Positions 1-61,423 of a DNA stretch of 61,423 nt are shown one piece after another (position 1 is the stretch's first letter; every line of letters starts with the position of its first letter). The stretch is from Kiritimatiellia bacterium. Lineage in GTDB: Bacteria > Verrucomicrobiota > Kiritimatiellia > RFP12 > UBA1067. The stretch lies in the NCBI GenBank assembly GCA_045641465.1, contig JAZUGW010000118.1, positions 1 to 61,423 on the forward strand, in the 5' to 3' direction. The notes under the pieces were generated by a model that worked only from the letters and a program-made list of their open reading frames with translations, did not search any database and had not been told where the DNA came from. The position numbers were made by a program, and so were the translations under genes.

Positions 1-73
1 ACCCCTTTTCGCCAAAGGCCGTGCCGCCAACAAGCACGAACATTGCCGCCATCCACATCATCCGTCTTTTCAT
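1..73 (-). CDS. 5' end only (N-terminus) of a secreted protein; the gene continues past the window start
   Basis: Minus strand reads GGGAGG, 5 nt, ATG (73..71), then MKRRMMWMAAMFVLVGGTAFGEKG, a signal-peptide-like N-terminus that stays open to the window edge. Confidence 0.45.
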   Translation of the reverse strand, partial: MKRRMMWMAAMFVLVGGTAFGEKG

Positions 74-100
74 TTGAACCTCCCTTGTTCGCCGCAACCC

Positions 101-136
101 TCAAAAGGAAGCGCCCGGAGGGGTCTCGTCCGGGCG
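101..136 (-). terminator. Rho-independent-type terminator downstream of the C10 peptidase gene
   Basis: 8-bp stem CGCCCGGA/TCCGGGCG (112..119 and 129..136) with a 9-nt loop, followed on the minus strand by CTTCCTTTT. Confidence 0.45.
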
Positions 137-164
137 GCCCCTCATTCCCGGTCGAATCTCGACC

Positions 165-3100
165 TTATTCGGCAGACGGATTCTTCTCCGTCACCACGAG
201 CTTGTAGAACCGCTTCGTCTCCGTCGGATCGACGAGGATCGAGAGCGAGAAGCTGCCCGTGGACTCCTTGAGCGCCGCCTGCTTGACAGGCGTACCCGAC
301 TCGTAGCCCGACGTCACCACATCCCACGGACCCGTCAGTTCGTCCGCCGTGAAGAGCGAATACCAGAAGCCGCGCACGCCATTGGCGATTTCCGCCTTGA
401 CGAGCAACTTGCCCTCTTCGGCCGGTATGATCGTAATCGGAGCAGCCGCACCTTCCACCGCCTTCGGCGCCAGCACGTTCTCGTCCAACACGAGCGTCGC
501 CGTCAGGCTGCCGTCCTTGCCTTTCTTGACCGCACCGTCGAGCTTCCAGCCCAGCGGCGGCTCACCCACGGTGATCTGGGCGTTCGGCGGCAGCTTCTTC
601 GCTTCGGCGGCCGAAAGGATTTCCACCTCGCCCGAGTGGAGGTTGTCCAGCTCCTCGTTCCAGTCGATCGGAATATCGACCTTCACAACCGGCGGATCAT
701 CCGGTTCGTCCCGGTTTTCCACCTGCACCCAGTAGAGGACGAGCTTGACATCCTGCGACGGCGTGAGGCCCACAACCGGTCCGCTGCCCGCCGCCAGCGC
801 AAAGCCCTCGCCCTTCGCTGCCTCGCCGATGACCCCGGCATCGTGCGCAAGCGTCTCGTCGTCTTCGTAACCGTAGAAGTTCCAGATGTAGCACTCCCAC
901 GTCCGACCGCGACGATCCTTGTAGGTGAGCGGCGACGGCACAAGCGCGAGCTGCGCATTCGGCAACGTCGCCTCTTCGCCCTGCACGATCTCCGTGCCTT
1001 CCGTCTCTTCGGTACCGCCGTAGATCTTCATCTTCGGCATTGCCGTGAGGTCCGTCACTTCGTTCAGACCCGTGATCTGTCCGTCTTCGTCGACATCAAG
1101 GGTGTACGAAACGACCTTGAAGAGGTAGTTCGTGCCCTCCGCCTTTTGCTCTGCCGTTGTCTGCTGACGGAACTTGACATTGAGTTCCATCGGCTCGTAG
1201 GCTCTCACGAGCACGCACGGTCCACCGGCGGAGAAGCCTTCCGGCAGGCCCTTCTCCGTCGCGCCATTCCAGCGTTCCACCGTCCAGCGTTCAGCCGGCT
1301 TGGCCGTGAAGAGCACGTCCTCACCATACTTGTACCAGCCCGTGCCCGGTTCGGTCGTACCCGCCGAAGCCTTCGGCGACGGCGTACCCACCGTGATGCG
1401 CACGTAATTCGTCACCATGTTCCAGGTGAGCGTGCACTGGTCGCCCGCCGAAACCGTATACGAAACCTCCGAGCCGCTGCCCGTCTGCTCCGTCACCACG
1501 TTGGAGTACAGGTTCGAGCACGACAGGGTGTAGCCGCCAACGCCCATCACGACGCCGACCACCTCGTTCGTCAGCTCGAAGGACGCCGTCGCAACCACGG
1601 TCTGGCCATTCGTATAGCAGCCCGTCGTCGTTCCCCAGGCCGGCACGACTTCGCCCGCGGTCAGACCGCTCTCCGTGCGCACCGTCCAGGAAATCTCAGA
1701 CCCCTGCTTCGTGAATTCATCCCAGCCGGCGGCGATCACCGCATCGACGCTCTCCTTGAACGAGTCCGGAATCGTCGCATCGTATTCCGGCCACAGCGTG
1801 AACAGGCCGTAGACGCCTTCCGAACCCGAGGGCGCGTAGGTCGAGATCAACAGATTCGTCCCCACGGCCGTCACGATGTTCGTCACCGGAACCGAGTTGG
1901 TCGTCGAAGATTCGTCTTCCTCGGAATCCTCGATCTTCGCAACGTCCAGAACGTTCGTGACCGTGAACTCGTTCGTCGTCGTCACCGTACGGCCATAGCC
2001 ATACGCGAGACGGCCGTTCGTGAAGTACCAGCGCGATTCCTCCTTCGAATCCTTCGGCAGCAGCACGCCGTAGGAGGGACACACATCGCCGTTCGTCGCG
2101 GACGACGTGGTGAAGTAGTACACGAAGTGATTGGTGAAATCGTCCTTGTTCTCCAAGTCCTGCTTGAAGATCTCATCGAGCACCTGCTGCGTATTCGTTT
2201 CGCCGCTGATGCCGCTGATGCGGAGAATCGCCTTGCCTTCTTCCAGCGCCGTCTTCACCGCCGTCTCGAAACGGAAGCACACCGTGCTGTTCAAAAGCGG
2301 GAACGGATTGAACCATTCCGGCAATTCGCGCGCCAGCGTCTTTTCATTCGTCGACTTCACGCACGCCTCGCCCACCTCGTACTCGGCCATCTTACCGGCG
2401 CAGGTGAACTTGTAGACGCCCGGAACCGCCGGCACACGCGTACCGAACCAGCCATTTTCCGTCGTCGTCAGCTTGCGCAGCACATAAGAACGGTTAATCG
2501 TCGGCGCGGGCTCCTCGCCCTCCGCTTCCTCGCCCGTCGGCTCGCCCGGAATCACCTCTTCGATCGTATCCACGACATTGAGGAACGTCAGCTCGGCATC
2601 CGCGACCTGTTCGCCCTTGTTGTTCTTCACCTGGCCCACAACCGGCACCACGCGGCTGTCCTTCCAGGAAATCATCGTCACAATGCCGTCCACGATTTCC
2701 GAGACATACGAGGAACCGCCCATCGTCGCCTTCGTGTCGACCATCGGCAGCGCATACCAGCCATCGCCCGAACCGCCCCAGCCCATGAAGATACGCACAC
2801 GCTCGACACCGTCGTAGTCCTGGCCATAGCCGACGCACACCACCGAGTGGCTCTCGATGCTGATGCCCACCGGAGCGCCCGCCGCGCACTGGCCGTAGAT
2901 GAGCTTGCGGTAGGTCTCGCTGTTCCACGGCTGCTGCGTGTCGCGCAGGTTGATGAAGCGCGCTTCCTTGAATCCGAAGACTTTCTTCAATGCCGTGACG
3001 ATGTTCTCTTCAATCGCACCCGATTCGTCGTCCGACCAGTGCATCGTCACACCCACAGCCGCGTTGTACGCGACACGGCCGATGATCTCGCGCTGTTCGT

Positions 3101-3968
3101 CGCTCAAACGGGAGTAGGCGCTCGCGCGAAGCCCCTCGAACGAACTCCAGTCGATCTCGCCTTTTTTCGTCGTCGCCGGCTGGAAGTTGCACACGGGCGA
3201 CTCCTGGCACGGGACATTGTTGTAGGTACAGCCTCTGTTCACGTACTCCACCGCATTCGTGGCGCCGAAGAACTGCACGATCGCCGCGCATGCCGTCGCC
3301 ACGCAGCCGCACACGGAATGATTCGGCGTGTAGTAGTTGTAGAGGTAGCCGCCGCTCGAACCCTGGCTCCAGTGCGTGAGCGGACCATTCCGCTCGAAGC
3401 CCTTCACCACGCACACTTCCATGTCGACGACATCGCGTCCCAGCGTTTCATCCTCCAGCAGCTTCGCCTTGCCGCCCAGACCCAGACGCGCCCACTTCTT
3501 CTCCTGCTGCAACGCCCATTCGGCCACACCCGCCGACCGACCGTCCGTTGCACCAGGCGCCACCGGGGCCACCGACTGCAGCCTCGCCGCACCATCCTCC
3601 TGGTAAAGGCCCAAGACTCGCAGACGCGCACGCATGTCGCGCCGCAGAATGCCCCGCAGCGGATGCGCCGCCGGCAGCTCGCCCGGATCGTTGTCGAGCG
3701 CCGCCACCACTGGTTCGATCTCCGTCACCGGCGCCACGATCACGCAGCCGTCGCCCGTCATCGAAACCTGGTGCCACAGCACCGTCTCGGCCTTGTTCGT
3801 GTCACGCACCGTGATCACCTTGCCCGTCGCCGCACGGCCCGCGCCGAACTTCTCGTTGCGCAAAACCCATGCGTTCGCGGCGGCGACCGCCATTTCAGAC
3901 GACACCGACTCGGCGCAGGCGCCAAGCGCCAACGCTGCAGCAATCAACGTTAAAATGCTTCTTTTCAT
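165..3968 (-). CDS. Large secreted multidomain peptidase, C10 (streptopain/SpeB) family, with an N-terminal Spi-type propeptide-like region
   Basis: ORF 165..4016. ATG at 3968 gives signal peptide MKRSILTLIAAALALGACA. Catalytic-Cys context CGCVATACAAIVQFF and catalytic-His context ESHSVVCVGYG match the C10 family. About 800 further residues of beta-rich domains follow. Confidence 0.85.
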   Translation of the reverse strand: MKRSILTLIAAALALGACAESVSSEMAVAAANAWVLRNEKFGAGRAATGKVITVRDTNKAETVLWHQVSMTGDGCVIVAPVTEIEPVVAALDNDPGELPAAHPLRGILRRDMRARLRVLGLYQEDGAARLQSVAPVAPGATDGRSAGVAEWALQQEKKWARLGLGGKAKLLEDETLGRDVVDMEVCVVKGFERNGPLTHWSQGSSGGYLYNYYTPNHSVCGCVATACAAIVQFFGATNAVEYVNRGCTYNNVPCQESPVCNFQPATTKKGEIDWSSFEGLRASAYSRLSDEQREIIGRVAYNAAVGVTMHWSDDESGAIEENIVTALKKVFGFKEARFINLRDTQQPWNSETYRKLIYGQCAAGAPVGISIESHSVVCVGYGQDYDGVERVRIFMGWGGSGDGWYALPMVDTKATMGGSSYVSEIVDGIVTMISWKDSRVVPVVGQVKNNKGEQVADAELTFLNVVDTIEEVIPGEPTGEEAEGEEPAPTINRSYVLRKLTTTENGWFGTRVPAVPGVYKFTCAGKMAEYEVGEACVKSTNEKTLARELPEWFNPFPLLNSTVCFRFETAVKTALEEGKAILRISGISGETNTQQVLDEIFKQDLENKDDFTNHFVYYFTTSSATNGDVCPSYGVLLPKDSKEESRWYFTNGRLAYGYGRTVTTTNEFTVTNVLDVAKIEDSEEDESSTTNSVPVTNIVTAVGTNLLISTYAPSGSEGVYGLFTLWPEYDATIPDSFKESVDAVIAAGWDEFTKQGSEISWTVRTESGLTAGEVVPAWGTTTGCYTNGQTVVATASFELTNEVVGVVMGVGGYTLSCSNLYSNVVTEQTGSGSEVSYTVSAGDQCTLTWNMVTNYVRITVGTPSPKASAGTTEPGTGWYKYGEDVLFTAKPAERWTVERWNGATEKGLPEGFSAGGPCVLVRAYEPMELNVKFRQQTTAEQKAEGTNYLFKVVSYTLDVDEDGQITGLNEVTDLTAMPKMKIYGGTEETEGTEIVQGEEATLPNAQLALVPSPLTYKDRRGRTWECYIWNFYGYEDDETLAHDAGVIGEAAKGEGFALAAGSGPVVGLTPSQDVKLVLYWVQVENRDEPDDPPVVKVDIPIDWNEELDNLHSGEVEILSAAEAKKLPPNAQITVGEPPLGWKLDGAVKKGKDGSLTATLVLDENVLAPKAVEGAAAPITIIPAEEGKLLVKAEIANGVRGFWYSLFTADELTGPWDVVTSGYESGTPVKQAALKESTGSFSLSILVDPTETKRFYKLVVTEKNPSAE

Positions 3969-4080
3969 GCCAACTTCCCCGTTTGAAAACAACACGGTCA
4001 TGGTGAAAGTGTACACTTCCCCATGAAAATTTACTGTACATTATACACGATTTTGAGGAAAAACGGAATGGGAAAATGAG

Positions 4081-4108
4081 AAAAAGTAAAGGGGCGAAAA
4101 TCGCCCCC
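4081..4108 (-). terminator. Rho-independent terminator of the rpoZ-smpB transcript
   Basis: Stem GGGGCGA/TCGCCCC (4091..4097 and 4101..4107) with a 3-nt loop, followed on the minus strand by TTTACTTTTT. It lies about 130 nt after the smpB stop, with the heptamer array in between. Confidence 0.65.
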
Positions 4109-4123
4109 TTCCACGCCATCCCC

Positions 4124-4235
4124 GAAAACCGAGTCCAGAAACCCGAAAACTGAAAACTGAAAATTGAAGACTGAAGCCTGAAAACTGAAGATTGAAAACT
4201 GAAGATTGAAGACTGAAGACTGAAGACTGAAGACT
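4124..4235. repeat. Heptanucleotide tandem array A: 16 in-phase units, consensus GAARAYT on the plus strand
   Basis: Read directly: gaaaacc gagtcca gaaaccc gaaaact gaaaact gaaaatt gaagact gaagcct gaaaact gaagatt gaaaact gaagatt gaagact x4. It lies between the smpB stop (4238) and its terminator. Confidence 0.9.
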
Positions 4236-4237
4236 GT

Positions 4238-4699
4238 CTAGAGCCCTTCACGGGCCATGTCGCGCTTGAGCGCCTTCTGCTTGAGCGTGTCGCGCTTGTC
4301 GTGCAGCGCCTTGCCGCGGCACACGCCCAGCTCGAGCTTGATGCGCCCCTTTTTCAGATAAAGACGCAGCGGAATCAGCGTGAGCCCCTTCGCCTCGGTC
4401 TTGAGCCGCAGCTCTTCGACTTCCTTCTTGTGTACGAGGAGACGGCGATTGCCCTGCGGCGAATGGTTGAACCGGTTGCCGAAGGCGTACACGGGGATGT
4501 TCATCGCCACCACGTAGAGCTGCCCCCCCAATACGGCCCCGTACGCCCCGGACAAGGATGCCTCCCCGTGGCGCACCACTTTCACCTCGGTACCACGCAA
4601 CTCAATGCCGCACTCGATCTTCTCGAGCACGGCATAGTCGTGATACGCACGGCGATTGACCGCAAAGTCACCCGGCGCTGTTTTCTTCTTCTCCGCCAC
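4238..4699 (-). CDS. smpB: SsrA-binding protein SmpB
   Basis: 153 aa, NRRAYHDYAVLEKIECGIELRGTEVK...LLVHKKEVEELR...LIPLRLYLKKGRIKLELGVCRGKALHDKR is typical SmpB. GTG start at 4699 is preceded by GGGGGA. Confidence 0.95.
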   Translation of the reverse strand: MAEKKKTAPGDFAVNRRAYHDYAVLEKIECGIELRGTEVKVVRHGEASLSGAYGAVLGGQLYVVAMNIPVYAFGNRFNHSPQGNRRLLVHKKEVEELRLKTEAKGLTLIPLRLYLKKGRIKLELGVCRGKALHDKRDTLKQKALKRDMAREGL

Positions 4700-4729
4700 A
4701 AATCCCCCGGCCTTCCGGCCGACTCGCGC

Positions 4730-5032
4730 TTAGATCGCCGCGAAAATGGACGGCGACGACGCGTGCTTCTGCCAACGCGTCTTCGCCTCTTCCGCCTTCG
4801 CAATCGCATCGAAGTCGATTTCGCTGATGAGACGGCCTTCCGCCACCTCGCGCAACGCGATGTCGACCTTGTCTTCGTCATAAGAGAGCGGCTTCACAAG
4901 CGGCTTCTCGCCCGCAATGAGCTGCTTTTCCCGCTTGGAGATCAGGTTCACGAGAACCGGGATCGACGGGACGCGTTCATGGGCTTTCTTGAGATATTCG
5001 GTGTTCATTCTGCTCTCCGTAAAATGTTTCAT
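4730..5032 (-). CDS. rpoZ: DNA-directed RNA polymerase subunit omega
   Basis: ERVPSIPVLVNLISKREKQLIAGEKPLV...VDIALREVAEGRL aligns by eye with E. coli RpoZ (NRFDLVLVAARRARQMQ...VIALREIEEGLI). ATG at 5032 has GAAAGG upstream. An alternative ATG at 5008 has GGAGAG upstream. Confidence 0.8.
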   Translation of the reverse strand: MKHFTESRMNTEYLKKAHERVPSIPVLVNLISKREKQLIAGEKPLVKPLSYDEDKVDIALREVAEGRLISEIDFDAIAKAEEAKTRWQKHASSPSIFAAI

Positions 5033-5060
5033 TCGCCTTTCTCGGCGAAATGAGTTCTTT

Positions 5061-5089
5061 ATTATACAATTTTCACAACGATCAGGCAA
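5061..5089 (-). promoter_or_regulatory. Sigma70-type promoter for rpoZ-smpB
   Basis: Minus strand: TTGCCT (5089..5084), 17-nt spacer, TATAAT (5066..5061). Confidence 0.55.
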
Positions 5090-5098
5090 GGGGAAAAA

Positions 5099-5166
5099 TT
5101 GAAAAGTTAAAGATTGAAAATTAAAGATTAAAGGTTGGATTAAAGGTTGAAGGTTAAAGATTGGGG
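5099..5166. repeat. Heptanucleotide tandem array B: about 9-10 units, consensus RTTRAAR, with one 5-nt phase slip
   Basis: ttgaaaa gttaaag attgaaa attaaag attaaag gttggat(taaag) gttgaag gttaaag attgggg, in the divergent rpoZ/hrpA intergenic region. Confidence 0.85.
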
Positions 5167-5229
5167 ACGGTAATTCTGTCATTCTGTTCAAACCCGCCCG
5201 CGGATTTAGAACAGGACGGCAGAATTCAT

Positions 5230-5258
5230 TTGATGGGAATGGGCGATTATGCTATTAT
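5230..5258 (+). promoter_or_regulatory. Candidate sigma70-type promoter for hrpA
   Basis: TTGATG (5230..5235), 17-nt spacer, TATTAT (5253..5258), about 30 nt upstream of the ATG at 5290. Confidence 0.4.
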
Positions 5259-5289
5259 TAGCGCCTTTTCTGTCTGTGCTGAGCCCACT

Positions 5290-8200
5290 ATGTCGACATA
5301 CGTTCCATATCCCGACGCCGAACTTCCGGCGATCGACTACGCCTACCCGCCCGAACTGCCCGTGACGGCCCACCGCGACGAAATCCTCGCCGCACTCGCC
5401 CGTCACCCGGTTGTCATCGTCTGCGGCGATACCGGCAGCGGCAAAACGACCCAGCTGCCGAAAATGGCGCTGGAGGCCCTCGGCGCGTACGGACGCGTCG
5501 CCTGCACCCAGCCCCGCCGTCTCGCCGCCGTCACGATGGCCGCCCGCGTGGCCCACGAACTGAAAGGCGAAGTCGGCGCCCTTGTCGGCTACCAGCACCG
5601 TTTCGCCCGCCAGGTCTCGCGCGAAACCCGCATCAAGTTCATGACGGACGGCGTCCTGCTCGCCGAAACGCGGACGGACCCCCTTCTGCGCGCCTACGAC
5701 GTGATCATCGTCGACGAGGCCCACGAACGATCCCTCAATGTGGACTTCCTGCTCGGCATCCTCACCCGCATCCTGCGCCGCCGCCGCAACCTCAAGGTGA
5801 TCGTCTCGTCCGCCACGCTCGATGTCGCCCACTTTTCGGACTTCTTCGGCCACGCACCCGTCATTTCCGTACCGGGACGCCTCTTCCCGATCGACATCCA
5901 GTACCGCCCGCCCCGCGAGGACGACGAACTGGACCTCCCGCGCGACGTCGCCACCGCCGTTGCCACCCTGCCCCCCAAGGACGACATCCTCGTCTTCCTC
6001 CCGGGCGAACGCGACATCCGCGAAACGGCCGACGCCTTGTCGCGTCTCCGCACGAACGACGAGATCATCCCCCTGCTTGCCTCCCTCCCGGCTGCGGAAC
6101 AGCAGCGCGCCTTCCGCCTTTCCGCCCGGCGCCGCATCATCCTCGCCACCAACGTGGCCGAAACATCCGTCACCATCCCGGGCATCCGCTGTGTCATCGA
6201 TTCGGGACTCGCCCGCATCTCGCGCTACATCCACCGCACGCAGGTCCAGCGCCTGCAGATCGAACCCGTCTCCCAGGCGTCGGCCCGCCAGCGCGCCGGT
6301 CGTTGCGGACGCCTCGGTCCCGGCATCTGCATCCGCCTCTATTCCGAAGAGGACTTCAACACCCGCGACGCCTACACGCCGCCGGAGGTCCTGCGCGCCT
6401 CGCTCGCCGGCGTCATTCTGACGATGCTCGACCTGCGTCTCGGCGACGTCGAACGCTTCCCGTTCCTGGACCCTCCCCGTCCCGCCATGATCCACGAGGG
6501 CCTGCGCGAACTGCTCGAACTCGGCGCCATCGCCCATCTGCGCATCAACAGCGCCGCGCGCGATCCGCACGATCCGGACCGTCCGCCCGAGACCGAGACG
6601 CGCGTCGTTCTCACCGAGATCGGACGCAAACTCGCCCGCATCCCCATCGAGCCGCGTCTCGCACGCATGCTCCTCGCCGCCTCGGACAACGCCATTCTCC
6701 CCACGACTCTCCCGCTCGTCGCCGCCCTCGCGTGCGACGATCCGCGGCGCCGTCCCGTCGACGCGCGCGAACAGGCCGCCCAGGCCCACGCTCCGTTCCG
6801 CGTCCCCGGCTCCGACTTTCTCGGCACGCTGAAGCTCTGGACCTGGTGGCAGACGCAAACAGCCGAACTTTCCCAGGCGAAAGCACGCGCCCTCGCCAAG
6901 CGCACCTATCTTTCCTACCCGAAGATGCGCGAATGGCGCGACCTCGTGCGCCAGCTGACGGATCTGTCGAAGCAGCTGCGCCTCTCGTTCTCGGAAACGG
7001 TCGGCGCCAAGCAGGACGACACCTCGGCCCGTCTCCACAAGTCGCTTCTGACGGGCCTTCTCGGGCGCATCGGACGCTTCGACCCCGAGGAACGCAACTA
7101 CCGCGGCGCCCACGGGCTCCGCTTCTTCCTGCACCCGGGCTCGGTTCTGACGAAAAAGGACAAGCGCGCGTCCTCACCGACTCAGCCGCGTCCCGTCAAC
7201 GCCCACGCGCCGAAACCGCAGGCCGCCACCGCCTACCCGCCCTGGGTGATGGCGGGCGAACTCGTCGATACGGCCCGCCTTTTCGCCCGTCAGGCCGCCA
7301 CGCTCGATCCCGCCTGGATCGAACCCGTCGCCGGCGCTCTCTGCAAGCACAGCTACCACTCGCCCGAATGGGATCCGCAAAGCGGCTTCGTGCGCGCGAC
7401 CGAGCAGGTGGTGCTCTACGGACTCGTCATCGTCCCTGCCCGCCGCTGCGACTTCAGCCGCGTGAACCTGCCGCTCGCACGCGAGATCTTCATTCGCCAC
7501 GCGCTCGTGCTGGGCGACTTGCCGCATCCGCCGCCCGAAGGGCGCGCGAACGAGGCCCTGCTCGACGCCCTTCGCCGCCGCGCCGAAAAGGCGCGTCGCC
7601 CCGAACTCTTCGACGCCGAACGCCTCGTCGCGCACTTCGCCTCGGTGCTGCCGCCCGAGGTCGCTTCCGCACCCGCCTTGCGCAAGTGGCTCGCCCGAAC
7701 GGACAACGCCACACGCGCACGCTTCCGGCTGAAGAAGTCCGACTGGTGGCTCGAAGCCGATCTGAACGAGACGGACTTTCCAGACGCGATCCGCGTCGGC
7801 GGCGTGAAGATGTCGCTTTCCTATCTCAATACGCCCGACGATCCCGAGACGGACGGCATCACCTGCACGGTCCGCAAATCCGACGCCGCCGCCCTGCGCC
7901 TCTGGCGCGCCGATTGGCTCGTGCCGGGCGCCCTGCCCGAGAAACTCGCCTATCTGATTTCGACCTTGCCGTCGGCCCAGCGGCGCGTGCTCACGCCGAT
8001 CAGCGATACGGTGAGCGGACTCCTCGCCCACCTGAAGCCCGGGTCCGAACCGCTTGTGGACGCCGTGCGCCACACGATCTACGAGCAATGGGGCTTCGTC
8101 ATCCCGGCCGAAGCGTGGCAGACGCTCGACCTGCCGCCGCATCTGCGCGTGCGCTTCTGCATCCGCGATGACGCGAATGGACGCATCCTCGCCTGTTCGC

Positions 8201-9147
8201 GCGATCTCGATGCGGCGCTCACAGCAGCCGGCATCTCCACGACAGCCGCCCATGCGCATCCGCGCGCCGTCGTGCGCGTCACCGAGGACGCAAGCGACTT
8301 CTGGCCCTTCGGCACATTGCCGAAAAAGACGACCGACGCGCGAGCCGGCTGGGCGCTGGAACACTTCCCCGCACTTCACGACGACGGACCCGACAAAGGC
8401 GTGTCGCTGCAGCTGTCGGCCGATGCCGAAACTGCCGCCGCCGTGCATGCCGCCGGCGTGACGCGGCTCTGCCTGTTCGCCCTCGGGGAACGGGCGCGCA
8501 TTCCCTTCCGCCGCAAGTCGCTGCCGTTCGGCGCCCAGCTCTATCTCAAGTCGCTCAACTATGCCGACGAGCAAATCGCAAAGGACATCCTCGCCGGCGC
8601 CACGCGCGAAGCGTTCGTCCGCAACCAGCCGCCGATCCGCGACGCCGCCACCTTCGACCAGCGCCTCAAGCTCAAACGCAACGCCCTCGTCGAGACGCAG
8701 ATGGAAATGGCGAAGATCCTCGGCGAAGCCTATGCGTGCGCGGCGGAAATCGACAGCGCACTCGACGAGCTGAACGAGACGACCGCCGGCGCGATTCGCA
8801 CACAGCTCGCGTGGCTGCTCTATCCGGGCTTTCCGAAGAACGTGCCGCTCGCGCGTCTGCGCCACTACGCCCGCTACCTCAAGGGTGCGGCACGACGGGT
8901 CGAACGCGCGCGCACAAACCCCGCCGGCGATGCAACCAAAGAGGCGCTTTTCGCCCCCTACTGGATTCTCTACACGGATGCCGTACAGGGCAAGTCGTCC
9001 GTCAAGTTCGCACCGAAACCCCTCGCCGAATTCCGCTGGATGCTCGAGGAATATCGCGTCTCGCTCTTCGCCCAGGAACTCCACACGCCCGAACCCATCA
9101 GTCCCAAACGCCTCGACGCCAAACTCGCCGAAGCCGCAATCGACTGA
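5290..9147 (+). CDS. hrpA: ATP-dependent RNA helicase HrpA (DEAH-box)
   Basis: Walker A GDTGSGKTTQLP, DEAH box IIVDEAHERS, SATLD and QRAGRCGR motifs, plus the long HrpA-type C-terminal region. The ATG at 5290 (MSTYVPYPDAE) is preferred over the ORF-track start at 5161. Confidence 0.93.
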   Translation: MSTYVPYPDAELPAIDYAYPPELPVTAHRDEILAALARHPVVIVCGDTGSGKTTQLPKMALEALGAYGRVACTQPRRLAAVTMAARVAHELKGEVGALVGYQHRFARQVSRETRIKFMTDGVLLAETRTDPLLRAYDVIIVDEAHERSLNVDFLLGILTRILRRRRNLKVIVSSATLDVAHFSDFFGHAPVISVPGRLFPIDIQYRPPREDDELDLPRDVATAVATLPPKDDILVFLPGERDIRETADALSRLRTNDEIIPLLASLPAAEQQRAFRLSARRRIILATNVAETSVTIPGIRCVIDSGLARISRYIHRTQVQRLQIEPVSQASARQRAGRCGRLGPGICIRLYSEEDFNTRDAYTPPEVLRASLAGVILTMLDLRLGDVERFPFLDPPRPAMIHEGLRELLELGAIAHLRINSAARDPHDPDRPPETETRVVLTEIGRKLARIPIEPRLARMLLAASDNAILPTTLPLVAALACDDPRRRPVDAREQAAQAHAPFRVPGSDFLGTLKLWTWWQTQTAELSQAKARALAKRTYLSYPKMREWRDLVRQLTDLSKQLRLSFSETVGAKQDDTSARLHKSLLTGLLGRIGRFDPEERNYRGAHGLRFFLHPGSVLTKKDKRASSPTQPRPVNAHAPKPQAATAYPPWVMAGELVDTARLFARQAATLDPAWIEPVAGALCKHSYHSPEWDPQSGFVRATEQVVLYGLVIVPARRCDFSRVNLPLAREIFIRHALVLGDLPHPPPEGRANEALLDALRRRAEKARRPELFDAERLVAHFASVLPPEVASAPALRKWLARTDNATRARFRLKKSDWWLEADLNETDFPDAIRVGGVKMSLSYLNTPDDPETDGITCTVRKSDAAALRLWRADWLVPGALPEKLAYLISTLPSAQRRVLTPISDTVSGLLAHLKPGSEPLVDAVRHTIYEQWGFVIPAEAWQTLDLPPHLRVRFCIRDDANGRILACSRDLDAALTAAGISTTAAHAHPRAVVRVTEDASDFWPFGTLPKKTTDARAGWALEHFPALHDDGPDKGVSLQLSADAETAAAVHAAGVTRLCLFALGERARIPFRRKSLPFGAQLYLKSLNYADEQIAKDILAGATREAFVRNQPPIRDAATFDQRLKLKRNALVETQMEMAKILGEAYACAAEIDSALDELNETTAGAIRTQLAWLLYPGFPKNVPLARLRHYARYLKGAARRVERARTNPAGDATKEALFAPYWILYTDAVQGKSSVKFAPKPLAEFRWMLEEYRVSLFAQELHTPEPISPKRLDAKLAEAAID

Positions 9148-9208
9148 AGATTGAAGGTTTCCCCCTAGGGGACCAACGAGCAGAACCGACGATTTCCCAT
9201 ATGTTTAG

Positions 9209-12200
9209 CTAACGCACGAACACCGTGAAGCCGCGGAAGATGTAGAGACCATCGGTCTCGACAACCACCGAACAACGCGAAGCGCGCGTGGCACCAAACT
9301 TGACGGCTGGGATTTCATCCCACGCCATCAACCGCTCATTGTTCCGTACGTGACGTGAACCAAGATGAATCTGGATGGTGGTCGTCTCCTCGGCGTATTT
9401 CAGTGACTGTCCCTGCAGTTCGGTCGTCCGCGCGCTGAAGTCAATGCACGCGCCATCGAGCAACTGACACGGATAGAACGTATCCGTCACGGGTGTAAAT
9501 GTCTGCGCGACGCGCATCACCCCTTCACCAGCCAGCGCCTTGTCGGCCGGCTGCTGACTCGTATACCCGCCGAGAAGGATGTCCGAACAGCACACCGTGA
9601 GCGCGACATCGCGAATCTCAAGCGTGGTCGTTTCCGCATGGACATTGTGCGTCGACGCCGAGGCAGACGAATTGCCCAAATAGAAGAGACCGCCACCGCG
9701 CACGACAATCTTACCACCGCCTGTCACCGTGAGGTTGCCCATGTAGATCCCCTTCGAGCCCGCCGTCACGAGGTCCAACTGATGTCCGTTCATCTCAAGT
9801 GTACCCTGCGCCCAACCCGCGCCGACGAATCCCGCGCCATCGCAAATGATCGTCGAGTCCGCCGTCAACGCAACCTGCTGCAACCAATCGTATCCCTGCT
9901 GACTGCGGTTCGTCGTACTCTTGATCGTGCCACCCGCGAGTACGAAGCGCTCCAGACTCTGATTACCGTAGCCATCGAAGTCCACGGTTCCTTCCGGATC
10001 GATCGTGACATCGCCGCCGAAGCCGAAGAACGTCCCCGTACCCGCGAGCGCACGACGCACGGTGCCCTCGCGAATCTCCGTGCCACCGAGATAGGCCTGA
10101 TCGTTCTTTGCAAGCAGCAGCGTGCCCGCACCTTCCTTCACGAACTTCAGCGAGCCCTTCAGCAGAAGCGTTTCGGACCGCACCTCGGTATCTTCGGGCA
10201 CATCCAGATGGACCTCGCCCGCCGGACGTGCCGAGACGGCAGCCACAGGTTCGCCCGACAACGCCGCAGTACTGACGGTGCTCTCCGCCGTGAGGAACTC
10301 GCGCGTGCAGGTTTCATACAGGCCATACACGCCATCCGAGAGTCGCTTCGCCGGCACGAAGTTTCGCATGACCTTCAGGTTCTTCGAACGGATCTGGAAC
10401 GAATGGAGATCCATCTTCGCCCACGAGTTTCCATCGATGGAGAGGGTTCCCGTCTTACCGTTGTTCATACCGAAGATGATGAGCGAAAACAGGCCGTTGT
10501 CGTGTTTCGTTCCAGACACCGCCAAACTGCCACGGGTCAACCCATCGGCCGTCAACCAGCTGGCAGAAGTTTCGTTGCAGGTCAACGTCAGACGCTGGTT
10601 CGTCGGGAAATCAGTCGTCTTTTGGTAGGCATTCGCACGATGGTAGCTCACGTTCACAGCATCCTTATTGCCCGTGCAGAGGAAGAAGCTCGTGGCATTG
10701 TTAGCGTTACTGCCATTGTTACGCGTACCGAACACCACAGGGTAGGTCTTCGCCTGCGGGAAGATCGGATTGAAGTCAACGATGAAGGTGTCATACGCCT
10801 GAAAGAGATAGTGCGTATCCACCACCTGACGGCCATCGGCCGAGACGTAGTCCACAAACACGAACTCTTCGTTGACGGTATCCATGAGCGTTCCCGTACC
10901 CGCCAGCTGGGAGAGGTAGAGTTTGTGTCCATTCAGATTGATCGTCGAATTGATCGGCTGCAAGAGTCCTCGCCAATCGCAATCACCGCCGAGTGTCGCC
11001 GGGAAGACGATGCTGCGGCACGTGAAGGATGCGCCCACCGGACAGTTGAACACGCACCCGTCCGGCAGATCGACGAGCGTCAAACCCGTCGGCAAAACGC
11101 CCGGCAACCGCGTACCCTCGCTATTTTCACAAATCCAGCACGCAGGATCGTCCACAGCCGATTCGTCCGTTCCAATCCACGTCGCGTGTACCGGCACGGA
11201 CGGATCGTCATAGCGCAGCATCAGCGCACCCCCGCGAATCTCTGCAACCATTGAAGCTCCTTCAATGCGGATATTCGTAGGCCGACCGGAACCCGCCAAT
11301 CCCGAAGCGATGACCGCATACTCCCGTGTCAGGTCGGCCTCCGGATCAATCGTAACCGTCAACACAACAGGATTGTCCGCCGTCGCTTCCTCCAACACCA
11401 CCGAAGACGGCGCAAGGACATCGCAGCCCGTGGGCCCAATGTCGAACGTCAGATGCGCCCCGCCCTTCAGCGTGAGCGCCTGATCAATGCCGTAGGTCTT
11501 GGCCGTGCCATCCTGCAGCGAGAAATTACCACGATTCAAAGTGAGGGACGGGAAACGCGACGTGACACCGGACGCATCCACGCGATGAACACCCACCTTC
11601 TCGACGGCGGTCCAATTCTTGAGCAGGTCGTCCGTGAGCACGCCTTCATGGACACACAGCGTCGTCCCATTCGTCGTGTAGGCGCAGCCAAACCCAAAAT
11701 CGCCCGAGCTCGATTTCGCGTTGTTGTTGAACGACTGGCCCGTGATCAAATCGAAAAGCTTCACTTCACCATCCGCCATCCGATGCGGTTCGTAATCGTG
11801 CACAACCGTGCTATCCGACTTGACAATACGGAACGAATAGAGGTTGGCCGTCGCCCAGGAATTGCCGTCGAGTTCGCACCCATTCGCCGTACCCGTGTTG
11901 TTCAAACCGAAGATCACGATGGGGTTGTAGCCGCCCTCCTCTTTCGTCGGCGTCACACTGATTGATCCATTGACCTTTCCATCCATCGTCTGCCACGTCG
12001 CCTGGGTTGGTCCGCAGGTAAGGGTCATGCGCTTGTTCGCCGGGAAATTCCCCGAGCCGCCCGTGAAGTTCGTTCCGCCCGAGCGTGTATAGCCGGCTTT
12101 CGGCTCTGTCTTCGAGTTGCTGGACATGAAGAAACTCGTCGCATTCACCGAATTGTTTCCACTCTTGCGCGCACCGAAGATGTTCGGATAGATTTTCGCT

Positions 12201-13015
12201 TGAGGGAACACCGCCGTGAAGTCGGCAATGAACGTATCGTCAAAAGCATGGAGGTAGCCCGTGTTGATGGCCTGCGTACCCGTCGCGGACATGTAGTCGA
12301 CTAGCGTTTCCTCCTCCTCGACGTCCGAACCAAACAGACGGCGCGTCCCGCGATTCCCGTGGAACTTGCCTTCGACTTCATCCCACAGCCCCGCTTCGCC
12401 ATCTGCGTATCGCCGACACGGAATGAATGAACGGCGCACCGTGCCATCCCCTCCGGTAATCTTAAACGAGTAGATCGTCGCACACGAGGGGGAGTTGCCA
12501 TCGGGCGAAAAACCCGTCGCCGAGGTCACATTGTTCAGACCGAAAATCATCAACGAACTGTTTCCACCTTCGTGCTTCGTCGGCGTGATCTCGACACGGC
12601 CGGTCTGTTCACCCCCGGCCGTGGCCCAAGCCACACCCGTTTCCGTGAACGTCATCGTTACGCGCTGATCCACCGGGAAGCCTTCCAAAAGGCCATTCGT
12701 GCCGTCACGATAATAGCGAACGGTCGGCGTTGTTTTGGAGTTCGCTGCGAGGAACAAGGCAATCGCATGATCAGTATTGTTGCCCTTGCGCGTACCGAAG
12801 AGATTGGCATACGTCCGCGTCTGCGGAAAGTTCACACTACAGTCGACTTCGAAAATATCGTCGGCCGCAAACACATACTCCGCATCGAGGTATTGGTACC
12901 CTGTCGCCTGAATCCACTCGAGACGCGCATATTCGCTCGGCAGCGGAATCAGATCACCCCACGCGGACCCCAGCGTCAGCAGCCCGACAATCACCATTCC
13001 AGCAAACTTTTTCAT
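9209..13015 (-). CDS. Large secreted protein: three copies of a ~195-aa module followed by autotransporter-associated beta-strand (PATR-type) repeats
   Basis: ATG at 13015 (MKKFAGMVIVGLLTLGSAWG) is preceded by GAGGAAAAGG; the ORF-track start at 13030 is a TTG. Modules at roughly 12335..12934, 11720..12301 and 10286..10858 share Y(I/M/V)xAxGxQ...FGxR...IFG(L/M)NN...YSF(K/R)I...GL(W/Y/F)D. KFVKEGAGTLLLAKNDQAYLGGTEIREGTV is PATR-like. Confidence 0.85.
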   Translation of the reverse strand: MKKFAGMVIVGLLTLGSAWGDLIPLPSEYARLEWIQATGYQYLDAEYVFAADDIFEVDCSVNFPQTRTYANLFGTRKGNNTDHAIALFLAANSKTTPTVRYYRDGTNGLLEGFPVDQRVTMTFTETGVAWATAGGEQTGRVEITPTKHEGGNSSLMIFGLNNVTSATGFSPDGNSPSCATIYSFKITGGDGTVRRSFIPCRRYADGEAGLWDEVEGKFHGNRGTRRLFGSDVEEEETLVDYMSATGTQAINTGYLHAFDDTFIADFTAVFPQAKIYPNIFGARKSGNNSVNATSFFMSSNSKTEPKAGYTRSGGTNFTGGSGNFPANKRMTLTCGPTQATWQTMDGKVNGSISVTPTKEEGGYNPIVIFGLNNTGTANGCELDGNSWATANLYSFRIVKSDSTVVHDYEPHRMADGEVKLFDLITGQSFNNNAKSSSGDFGFGCAYTTNGTTLCVHEGVLTDDLLKNWTAVEKVGVHRVDASGVTSRFPSLTLNRGNFSLQDGTAKTYGIDQALTLKGGAHLTFDIGPTGCDVLAPSSVVLEEATADNPVVLTVTIDPEADLTREYAVIASGLAGSGRPTNIRIEGASMVAEIRGGALMLRYDDPSVPVHATWIGTDESAVDDPACWICENSEGTRLPGVLPTGLTLVDLPDGCVFNCPVGASFTCRSIVFPATLGGDCDWRGLLQPINSTINLNGHKLYLSQLAGTGTLMDTVNEEFVFVDYVSADGRQVVDTHYLFQAYDTFIVDFNPIFPQAKTYPVVFGTRNNGSNANNATSFFLCTGNKDAVNVSYHRANAYQKTTDFPTNQRLTLTCNETSASWLTADGLTRGSLAVSGTKHDNGLFSLIIFGMNNGKTGTLSIDGNSWAKMDLHSFQIRSKNLKVMRNFVPAKRLSDGVYGLYETCTREFLTAESTVSTAALSGEPVAAVSARPAGEVHLDVPEDTEVRSETLLLKGSLKFVKEGAGTLLLAKNDQAYLGGTEIREGTVRRALAGTGTFFGFGGDVTIDPEGTVDFDGYGNQSLERFVLAGGTIKSTTNRSQQGYDWLQQVALTADSTIICDGAGFVGAGWAQGTLEMNGHQLDLVTAGSKGIYMGNLTVTGGGKIVVRGGGLFYLGNSSASASTHNVHAETTTLEIRDVALTVCCSDILLGGYTSQQPADKALAGEGVMRVAQTFTPVTDTFYPCQLLDGACIDFSARTTELQGQSLKYAEETTTIQIHLGSRHVRNNERLMAWDEIPAVKFGATRASRCSVVVETDGLYIFRGFTVFVR

Positions 13016-13016
13016 C

Positions 13017-13044
13017 GTCCTTTTCCTCAAGTCCTTTTCCTCAA
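13017..13044. repeat. Perfect 14-nt tandem duplication covering the Shine-Dalgarno region of the 9209..13015 gene
   Basis: GTCCTTTTCCTCAA occurs at 13017..13030 and again at 13031..13044. On the minus strand this reads TTGAGGAAAAGGAC x2, then G, then ATG. Confidence 0.8.
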
Positions 13045-13106
13045 AGAGATAATTACCAAAAACTCTAACACGGTACCGGCGACCATGCCGCCCGACATGA
13101 AACCCT

Positions 13107-13316
13107 TCACCGACGCATCACGTAGCAAGAGAAGCAATACGAAGACATTATCGCATTTCCCCAATTGGAACGCAAGCAGAATGTCGAATTTTTGAAAATT
13201 ATCAGTCTGTCCAACATAATGTTTAAGAAACTAATAATTGTCCCGATGACAAACCAACGTAAAATCCAACCATCCGTAGATATCCATGCCATCTGTTGAC
13301 GACTCGGCCGCTTCAT
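13107..13316 (-). CDS. Hypothetical 69-aa single-pass membrane protein in an AT-rich islet
   Basis: GGAGGTGG, 2-nt spacer (AA), ATG at 13316; MKRPSRQQMAWISTDGWILRWFVIGTIISFLNIMLDRLIIF... has one hydrophobic helix. No recognisable family, and GC is clearly lower than the surroundings. Confidence 0.35.
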   Translation of the reverse strand: MKRPSRQQMAWISTDGWILRWFVIGTIISFLNIMLDRLIIFKNSTFCLRSNWGNAIMSSYCFSCYVMRR

Positions 13317-13342
13317 TTCCACCTCCGACACGCGACCTCCCA

Positions 13343-13371
13343 ACTCTACACTCTGCACTTTCCATTCTCAA
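13343..13371 (-). promoter_or_regulatory. Candidate promoter for the small ORF and the large PATR gene
   Basis: Minus strand: TTGAGA (13371..13366), 17-nt spacer, TAGAGT (13348..13343). Confidence 0.35.
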
Positions 13372-13373
13372 CT

Positions 13374-13407
13374 AAAAACAAAGGCCCCGAACCTTGCGGT
13401 TCGAGAC
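13374..13407 (-). terminator. Rho-independent terminator after the bS22-like gene
   Basis: Minus strand: CUCGAACC GCAA GGUUCGGG (8 bp including one G-U pair), then GCCTTTGTTTTT. Confidence 0.6.
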
Positions 13408-13430
13408 CTCTCGCAAAAGCCGCGATGGGC

Positions 13431-13520
13431 TTATTTGCTCTTATGACGCATCGCCTTCATACGCTTGTCGTATTTATGCTTCGACATTTTTTTCCGGCGT
13501 TTTTTCTTGATGGAACCCAT
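13431..13520 (-). CDS. 29-aa lysine/arginine-rich protein resembling ribosomal protein bS22 (absent from the ORF track)
   Basis: AAGGAGG, 6 nt, ATG at 13520; MGSIKKKRRKKMSKHKYDKRMKAMRHKSK, stop TAA at 13433..13431. It resembles mycobacterial/Bacteroidota bS22 ([21 protein letters not shown]...) and is followed by a terminator. Confidence 0.75.
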   Translation of the reverse strand: MGSIKKKRRKKMSKHKYDKRMKAMRHKSK

Positions 13521-13567
13521 CGTGGACCTCCTTTTGAGATTTGAGTTCGCCGTTCTCGGTTCACACC

Positions 13568-13602
13568 TTGAACTTTGAACCGTGAACTTTGAACTTAGAA
13601 AA
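13568..13602. repeat. Short heptanucleotide array D: about 5 units, consensus TTGAACT
   Basis: ttgaact ttgaacc gtgaact ttgaact tagaaaa, spanning the hisG stop codon (13595..13597). Confidence 0.6.
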
Positions 13603-14464
13603 TGATCTTGTTAAGCGGCAATTCAATGATACCCGTTGCACCCGCAGCCTTGAGCACCGGCACGAGGTCGCGCACCTGGCGCTCCTCGACCACGCTCTCC
13701 ACCGCAAACCAGCCTTCGTCATTCAGCTTGTTGACCGTCGGCGCGTGAAGAGCCGGCAGCGCCGCCACGATCTTCTCGAGCTTCTTCGCCGGCGCGTTGA
13801 GCTTGAGCAGCACGCGCTTCTGCGCTTCGAGCGCCGCAAGAAGCAGCATCTTCAGCTGTTCGATCTTCGCCTTCTTCTCCTTGTTCTTCATCGCCTTCTT
13901 GTTGGCGATCAGACGCGTGGTCGACGTGAGAATCGTATCGACGATACGCAGGTTGTTCGCACGCAGCGAACTACCCGTCTCCGTGAGGTCGACGATCGCG
14001 TCCACGAGCTCCGGCGCCTTGACTTCCGTCGCGCCCCAGCTGAACTCCACATCGGCCTTCACACCGTTCTTCTTGAGATAGCGCTTGACGATGCCCAGCG
14101 CTTCCGTCGAAATCCGCTTGCCCTGAAGATCCTTGACCGTCTTCACCTTCGAGTCGTTCGGCACCGCGAGCACCCAACGCACCGGATTCGAGGTCGCCTT
14201 CGAATAGCTGAGCTCGCACACGTCCTCAACGTCGGACCCGTTCTCGTACACCCAGTCCCATCCGCAGATGCCGGCATCCAGAAGCCCGAGCTCGACATAG
14301 CGGCTCATTTCCTGCGGGCGCAGCAAACGACACTTGATCTCCTCGTCGTCGATCGAAGGATAATACGAACGAGACGAGCACGAAACATTGAACCCCGCGC
14401 GCTTGAACAGCGCGAAGGTCGATTCCTGAAGACTGCCCTTCGGCAGGCCGAGAACAATTGCCAT
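13595..14464 (-). CDS. hisG: ATP phosphoribosyltransferase, long form
   Basis: 289 aa; MAIVLGLPKGSLQESTFALFKRAGF...RLLRPQEMSRYVELGLLDAGICGWDWV...VDLTETGSSLRANNLR is typical HisG with a C-terminal regulatory domain. Confidence 0.95.
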   Translation of the reverse strand: MAIVLGLPKGSLQESTFALFKRAGFNVSCSSRSYYPSIDDEEIKCRLLRPQEMSRYVELGLLDAGICGWDWVYENGSDVEDVCELSYSKATSNPVRWVLAVPNDSKVKTVKDLQGKRISTEALGIVKRYLKKNGVKADVEFSWGATEVKAPELVDAIVDLTETGSSLRANNLRIVDTILTSTTRLIANKKAMKNKEKKAKIEQLKMLLLAALEAQKRVLLKLNAPAKKLEKIVAALPALHAPTVNKLNDEGWFAVESVVEERQVRDLVPVLKAAGATGIIELPLNKIIF

Positions 14465-14494
14465 GTTTACTTTTTCTCCGTTGGTTAAAGCCTT

Positions 14495-14523
14495 ATTATA
14501 TCAAAAAGACGGACATCTGGCAA
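14495..14523 (-). promoter_or_regulatory. Sigma70-type promoter for hisG
   Basis: Minus strand: TTGCCA (14523..14518), 17-nt spacer, TATAAT (14500..14495), followed by a 5' UTR containing GGAGA. Confidence 0.55.
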
Positions 14524-14574
14524 CTATCAGTTGTTTGAACGCATGAATTCTTTAAAATTCGCCGAAAAACGCCG

Positions 14575-16152
14575 TCAACGAAAGAGTCCGAGCCGAAGGA
14601 GGGGCAGGATGCGCTGGGCGAGCGTCTGGTCGAGGTCGAAGAGCGCAACCCCCGCGACACCGGCCCGCCGGGCGGCATTGACCTGGTCGATCACCTGGCT
14701 CGGCGTGAGCCGGCTTTCGTTCGCCGTCACGCCAATGCCCGAAATGACATGCCGCGCCTGACGGGGCGTGCGCGCCTGACGCGCGAGAAGCGCGGACAAG
14801 GTGTTCGTGTCCTCGACGTAGTTCATCGGCACGATGTAGTCCACAAGCCCCTTCACCAACCACGCCTCCCAGTCCTGTCCCACCACGGTGACGCACGAGG
14901 GATAGCGCGGCAGAACCGCCGCCGTCAGCCAGAGGCGCGGCTGCTTCTTGCGCAGACGCGTCCGTGCCGCCGCAAGAAACTGTTCGACGAACCGCGCCGC
15001 CTGCGGAGGTTTCGCCGCCTTCTCATACCATCGGACAAAATCGAGGTGGACACCGGCGAGCCCCTCTTTCGCCGCCAGCTCGTCGAGGACCGTCAGCAGG
15101 TGCCACCGCACGTCGGCATGGGACGGATCGAGATAGGGCGTGAGACGTCCGGACGTATCTTTGAGCCGCCATCCCTTGCGTGCCAGAAGCGCGAGCCGCG
15201 CCGATGTCGCACGCGTCGTGTTGAAGCAGAGAATCCACGCATGCACCCGAATGCCCGTTCCGCGCGCGGCCGCAAGACATGCCGCCAGCTGGTCGCCCCG
15301 CGTCTGGCAGACCGAAGAAACCGGCAGCACGCGCGAGGCATAATGCGCAAAACCCGCGCCGGCGACATTGACGAAGAGGTCCGTCACGCCGTTCGCCTTC
15401 AGAAGACGGATCGTCCGAGGCCAGTCCCCCGGATAGAGACCCTCGCCCGAATGGTCCCAGACGGCGTGGATTTCACCTGCGCGCGGCTTCTGCACCTGCG
15501 CCTTCGCGCGTTCGGCGGCCCGGCGCGCCTTCTGCTTCGCCTCCCAGGTCGCCACCGCGCGCCGTCCCGGCACGCCGACATCGACGAACGCGAGCAACCG
15601 GCGGATCTTCGTTTCCTCTTCGTCGTCCGACGTAAAGAAATTCGCGCTCCACCAGCCGCCGACCGCCGGCACCACGGAAACAGGCCATGTGCGCGGCGAA
15701 GCCGTCCGCGTACACGCCACCTTCATCAGCGCCGCAAGAGACGGCGAATAGGACTGCAGGACGGCAATTTTCCCCCCGCGCGTCCGAAAGGCATTCAACG
15801 CCGCCAGCTGGGTGGCGCTCGGCGTCTGACACGTCACGAGATAGATGAGCTTGCGTCCCGCCAGCTCGCGCGCGAGCGCACCGTCTCCTACGAGATCCGC
15901 CGTCACGCCGCCTTCGGCCAGACTGCGCTGCGTCCACTTCGCCCGCGACGCCGCATACCCGCGGTCCGCCACCGCACACGCACTCGTCGCCTGCACCACG
16001 GCAATGGGATTCTTCGGGGGCGCTATTTTGCCCCATACGGGCCAAGCGAGAAATGAAAAGAGAAGAACGAGGAGCGCCGACAGGGCACCACGCGACAGGC
16101 GACAGCCGACATGTCGCAGAAAACCCCTAAAAGAATGGAACACATTCTCCAT
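14575..16152 (-). CDS. YddW/GHL10-like (DUF187) glycoside-hydrolase-like lipoprotein family
   Basis: AVWDHSGEGLYPGDWPRTIRLLKANGVTDLFVNV...GIRVHAWILCFN...GVHLDFVRWY resembles the YddW family. The start is uncertain because the ORF N-terminus is a translation of heptamer array E. I chose the ATG at 16152 (MENVFHSF...). Confidence 0.75.
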   Translation of the reverse strand: MENVFHSFRGFLRHVGCRLSRGALSALLVLLFSFLAWPVWGKIAPPKNPIAVVQATSACAVADRGYAASRAKWTQRSLAEGGVTADLVGDGALARELAGRKLIYLVTCQTPSATQLAALNAFRTRGGKIAVLQSYSPSLAALMKVACTRTASPRTWPVSVVPAVGGWWSANFFTSDDEEETKIRRLLAFVDVGVPGRRAVATWEAKQKARRAAERAKAQVQKPRAGEIHAVWDHSGEGLYPGDWPRTIRLLKANGVTDLFVNVAGAGFAHYASRVLPVSSVCQTRGDQLAACLAAARGTGIRVHAWILCFNTTRATSARLALLARKGWRLKDTSGRLTPYLDPSHADVRWHLLTVLDELAAKEGLAGVHLDFVRWYEKAAKPPQAARFVEQFLAAARTRLRKKQPRLWLTAAVLPRYPSCVTVVGQDWEAWLVKGLVDYIVPMNYVEDTNTLSALLARQARTPRQARHVISGIGVTANESRLTPSQVIDQVNAARRAGVAGVALFDLDQTLAQRILPLLRLGLFR

Positions 16153-16229
16153 TTCCCATTCTTCATTTTTCATTCGAAAAGGCGACCTGCATTTTCCATT
16201 TTCCATTCTTCATTCTTCATTCGAAAAGG
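16143..16229. repeat. Heptanucleotide array E: two 40-nt blocks, (CATTYTY)x4-CATTCGAAAAGG, spaced 47 nt apart
   Basis: 16143..16182: cattctc catttcc cattctt cattttt cattcga aaagg. 16190..16229: cattttc cattttc cattctt cattctt cattcga aaagg. Block 2 encodes the trmD C-terminus and block 1 overlaps the start of the next gene. Confidence 0.85.
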
Positions 16230-16908
16230 TTCCGCCCTTTTCCAGCAGATCGGGACGGCGCCGACTCGTCAGGTCGAACGCCTGACGGCGACGCCAGCCT
16301 TCCACTTTCGCATGGTCGCCATTGAGAAGTATTTCCGGCACTTCCATGCCGCGATAGACGGGCGGACGCGTATACTGCGGCGCTTCCAGCAGGCCTTCGT
16401 CGCCGAAGGACTCATGCGCCGTTGCCGCCGTCCCGCCGCCCAGGACGCCCGGCAGCAGCCGCACCGTCGAATCGATCATCGCCGCCACGGGAATCTCGCC
16501 GCCTGTCAGCACGAAATCGCCGATCGAGACTTCATCCGTGACGAGCCGCCGCACCCGCTCGTCGAAGCCCTCGTAGTGCCCGCACAGGAAAATCAGATGC
16601 TCGCACGCGGAAAACGCCTCCGCCGTACGCTGCGTATAGGGCGTACCGGTGGGCGTGGTGAGCACAACGCGCGCACCCGGCGTGAGACAGGTTTCGATCG
16701 CCTCGTACCACACCTCGGGTTTCATCAGCATCCCGGGGCCGCCCGAATAAGGCCGATCGTCGATCGTACGGCGCAGATCGTGCGAGAAGTCGCGCAAGTC
16801 GACCGTACGAATAAAAACCTTTCCCGCACGTGCCGCACGGGAAAGGATACTCTCACCCAGAAACCCCCGAAACATTTCAGGGAAGACGGTGATGATGTCA
16901 ATCCGCAT
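16210..16908 (-). CDS. trmD: tRNA (guanine37-N1)-methyltransferase
   Basis: MRIDIITVFPEMFRGFL...IDDRPYSGGPGMLMKPE...LFLCGHYEGFDERV...SIGDFVLTGGE are typical TrmD motifs. The ATG overlaps the rplS stop (TAATG). Confidence 0.95.
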   Translation of the reverse strand: MRIDIITVFPEMFRGFLGESILSRAARAGKVFIRTVDLRDFSHDLRRTIDDRPYSGGPGMLMKPEVWYEAIETCLTPGARVVLTTPTGTPYTQRTAEAFSACEHLIFLCGHYEGFDERVRRLVTDEVSIGDFVLTGGEIPVAAMIDSTVRLLPGVLGGGTAATAHESFGDEGLLEAPQYTRPPVYRGMEVPEILLNGDHAKVEGWRRRQAFDLTSRRRPDLLEKGGTFSNEE

Positions 16909-17276
16909 TATTTCTTTACGAGCTTACGGACCGCCTTGTGGCTGCAGAACGTACGCTCCGTGTAGAGCTTGCTGCGCCAGGACGGGTTCTTCTTCACCAC
17001 GACGATCTTCTCGACCGCCGGGCTGTTGAACGGGAAGAGCTTCTCAACGCGCACACCGTAGCTGTCGCGGGAAACCGTGAAGTTGCCCGACGCATTCGTA
17101 CGGCCGTTGTCGATCGCAAGCACCTTGCCCTCGAAGTCCTGAAGACGCGTCTTGTCGCCTTCCTTGATGCGCACCGAAACGCGCACCGTATCGCCGGAAT
17201 GGAATTCCGGGAAGTTCTTCGCCGCGAGACCAGCCGTCTGTTCGGCGTTGATCTTATCAAGAATTGCAATACCCAT
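16908..17276 (-). CDS. rplS: 50S ribosomal protein L19
   Basis: FPEFHSGDTVRVSVRIKEGDKTRLQDFEGKVLAIDNG...FTVSRDSYGVRVEKLFPFNSPAVEKIVV is typical bL19. Confidence 0.95.
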   Translation of the reverse strand: MGIAILDKINAEQTAGLAAKNFPEFHSGDTVRVSVRIKEGDKTRLQDFEGKVLAIDNGRTNASGNFTVSRDSYGVRVEKLFPFNSPAVEKIVVVKKNPSWRSKLYTERTFCSHKAVRKLVKK

Positions 17277-17287
17277 GGTCTACCTCC

Positions 17288-17578
17288 TTAGGCCTTCTTC
17301 TCGGCCTTCTTCGCCTTCGTCGCGTGGTGCGGCTTCAGCTGCGGATTACGGGCACGACGAATCAACGTCGCAACCGTCGCGGAGGGCTTGGCACCATGCT
17401 TCAGCCAGTCATCAACACGCTCGAGATCCAACTTGAAGTTGTCTTCCTTCATAGCCGTATCATACCAGCCCAGGATCTCCAGGAACTTGCCGTCACGGGG
17501 CGAACGCTCGTCCGCCGCGACGATACGATAGGTCGCGTGGTTCTTGCAACCTGTACGACGCATTCTGATTTTAACCAT
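17288..17578 (-). CDS. rpsP: 30S ribosomal protein S16
   Basis: MVKIRMRRTGCKNHATYRIVAADERSPRDGKFLEILGWYD is typical bS16. Confidence 0.95.
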   Translation of the reverse strand: MVKIRMRRTGCKNHATYRIVAADERSPRDGKFLEILGWYDTAMKEDNFKLDLERVDDWLKHGAKPSATVATLIRRARNPQLKPHHATKAKKAEKKA

Positions 17579-17614
17579 CTTTAATTAACCTCGTTTCGTT
17601 GAAAACGGAGGGAA

Positions 17615-17643
17615 AGTATATCACTTTTGCGGATTGATTGCAA
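17615..17643 (-). promoter_or_regulatory. Sigma70-type promoter for rpsP-rplS-trmD
   Basis: Minus strand: TTGCAA (17643..17638), 17-nt spacer, TATACT (17620..17615). An A/T-rich UP-like tract lies upstream. Confidence 0.55.
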
Positions 17644-17667
17644 GTGGAAAAAACATAAACGCAAATT

Positions 17668-18120
17668 TTAATTTTCGGCCGTTTCTTTCTTCCGCGGCAA
17701 GAACCGCTTCGCGAGCTCGTTCACGCCCGTGTGGTGCCAGGCGTCGAGCGTGACGCGGCGGCCGTCTTTGGCGTGCAGCACGAGGATGCCTTTCTTGCGC
17801 CAGCGCGAGTCGTCCACCTTCTCGACATCGGCAAAGAGAAGCGGCGTGTTGAGCGTTTTGGTGCCCCACATCTTCTCGTCGTCCCATTCGAGCGTCGCCT
17901 TCGCATTGAGCCACACGCGGAACCCGATGACAATGGCCGCCAGCGCCAACAGCGCCGCGAAGCTGTACTGGAATTCAACTGTGGTGTGGTGCGTTCCGTC
18001 GTTCGGCAGGTTCGGATAGACGAACACTGCGTCATAGAGGAACCAGCACGCCAGGCCGGAGAAAAGTCCTGTCACGCCGAGATGGCGCATGGCATATTCA
18101 CGATTGAGGGCAATCTTCAT
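17668..18120 (-). CDS. Hypothetical membrane protein: two TM helices plus a small C-terminal soluble domain (possibly bacterial PH-like)
   Basis: ATG at 18120 (MKIALNREYAMRHLGVTGLFSGLACWFLYDAVF...) lies 1 nt after the upstream stop. The ORF-track extension to 18357 overlaps the KamA gene and was discarded. Confidence 0.65.
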   Translation of the reverse strand: MKIALNREYAMRHLGVTGLFSGLACWFLYDAVFVYPNLPNDGTHHTTVEFQYSFAALLALAAIVIGFRVWLNAKATLEWDDEKMWGTKTLNTPLLFADVEKVDDSRWRKKGILVLHAKDGRRVTLDAWHHTGVNELAKRFLPRKKETAEN

Positions 18121-18121
18121 T

Positions 18122-19030
18122 TTACAACTCGCTGATGGGGGTCTTGCGCACCGCGCCGGGAATATCCGCCACGAACCGCGGCAGACCGAGACCGCCAATG
18201 CGCGCCGCGCATTCGCGTTCAATCTCCTGCGCCTTTTCAAGCGGCACGCGGAAATGGGCGATGCCGGCGACCGGATCGCATTGAAACACATAGTAGGGAC
18301 GCACCCGCGCGCGCTGCAGCGCACGAAAGAGGTCGAGCAGCTCATCCGCCGAATCATTGACCCCGGCCATCAAGACCGTCTGGCAGGAGACAGGAATGCC
18401 GGCCCGCACGAGATTCGTACACGCTTCGACGGCTTCGGGCGTCACTTCACCCGCACAGTTGAACTGGGTATTCACCCACACTTTTCCGCTGCGGCCAAGC
18501 AATGCCGCGAATTCACGCGTCACCCGCGTCGGATTCACACACGGCGCCCGCGTGCAGAGCCGCACGACGTCGACCTGCGGCAACCCCGCGAAGGCACGCA
18601 CGAAGCGCATCACTTCGTCATCGGGCAGCACGAGCGGATCCCCGCCCGAAATGAGCACATCGCGCACGAGCGGATGGTCCTGCACATAGGCGATGCAGCT
18701 CTGCAGCTCTTCGTCCGTCCGCACGATCTCGGCCTGGCGCAACAGCCCCTTGCGCGTGCAATGGCGGCAGTTCATGAAGCAGCTGTCGCTCGCCATGATG
18801 AGCACGCGGTCGGGGAAGCGCTGTTTCAGGCCGTAGCAGCCGGCGGCCTCCTCTTCCTCGCCGAACGGATCCGGACCATACTCGTCCTCCTCCAGTTCGC
18901 GCGGATCGGGATACACCTGCTTCGCGAATGCCGGGCACTTCGCCGCCAACGCCTCCGAATAGGCATTGGCGTAGTAGGGATATTTCTGGTTCTCGAAGCT
19001 TTTCACCGGATCCTTTGTTGCCGTTGACAA
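18122..19030 (-). CDS. KamA-family radical SAM aminomutase, short EpmB-like form that ends just after the PLP-lysine region
   Basis: CFMNCRHCTRK (CxxxCxxC), LISGGDPLVL, VLMAGVNDS, RPYYVFQCDPVAGIAHFRV and a C-terminal PGAVRKTPI. The start appears to be a TTG at 19030, directly abutting the ligase stop. Confidence 0.82.
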   Translation of the reverse strand: MSTATKDPVKSFENQKYPYYANAYSEALAAKCPAFAKQVYPDPRELEEDEYGPDPFGEEEEAAGCYGLKQRFPDRVLIMASDSCFMNCRHCTRKGLLRQAEIVRTDEELQSCIAYVQDHPLVRDVLISGGDPLVLPDDEVMRFVRAFAGLPQVDVVRLCTRAPCVNPTRVTREFAALLGRSGKVWVNTQFNCAGEVTPEAVEACTNLVRAGIPVSCQTVLMAGVNDSADELLDLFRALQRARVRPYYVFQCDPVAGIAHFRVPLEKAQEIERECAARIGGLGLPRFVADIPGAVRKTPISEL

Positions 19031-20662
19031 TCAGAGGCCGTTCTGCTGCGCCACAAGCGCAGAGGCCCCGTACATCTTACGCAGTTTCGGCTTCTCGATC
19101 TTGCCGGTGGGATTGCGCGGCACCGACGCGAAGATGATCTTGCGCGGCCGCTTATAGCGCGGCAGGTCGAGGCAGAACTGGTTCACTTCGTCTTCCGTGA
19201 GCGTTTCGCCCGGCTTGACCTCGATGATCGCCGCGGCGATTTCACCCAGACGCTGATCGGCCAGCCCGATCACCGCGACGTCTTTGATCTTGCGGTTGGC
19301 ACGCAGGAAGTCTTCGATCTGCACGGGATAGAGGTTTTCACCGCCCGTGATGATCACGTCCTTCGCACGGTCCACCAGGTAGATGAACCCGTCCCGAAGT
19401 TCCGCCATGTCGCCCGTGCGCAGCCAGCCGTCTTCGGAGAGGATCTCCTTCGTCGCCTCGGGGTTCTTGTAGTATTCGCGCAGCACGCCCGGACCCTTCA
19501 GCGCGAGTTCGCCGACTTCGCCCGGCGTCACTTCGGTTCCGTCGGGATTGATGATCTTCGTCTGCCAGCCATAGCCGGCGACGCCGATCGCGCCCACATG
19601 GTCGATGTTCTCGATGCCCAGATGCACAGCGCCGGGTCCCGTCGATTCCGAGAGCCCGTAGTTCGTATCGTAGTCGTGCTTCGGGAAGATCGTCTTCCAC
19701 CGCTTGATCAGCGCCGGCGGCACCGGCTGCGCGCCGATGTGCATGAGGCGCCACTGGCTGAGCTGATAGTCCGCCAGCTTCACGTCGCCGCGGTCGATCG
19801 CATCCAGAATATCCTGCGCCCACGGCACAAGCAGCCACACGATCGTGCACCGCTCCTCGCTCACGGCACGGAGAATCCACTCGGGCTTCACACCCTTCAG
19901 CAACACGGCCTTGCCGCCGACGAGGAAACTGCCGAACCAGTGCATCTTCGCACCCGTGTGATAGAGCGGCGGGATGCAGAGGAAGCAATCGTCCTTTGTC
20001 TGGCCATGGTGGTTCTGCTCCACCCGGCAGGCATGCATCAGGCAATGATGCTGCAGCACGATGGCCTTGGGGAAGCCCGTCGTGCCGGAACTGAAATAGA
20101 TCGCGGCATTGTCGTCGTCCGACAACGGCACCGCCGGCGTCCGGCTCGAGCAATAGCCCGCAGCCTGATACGGCTCCGCGAATGTCGGACAGTCATCGCC
20201 CACATAGAAGCGCGCTTTGACGCGCGGAATGCGGTCGATGACCTGCTCGACACGACCGGTAAACTCGGGTCCGAACACCAGCACATCCGCGTCCGCCAGC
20301 TCAAGACAGTACTTGATTTCGTCCGCCGTGTAACGGAAATTCAACGGCACCGCCAGACACCCCGCGCGCAACGTGCCGAAATAGATCGGCAGCCACTCGA
20401 GACAGTTCATCAGGAGAATCGCAACCTTGTCACCCTTTTTGAAACCACGGCTGAGAAGCAGGTTCGCAAAGCGGTTCGCCTTCTCCTCGAACTGCGCCCA
20501 GGTGATCTCGCTGCGAAACGCCTCGCGCGCGCTCGGCTCGATGAGCGCGTACTCGCGCCAGGTCGCATGGCGGTTCTCAAGTTCCTGCGGATTGATTTCG
20601 ACGAGCGCGACATCATTCGGCCACTCGCGGGCGTTGCGCGCCAGAATCTCTGTGATTTGCAT
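19031..20662 (-). CDS. Adenylate-forming (ANL superfamily) acyl-CoA synthetase/ligase
   Basis: 543 aa; AMP-binding motif IYFSSGTTGFPKAIV, YGLSEST, LRTGDMA and the conserved C-terminal K (PRNPTGKIEK). Confidence 0.9.
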   Translation of the reverse strand: MQITEILARNAREWPNDVALVEINPQELENRHATWREYALIEPSAREAFRSEITWAQFEEKANRFANLLLSRGFKKGDKVAILLMNCLEWLPIYFGTLRAGCLAVPLNFRYTADEIKYCLELADADVLVFGPEFTGRVEQVIDRIPRVKARFYVGDDCPTFAEPYQAAGYCSSRTPAVPLSDDDNAAIYFSSGTTGFPKAIVLQHHCLMHACRVEQNHHGQTKDDCFLCIPPLYHTGAKMHWFGSFLVGGKAVLLKGVKPEWILRAVSEERCTIVWLLVPWAQDILDAIDRGDVKLADYQLSQWRLMHIGAQPVPPALIKRWKTIFPKHDYDTNYGLSESTGPGAVHLGIENIDHVGAIGVAGYGWQTKIINPDGTEVTPGEVGELALKGPGVLREYYKNPEATKEILSEDGWLRTGDMAELRDGFIYLVDRAKDVIITGGENLYPVQIEDFLRANRKIKDVAVIGLADQRLGEIAAAIIEVKPGETLTEDEVNQFCLDLPRYKRPRKIIFASVPRNPTGKIEKPKLRKMYGASALVAQQNGL

Positions 20663-20719
20663 ATTGGTCTTGTCTACTGAGTTTGAATTGCGAACGGGGA
20701 TGTCTATAAGTCAAATGAC

Positions 20720-22081
20720 TTACCAGCCCGTACGATACGTGCGGCGCAGCAGCTTCTGCGCGGTCGTGTTGTTCTTCACGGTCAGCGAAGCCGCGTCCCA
20801 GACGAGCTTCTCGGCGGGGCAGCGAATCGCCACCGTGCCGAGGATGATGGCTTCCGCCATCGGACCCGCCTTCTGGAACGTGGATGCGCAGGGAATGCCG
20901 CTCATGCACGCGTTCGCGAAATTGTGGTAGTGGTTCTCATACGGCATCTTGCGATGCTTGCGCACCACGTTGCCCTTCGTGATCAGCACGGGCATCTTCG
21001 TGTGCTGCATCACGAGCGCACCGTCCGTGCCCACCACGACGCACGCCTCTTCCGGCACCGTGCGGTAGCCGCACGCGCGCGCAATGGCCTGCGCCTCTTC
21101 CGGCGGATAGAACTCGCCGTCGAACCATTCCATCGTAAAGGGCTTGCCGCCGGTCGCCGGCACGCCGTCGAACTCCCACGTGATGTGGTTCGACTGCGGC
21201 CACACGTCGGCCCGACGCACGGGCGAGTTCTTCCAGCTCTCCTGCACCTGCGCATACACCGTCTTCGGCGCCGTCGACCCGAGGTTCATGCCTTTCCACA
21301 CGGCGTCGAAGATGTGGCAGCCGATGTCGCCGCTCCAGCCCGTGCCGAAGTCAAGCCACGACCGCCACTTCATCGTGTGGTAGATACCCGGCGCGAACGG
21401 ACGCTCCGGCGCCGTTCCCAGCCAGAGGTTCCACGCGAGCGTCGCCGGCGGCGGCGTCCCGGCAGCCGGACGCGGACCCAGCAGGCGGTAGAACTGCGCA
21501 CCCGTACGGTTCGAGCACAGGTAGACGCGCTGAATGGTGCCGATCGCACCGGTGCGAAGGTACTCCACCGTCAAACGGTCGCCGCCGCCCGCCGCATGCT
21601 GCGTGCCCAGCTGCGTCATCACGTTGAACTTCGCCGCCGCCAGTTCCACGTCACGGCACTCGGCCACGTCGTGGCAAAGCGGCTTCTGGCAATACACGTG
21701 CTTGCCCTTCGCCATCGCCGTCATCGCAATGATCGCATGCTGGTGGTCCGGCACGGCGATGTTGATCGAATCGATGTCCTCCTTCTCCAGGAGCTCGCGC
21801 CAGTCGCGGTACTTGCGCGCCGTCGGCACCATCGCCGCCGCGCGGTTGAGATTGTTTTCGTCCACGTCGCACACCGCGCAGATCTCGACTTTCGGATGCG
21901 AACGGAACTGCCCGAAATCATGGAATCCCATGCCACCCACGCCAATGCAGGCATGGCGAAGCTTGTCGTTCGGACCGAACGTCAAGCGACGAGACGGCGC
22001 GTTGCCCGCGCCAAACAGACTCGCACCGGCGCACGCGCCAGCGGCCAACAAAAAGGAACGACGATTGATTTGCGTATTCAT
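20720..22081 (-). CDS. Gfo/Idh/MocA-family oxidoreductase with a twin-arginine signal
   Basis: MNTQINRRSFLLAAGACAGASLFG is a Tat motif. Rossmann segment LRHACIGVGGMGFHDF...VAVPDHQHA...GKHVYCQKPL. Confidence 0.9.
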   Translation of the reverse strand: MNTQINRRSFLLAAGACAGASLFGAGNAPSRRLTFGPNDKLRHACIGVGGMGFHDFGQFRSHPKVEICAVCDVDENNLNRAAAMVPTARKYRDWRELLEKEDIDSINIAVPDHQHAIIAMTAMAKGKHVYCQKPLCHDVAECRDVELAAAKFNVMTQLGTQHAAGGGDRLTVEYLRTGAIGTIQRVYLCSNRTGAQFYRLLGPRPAAGTPPPATLAWNLWLGTAPERPFAPGIYHTMKWRSWLDFGTGWSGDIGCHIFDAVWKGMNLGSTAPKTVYAQVQESWKNSPVRRADVWPQSNHITWEFDGVPATGGKPFTMEWFDGEFYPPEEAQAIARACGYRTVPEEACVVVGTDGALVMQHTKMPVLITKGNVVRKHRKMPYENHYHNFANACMSGIPCASTFQKAGPMAEAIILGTVAIRCPAEKLVWDAASLTVKNNTTAQKLLRRTYRTGW

Positions 22082-22116
22082 GATTCGTATTATAGCATAA
22101 ATTCAGAATACGAATC
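22082..22116 (-). promoter_or_regulatory. Extended -10 promoter bracketed by a perfect 9-bp inverted repeat (candidate operator), placed for a leaderless transcript
   Basis: Minus strand TGCTATAAT (22097..22089) sits 7 nt before the ATG (22081). Arms GATTCGTAT (22082..22090) and ATACGAATC (22108..22116) are separated by a 17-nt spacer. No SD is visible. Confidence 0.45.
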
Positions 22117-22308
22117 ACTTGAAATTTGATAATCAAGTAATCAGCCCGCGCGCGTCGACCGACTTGGTGAGCAGGTTCTCAATGACCCGTGTCGCCCCTT
22201 GCTCATCATTCAAAAACGCCCCGACAGATCATCGACAAGTTCCGCACGGTGAAGATGGTCGACGTCGTCATGCCGACGACCGACGGGCGGATCATCTTCA
22301 AAGTCGGT

Positions 22309-24327
22309 TTACTTTGACTTGTTTACACGAACGACTTTCGAGGCGAGCGGCGGCAGATCGAGGACCTGCGTGTCGTTCTCGGCCGTGAACGTGACCTTGA
22401 AACGTTTCGCCCCCTGGGACACGTTTTCGTTCACAAGGAAGTACGTGGACCCCGTGTCCGTCTCGCGCCGCAGCACCCGCACCATCTTCGCCCCGTCGCC
22501 CACAATCTCGATCGTGGGCTTCACGCCCAGCGCCCTCAACTGCGGGAACGGATCTGGATGGGCCACCGGCGGCAACGCGATCGCCCGCGGATTGCCGCCG
22601 TCAAAAATCGCCTTCGCGAGCGCGACTACCTCGGTATCGGTGCGGCCGATCGTCGCACTGTGCGTGGGCCGGTATGCGTGACTCAAGACGATGCCGCCCT
22701 GGTCAAGAAACTCCTTCGCCTTCTCGAGCAGCGCATACGGCATCACGTCCAGCCCCGGCAACATCAACACAGGATAGTCCTCGTGGCCGATGCGCAACTG
22801 GCGGTCGTGGATCGTCGCCTTCGCCAACAGTTCCTGGTTGATCCAGTCGCAATCGTAGTGCGCATCCTGAATCAGCGTGGTCATCGCCTCCACCTCGGCG
22901 GCCTTGCCGAGCATGAAGTCGAGCCCCACGTGCACGAATGCGATCTGCGCCGAATGGCGGCCTTCCGTCGTCGCCGCCGCCACCTCCTTCACATGCTTCG
23001 CCCAAGCAGGATAGATCTTCGGCCAATCGCCTTCGTTGTAGTACGGACCATACCACTTGATGTCATGGCCTACGCGGGTCGTGTACGCATGCGGAATCAG
23101 CACATTCACGCCACGCACGAGATGGTGGTCCGCCAGTGCGAACATGTTCGTCGCGTTCAACTTGGTGCCATACGCGCCGAAGATCTCGCACATCGCGCGG
23201 TCGCCCGGCTTCTCGTAGGTGTGCGCGATCGAACTCACGATCTTAGGCATCTGGTAGTGTTCCCAGCGGGCGCGTTCGCCCGGGAAGAGCTGTCCGCACA
23301 CGAGATCGACGCCCGGCACATCCTGGTACTTCAAGAGCTGCATCACGTTGCCGCAGCAATGTTCGTAGCCGTAGAACCAACGCCGTACCGGCGCATGCTC
23401 CATGAAGTGGCCCGTGAAAAACACACCGTGCGCCTGACACCACTGGGAGATGCGTCCGTACATCACACATCCCCACGTCTCCACCCGCGCATCCATAAAC
23501 GCGTGACGATATGCCGCCTCCTCACCGCCTGCGAGTTTGAGTTTCATCGCGACCAGCGCCTTCACGCGATCCACCCCGCGGCGCTCGAGTTCCGCAGCGA
23601 GCGCCGGACCCCAATCGCCGTGCGTTTCGGGTTCATCGAAGAAGAAACCCACGATGGTGCCGTCGTCGAAGTAGGGACGCATCTCGCGATAGTGCCGCGA
23701 ATAGACGTAGTCGATGAACCAGTCGACCGCCGCCTCGGAAAGACCGTCCACCGAAAACTGCTCGCGCGGAAAACCGTTGATCAACCGTCCCTTCGGCACC
23801 GCGCGGAAGCGATAGCATTTCTGCCCGGGTACGGATCGCTTCCACACGCCCTTCACTTCACGCAGCGTCTCCGGCAGGAATCCCTGCTCGGTCCAGGTGC
23901 CTTCGACGGCGAGGACGAATTCATCAAGGCACTCCGCCTCGACGTCCTGTCCGTCCACCATCTCCTCGGTCTGCAACATACGCGCCGCGAAGGCGACGGG
24001 GACGCGTCCCTTCATCATCTGGCTCGGGAACCACGGGTCGTCGAAAAGGACCACCTTGAGGTTGCGCTTCTTCGCCTCGTCGCAGATGATGTTCAGATCG
24101 CGCCACCACATCGGACCATACCAATCCGCGTGGTGACGGCTTTCCGCCGTGAGCATCTGGTTCCCGCCGTCGGCGATTTCATTCACCGTTTGGCGCAGCA
24201 CCGCCTCGGTCTCCGTGCCGAAGAGGAACATCAGCGGACCTACCGCCGGCGCCAGCACGGGTGGCGGAACCGCCTCCGCCCCCGCAACTGCAAACAACGT
24301 CACCAAGAGAGATAATGCATTCTTCAT
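22309..24327 (-). CDS. Secreted putative glycoside hydrolase (family not assignable by eye)
   Basis: ATG at 24327 gives signal peptide MKNALSLLVTLFAVAGAEA. It is about 670 aa and sits in a carbohydrate-enzyme context. The functional call is weak. Confidence 0.7.
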   Translation of the reverse strand: MKNALSLLVTLFAVAGAEAVPPPVLAPAVGPLMFLFGTETEAVLRQTVNEIADGGNQMLTAESRHHADWYGPMWWRDLNIICDEAKKRNLKVVLFDDPWFPSQMMKGRVPVAFAARMLQTEEMVDGQDVEAECLDEFVLAVEGTWTEQGFLPETLREVKGVWKRSVPGQKCYRFRAVPKGRLINGFPREQFSVDGLSEAAVDWFIDYVYSRHYREMRPYFDDGTIVGFFFDEPETHGDWGPALAAELERRGVDRVKALVAMKLKLAGGEEAAYRHAFMDARVETWGCVMYGRISQWCQAHGVFFTGHFMEHAPVRRWFYGYEHCCGNVMQLLKYQDVPGVDLVCGQLFPGERARWEHYQMPKIVSSIAHTYEKPGDRAMCEIFGAYGTKLNATNMFALADHHLVRGVNVLIPHAYTTRVGHDIKWYGPYYNEGDWPKIYPAWAKHVKEVAAATTEGRHSAQIAFVHVGLDFMLGKAAEVEAMTTLIQDAHYDCDWINQELLAKATIHDRQLRIGHEDYPVLMLPGLDVMPYALLEKAKEFLDQGGIVLSHAYRPTHSATIGRTDTEVVALAKAIFDGGNPRAIALPPVAHPDPFPQLRALGVKPTIEIVGDGAKMVRVLRRETDTGSTYFLVNENVSQGAKRFKVTFTAENDTQVLDLPPLASKVVRVNKSK

Positions 24328-24352
24328 AGGTTCTCCATTTCTCCTGTACATA

Positions 24353-33720: not shown

Positions 33721-36700
33721 CTAGCGCAACAGAAAAATCGTTCCCGATGGGACCTGCGTCACCAGCGCATAATTGCGCCCCAGCACCGTTCCCGACGAAT
33801 TATAGGCGATAAAAGCCACACAGTTGGGTTCGCCTACGGCCGCCGTGAACGCCTCCGCGGGGATTTCCGCATCGAAAAGGCCGCTCGTGGGCGCCTTCTT
33901 GTCGAAGACGCGCCATCCGTTCACAAACACCGAAACGCCCGTCACCGAGGTCCCGCCCGGCCGGAAGGTCGTCCGCAACGGACGGCCCGTGTAGAGCGTC
34001 TGGTTCCCGTTCAACCCCGAGAATGCAATCGGCAGACGCGACTTGTCGGCCGTGTAGTATTTCGTACACGAACTCTGCTGCACGCTCGCCATCAGCGTCT
34101 CGACGCTTGCGAACTGACGGTCGAGCCACGGGAGACGCTGCGTGAGAAAGGTCACCAGCCGCGAGACATCCGCCTCGAAATTGCCCGCACCCTTGTTGTA
34201 GTCGGTGTTCCACTTGATCGAGTTCGCATGGCACGCCTCGACGAGCCGGTTCGTGTAGGTGGCAATGAGTCCGTCGGACCCGAGGAGGCGCGCAAACTGG
34301 TCGCGCACCTGCCAATAGCGCGTATAGAGGCGCGTGCAGAATTCCGGATTGTCCGTCCACTCTTTGTAGACGGCATCCGCCACCTTGTCGCTCGCGCTCT
34401 GGCATTTCCAACCCGTACCATCCGCCGACACGCGCGGACTTCCCACGCCCCAGTCGAAGTCCCACACCGGGCCCCACACGAGCTTACCGCCTTGGTCTTT
34501 GTACGCATAGCGGCTCTTCTTGACGGCATCGCAGTTGCCGAAGAGCTCCATCACAAGCCAGTAGTTGACCATCGATTCGAAGTCGCAGTAGTCGCCGATG
34601 TACTTGCCTTCTTTCGAATAGCCGTCCACGCTCGTACAGGCGTCCCAATAGTTCTGGAAGAACGTCTTGCAGTAGTTCAGCATCGTACTGTTGGAATTCA
34701 GATACTCCGGCGATTTGAGCATCGTCTTCACGCCGAGCACCCCCGACGACGTCGTGAACTTCGTGAGCTCGTCATATTCCTCCGAGAACTCGAAGAGATA
34801 TCCGCCCGAAATATCCTGCGTGAACGACTCGTACACCTCCGAGGGACGTCCCGTGAGCGTCACCCGGTTCGTCGCATCGTAGAAGGAGAACGAATCGCTT
34901 GTCACCCAGGTGAAATTCTGCTCGAGCTGCGTCGCCAGCGTCTCCGCCTGGTCGTCCGTGAGCCCGTGCGCCGCCGCAAATGCCTCCGCAATGCCGTCGG
35001 CGTCTTCTTCCCAGTCGTGTATGTCCACACGGTCGCCCGCAATGCGGATGTGCTCGCAGAACTGATAGGTGCCCTGCCACGCGCCGTTCAATACGCACTC
35101 GACCCAGGTGGACTTCATCCCCAGCGAACCGATCTCGTTCGCGAAATCGTACGCAAGCTTGTTGCGCAGCATGGACTGGTCATTGTAGTTCGCCAAGAGC
35201 ACCCAGTGCTTCGACTTCGGGATGTCGAACATCTTCGTCTTTTTGTCGAGCTTGATCTTCCACGGCTTTTTCGGATACGAGGCCGTCGAATTGCCGCGCA
35301 CCTTGATCGTCATCTTGCCGTCATAGAGCGACTTCCAGTCGTCGTTGCCCTGCGCATAGAGCGTACCCGTGTGCTCCTCTTTGCTCTTCGACGGCGTCGC
35401 ATGGTCGTCCGTCGTCAGATAGATCACGGGCAGACGCGAGAAGAAGAACTCTTTTTCGAGCACCTTCTTTTCGCCGTCTTTCGCCACAACCTTGATCCAA
35501 TGCTCCAGGTCGCTCGCCGTCGGCTTGTACGAACCCGTCTTCGCAAACGGCGTCGACGCGTAGTTTTTGTCCGCCCCGGCACGCGTCCACGCAAAGGAAT
35601 AGGTGGGCGCCAGACCGAAGAGCGTACCGTAGGTCGCCGTCAGCGCCTTGCCGATCCGAGGACGCGACACGTCGAGTTCAAGTTCGGTCTTGACGCGCCC
35701 GCCCATCATGTACGCACCGTCGTCCGAAAAACCGACGAGCAGGTCTTTCACGGTTCCGTTCTCCTCGCCGCGCGTCAACGCCACTTCACCGTCGACGACC
35801 GCCAGGTCGCCCGCCTGAGCCGGCGCCGCTTCGGCCGTCGCGCCATCGACCGTCCAATTCGCAGCCGTATTCCAATCGCCTTCGTCGCCGCCGACCCAGC
35901 GATAGACACGCAACGGTTCGCCTGCGTCCTCCTGTCCGGAAAAATCGGAGAAGCGCCCGCTTCCCGTGAACGACACGGACGAAATCCCGGCCGACGTCTG
36001 TGAAGGCCGCGTGCGGAACCAGGTCGCGCCCGCCTTGTTCGCCAGCCGCACCCACGTGTCGTCCTTCTTGACGAGATAGCTCACGAGCCGCAGATTTTCC
36101 ACCGTGCGCAACTCGATGCGTCCGTCGATCCACGTGCCTTCCTGCGGCGTCACGCCCTCACCCGTCAGCTCGATCCAGCCATCCGCCGTGAATCCGTTGA
36201 AACCCACCTGCCCACCAGAAAGAAGCGCGGGAGAGAGTCCCGCCGCGCCGTCAAAATCCTCGATGTCGATACCGCCCAGCCCTTCGGCGTAAAGCGAAAA
36301 GTCGATGCGCTCCACCTCGCCCCCCGTCGGCGCGACGGGCTTGAATGTCACCTCTGTCGTGCTCTCCGTGTCAATGGCAATGCCGTTGCGAACACCGTCG
36401 AAAACATTCGTCACCACCGTACCCGCCGCCAGCGGCTGCCACGCGCCGCCGGTCGTTCCGACGGACGAGAGCGTTTCGCCCGTCGTGTAATCCCGGAACG
36501 TCGCCCCGAACCAGTCCCGCGCGGCCGCCTGCGCACCGCCCGCCAACAGGAATGCGCACACGACAAGCAGACGGCGCACAACCTTCATCGCCTGCGCCGG
36601 ACAATAGTTCGCGCACGCGCCGCAGCCCGTGCATTTCTCTTTCTCGATCACCGGCAGCTGAACCTTCTCGTTCTTGTCGCCGATCTTGATCTCTTCTTCC

Positions 36701-38004
36701 TTCAACGTGATCGCCTGGCTTGGACACCGCCGCGCGCACAGTCCGCACGACATCTTCTCCTTTTCCGTGCACACAAGACACGCGGCACGGTCATAGGTCG
36801 CCACGCCGACCTTCCACGCCGCTTTCGCCTTCGCTTCGAGCGGACGCAGCGCCCCCGTCGGACACACCTCGCTGCACACCGTGCAGTTCGGATCGCAGAA
36901 CCCGTGCGTGAAATCCATCTTCGGCAGCATGAACCCGAGCGGACCATACGCCGAGAATCCCGCTGGCACGAGCACCTTGCGCGGACACTTCGCCACGCAG
37001 AGGCCGCACCCCGTACAGAGACGGCGGAACCGGTCCGGATCCGCCCCGGGCGGCGGCAGCGTGTCCTTCGGCCACGCACGCGTGTCGACGATGCACCGAC
37101 TGCTGCCCGTAGCCCCCACCACCGCCGAAGCGGTCGCCACCGCCGCAATGAACGCGCGCCGATCTTGATTCACCTCCGCCGACTTCGCCGCAGGACGCGC
37201 CGCCGTGAAGGAGATCGCACCCTTCGGACACACCCCCGCGCAGTCGAAACACCGCACGCAGCGCGCGTTGTCCACCATCTGCTTCGCGCCGTCAAGACAG
37301 AGCGCCTTGCACACCGTCGAACAGCGTCCGCACTTCACGCACTTCGCCGAATCGATCACCAGGCGGAACACCGTCTTTTTCGACAGCACCCCCAGCATCG
37401 CCCCTACCGGACAGACCGTGTTGCACACCAGCCGCCCCTTCCACGCGACCAGCAGAAACAACAACACCAGCGCACTCGCCGCCACGGCGAAACCCGAAAC
37501 GCTACGGATGAAGACCTCGCGCGTGAACAGCACGAACGGACCCTCCGTGCCCACAGTCGTCGCCACCCAGTTGTTCGCCCACTCCGCCACCGGCTGGAAG
37601 AGCGCCGAGGCGAGGCGTCCGAAAAGACTGTACGGATCGACAAGCCCCGCGAGCGCCGATCCGCCCAACACGACGAGCAGCGCGAAGACCAGCCCCGCCG
37701 CAAAGCGCACCATCGGACGATCCGGCCGCGGTGCAAACGTACGCCGCCCGAACACACGGGCCAGCCGTCCGAGAATATCCTGCAGAATCCCGAGCGGACA
37801 CACCATCGAGCAGTAGACACGCCCGAACAGCAATGTCGCCACAAGCCACGCAGCGAGCGGAATCGCCGCGCACCCGAGGAGCGCCGGCACGATCTGGATT
37901 TTCTCAAGGAGTCCGAACCCGCCGCCGAGCCCCAGGAAGAACAGCGTCACGAGCGTGAAAACGCACGCCGCCACAAGTACACGGAGAATCTTCAGCGCCT
38001 TCAT
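33721..38004 (-). CDS. Uninterrupted 1427-codon ORF: NapH-like membrane Fe-S module + NapG-like 4x[4Fe-4S] module + signal-peptide-like segment + lectin-like region + CotH kinase domain
   Basis: No stop codon between 38004 and 33721. The ATG at 38004 overlaps the AKR stop (ATGA). An internal in-frame ATG at 36588 opens MKVVRRLLVVCAFLLAGGAQAAA. Confidence 0.75.
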   Translation of the reverse strand: MKALKILRVLVAACVFTLVTLFFLGLGGGFGLLEKIQIVPALLGCAAIPLAAWLVATLLFGRVYCSMVCPLGILQDILGRLARVFGRRTFAPRPDRPMVRFAAGLVFALLVVLGGSALAGLVDPYSLFGRLASALFQPVAEWANNWVATTVGTEGPFVLFTREVFIRSVSGFAVAASALVLLFLLVAWKGRLVCNTVCPVGAMLGVLSKKTVFRLVIDSAKCVKCGRCSTVCKALCLDGAKQMVDNARCVRCFDCAGVCPKGAISFTAARPAAKSAEVNQDRRAFIAAVATASAVVGATGSSRCIVDTRAWPKDTLPPPGADPDRFRRLCTGCGLCVAKCPRKVLVPAGFSAYGPLGFMLPKMDFTHGFCDPNCTVCSEVCPTGALRPLEAKAKAAWKVGVATYDRAACLVCTEKEKMSCGLCARRCPSQAITLKEEEIKIGDKNEKVQLPVIEKEKCTGCGACANYCPAQAMKVVRRLLVVCAFLLAGGAQAAARDWFGATFRDYTTGETLSSVGTTGGAWQPLAAGTVVTNVFDGVRNGIAIDTESTTEVTFKPVAPTGGEVERIDFSLYAEGLGGIDIEDFDGAAGLSPALLSGGQVGFNGFTADGWIELTGEGVTPQEGTWIDGRIELRTVENLRLVSYLVKKDDTWVRLANKAGATWFRTRPSQTSAGISSVSFTGSGRFSDFSGQEDAGEPLRVYRWVGGDEGDWNTAANWTVDGATAEAAPAQAGDLAVVDGEVALTRGEENGTVKDLLVGFSDDGAYMMGGRVKTELELDVSRPRIGKALTATYGTLFGLAPTYSFAWTRAGADKNYASTPFAKTGSYKPTASDLEHWIKVVAKDGEKKVLEKEFFFSRLPVIYLTTDDHATPSKSKEEHTGTLYAQGNDDWKSLYDGKMTIKVRGNSTASYPKKPWKIKLDKKTKMFDIPKSKHWVLLANYNDQSMLRNKLAYDFANEIGSLGMKSTWVECVLNGAWQGTYQFCEHIRIAGDRVDIHDWEEDADGIAEAFAAAHGLTDDQAETLATQLEQNFTWVTSDSFSFYDATNRVTLTGRPSEVYESFTQDISGGYLFEFSEEYDELTKFTTSSGVLGVKTMLKSPEYLNSNSTMLNYCKTFFQNYWDACTSVDGYSKEGKYIGDYCDFESMVNYWLVMELFGNCDAVKKSRYAYKDQGGKLVWGPVWDFDWGVGSPRVSADGTGWKCQSASDKVADAVYKEWTDNPEFCTRLYTRYWQVRDQFARLLGSDGLIATYTNRLVEACHANSIKWNTDYNKGAGNFEADVSRLVTFLTQRLPWLDRQFASVETLMASVQQSSCTKYYTADKSRLPIAFSGLNGNQTLYTGRPLRTTFRPGGTSVTGVSVFVNGWRVFDKKAPTSGLFDAEIPAEAFTAAVGEPNCVAFIAYNSSGTVLGRNYALVTQVPSGTIFLLR
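34105..35436 (-). other. CotH (spore-coat protein H-type atypical kinase) domain, about aa 857-1300 of the fused ORF
   Basis: IKVRGNSTASYPKKPWKIKLDKK, WVLLANYNDQSMLRNKLAYDFA, VLNGAWQGTYQFCEHI and GPVWDFDWGVG match CotH-family hallmarks. Confidence 0.75.
36589..38004 (-). other. NapH-like (aa 1-270) plus NapG/MauM-like (aa 275-472) polyferredoxin portion
   Basis: Two membrane CxxxCP motifs (YCSMVCPLG, VCNTVCPVG). Ferredoxin motifs CVKCGRCSTVC, CVRCFDCAGVCP, CTGCGLCVAKCP, CTVCSEVCP, CGLCARRCP and CTGCGACANYCP. An internal Tat-like DRRAFIAAVATASAVVG. Confidence 0.7.
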
Positions 38005-39359
38005 CGGATCACCCCGCCTTTCTTGATGTACGTCGCTTCAGTCCGTGCGACAAGTTCGGAGATGTTTTCCATTTCCGTCGGAATGCGGAACGTCCATTGC
38101 GGACACGGCACAAGGCACTTACGGCACGCGATGCAACGATCCGCGCGCTCTTTGGCCTTGAACGTGTTGTAGTACGACGCCAGGAAACGCCGCCGCAGAT
38201 CCTGCGAATCGTTCGCACCTTCGTCCGCCGGCAGACGCCCGCTTTGCGCCCACGTGTTGTACCAGCGGAAGATCTCCGGAATCTTCACCCCGTACGGACA
38301 CGGCACGCAATATGCGCAGCCCGTGCACGGAAGCGTCTTGTACTTCATGTACTCGGCGATGGCCGCCTCGTACGTCTTGCGTTCATCGGGCGACAACGGC
38401 TTGAAATCTTCCGTGAGCGTCTCGATGTTCTCCTTGAGATACTCGAGCTTGCCCATGCCGCTGAACACGCAGGCGACGCCTGGAATCGACGCCGCAAAGC
38501 GGAACCCCCAGCGCGCCGGCGAATCTTTCGGATTCGCGCGCTTGAGAATCGCCAGCGACTCGCCGCTCAAACCGGCCGCGCGTCCGCCCGCCAGCGGCTC
38601 CATCACGAGAATGGCGACCTTGTGCTGCGCGGCGACTTCGGCGAGTTTGGGCGCATCCTTGTTCCAGCGGTACTCCATCGCATTCTGCATCACCATGCAG
38701 ACCTCGAAGACGCCCGGATACGTCTCCAGCAGCTCCTTGAGGTAGTCCGACTTCCCGTGGAAGGAAAGTCCGAGATGGCGGATGCGGCCCAGCTTCTTCT
38801 GCTCGCGCAGAAAATCCAGAACGCCGAGCTTCAGATAGACACGCTCGAATTCGGATTTGGTCCGAATCGAATGCAGCAGGTAGAAATCGAAATACGTGAT
38901 GTTCAGACGCTGGAGCTGCTCGTTGAAAATCCGCGGCGCGTCCTTCTCGCTCCTGACGAGCCAGGTCGGCATTTTCGTCGAAATCAGATAGCTGTCGCGC
39001 GGGTGCTTCTTGAGGACGCGCCCGAGGAAGGGTTCGCTCTTCCCGCGATGATAGCTGTAGCCCGTATCAATCCACGTCACGCCGTGCGCGAGGGCGAAAT
39101 CCACCATTTCCTCGGCGCGCGCCTCCATCGCCGCCTGGCCGGCGTCTCGCGTCCGCAGCGGAAAGCGCTCGGCGCAGCCCAACCCCAGAAGCGGAATCGG
39201 CGTCTTGCCATCCCCGATGAAAGGGCGCACGCGCGGCTTCGCCGTAAAGGGCGGTTCGACGGCGAAGAGATTCCCGGCGCCCAGACACAAACCCGCCGCC
39301 AGCGCCCCTTCGAGCGCACCGCGACGCGTGACAGGCAAAGGATTGGAGGACGTCTGCAT
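38001..39359 (-). CDS. Aldo/keto reductase with a C-terminal Fe-S (ferredoxin-like) domain and a Tat-like N-terminus
   Basis: PVTRRGALEGALAAGLCLGAGNLFA; AKR core (WIDTGYSYHRGKSE, FDFYLLHS, HLGLSFHG). C-terminal CTGCAYCVPCP and CIACRKCLVPCP. Confidence 0.86.
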   Translation of the reverse strand: MQTSSNPLPVTRRGALEGALAAGLCLGAGNLFAVEPPFTAKPRVRPFIGDGKTPIPLLGLGCAERFPLRTRDAGQAAMEARAEEMVDFALAHGVTWIDTGYSYHRGKSEPFLGRVLKKHPRDSYLISTKMPTWLVRSEKDAPRIFNEQLQRLNITYFDFYLLHSIRTKSEFERVYLKLGVLDFLREQKKLGRIRHLGLSFHGKSDYLKELLETYPGVFEVCMVMQNAMEYRWNKDAPKLAEVAAQHKVAILVMEPLAGGRAAGLSGESLAILKRANPKDSPARWGFRFAASIPGVACVFSGMGKLEYLKENIETLTEDFKPLSPDERKTYEAAIAEYMKYKTLPCTGCAYCVPCPYGVKIPEIFRWYNTWAQSGRLPADEGANDSQDLRRRFLASYYNTFKAKERADRCIACRKCLVPCPQWTFRIPTEMENISELVARTEATYIKKGGVIR

Positions 39360-39379
39360 AGGAGGACCCCGTTTATCGG

Positions 39380-40588
39380 TTAGTGGATGTTGCCGCGCGA
39401 AGGATGGGATTTCTTCTTCGGCGGATCGAGCTTGAGGAATGTTGCAAACTTGAGCGCCTCGGCCGGAATCTCCTCGCCGGTCGTATCGGGCATTTCGTGA
39501 AGCGGCGGCGGGGGTGCCTCAAGGTGCTGGTGCGCACGCGGCTTCGGATTGATCAACTTGCGCAGTTCGGCCTTGAACGCGTCAAGGCCCACGAGCCCCT
39601 CGTAGTCCTTGAGATCGGCGTACTCGCGCAGATCCTTCAGTGTCGGTTCGCACGAGAGCGCAATCGGCAGCTCGCCGGTCTCCTTCACGAAGCGACGCAG
39701 GTTCTTGCGGCCCGCCGCGCGGTCCATTTTGTTCGCCACCACGAGGTACGGACGCGCCGCGAGTTCCTCGTTGTAGGCGGCGATTTCGGCCGCGAGGATC
39801 TTGTAGTCGTCCCACGGTTTGCGGTTGTCGGTACCCGCCATGTCGATCATGTACACGAGCACGCGCGACCGCTCCAGGTGCTTGAGGAAATCGAACCCCA
39901 GGCCCACCCCGCGCGAAGCGCCTTCGATGATGCCCGGCACATCCGCCATGCGGATCTGCGCGAAGTCGTCGTATTCGATCGTCCCCACCATCGGGTTCAG
40001 CGTCGTAAACGGATAGCTCGCGATCTTCGGCGTGGCGCTGGAGAGGCGCGTGAGGATCGAGCTCTTGCCCGCATTGGGGAAGCCCAGAAGACCCGCATCG
40101 GCGATTGTCTTCAGCTCGAAATGCAAACGCTTCTCTTCCGCCGCGCCGCCGGGCGTGTGCTCGGTCGGGGCCTGGTTGACGGAACTCTTGAAGTGCACAT
40201 TGCCGAATCCGCCCACACCGCCCTTCGCGATGATGATGCGCTGGCCGATCGACGTGACATCCGCCACGACGAGTCCCGTCTCGAGATCCGTCACGACCGT
40301 CCCCAGCGGCACATCCACCACGAGATCCTTGCCGCGTCGGCCGAAACAGCGGCCGCCCGAACCGGGCACCCCGTCCTCCGCCACCAGCTTCGGCTCGTAG
40401 TAGAGCGAGAGCAGCGAATTCTCATGCGTCGACCCGCGCAGCACCACATCGCCGCCGCGGCCGCCATCGCCGCCATCGGGTCCGCCAAACGTCACCAGCG
40501 CTTCGCGCCGGAAAGTCGCCGCACCGTCGCCGCCTTTACCGCTGCGCACGTACACGTCGACCTGATCGATGAACGTCTTGTTCTTCAT
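39380..40588 (-). CDS. obg: GTPase Obg/CgtA
   Basis: FIDQVDVYVRSGKGGDGAATFRREA...GGPDGGDGGRGGDV (Obg fold), then GLLGFPNAGKSS (G1) and DVPGIIEGAS. The ATG at 40588 forms ATGA with the parC stop. Confidence 0.93.
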   Translation of the reverse strand: MKNKTFIDQVDVYVRSGKGGDGAATFRREALVTFGGPDGGDGGRGGDVVLRGSTHENSLLSLYYEPKLVAEDGVPGSGGRCFGRRGKDLVVDVPLGTVVTDLETGLVVADVTSIGQRIIIAKGGVGGFGNVHFKSSVNQAPTEHTPGGAAEEKRLHFELKTIADAGLLGFPNAGKSSILTRLSSATPKIASYPFTTLNPMVGTIEYDDFAQIRMADVPGIIEGASRGVGLGFDFLKHLERSRVLVYMIDMAGTDNRKPWDDYKILAAEIAAYNEELAARPYLVVANKMDRAAGRKNLRRFVKETGELPIALSCEPTLKDLREYADLKDYEGLVGLDAFKAELRKLINPKPRAHQHLEAPPPPLHEMPDTTGEEIPAEALKFATFLKLDPPKKKSHPSRGNIH

Positions 40589-42840
40589 AACAGGACTCCC
40601 TTCGTCGAAACTTCGTTCTCTTCCCACCAGGTGCCCTTCGTGGCCGACACGCGCGAAATCGCCTTCGTCGTGAGCTGGATGCCGCGGGCCGTCGCACCGC
40701 GCACTTCCACGACCGGACACTTCTTCGGCTTGCCTTTTTCGTCCAGGCCTTTCTCCACCAGCTCAAGCGGCTGGAAGAGCATCTGGTGGATCTTCTGGTT
40801 CTTCGCCGGCTTGAACTTCACGTAGAGCTGCGGCGGACACCCCTCGTCGAAGAAGAGCACCTTGCTCTTTTCCGGCGCCAGGCGGTAGTCCTTGTTGTTG
40901 ATCATGCCGCCAAAGGTAAAGCGCTTGATGTACGAGAAGCCGTAGAGAGGCTCCTCGTAGACGCACACGAATTCGCGGTCGCGGTCCTTTTCGGGATTGA
41001 AAAGGAAGACCTCGAGCAGATCCTTGTCGACGAAGATCTTGTCCGACGGCGGCGTCATCTTGTAGCGTCCGTCCTTCCACACGAACACGAGCTTGTCGAG
41101 CGACGAGCACTTGAACAGTTCGTCGCCGCCCTTGAGGCCGGATCCCACAAAGTGGTTTTCCTTGTCGTACTTGATCGTCAGTTCGCTCGACGTGAGCTTG
41201 CGCACGTCCACTTCCTGGAACGCGCCCTGCACGATCTTCGTCACGCGCGGATACTTCTTGCCGTAGATCTTGATGAGGTTCTTGAGGTACTTGACCACAA
41301 ACGCGCGCAGATGCACGAGGTTGTCGTTGACCTGATCCTCTTCCTTGCGGATGTTCTCGATCTCTTCGCGGTTCTTGTTGATGTCGAACTGCGAAATGCG
41401 GCGGATCGGGATCTTCAGCAGACGCTCGATGTCCTCGTCCGAGATCTCCGGATGGCGCAGCTCGTGGAGGAACGGCTTGAAGCCTTCGCGGATCGTCGCC
41501 TGCACGCCCTCGAACGTCTTCTCGATTTCGATGCGCTTGTAGATGCGCTCTTCGATGAAGATGCGGTCGAGCGTACGATCGTGGAAGAGCTTGTCGAGTT
41601 CGGCGAGGCGGATTTCCTGTTCGCGCTTCGTGAGGAACATGAGACGGTCGACGTTCTTCTGCAGGATCTGCGTGATCGTCATCAGGCGCGGACGTCCCGC
41701 ATCGAGCACGATCGGACGGGACGCGATCGACTTCTCGCACGTGGTGAACGCGTAGAGCGCACTCTTCACCTTCTCCTGCGTGGCGCCCGTGGCGAGTTCG
41801 AGTTCGATCTGGACGTCGCTCGAGGTGAGATCGTGGATCTTGCGCACGGCGACTTTTTTCTTCTTGATCGCCTCTTCGATCGAAGTCGAGATCGAATCCG
41901 TCGTTTCGCCCCACGGCAGCTGCGTGATGACGAGCTTGTTCTTGTCGCGCGCTTCGATGACGGCGCGAACCTTGACCTTGCCAAGACCATCCTCGTATTC
42001 CGACACGTCCATCACACCGCCCAGCTGGAAATCAGGATAGAGCTGGATCGGCTTTTTCTGGATGAGATTGATTTCGGCTTCGAGCAGTTCCACGAAGTTG
42101 TGCGGCAGAATCGCGGTCGAAAGACCGACGGCGATGCCGTCCGCTCCGAGCATCAGCAGCACGGGGATCTTCGCCGGCAGCAGCACGGGTTCTTTGTTGC
42201 GTCCGTCGTAGCTGGGCGTAAATTCCGTCGTCTTCGGATTGAACACTTCCTTGCGCGCGAGTTCCGCAAGGCGGCACTCGATGTAACGCGGCGCAGCCGA
42301 AGGCATGCCCGTGAAGAGGTCGCCGAAGTTGCCCTGGCCCTCGATGAGATAGCCCTTGCCCTTCCCCCAGAGCTTGTTCGCGAGCACCACGAGGGCGTCG
42401 CCAATCGACGCGTCGCCGTGCGGATGGTACTGCATCGTGTGGCCGACGATATTCGCCACCTTGGTGAAGCGGCCGTCGTCCTTCTCCCACAGCGAGTGGA
42501 GAATGCGGCGCTGCACGGGTTTGAGTCCGTCCTCGACGGACGGAATCGCGCGGTTGCAGATCACATACGCGGAATATTCACGGAAGTTGTAGTCGTAGAG
42601 TTCGCGCAGCGGTCCATGGCCCGTCAGCGACCCGCTTGCAGGCGGAGCCGGCGACGCGGGCGGTGGAGGTGGTGGAGGTTCCGCCGCCGCGGCTGCCTTC
42701 TTCTTCGGCGCGGCGGGTTCAGGAGACTTCTTCGGCTCGGCCGGCGCCGGAGACGCCGGCGTCGTTGGAGCGGCTGCAAACAAATCCAAATTGTCAAACA
42801 GGCTCGGCGGCTGATTATTCTTGTCGTTCTTCTTGCTCAT
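40585..42840 (-). CDS. parC: DNA topoisomerase IV subunit A (Bacteroidota-type ParC) with a Pro/Ala-rich N-terminal extension
   Basis: YSAYVICNRAIPSVEDGLKPVQRRILHSL...VANIVGHTMQYHPHGDASIGDALVVLANK. About 85 low-complexity residues precede the conserved core. Confidence 0.88.
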   Translation of the reverse strand: MSKKNDKNNQPPSLFDNLDLFAAAPTTPASPAPAEPKKSPEPAAPKKKAAAAAEPPPPPPPASPAPPASGSLTGHGPLRELYDYNFREYSAYVICNRAIPSVEDGLKPVQRRILHSLWEKDDGRFTKVANIVGHTMQYHPHGDASIGDALVVLANKLWGKGKGYLIEGQGNFGDLFTGMPSAAPRYIECRLAELARKEVFNPKTTEFTPSYDGRNKEPVLLPAKIPVLLMLGADGIAVGLSTAILPHNFVELLEAEINLIQKKPIQLYPDFQLGGVMDVSEYEDGLGKVKVRAVIEARDKNKLVITQLPWGETTDSISTSIEEAIKKKKVAVRKIHDLTSSDVQIELELATGATQEKVKSALYAFTTCEKSIASRPIVLDAGRPRLMTITQILQKNVDRLMFLTKREQEIRLAELDKLFHDRTLDRIFIEERIYKRIEIEKTFEGVQATIREGFKPFLHELRHPEISDEDIERLLKIPIRRISQFDINKNREEIENIRKEEDQVNDNLVHLRAFVVKYLKNLIKIYGKKYPRVTKIVQGAFQEVDVRKLTSSELTIKYDKENHFVGSGLKGGDELFKCSSLDKLVFVWKDGRYKMTPPSDKIFVDKDLLEVFLFNPEKDRDREFVCVYEEPLYGFSYIKRFTFGGMINNKDYRLAPEKSKVLFFDEGCPPQLYVKFKPAKNQKIHQMLFQPLELVEKGLDEKGKPKKCPVVEVRGATARGIQLTTKAISRVSATKGTWWEENEVSTKGVLL

Positions 42841-42868
42841 CTATATTTGATCCGTATCTCTTCCGTAG

Positions 42869-44851
42869 TTAATCCGTTTTCTGCATGTCACAGAGCTTCC
42901 GATAAACACCGTCGGCGGCGTAGAGTTCATCGTGCGTACCGCGTTCGACGATGCGTCCCTGGTCCATCACGAGAATGAGGTCCGCATTGCGAATCGTCGA
43001 CAGGCGATGCGCGATGGCAAACGTCGTTCGGTCTTTCATCAAATTGTCGATGGCGTCCTGCACCAGACGCTCCGTCACCGTGTCGAGCGCGCTTGTCGCT
43101 TCGTCCAGCACAAGGATCGGCGGATTGCGCAGAATCGCCCGCGCAATGGCAATGCGCTGACGCTCGCCGCCCGAGAGGGCAAAGCCCTTCTCGCCGACAT
43201 TGCGTTCGTAGCCTTCCGGCTGGGACATGATGAAATCGTGCGCATTCGCCATCTTCGCGGCGGCCACCACCTGTTCGTGCGTCGCCTCGGGCGAGCCGTA
43301 CTTGATGTTCTCTTCGATCGACGTATTGAAGAGCAGCGTCTCCTGCATCACGCTGCCGATGAGGCCGCGCAGATCCGCGATGCGCAGGTCGCGCACGTCG
43401 ACGCCATCCATCAGGATGCGTCCTTCACGCGGATCGTAGAAACGCGCCAGGAGTCCGCTCATCGTGGACTTGCCGCTGCCGGTCCCTCCCACCACGGCCA
43501 CGATCTTGCCGCGTTCGATCGTGAAGGAGGCGTGCGAAACGGCGTCGCGTTCGGCCGTATCGTAGCAGAACGAAACATCCTCGAAGACGATGCGGTCCGT
43601 AAACGCGGTCTTCTCGGCGGCATCCGCCTTCTGCGGCAGTTCCATCTGGACGTCGAGAATCGAGAAGATACGCGCGAGCGCGGCGCGTCCCTGCTCGATC
43701 TGCACCTGCAGCTTCGAGAGCTGCTTGAGCGGACGGTAGATCAGCAACAGCGGCGCGAGCATCGGCACGATCGTCGACAGCTTGACGCCCGCAAGGAAGC
43801 ACCAGGTCACGAAACCGCACAGCAGCAGAATGCCCACGGTCTCGACGGCCGGCCCCACGAGGAGTCCCCACCGCACGGACCGAAGCGTCGCCTTCAGCGT
43901 ATACTTGTTCGCCGCGAGGTATTTCTTGTTTTCAAAATCTTCCGTGTGGTACGCCTTCACGACCTTGACGCAGGTGAGAATCTCGTGGATGCGCGAGCCC
44001 ACCACCGAGAAGCGCTCGAGCGCCTTCTTGGACCACTTGCGAATGCGCCGCGAAAGGAACATCACAGGGCACATGAAGAGCGGGAAGCCGATCACGATGA
44101 GCGCCAATGTCGGCAGCATGTGGTTCATGATCGCGCTCCAGATGATGAAGCCGACGGAAACGGCGATCTCAAACGGCGCCTGCGCGAGTTCCTGCAGCAC
44201 ATGCTGGATGATCTGCTGCACTTGATGCGGGTCGCTCGTCGAACGGCTCATCAGCTGGCCCACGTCGATGCGTCCGAAGAACTGCATGGACTGCTTCTGC
44301 ACGTGTTCGAGAATCTCGACGCGCAGATCCTTCACCGTGTTCATTCCCGCCCAGGTAAGGCAGTAGTGATTCAAGAATGTAAAGCCACACCGCATCAACG
44401 CCGCCAGCGGAACGATCACGAGAATCGCAATCAAGAGCGGTACGCCGATCGCCTCGTTCTCGTCCTGCAGTTCAATGCCGAACTTCGCCGCCCACTTCTT
44501 CGCCTTGTCGTACTGCTTCATCAGGCCTTTGGACTTCTTCTCCATCTTCGCCGCCGGCGCCGCGTCGGTCTTTGCCGAGGTGTCTGCGGCGGCCTTTGCC
44601 GGTGCGACTTTCGCGGGCGCGGCTTCGGCCGTCGGCGCACGCCGTTCGTTCTGGCCCACCTGGTCGAGCGCGGGCTGGATCACGCTGAAGAACGGCACGA
44701 GCGTACCGGCGGTGAGCATGCCGCAGAGAATGCCTAGATAGATGCGCAGGCGGTACTTCCGCGCGTGCTGCCACAGGCGGCCATACGCCTCCTTGGCCGT
44801 GTACTCGCGGTCGAAGAACTCCTTTTTGTACGTTGGCGACTTGACCCTCAT
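42869..44851 (-). CDS. ABC transporter, fused permease/ATPase (MsbA/exporter type)
   Basis: Six-TM domain plus GGTGSGKST (Walker A), LSGGERQRIAIARA (signature) and ILVLDEATSALD (Walker B). The ATG overlaps the upstream stop (ATGA). Confidence 0.9.
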   Translation of the reverse strand: MRVKSPTYKKEFFDREYTAKEAYGRLWQHARKYRLRIYLGILCGMLTAGTLVPFFSVIQPALDQVGQNERRAPTAEAAPAKVAPAKAAADTSAKTDAAPAAKMEKKSKGLMKQYDKAKKWAAKFGIELQDENEAIGVPLLIAILVIVPLAALMRCGFTFLNHYCLTWAGMNTVKDLRVEILEHVQKQSMQFFGRIDVGQLMSRSTSDPHQVQQIIQHVLQELAQAPFEIAVSVGFIIWSAIMNHMLPTLALIVIGFPLFMCPVMFLSRRIRKWSKKALERFSVVGSRIHEILTCVKVVKAYHTEDFENKKYLAANKYTLKATLRSVRWGLLVGPAVETVGILLLCGFVTWCFLAGVKLSTIVPMLAPLLLIYRPLKQLSKLQVQIEQGRAALARIFSILDVQMELPQKADAAEKTAFTDRIVFEDVSFCYDTAERDAVSHASFTIERGKIVAVVGGTGSGKSTMSGLLARFYDPREGRILMDGVDVRDLRIADLRGLIGSVMQETLLFNTSIEENIKYGSPEATHEQVVAAAKMANAHDFIMSQPEGYERNVGEKGFALSGGERQRIAIARAILRNPPILVLDEATSALDTVTERLVQDAIDNLMKDRTTFAIAHRLSTIRNADLILVMDQGRIVERGTHDELYAADGVYRKLCDMQKTD

Positions 44852-46005
44852 CGTGCGTCACCGTCCTTCGCGATTTCTTCGTCCGTCAGATAGCAGGTGG
44901 GGTCTTCGCCCCAGAGATCGCCCGTCACGGCCTCGCCGCGCGCGCGGAAGTTGCCGCCGCAGATGTCGAGCCACTTGCAGGTCGGACAGCGCCCCTTGAC
45001 GTGCTCCTTCTTGTGGCGCATCAGATCGAGCAGCGAACCGGCGGGCGGATTGCCCCAGATTTCGGAGAACGGTTTTTCAAGCACGTTCCCCACGGGCTGG
45101 TTACGCCAGAACTGGTCGGGATAGACCGTACCGTCCCACGAAATGCAGCCAATGCCCTCGCCACTCGAATTGCCGCCGTTGAGCGTCAGCAGCTCCAGCG
45201 CCTTCGCCGCGTTGGGGTGCCCCTCGCGCGCCATCTTGAGATAGAGCGCCACGCCGTCGCACGCGTTGTCCACCGTCAGCACTTCCACGGGGAAGTTCGT
45301 CGCAAAGCACTTCTCCGTCTCGGCGATGATCGTCTCCAGCGCCTGACGCGCCTCCGCGTGGTTCAAGTCGGTCGCGGCGATGTCGCGTCCGCGTCCCGTG
45401 TAGACGAGATGGTAGAGGCAGATGCGCGGCACGCGTTCGGTGCGCATGAGCTCGAAGATCTCGGGGATCACCGCCATGTTGGCGCGCGTCATCGTCACGC
45501 GCAGCCCCACCTTCACGCCGCGGTCGCGCAGCCGGCGAATCGCCGCGAGCGAACGCTGGTACGCACCGGGACACCGCCGGAATTCGTCGTGGATCGCCTC
45601 GGTGCCGTCGATCGAGATGCCCACGTAGGAGACGCCGAGATCACGGATCCAGTCCGCCTGCGCGTCGTCGATCAGCGTGCCGTTCGTCGAGAACGTCACA
45701 CGGATGCCCTTCGCCTTCGCGTGGGCGGCAAGCGTGTGGATGTCAGGACGCGCAAACGGTTCGCCGCCGGAGAACAGAATCACCGGGGCGCCGAACGCCG
45801 CGAGATCGTCGATCACCGCAAGCGCCTGTTCCGTTGTCAGCACGCGCTGCTCGCCCGCATGCGCCGCGTAGCAGTGCGAACAGGCGAGGTTACACGCAGG
45901 TGTACAGTTCCACACCACCACAGGACGGCGATGCGCGCCCTTGCGGTAGCGAAGACGATCCGATTCTTCAATCGTCCCGAAATAGAGTTTTGAAATCCCG
46001 ATCAT
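44848..46005 (-). CDS. Radical SAM/SPASM protein of the NirJ/AhbC/AhbD type
   Basis: MIGISKLYFGTIEESDRLRYRKGAHRRPVVVWNCTPACNLACSHCY is the characteristic N-terminus. C-terminal Cys cluster CPTCKWLDICGGNFRARG...DPTCYL. The ATG at 46005 lies 2 nt after the pflB stop. Confidence 0.85.
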   Translation of the reverse strand: MIGISKLYFGTIEESDRLRYRKGAHRRPVVVWNCTPACNLACSHCYAAHAGEQRVLTTEQALAVIDDLAAFGAPVILFSGGEPFARPDIHTLAAHAKAKGIRVTFSTNGTLIDDAQADWIRDLGVSYVGISIDGTEAIHDEFRRCPGAYQRSLAAIRRLRDRGVKVGLRVTMTRANMAVIPEIFELMRTERVPRICLYHLVYTGRGRDIAATDLNHAEARQALETIIAETEKCFATNFPVEVLTVDNACDGVALYLKMAREGHPNAAKALELLTLNGGNSSGEGIGCISWDGTVYPDQFWRNQPVGNVLEKPFSEIWGNPPAGSLLDLMRHKKEHVKGRCPTCKWLDICGGNFRARGEAVTGDLWGEDPTCYLTDEEIAKDGDAR

Positions 46006-46007
46006 AG

Positions 46008-48263
46008 TCAAAGCGTCTTGTGGCACGTGCGCTTGATTACGTCAAGCTGCTGTTCGCGTGTGAGGTCGATGAACTTGACGGCATAGCCGGAAACGCGAAT
46101 CGTGAAGTTCGCGTACTCGGGCGTTTCCGGATGCTCCATGCAGTCGATGAGCTTGTCCGTGCCGAACACATTCACATTGAGATGATGCGCACCCTGCTTG
46201 AAGTAGCCGTCCAGCACCGAGACGAGCGTCTGGATGCGTTCTTCCGGCGTGTTGCCAAGCGCCGAGGGATGGATCGTCTGCGTGTTGGAAATGCCGTCGA
46301 GCGCATATTCGTACGGAATCTTCGCAACCGAGTTGAGGGACGCCAGCAGTCCGTTCTGTTCCGCACCGTAGGAGGGGTTCGCACCCGGCGACAGCGGTTC
46401 GCCGGCGGGGCGTCCATCCGGCATTGCGCCCGTCGCCTTGCCGTACACCACGTTGGACGTGATCGTGAGGATCGACGTCGTCGGCAGGGCATTGCGGTAG
46501 GTGTGATGGCTCTTGATCTTGCGCATGAACGAAATAAGCAGGCCCTTCGCGATTTCATCCGCGCGGTCATCGTCGTTGCCATAGCGCGGGAAGTCGCCTT
46601 CCACCTTGTAGTCCACGGCGAGACCCGTTTCATCGCGCACCACGCTCACCTTCGCGTACTTGATCGCGCAGAGCGAATCGACTGCATGCGAGAAACCCGC
46701 GATGCCCGTGGCGAACGTGCGCTGCACGTCCGTGTCGATAAGCGCCATCTGCGCGGCCTCGTAGTAGTACTTGTCGTGCATGTAGTGGATCAGGTTCAGC
46801 GTATGCACGTAGAGGCCCGCCAGCCAGTCCATCATCTGGTCGTAGTGGCGCATCACCTCGTCGTAGTCGAGCACGTCCGCCGTGATCGGACGCACCTCGG
46901 GCCCCACCTGCAGATGCGTCTTTTCGTCGATGCCGCCGTTGATGGCGTACAAGAGGCACTTCGCGAGGTTGGCACGCGCACCGAAGAACTGCATTTCCTT
47001 GCCCGTCTTCGTGGCGGAGACACAGCAGCAGATCGCATAGTCGTCGCCCCACACGCGCCGCATCACGCAATCGTTCTCGTACTGTACCGAACTCGTGTTG
47101 ATTGAAATCTTCGCGGAATAGTCGCGGAACGGCTTCGGCAGCCGCGGCGAATACAGAACCGTGAGGTTCGGCTCGGGCGAGGGTCCCATCGTCTCGAGCG
47201 TGTGGAGAATGCGGAAGTCGTTCTTCGTCACCATCGCGCGGCCGTCTTCGCACATGCCGCCCATGTTGATCGTCGCCCACACGGGGTCGCCGCTGAAGAG
47301 CTCGTTATAGCTCGGAATGCGCGCGAACTTGACCATGCGGAACTTCAGGACGAGGTGGTCGATCAATTCCTGCGCGTCGCGCTCGGTGAGCGTGCCCTCC
47401 TTGAGGTCGCGCGCGATGTAGATGTCGAGGAACGTGGAGACGCGTCCGATGGACATCGCCGCGCCGTTCTGCATCTTGATCGCTGCGAGGTAGCCGAAGT
47501 AGGTCCACTGGATCGCCTCCCGCGCGTTCACCGCCGGACGGGAAATATCGAAACCGTAGCTCTGGGCCATCACCTTCATCGCCTGCAGCGCGCGGATCTG
47601 GTCCGCCACCTCTTCGCGGCCGCGAATGACGTCCTCCGGCATCGAACCGATGCCGCACATCGGCAGGTCGTCCTGCTTGCCCTTGATCAGACGGTCGATG
47701 CCGTAAAGCGCCACACGCCGGTAGTCGCCCACGATGCGTCCACGCCCGTAGGTATCCGGCAGACCCGTGATGATCTTGTTCTTGCGGGCCATGCGCATTT
47801 CCGGCGTATAGGCGTCGTACACGCCCTGGTTGTGCGTCTTGTGGTAGGTCGTAAAGATGTGATGCAGCTCGGGATTCGGCGTGTAACCGTAGGTCGTGAG
47901 CGCTTCCTCCGCCATCTTGATGCCGCCGTAGGGCATGAACGCGCGCTTGAGAGGCTTGTCGGTCTGCAGGCCCACGATCTTCTCGAGGTCCTTGTCGAGG
48001 TAGCCCGGCTGATGCGACGTGATGGACGAAACAATGTCCGTATCCATGTCGAGCACACCGCCCTTGGCACGCTCCTCCTTCTGCAGAACCTGCAGCTTCG
48101 CCCACAGCTTGTCCGTCGCCTCCGTCGAAGGCGCCAAGAAGGACTCGTCGCCCGCATAGGGTTCAAAGTTCAACCGGATGAATTCCGCGACGTTGATTTC
48201 CTGCTCCCAACGTCCACCCTTAAATCCCCGCCAAGCGGAGTTCTCTTTAACTTCTGTACTCAT
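46008..48263 (-). CDS. pflB: Formate C-acetyltransferase (pyruvate formate-lyase)
   Basis: 751 aa; typical PflB N-terminus (WRGFKGGRWEQEINV), active-site CCVS (ICCCVSAT) and glycyl-radical motif TIRVSGYAV. Confidence 0.96.
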   Translation of the reverse strand: MSTEVKENSAWRGFKGGRWEQEINVAEFIRLNFEPYAGDESFLAPSTEATDKLWAKLQVLQKEERAKGGVLDMDTDIVSSITSHQPGYLDKDLEKIVGLQTDKPLKRAFMPYGGIKMAEEALTTYGYTPNPELHHIFTTYHKTHNQGVYDAYTPEMRMARKNKIITGLPDTYGRGRIVGDYRRVALYGIDRLIKGKQDDLPMCGIGSMPEDVIRGREEVADQIRALQAMKVMAQSYGFDISRPAVNAREAIQWTYFGYLAAIKMQNGAAMSIGRVSTFLDIYIARDLKEGTLTERDAQELIDHLVLKFRMVKFARIPSYNELFSGDPVWATINMGGMCEDGRAMVTKNDFRILHTLETMGPSPEPNLTVLYSPRLPKPFRDYSAKISINTSSVQYENDCVMRRVWGDDYAICCCVSATKTGKEMQFFGARANLAKCLLYAINGGIDEKTHLQVGPEVRPITADVLDYDEVMRHYDQMMDWLAGLYVHTLNLIHYMHDKYYYEAAQMALIDTDVQRTFATGIAGFSHAVDSLCAIKYAKVSVVRDETGLAVDYKVEGDFPRYGNDDDRADEIAKGLLISFMRKIKSHHTYRNALPTTSILTITSNVVYGKATGAMPDGRPAGEPLSPGANPSYGAEQNGLLASLNSVAKIPYEYALDGISNTQTIHPSALGNTPEERIQTLVSVLDGYFKQGAHHLNVNVFGTDKLIDCMEHPETPEYANFTIRVSGYAVKFIDLTREQQLDVIKRTCHKTL

Positions 48264-48318
48264 TTCTTCTCTCGAACTTTAAAATTCTTCAACACGCTCA
48301 AAGCAACTCGCCTTTTCC

Positions 48319-48403
48319 TCAACCCCAACCTATTCCCTCTAACCTACCCCCTCTGACCTACTCCCTCTAACCTATTCACTATAACCTGTAACCTATTCTC
48401 TCT
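48319..48403. repeat. Heptanucleotide array F (14-nt double units AACCTAYYCCCTCT, about 5.5 copies) in the pflB 5' region
   Basis: aacctattccctct aacctaccccctct gacctactccctct aacctattcactat aacctgt aacctattctctct. It shares a 19-mer with array H and a 13-mer with array G. Confidence 0.85.
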
Positions 48404-49229
48404 CCGTCGGCAGTCCCCACTCCTCGAGTTTCGTTGCAATCCAGTCAAAAGACGCCTGATGCATCTCGCGCGACGATCCCGTGAGCACGGGTCCGCACGC
48501 AAGGCGGATTTCCTTGCTGGGATCGACCGTACCAAAGTCCTTGGAAAAGCCCTTGCCGTCCGGACGCGTCGGCATGATGTCCGTCTTGACGGCGATCGGC
48601 ACCACCGGCACGCCCGTCTTTTCGGCGAGCTTCGTACCGATCGAACTCCAGCCCTTGCGTGCGAACACCGGCACGCGCGTGCCCTGTGCGAAGATGAGCA
48701 CGGACTGCTTTTCGTCGCGAATGCGCGCCCCGCACACATTGAAGATCGTCATCAGGTCCTCGCGCGGATTGGTGCGTCCAATCGGCACAAGGCCCATGTG
48801 CGTCGCCGCCTTGCCGAGTCCGGGCGTGTTGATGATGGACGCCTTCACCACCGTCGAGAAAGGTCCGTAGGTCAGGAGAACGAACGGCAGCAGCGTAGTC
48901 TCGGTCGTGGACATGTGATTCGCCAGGTAGACGACAGGTCCCTGATAGTCGCGCCGGTTGTTCCATCCTTCCGCGTACACCTTCGTCCCGTAGCTCTCCG
49001 CCTTCTGCACGGCGTAGAAGCAGAACTTCGCCCAGAGATCCGTATTCAGCTTCCCGCGCCATTCCGCAATCGAGCTACGCACAAAAACGCTCAACACGCT
49101 CCACGCGAATCCCAGCGTGGTCAGACGACCCGGCTTGCGCACTGTCGGCGCACACCGGTCGGGCGGCGTTTCATAACCACCTGTCGCGAGCAATTCGGCT
49201 CGGAATTGCTCAAGCGTTGTCTCCGTCAT
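48393..49229 (-). CDS. PlsC-family (lysophospholipid) acyltransferase
   Basis: YLANHMSTTETT (HX4D/E-type motif I) and IFAQGTRVP (FPEGTR-like motif III). Confidence 0.78.
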   Translation of the reverse strand: MTETTLEQFRAELLATGGYETPPDRCAPTVRKPGRLTTLGFAWSVLSVFVRSSIAEWRGKLNTDLWAKFCFYAVQKAESYGTKVYAEGWNNRRDYQGPVVYLANHMSTTETTLLPFVLLTYGPFSTVVKASIINTPGLGKAATHMGLVPIGRTNPREDLMTIFNVCGARIRDEKQSVLIFAQGTRVPVFARKGWSSIGTKLAEKTGVPVVPIAVKTDIMPTRPDGKGFSKDFGTVDPSKEIRLACGPVLTGSSREMHQASFDWIATKLEEWGLPTERE

Positions 49230-49243
49230 AGTCCTCGACTCCC

Positions 49244-50653
49244 TTACGCCTCGGGCGGCGTTGCCACAGGCGCGGGCGCGGGTGCCGCTCCGGCGCCTGT
49301 TTCATTCTGCTGTTGCTGCTGCTGTTCACGCGCCTCGCGCTGACGGCGCAGCTCTTCCTGAATCTGGATCAGCGTCTGGCGCTGCTGCTCGCGTTCGGCC
49401 GCCGCCTTCTCGCGATCGGCCGCCGCCTTCTCGCGCTCGGCCTTCGCCTGCTCGGCCGCCGCCGCCTGACGCGCGGACTCCGCCTGGCGCTCGGCTTCCT
49501 TCTGCAACCGACGCTGACGCAAACGCGCCAATGCGTCACCCGCCGTTTCGTTAGGCTCAGCCGCACCGCCGGCATTCGCACCCGCCATCGGCATGCCACC
49601 ACGCATGCCGCCGAAACCGCCGCGGCCACCGCCCCAGGAAGGACGTCCGCCGAAGCCGCCGCCGTTCGGCAGGCCGCCGCGCATGCCCATCATGCCGCGA
49701 TTGGCCATTGCGTTCGGCTGGCCTGGACGCCCCGCGCCGCCCTTTCCGCCCTTCGCATTCGGGTCCGCGCCTTCGCCCAGCTTGAGCGTGCCCTCCACGC
49801 CATCGCGTTCAAGCGTCACCGTCATCTCGTGCGGATCGGCCGACTTGATGGTCCAGCCGTCGCGCGTCTCGCCGACTTTCATGTAGTAGGTCGCCGCCGG
49901 CTGCTTCGACGAATCGGTAAAGCCCACGGCAATCGATCCGCGCGGCGTCACATTGAGCGCCGAAATGCGCACGCCCTGCAACATCTGCTCGGCCTCCGCC
50001 TGTGCCGCGGCAGCGGCCGCTTCCGGCGTCATTTCGCCATTCGCACCGATTCCACCGCGGGCACCGCTTCCACCCGAATTGGGATCGAATCCCGGCGGCT
50101 CCGGACCGAACGGCATCCGGTCGAGAATCGTCTTATAGCGGGCGAAACGCGGATCTTCCGGCTTTTCAGCGGCCGACGGCACCGAATTCGTACCCGAACT
50201 CGTATCCGCCTCGTCATCGTCCTCGTCTTTCGCATCGGCCTTGACCGCCGCCTGCGCAACGGCGTTCGTCGCACCCGCCTCCTTCACCGCAGGGACCTTG
50301 GCCGATGTCTCGGCAACCGCATTCGTCACCGACGCCTTGGCCTCAGGCAGCACCTCGGCCTTCTTCGCAACCACATTCGTCACAGGCGCCTTGGCCTCGG
50401 ACACCTGAGCCTCGGCCTTCGCAACGGCATTCGTTGCAGGCGCTTTAACCTCAGAAGCCTTCGCAACCGCATTCACAGCGGGCGCTTTGGCTTCAGGCGC
50501 CGGAGCCTCGGCCTTCGCGGCAGGAGCCGCAACCGCAGGCGCGGCGGCCACCTGATTCGTCGACGCGACAGGGGTCTGAACGGCGTCAGCAGCGACACAG
50601 AAGAGCGGCAGCGCGCCAAGCACGGCAAAAAGAATCTGATAAGGGTGTTTCAT
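49244..50653 (-). CDS. Secreted low-complexity protein: A/K/V-rich repeats, a small beta domain, a Gly/Arg-rich tract and an acidic-basic coiled-coil tail
   Basis: Signal peptide MKHPYQILFAVLGALPLFCVAADA. Repeats of xKAPxTNAVAK. GGRGGFGGMRGG. RQRRLQKEAERQAESARQAAAAEQAKAEREKAAADREKAAAEREQQRQ. Confidence 0.7.
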   Translation of the reverse strand: MKHPYQILFAVLGALPLFCVAADAVQTPVASTNQVAAAPAVAAPAAKAEAPAPEAKAPAVNAVAKASEVKAPATNAVAKAEAQVSEAKAPVTNVVAKKAEVLPEAKASVTNAVAETSAKVPAVKEAGATNAVAQAAVKADAKDEDDDEADTSSGTNSVPSAAEKPEDPRFARYKTILDRMPFGPEPPGFDPNSGGSGARGGIGANGEMTPEAAAAAAQAEAEQMLQGVRISALNVTPRGSIAVGFTDSSKQPAATYYMKVGETRDGWTIKSADPHEMTVTLERDGVEGTLKLGEGADPNAKGGKGGAGRPGQPNAMANRGMMGMRGGLPNGGGFGGRPSWGGGRGGFGGMRGGMPMAGANAGGAAEPNETAGDALARLRQRRLQKEAERQAESARQAAAAEQAKAEREKAAADREKAAAEREQQRQTLIQIQEELRRQREAREQQQQQQNETGAGAAPAPAPVATPPEA

Positions 50654-50659
50654 ACCACT

Positions 50660-50668
50660 ATTTTACCA
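50660..50668 (-). promoter_or_regulatory. Extended -10 element placed for a leaderless transcript of the 49244..50653 gene
   Basis: Minus strand TGGTAAAAT, then 6 nt, then ATG (50653). Confidence 0.4.
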
Positions 50669-50817
50669 CATTTTGCGTCATTATGCCAACAGTCCTCAAT
50701 AGGGAAAACTGTAAGATGCCCGCGGCAACGAAACGAGGTTCTACGCGCGGGCTCCCCAACCCGGCGCGCAATCCGTGAAAATCCGTGGACCCAACCGGCC
50801 CGGAGGCATTTTACATT

Positions 50818-51405
50818 CTACATTCGGCGTGGCTTCCGTCTCAGGCCCAGAACGCCCAGCCCCCAAAGGAGCAGCATCGCGCCGGACGGTTCAGGAACCG
50901 CGTGGGACATACCATCCCAGGCCACTGCCGGAACCACCGTGGCGGACATCGGCATCATCTGAATATGATGGCCGAACTGCAGGTCTTCGTAGGAGACGGC
51001 CACCCCGCCGGCGACCCCGGACCAGTCGCCTCCCTCGTAGATGCCGAGTTCGATCATGAACTTCGTACCGGGGCCGTAGTCGCCAAGGCCCGCATACAGA
51101 GGTTCAACTGACCCGGACACCTCGAGGGTGTCGCCGAGACACATGAAATCGAACGCCGAGTCCCCATAGAGATTGAGATACGACGAAACCCCGTCCGACT
51201 CGGCCTTCACGCGGACGGCATTGACGCGATCGCCAAGAAGCTCGTCGATGCGGACATACGAACCGTCAAAACACGACACCGTGGCCTCGTCGTCGAAGTA
51301 CCAGAACAGCGCCTCCCCGGACAACACCTCTCCCGTCGAATCCGCCAGACACCCCAGAAGGATCCCCACCGCCGCAAAACCGGACAACATGCTTTTCATC
51401 GACAT
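50818..51405 (-). CDS. PEP-CTERM-anchored secreted protein
   Basis: The C-terminus VPEPSGAMLLLWGLGVLGLRRKPRRM is a PEP motif + TM + basic tail. An N-terminal signal peptide is present. Confidence 0.8.
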   Translation of the reverse strand: MSMKSMLSGFAAVGILLGCLADSTGEVLSGEALFWYFDDEATVSCFDGSYVRIDELLGDRVNAVRVKAESDGVSSYLNLYGDSAFDFMCLGDTLEVSGSVEPLYAGLGDYGPGTKFMIELGIYEGGDWSGVAGGVAVSYEDLQFGHHIQMMPMSATVVPAVAWDGMSHAVPEPSGAMLLLWGLGVLGLRRKPRRM

Positions 51406-51408
51406 CCC

Positions 51409-52248
51409 TTACCCCTCTTCTTGCACGGACGGTTTCACCACTTCCCAGCTGAACTTGAACGCCTTGCCCTTGCGGATGTACCAAATCGCAGTCCCCACGG
51501 GCGCGATGGCATTCTCGTCGCGCGCCTTCTGCCGCCAGACGCCCTTCTCCTCATCCCACGCGTACCCCCCGCCGGTGCCCCATTTCCCGGACTTCCACGT
51601 GTAGGTCACCATCCCCCCGTCGGACGTAATGACCGAGATCTGGTCGGACGAAAGCGGGTTGCCTTCCCACTTGATCGCATTGAGGTCCGTCGCCACCGTA
51701 CGATCCGGATTCGCCAGTAGCGTCCATGTCGGGGCCGCGGCCGATCCACCCACGACCGTCGTATTCCCCGCAACCGCCTCGTACTGCCCGCTCACGTAGA
51801 ACGGCTTCTCCACGTCTGCGCCCTCGCCGCTACGAACCAGCCACAGACCGACGCCGCGTTCGACCATGTGCGCCGAAGCCTCGCCCGCTTCGATCACGGT
51901 CTGCCCGTCGATCCCCTTCGTAACCGTCATCGCCGGTTCCCAGGTCCGGCTCGCCGAAACCGTCCACGCCTCGTAGATGCCGTCGGGCCGCACAGCCATC
52001 ACCATGTCGCCGGGAACGAGGTTGCGCGTCTTGACGAGCGACGCGATGTCGATCGGCTTTGTCGCGTCGGCGGAAAAGCCGACCCACGGCACGTTGACGA
52101 CCGTATTCACCTCTTTCGAGTCGATCCTGAGCAATCCGCCGACATTGACGCTTTCGACCCTCTCCGCCGCCGAGACCGAGGCCACCAGGAAAACCGCAAC
52201 AATCGAAACGAAAACACGTGAGATGTCTGACATCGGGAAATTCTTCAT
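51409..52248 (-). CDS. Secreted hypothetical protein (279 aa), possibly an internally duplicated beta domain
   Basis: A signal/anchor segment VFVSIVAVFLVASVSAA follows MKNFPMSDISR. No recognisable family. Confidence 0.68.
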   Translation of the reverse strand: MKNFPMSDISRVFVSIVAVFLVASVSAAERVESVNVGGLLRIDSKEVNTVVNVPWVGFSADATKPIDIASLVKTRNLVPGDMVMAVRPDGIYEAWTVSASRTWEPAMTVTKGIDGQTVIEAGEASAHMVERGVGLWLVRSGEGADVEKPFYVSGQYEAVAGNTTVVGGSAAAPTWTLLANPDRTVATDLNAIKWEGNPLSSDQISVITSDGGMVTYTWKSGKWGTGGGYAWDEEKGVWRQKARDENAIAPVGTAIWYIRKGKAFKFSWEVVKPSVQEEG

Positions 52249-52264
52249 TTCAGCTCCTCGAACC

Positions 52265-61423: not shown

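Follow-up and report, generated by a model that had tools for sequence, protein, structure and literature searches.

The window analysed here, a stretch of 61,423 nucleotides from a Kiritimatiellia contig (JAZUGW010000118.1), carries an open reading frame in which a polyferredoxin gene and a secreted CotH-kinase gene are merged, as they are throughout one lineage of gut/rumen Kiritimatiellae. The first-pass annotation, made from the sequence alone, had described an uninterrupted frame at 33721-38004 leading from a redox part into an exoprotein part, and the frame is indeed open on the minus strand, with no stop codon between the two. Codon 473, the ATG at 36588 (36588..36586), opens the signal-peptide segment as it had stated. 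The features are listed in Table 1. The Kiritimatiellae that bear the fusion are uncultured.

Table 1. Features of the fusion gene and of its surroundings, in window positions.
Feature	Position	Strand	Remarks
Whole fusion ORF, 1427 aa	33721..38004	-	ATG start; stop codon 33721-33723; internal stops absent
NapH-like membrane module, aa 1-270	37195..38004	-	TMD1-4, two CxxxCP and two cytoplasmic [4Fe-4S] motifs (hydropathy and motif scan)
Twin-arginine motif RRAFI (aa 282) and TMD5 (aa 284-302), then Arg303 and Arg309	37099..37161	-	TMD5 weakly hydrophobic
NapG-like four-cluster module, aa 311-472, C-terminal CPAQA	36589..37074	-	Motifs at aa 330, 370-381, 409-427 and 458
Junction codon ATG, Met473	36586..36588	-	Ferredoxin-tail Met of 'CPxHAMxV' and equivalent of the stand-alone CotH start codon
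Retained Sec-type signal peptide MKVVRRLLVVCAFLLAGGAQAAA-RD, aa 473-497	36514..36588	-	AxA sites AQA/A and AAA/R
Beta-rich exodomain region, aa 498-880	35365..36513	-	ConA-like/L-type-lectin-like fold and further beta domains
CotH kinase-family domain and C-terminal beta domain, aa 881-1427	33724..35364	-	Pfam PF08757 from aa 900
Aldo/keto reductase, upstream operon partner	38001..39359	-	C-terminal Fe-S domain, N-terminal twin-arginine signal
4.3-kb strain-variable segment with 1414-aa ABC1/APH kinase-like gene	29395..33719	-	Pfam ABC1

A NapH/NapG-like polyferredoxin with dual Sec-Tat architecture

Hydropathy located four strongly hydrophobic transmembrane segments (aa 9-27, 42-60, 104-122 and 169-187), and motif scanning found NapH-type CxxxCP motifs at C65 and C194 and CxxCxxCxxxC motifs at aa 222 and 249. 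At aa 282 stands the sequence RRAFIAAVATASAVVG, whose RR motif is retained in both fused and unfused homologues; a segment of weak hydrophobicity and Arg residues come after it. Pfam assigned Fer4_5 and many Fer4 families to the N-terminal part, reaching residue 473, with Fer4_5 and Fer4_21 on the NapH-like module. The best NCBIfam matches were NapH for the NapH-like part (63 bits against a cut-off of 234) and NapG/MauM for the NapG-like part (NapG, 70 bits against 269). Because these scores lie far under the curated cut-offs, we call this part 'NapH/NapG-like', a homologue and not an equivalog of NapH and NapG, the quinol dehydrogenase subunits of the periplasmic nitrate reductase. The earlier description as NapH-like and NapG-like agrees with this, and the protein is not NapGH proper. 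The fusion ORF also differs in joining the two parts in one chain, and no nap genes were found among the neighbouring genes examined.

Polytopic polyferredoxins that fuse NapH and NapG, and in which an RR motif precedes a TMD5 of weak hydrophobicity, have been described: they are inserted by Sec and then by Tat, and the NapG-like part remains in the cytoplasm until Tat exports it, an architecture that has been tested experimentally (PMC5449189). One of them, the MLMS-1 PFD (Tooke et al., 2017, eLife 6:e26577; PMC5449189), shares with the present protein four Sec-type TMDs, two CxxxCP motifs, a cytoplasmic 2x[4Fe-4S] part, a twin-arginine directly before TMD5, positive charges after it, and a NapG-like four-cluster domain. 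The topology had been thought hard to reconcile in a single chain; its internal Tat-like segment is in fact published family architecture (PMC5449189), while a Sec signal peptide straight after a Tat-exported domain is still odd. In contrast to the described family, which ends few residues past the last cluster, the fusion continues into a Sec signal peptide and then an exoprotein of 930 aa, and its partner gene encodes a Tat-signal Fe-S aldo/keto reductase in place of nitrate reductase.

The stop codon of this reductase gene (AKR) overlaps the fusion ATG by 4 nt (ATGA). AKR and polyferredoxin (PFD) genes are adjacent in every lineage examined, PFD being second in a conserved two-gene module. 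The strain-variable segment starts right past the fusion stop and is absent from two loci with orthologous fusions (L002 and L003), and a 1372-aa homologue of its kinase-like gene sits after the stand-alone CotH gene of locus L004.

A secreted CotH-kinase protein with its signal peptide retained

The segment MKVVRRLLVVCAFLLAGGAQAAA is built of n-, h- and c-regions like a Sec signal peptide, contains AxA sites, and aligns to the signal peptides at the N-termini of stand-alone orthologues (955-960 aa), whose mature part runs from DWFG; inspection and homology thus agree with the signal peptide first proposed at codon 473. Its h-region is short (about 13-17 residues), more like that of a signal peptide than a transmembrane segment. 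Between this fusion and the L007 lineage the signal-peptide c-region is identical and the h-region differs at five positions, a conservation of the AxA region drawn from two diverged fused lineages only.

The region of approximately 380 aa that links the signal peptide to CotH gave a confident, all-beta AlphaFold2 model (pLDDT 89), with Foldseek PDB matches to VIP36, ERGIC-53, legume lectins, SraP and BoNT Hc (E 1e-4 to 1e-2). These weak but consistent matches suggest a ConA-like/L-type lectin fold, and the earlier description of the region as beta-rich and lectin-like holds, the second term at fold level only. The CotH domain also reported there was recovered well over threshold (PF08757, 123.7 bits against a cut-off of 23.8, E = 1.5e-35), with weak sequence similarity to a solved CotH structure (PDB 5JD9, E = 3.5e-5), in line with the CotH kinase family (PF08757; Bacillus 5JD9/5JDA), and close orthologues of this half are annotated CotH in Kiritimatiellae MAGs. 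Two things set the fusion CotH apart from that family: its far greater size, with about 400 aa of beta domains (ConA-like and others) in front, and the internal rather than N-terminal position of its signal peptide; its kinase activity is putative.

The junction recurs in independent assemblies and arose by rearrangement

The same in-frame junction is present in no fewer than eight different full-length sequences of 1425-1427 aa that come from separate assemblies; they belong to a 90% cluster, and one of them is NCBI MCQ2393991.1. L002 and L003 carry fusion orthologues of identical length, and the L007 lineage, at about 80% DNA identity, has the same junction. Omega was 0.08-0.15 for the NapG-like module, 0.24-0.30 for the fused PFD, inside the unfused baseline of 0.18-0.33, and about 0.12-0.13 for the CotH part. 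Both halves are under purifying selection, which would fit equally an uncleaved tethered protein or a CotH made from the internal ATG. On this evidence the genuine fusion, one of three options initially offered, is the one to retain: we put at roughly 95% the probability that it is real, maintained and the product of a rearrangement.

In all other relatives found, the two halves are separate genes at different loci. Unfused polyferredoxins (about 470-500 aa) always follow an Fe-S aldo/keto reductase gene, as in the order AKR, PFD, AsnC of loci L005 and L006. The median tail of 269 PFD homologues is 21 aa past the last cluster motif, and the sole passenger carrier among them (P0006) is from the fused lineage. 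Stand-alone CotH orthologues, at most 74% identical, have their own signal peptide and start at a Met equivalent to Met473; in L004 the order is YgjP, CotH, 1372-aa kinase-like gene. Matches in species representatives each span aa 1-475 or aa 476-1427, never both. The comparison of orthologues suggested at the outset, for a stop codon between the parts, thus brought up no stop-separated neighbours. Loss of a stop between adjacent genes was accordingly rejected, the ferredoxin and CotH genes of relatives being non-adjacent, in favour of a rearrangement. This event joined the last polyferredoxin codons to the opening codons of a gene for a secreted, lectin-like CotH kinase, and the basic ferredoxin tail (CPAQA-M-K-V) now serves also as n-region of the CotH signal peptide.

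A second, independent fusion was found in a distant clade, where the same ferredoxin tail is joined to a beta-helix lipoprotein (P0002, L001, L024). Here the passenger lacks its own start codon, the codon equivalent to Met473 being CTG, and has kept its h-region and lipobox LLSC. Near-isogenic unfused alleles occur, such as L017 (98.2% nucleotide identity), which ends in ALKVRGIP and a stop, and fused, unfused and passenger-deleted alleles coexist in this lineage within about 98% identity. In both events, then, an exported passenger was joined precisely at its signal peptide.

Fate of the fusion product

Our best reading is that a genuine fusion gives rise to a polyprotein, which is probably cleaved at the signal peptide it has kept. 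Since the stop codon is missing and the internal ATG has neither start features nor a promoter, ribosomes would read from ferredoxin into CotH and make a 1427-aa precursor. We consider it likely that this read-through precursor, rather than a separately initiated CotH, is the main product; whether it is split at the signal peptide we would put at even odds. TMD1-4 would be inserted co-translationally by Sec, with the twin-arginine TMD5 and the NapG-like domain held on the cytoplasmic side, as in dual Sec-Tat polyferredoxins. The retained signal peptide would then enter Sec with its N-terminus inside, the CotH part would be exported, and cleavage by signal peptidase I after AQA or AAA would set free a native-like mature CotH exoprotein. 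The polyferredoxin would keep a short hydrophobic C-terminal remnant before being completed by Tat. One gene would yield two proteins, and we propose that the fusion is tolerated for this reason. Against this reading, an N-in/C-out signal-peptide remnant on a NapG-like domain bound for the periplasm conflicts with the topology of Tat export, and we know of no experimental precedent for such a remnant behind a Tat-exported domain.

A parallel is offered by bacterial polyproteins that are split at an internal signal peptide, such as FbcH of Bradyrhizobium japonicum, reportedly a cytochrome b-c1 precursor (Thony-Meyer and colleagues, 1991, PNAS). There too a single stop-less ORF leads from a polytopic redox membrane protein through an internal signal peptide to an exported protein, and signal peptidase would likewise yield two products, although cleavage of the present fusion is only predicted. 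In FbcH both products belong to a single complex and the upstream protein has its C-terminus in the cytoplasm, whereas the halves of the fusion are functionally unrelated and its upstream domain is itself bound for Tat export.

It is rather unlikely that the fusion functions uncleaved, the former signal peptide acting as a sixth transmembrane or linker segment that tethers the CotH kinase to the membrane redox module, where a kinase/adhesin function could couple to the quinone pool or the link be simple anchoring. The halves do stay in frame across about 20% DNA divergence, the junction segment is hydrophobic throughout though its sequence varies, and Tat is able to integrate C-terminal anchors of Fe-S proteins, as it does for the small subunits of hydrogenase and formate dehydrogenase. 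However, the length of the h-region is that of a signal peptide and the cleavage-site region is kept (AQAAA, and the lipobox in the second fusion). With a periplasmic NapG-like part, moreover, a single further span would leave CotH cytoplasmic, unlike all signal-peptide-bearing orthologues, and K/R residues would fall on the periplasmic side. The two passengers are unrelated and were acquired independently, which speaks against a specific redox-kinase coupling and in favour of tolerance towards exported passengers of any kind, and the coexisting alleles of the beta-helix lineage suggest that the linkage is dispensable.

We also think it doubtful that most CotH comes from ribosomes starting independently at ATG 36588, with the read-through fusion a degraded or tolerated by-product. 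In favour of this nested gene, an option raised from the start, the stand-alone genes begin at the orthologous ATG; the surroundings of ATG 36588 are those of an ordinary internal Met. Met473 is kept in all three fused sub-lineages, but Met is also the most frequent residue at the equivalent position of unfused tails, so its conservation is uninformative on initiation. In a phylum whose start-site features are poorly known, and to be read accordingly, the context of ATG 36588 falls mid-distribution among 196 internal ATGs: it is GC-rich (65% against 44% at real starts), poor in A (15% against 35%) and structured (local folding of -19.1 against -9.0 +/- 4.0 kcal/mol). Stand-alone orthologues seem content with short leaders without an obvious Shine-Dalgarno sequence, so initiation needs may be low and even this weak-looking context is compatible with initiation. 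Those genes, in contrast, have TGnTATAAT-like boxes upstream, and a search upstream of 36588 found no promoter-like site; the beta-helix passenger, with CTG at this codon, does without a start altogether. In the absence of a stop, all of the ferredoxin still leaves the ribosome fused to CotH; since purifying selection on the ferredoxin is normal, the cell must in any case deal productively with the read-through product.

That the fusion is an error of assembly or sequencing, or a pseudogene inactivated recently by a lost stop or frameshift and with no biological product, is extremely improbable: the window is a MAG contig and a related contig has a frameshift, but the junction recurs across different samples and assemblers and at about 80% identity, the 1427 codons are open with omega of 0.13-0.30, and a single lost stop would not join genes that are non-neighbouring in relatives. 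In L007, where the frameshift occurs, the contig ends about 90 nt away, and similarity is lost beyond the shift. A peptide spanning the junction of the predicted 1427-aa fusion product would be, for example, LLVVCAFLLAGGAQAAAR.

The fusion ORF combines a polyferredoxin and a CotH exoprotein

The first-pass annotation had described a polyferredoxin continued, without a stop codon, into a lectin-like and CotH-kinase exoprotein, and this reading was borne out: the frame is open throughout, the junction codon is an ATG, and both sets of domains were found. The ferredoxin half begins with four strongly hydrophobic transmembrane domains (TMDs; aa 9-27, 42-60, 104-122 and 169-187 in a hydropathy scan), and a motif scan placed in it two CxxxCP motifs (C65 and C194) and two CxxCxxCxxxC motifs (aa 222 and 249). 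A twin-arginine motif (RRAFI, aa 282), kept across homologues, is followed by a weakly hydrophobic TMD5 (19-residue hydrophobicity sum +4.0, versus -0.3 to -2.3 for TMD1-4), by Arg303 and Arg309, and by a NapG-like part with four cluster motifs (aa 330, 370-381, 409-427 and 458). Pfam matches to Fer4_5 and many Fer4 families extend as far as residue 473.

Residues 473-497 (MKVVRRLLVVCAFLLAGGAQAAARD) are laid out like a Sec signal peptide that has two AxA sites, K474, R477 and R478 being followed by LLVVCAFLLAGGA and then by AQA|A or AAA|R (inspection and homology); stand-alone CotH orthologues carry homologous signal peptides at their N-termini. The approximately 390 residues that follow gave an all-beta AlphaFold2 model (pLDDT 89), whose fold weakly but consistently resembles those of ConA-like/L-type lectins (VIP36, ERGIC-53, legume lectins, SraP, BoNT Hc), in agreement at fold level with the lectin-like character noted at first pass. 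The Pfam CotH domain (PF08757) starts at residue 900 (123.7 bits against a cut-off of 23.8, E 1.5e-35), and the CotH half matched PDB structure 5JD9 (E 3.5e-5).

Coordinates of the fusion ORF and of other features of the window
Feature	Position	Strand	Details
Fusion ORF	33721..38004	minus	1427 codons, ATG start, uninterrupted
Junction codon 473, ATG	36588	minus	sequence reading
Coiled-coil protein with ABC1/APH kinase-like domain	29410..33654	minus	1414 aa
Segment directly after the fusion ORF stop	29395-33719		4.3 kb
Fe-S aldo/keto reductase	38001-39359	minus	N-terminal twin-arginine signal TRRGALEGALAAG, C-terminal Fe-S domain
Other very large protein	165-4016	minus	
Other very large protein	5161-9147	plus	
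Other very large protein	9209-13030	minus	
Other very large protein	57219-61040	minus	

The ferredoxin half resembles dual Sec-Tat polyferredoxins

NCBIfam NapG (NF007012) and NapH (NF007013) were the top models for the two ferredoxin parts, and with scores far under the curated equivalog cut-offs (70 bits versus 269 for NapG, 62.7 versus 234 for NapH) the module is best classed as NapH/NapG-like rather than NapGH. No nap genes occur near the fusion ORF, whose neighbours are the Fe-S aldo/keto reductase, Obg and an ABC1-like gene. NapH-NapG fusions have been described and tested as 'polytopic polyferredoxins' (Tooke et al., 2017; PMC5449189): their first four TMDs are inserted by Sec, TMD5, with a twin-arginine motif ahead and positive charges downstream, is weakly hydrophobic and fails to integrate by Sec, and the NapG-like Fe-S domain stays cytoplasmic until it is translocated post-translationally by Tat. 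The fusion shares with them the four TMDs, the CxxxCP and [4Fe-4S] motifs, the RR before TMD5, the downstream Arg and the four NapG-like motifs, but its chain goes on for 955 aa past the ferredoxin end, where the tail of homologues past their last cluster motif has a median length of 21 aa (269 ferredoxin homologues). The topology that had seemed hard to reconcile with a single chain is in part familiar, since members of the family are known to have an internal Tat-like segment; a Sec signal peptide placed directly after a domain predicted to be exported by Tat is still odd.

The reductase gene, with its N-terminal twin-arginine signal, always precedes the ferredoxin gene, and the two-gene module, with its stop/start overlap ATGA, is conserved at all polyferredoxin loci (L001, L002, L005, L010 and L017-L021). 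A reductase partner with a Tat signal would suit electron transfer by the NapG-like domain in the periplasm, and the module probably consists of a periplasmic reductase that is supplied by a quinol-oxidising polyferredoxin.

The fusion is genuine and joins genes that lie apart in relatives

We consider the fusion to be genuine, with a probability of about 0.95. Different assemblies contributed at least eight distinct full-length sequences (1425-1427 aa), NCBI MCQ2393991.1 among them, to the 90%-identity cluster of the window protein, the junction DNA is identical in contigs L002 and L003, and the junction of a further relative, L007 (DNA ~80% identical, ferredoxin half 77% at the amino-acid level), matches as well (CPAHAMKVVRRLLVLCAVVWTMGAQAAARDWFGATF). 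The protein of L007, P0006, has an apparent stop 125 aa into the exoprotein; it follows a frameshift ~90 nt from the contig end, after which similarity is lost, and was set aside as a contig-end artefact. An artefact or a pseudogene, the former among the options raised at first pass, is accordingly very improbable: the junction shared by independent assemblies (L002, L003 and L007) rules out a sequencing or assembly error, and a lost stop between adjacent genes, for which a comparison of orthologues had been proposed, is ruled out by the finding that in relatives the halves are separate genes at different loci.

The ferredoxin half has more than 1800 relatives, the closest of which outside the fused lineage are 69-70% identical and 482-517 aa long. 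An exhaustive search of 1.84 billion representatives gave 7223 ferredoxin relatives, the best 150 of which are all 440-615 aa. Outside the fused lineage, the fusion architecture was absent from the 269 homologues, where P0006 is the only passenger-bearing protein, and from the best 150 of the 7223 family representatives. At two unfused loci (L005 and L006) the gene order is aldo/keto reductase, ferredoxin, AsnC regulator. Stand-alone CotH orthologues are 955-960 aa long, with up to 74% identity across 99-100% of the CotH half, and each has its own signal peptide followed by a conserved mature start, DWFG.SF; one of them (L004) lies between a divergent YgjP-like gene and a 1372-aa ABC1/APH-like gene. 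Among GTDB species representatives, every match spans either aa 1-475 or aa 476-1427 and none has both halves at one locus, while a junction-peptide scan of JGI metagenomes returned one further ferredoxin, unfused, and nothing else. A pre-fusion intermediate, with the two genes adjacent yet separate, was not found in any of the data searched.

With the two genes non-adjacent in relatives, we infer that the fusion arose by a rearrangement that placed the first codons of CotH onto the last codons of the ferredoxin. Ferredoxin tails of the Kiritimatiellae clade read 'CPxHA-M/L/F-x-V' followed by 2-15 mostly basic residues, and thus the junction Met is also a conserved ferredoxin-tail residue. The junction 'ATG AAG GT' is compatible with both parents (an unfused tail in L021 reads GCG ATG AAG GTA, and the CotH protein P0135 starts MKV) and would be the expected leftover of a microhomology-mediated join.

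Descent of the internal hydrophobic segment from an ancestral C-terminal transmembrane helix of the ferredoxin was considered and rejected: the tails of unfused close relatives are short, basic and without a hydrophobic segment, the segment in the window is homologous to CotH signal peptides instead, and the two fused clades (see below) lie apart in the tree.

Both halves are under constraint

Between the window and L002, omega was 0.30 for the whole ferredoxin, 0.08 for its NapG-like part and 0.13 for the CotH part; between the window and L007, it was 0.24 for the whole ferredoxin and 0.14 for the signal peptide with the first exodomain. By these ratios both halves are maintained. Relaxed selection on the ferredoxin after fusion was not seen, omega being inside the baseline of unfused ferredoxin pairs (0.18-0.33, whole ferredoxin).

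Divergence between the window and L002 is uneven, with dS of 0.06 for the aldo/keto reductase, 0.09 for the NapH-like part, 0.19 for the NapG-like part and 0.12 for CotH, and amino-acid identity of 99.8% for the reductase and 92.6% for the ferredoxin, which suggests mosaic recombination between strains.

A read-through precursor is the probable main product

No stop codon separates the halves, and each ferredoxin chain is therefore synthesised together with CotH. As the ferredoxin is normally constrained, the cell has to deal productively with the read-through precursor. We regard this precursor as the probable main product. The first-pass annotation had also proposed a nested gene using the internal start, and ATG 36588 is indeed the orthologous start codon, since the stand-alone orthologues begin at their own signal peptides. 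That CotH comes mainly from internal initiation is nevertheless unlikely from the context of this codon, which we compared with 19 confident starts in the window and with 196 ordinary in-frame internal ATGs. The surroundings of confident starts are A-rich and weakly structured, and those of ATG 36588 are unlike them, both in the 20 nt upstream (A content 15% versus 35%, GC content 65% versus 44%) and in local folding energy (-19.1 versus -9.0 +/- 4.0 kcal/mol); among the internal ATGs it falls in mid-distribution. In stand-alone CotH genes, TGnTATAAT-like boxes lie 10-35 nt ahead of the start; nothing comparable precedes 36588, and scans of the junction for promoter-like, terminator-like and Rfam elements gave background level only. 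A programmed +1 frameshift that would reach the TGA of 'ATGAAG' seems unlikely, this TGA being a by-product of xTG-AAG that occurs in unfused tails too; no slippery or stimulatory motif was seen at the junction.

The extended -10-like boxes of stand-alone CotH genes were located in L004 (~nt 808-867, TGATATAAT), L013 (~nt 4403-4462, TGCTATAAT) and L014 (~nt 1030-1089, TGATATACT), and none of these three genes has a clear Shine-Dalgarno sequence before its start. Boxes so close to the start, together with this lack, hint at short-leader expression in these Kiritimatiellae.

For the read-through precursor, we give cleavage at the signal peptide even odds. With the NapG-like domain still on the cytoplasmic side, the internal signal peptide would engage Sec in an orientation that keeps its own N-terminus inside; the CotH part would be exported and cut by signal peptidase I after AQA or AAA; and Tat would then export the NapG-like domain with a short hydrophobic remnant still attached. 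The fate of this remnant during Tat export would be the weak point of the mechanism, and we know of no experimental model for it. The closest precedent known to us is the Bradyrhizobium FbcH cytochrome b-c1 polyprotein. Like it, the fusion is one ORF without a stop, in which a membrane protein is followed by an exported protein, and its internal segment has n, h and c regions and a (-3,-1) cleavage site. In the FbcH type, the upstream C-terminus is cytoplasmic at signal insertion. The NapG-like domain of the fusion is expected to be periplasmic finally, but as such domains stay cytoplasmic until Tat export (PMC5449189), Sec insertion ahead of Tat export would be a plausible order of events. 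Between the window and L007, the c-region GAQAAARDW is identical and the h-region differs at five positions yet is still hydrophobic. The same open frame, left uncleaved, would give a tethered protein, which we think improbable, and a 'redox-regulated kinase' deduced from the domain architecture is probably wrong.

A second, independent fusion involves a beta-helix protein

The ferredoxin of P0002 (1014 aa; loci L001 and L024; 831-member cluster), 65% identical to that of the window, is joined at the same point as in the CotH fusion to an unrelated passenger, a beta-helix protein (PF13229). In a neighbour-joining tree, P0002 belongs to a distant clade with unfused proteins around it and the CotH-fused clade is sister to the unfused P0007, P0008 and P0009, a placement that indicates independent fusions. 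The unfused allele L017, with 98.2% DNA identity to the fused one up to codon ~476, ends in ALKVRGIP and a stop; the fused allele reads ALKVRG-AALVCACAALLSC…, so that the passenger has no start codon of its own, though an h-region and a lipobox are kept. The codon equivalent to ATG 36588 is CTG in this fusion. The junction and LLSC are kept in 12/12 fused variants, and L001 and L024 are separated by 13 synonymous and 5 non-synonymous codon differences.

Within ~98% DNA identity, the ferredoxin 3' end of this lineage (L001, L017, L008/L009 and L010) was found in four allele states: unfused with the end KVRGIP; unfused with the end TIRGI, followed by DUF805 and zinc-ribbon genes; fused to the beta-helix lipoprotein; and, in L008 and L009, the fused gene less an in-frame block, with the passenger lost, joined at the 5-nt microhomology GCGCT, where a 1461-aa PATR gene is missing too. 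These alleles mark the 3' end of the ferredoxin gene as a recurrent rearrangement breakpoint.

In both fusions an exported passenger is joined exactly at its signal peptide, with the basic ferredoxin tail as n-region, a pattern expected if fusions are tolerated only where a signal-peptide cleavage site can re-separate the products. Because two independent fusions join the same ferredoxin tail to unrelated signal-peptide proteins, they suggest a role for signal peptides as built-in self-cleaving linkers, by which bacterial genes could merge into polyproteins with function kept. The wider proposal, that such linkers serve gene merging and that in the fusion nature offers a 'Sec -> Tat -> Sec' substrate, is tentative; it would involve co-translational Sec insertion of TMD1-4, deferred Tat export of the folded four-cluster domain, and Sec export with cleavage for the passenger. 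Large exoproteins might gain from a ride on a ribosome already docked at the translocon.

What is new in the fused protein

The building blocks come from known families, and NCBI nr already contains the fused protein (e.g. MCQ2393991.1), where the label 'CotH kinase family protein [Kiritimatiellae bacterium]' conceals the fusion. The novelty lies in the architecture, an Fe-S domain predicted to be exported by Tat with a Sec signal peptide directly after it and then a large exoprotein, fixed in one lineage and mirrored by an independent, still polymorphic fusion to another exported protein. It is probably a tolerated accident, not a new functional system. Were the precursor cut at its signal peptide, it would be a rare bacterial case of 'one gene, two proteins' and a natural substrate for the study of Sec/Tat nascent-chain handover; the recurrence, with fused and unfused alleles in one population, offers a natural experiment on that handover and on operons becoming polyproteins. 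For annotation, the 1427-aa 'CotH' is a warning, as it comprises two functional units.

Neighbouring genes and other observations

Where the window has the 4.3-kb segment directly after the fusion ORF, the ~95%-identical L002 and L003 have 48 nt instead. Because a 1372-aa homologue (49% identity) of the window's 1414-aa kinase-like protein follows the stand-alone CotH of L004, CotH and the giant kinase-like gene may be a conserved pair.

Many distant polyferredoxin homologues (P0286-P0432) share a C-terminal tail of ~36-50 aa ending in [DE]F[PG]F-COOH, which is missing from the Kiritimatiellae clade. The 517-aa polyferredoxin P0008 has an odd repetitive tail (WRIENGKCKMEMGDVKLKMENGENGKCKMETGDGKLKMENGK) past the ferredoxin end that looks like read-through into a short tandem repeat. 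The contig L020 (CAVEVC010000112.1), titled 'Clostridiales bacterium CCNA10', carries a Kiritimatiellae-type reductase-polyferredoxin pair (71% and 62% identity) and a run of N, and is likely a bin contamination or mislabel. The other very large proteins of the window include, by Pfam, a 1283-aa Peptidase_C10 protein and an HrpA-like helicase, as well as a 1273-aa protein with a weak PATR repeat and one of 1273 aa without any Pfam match.
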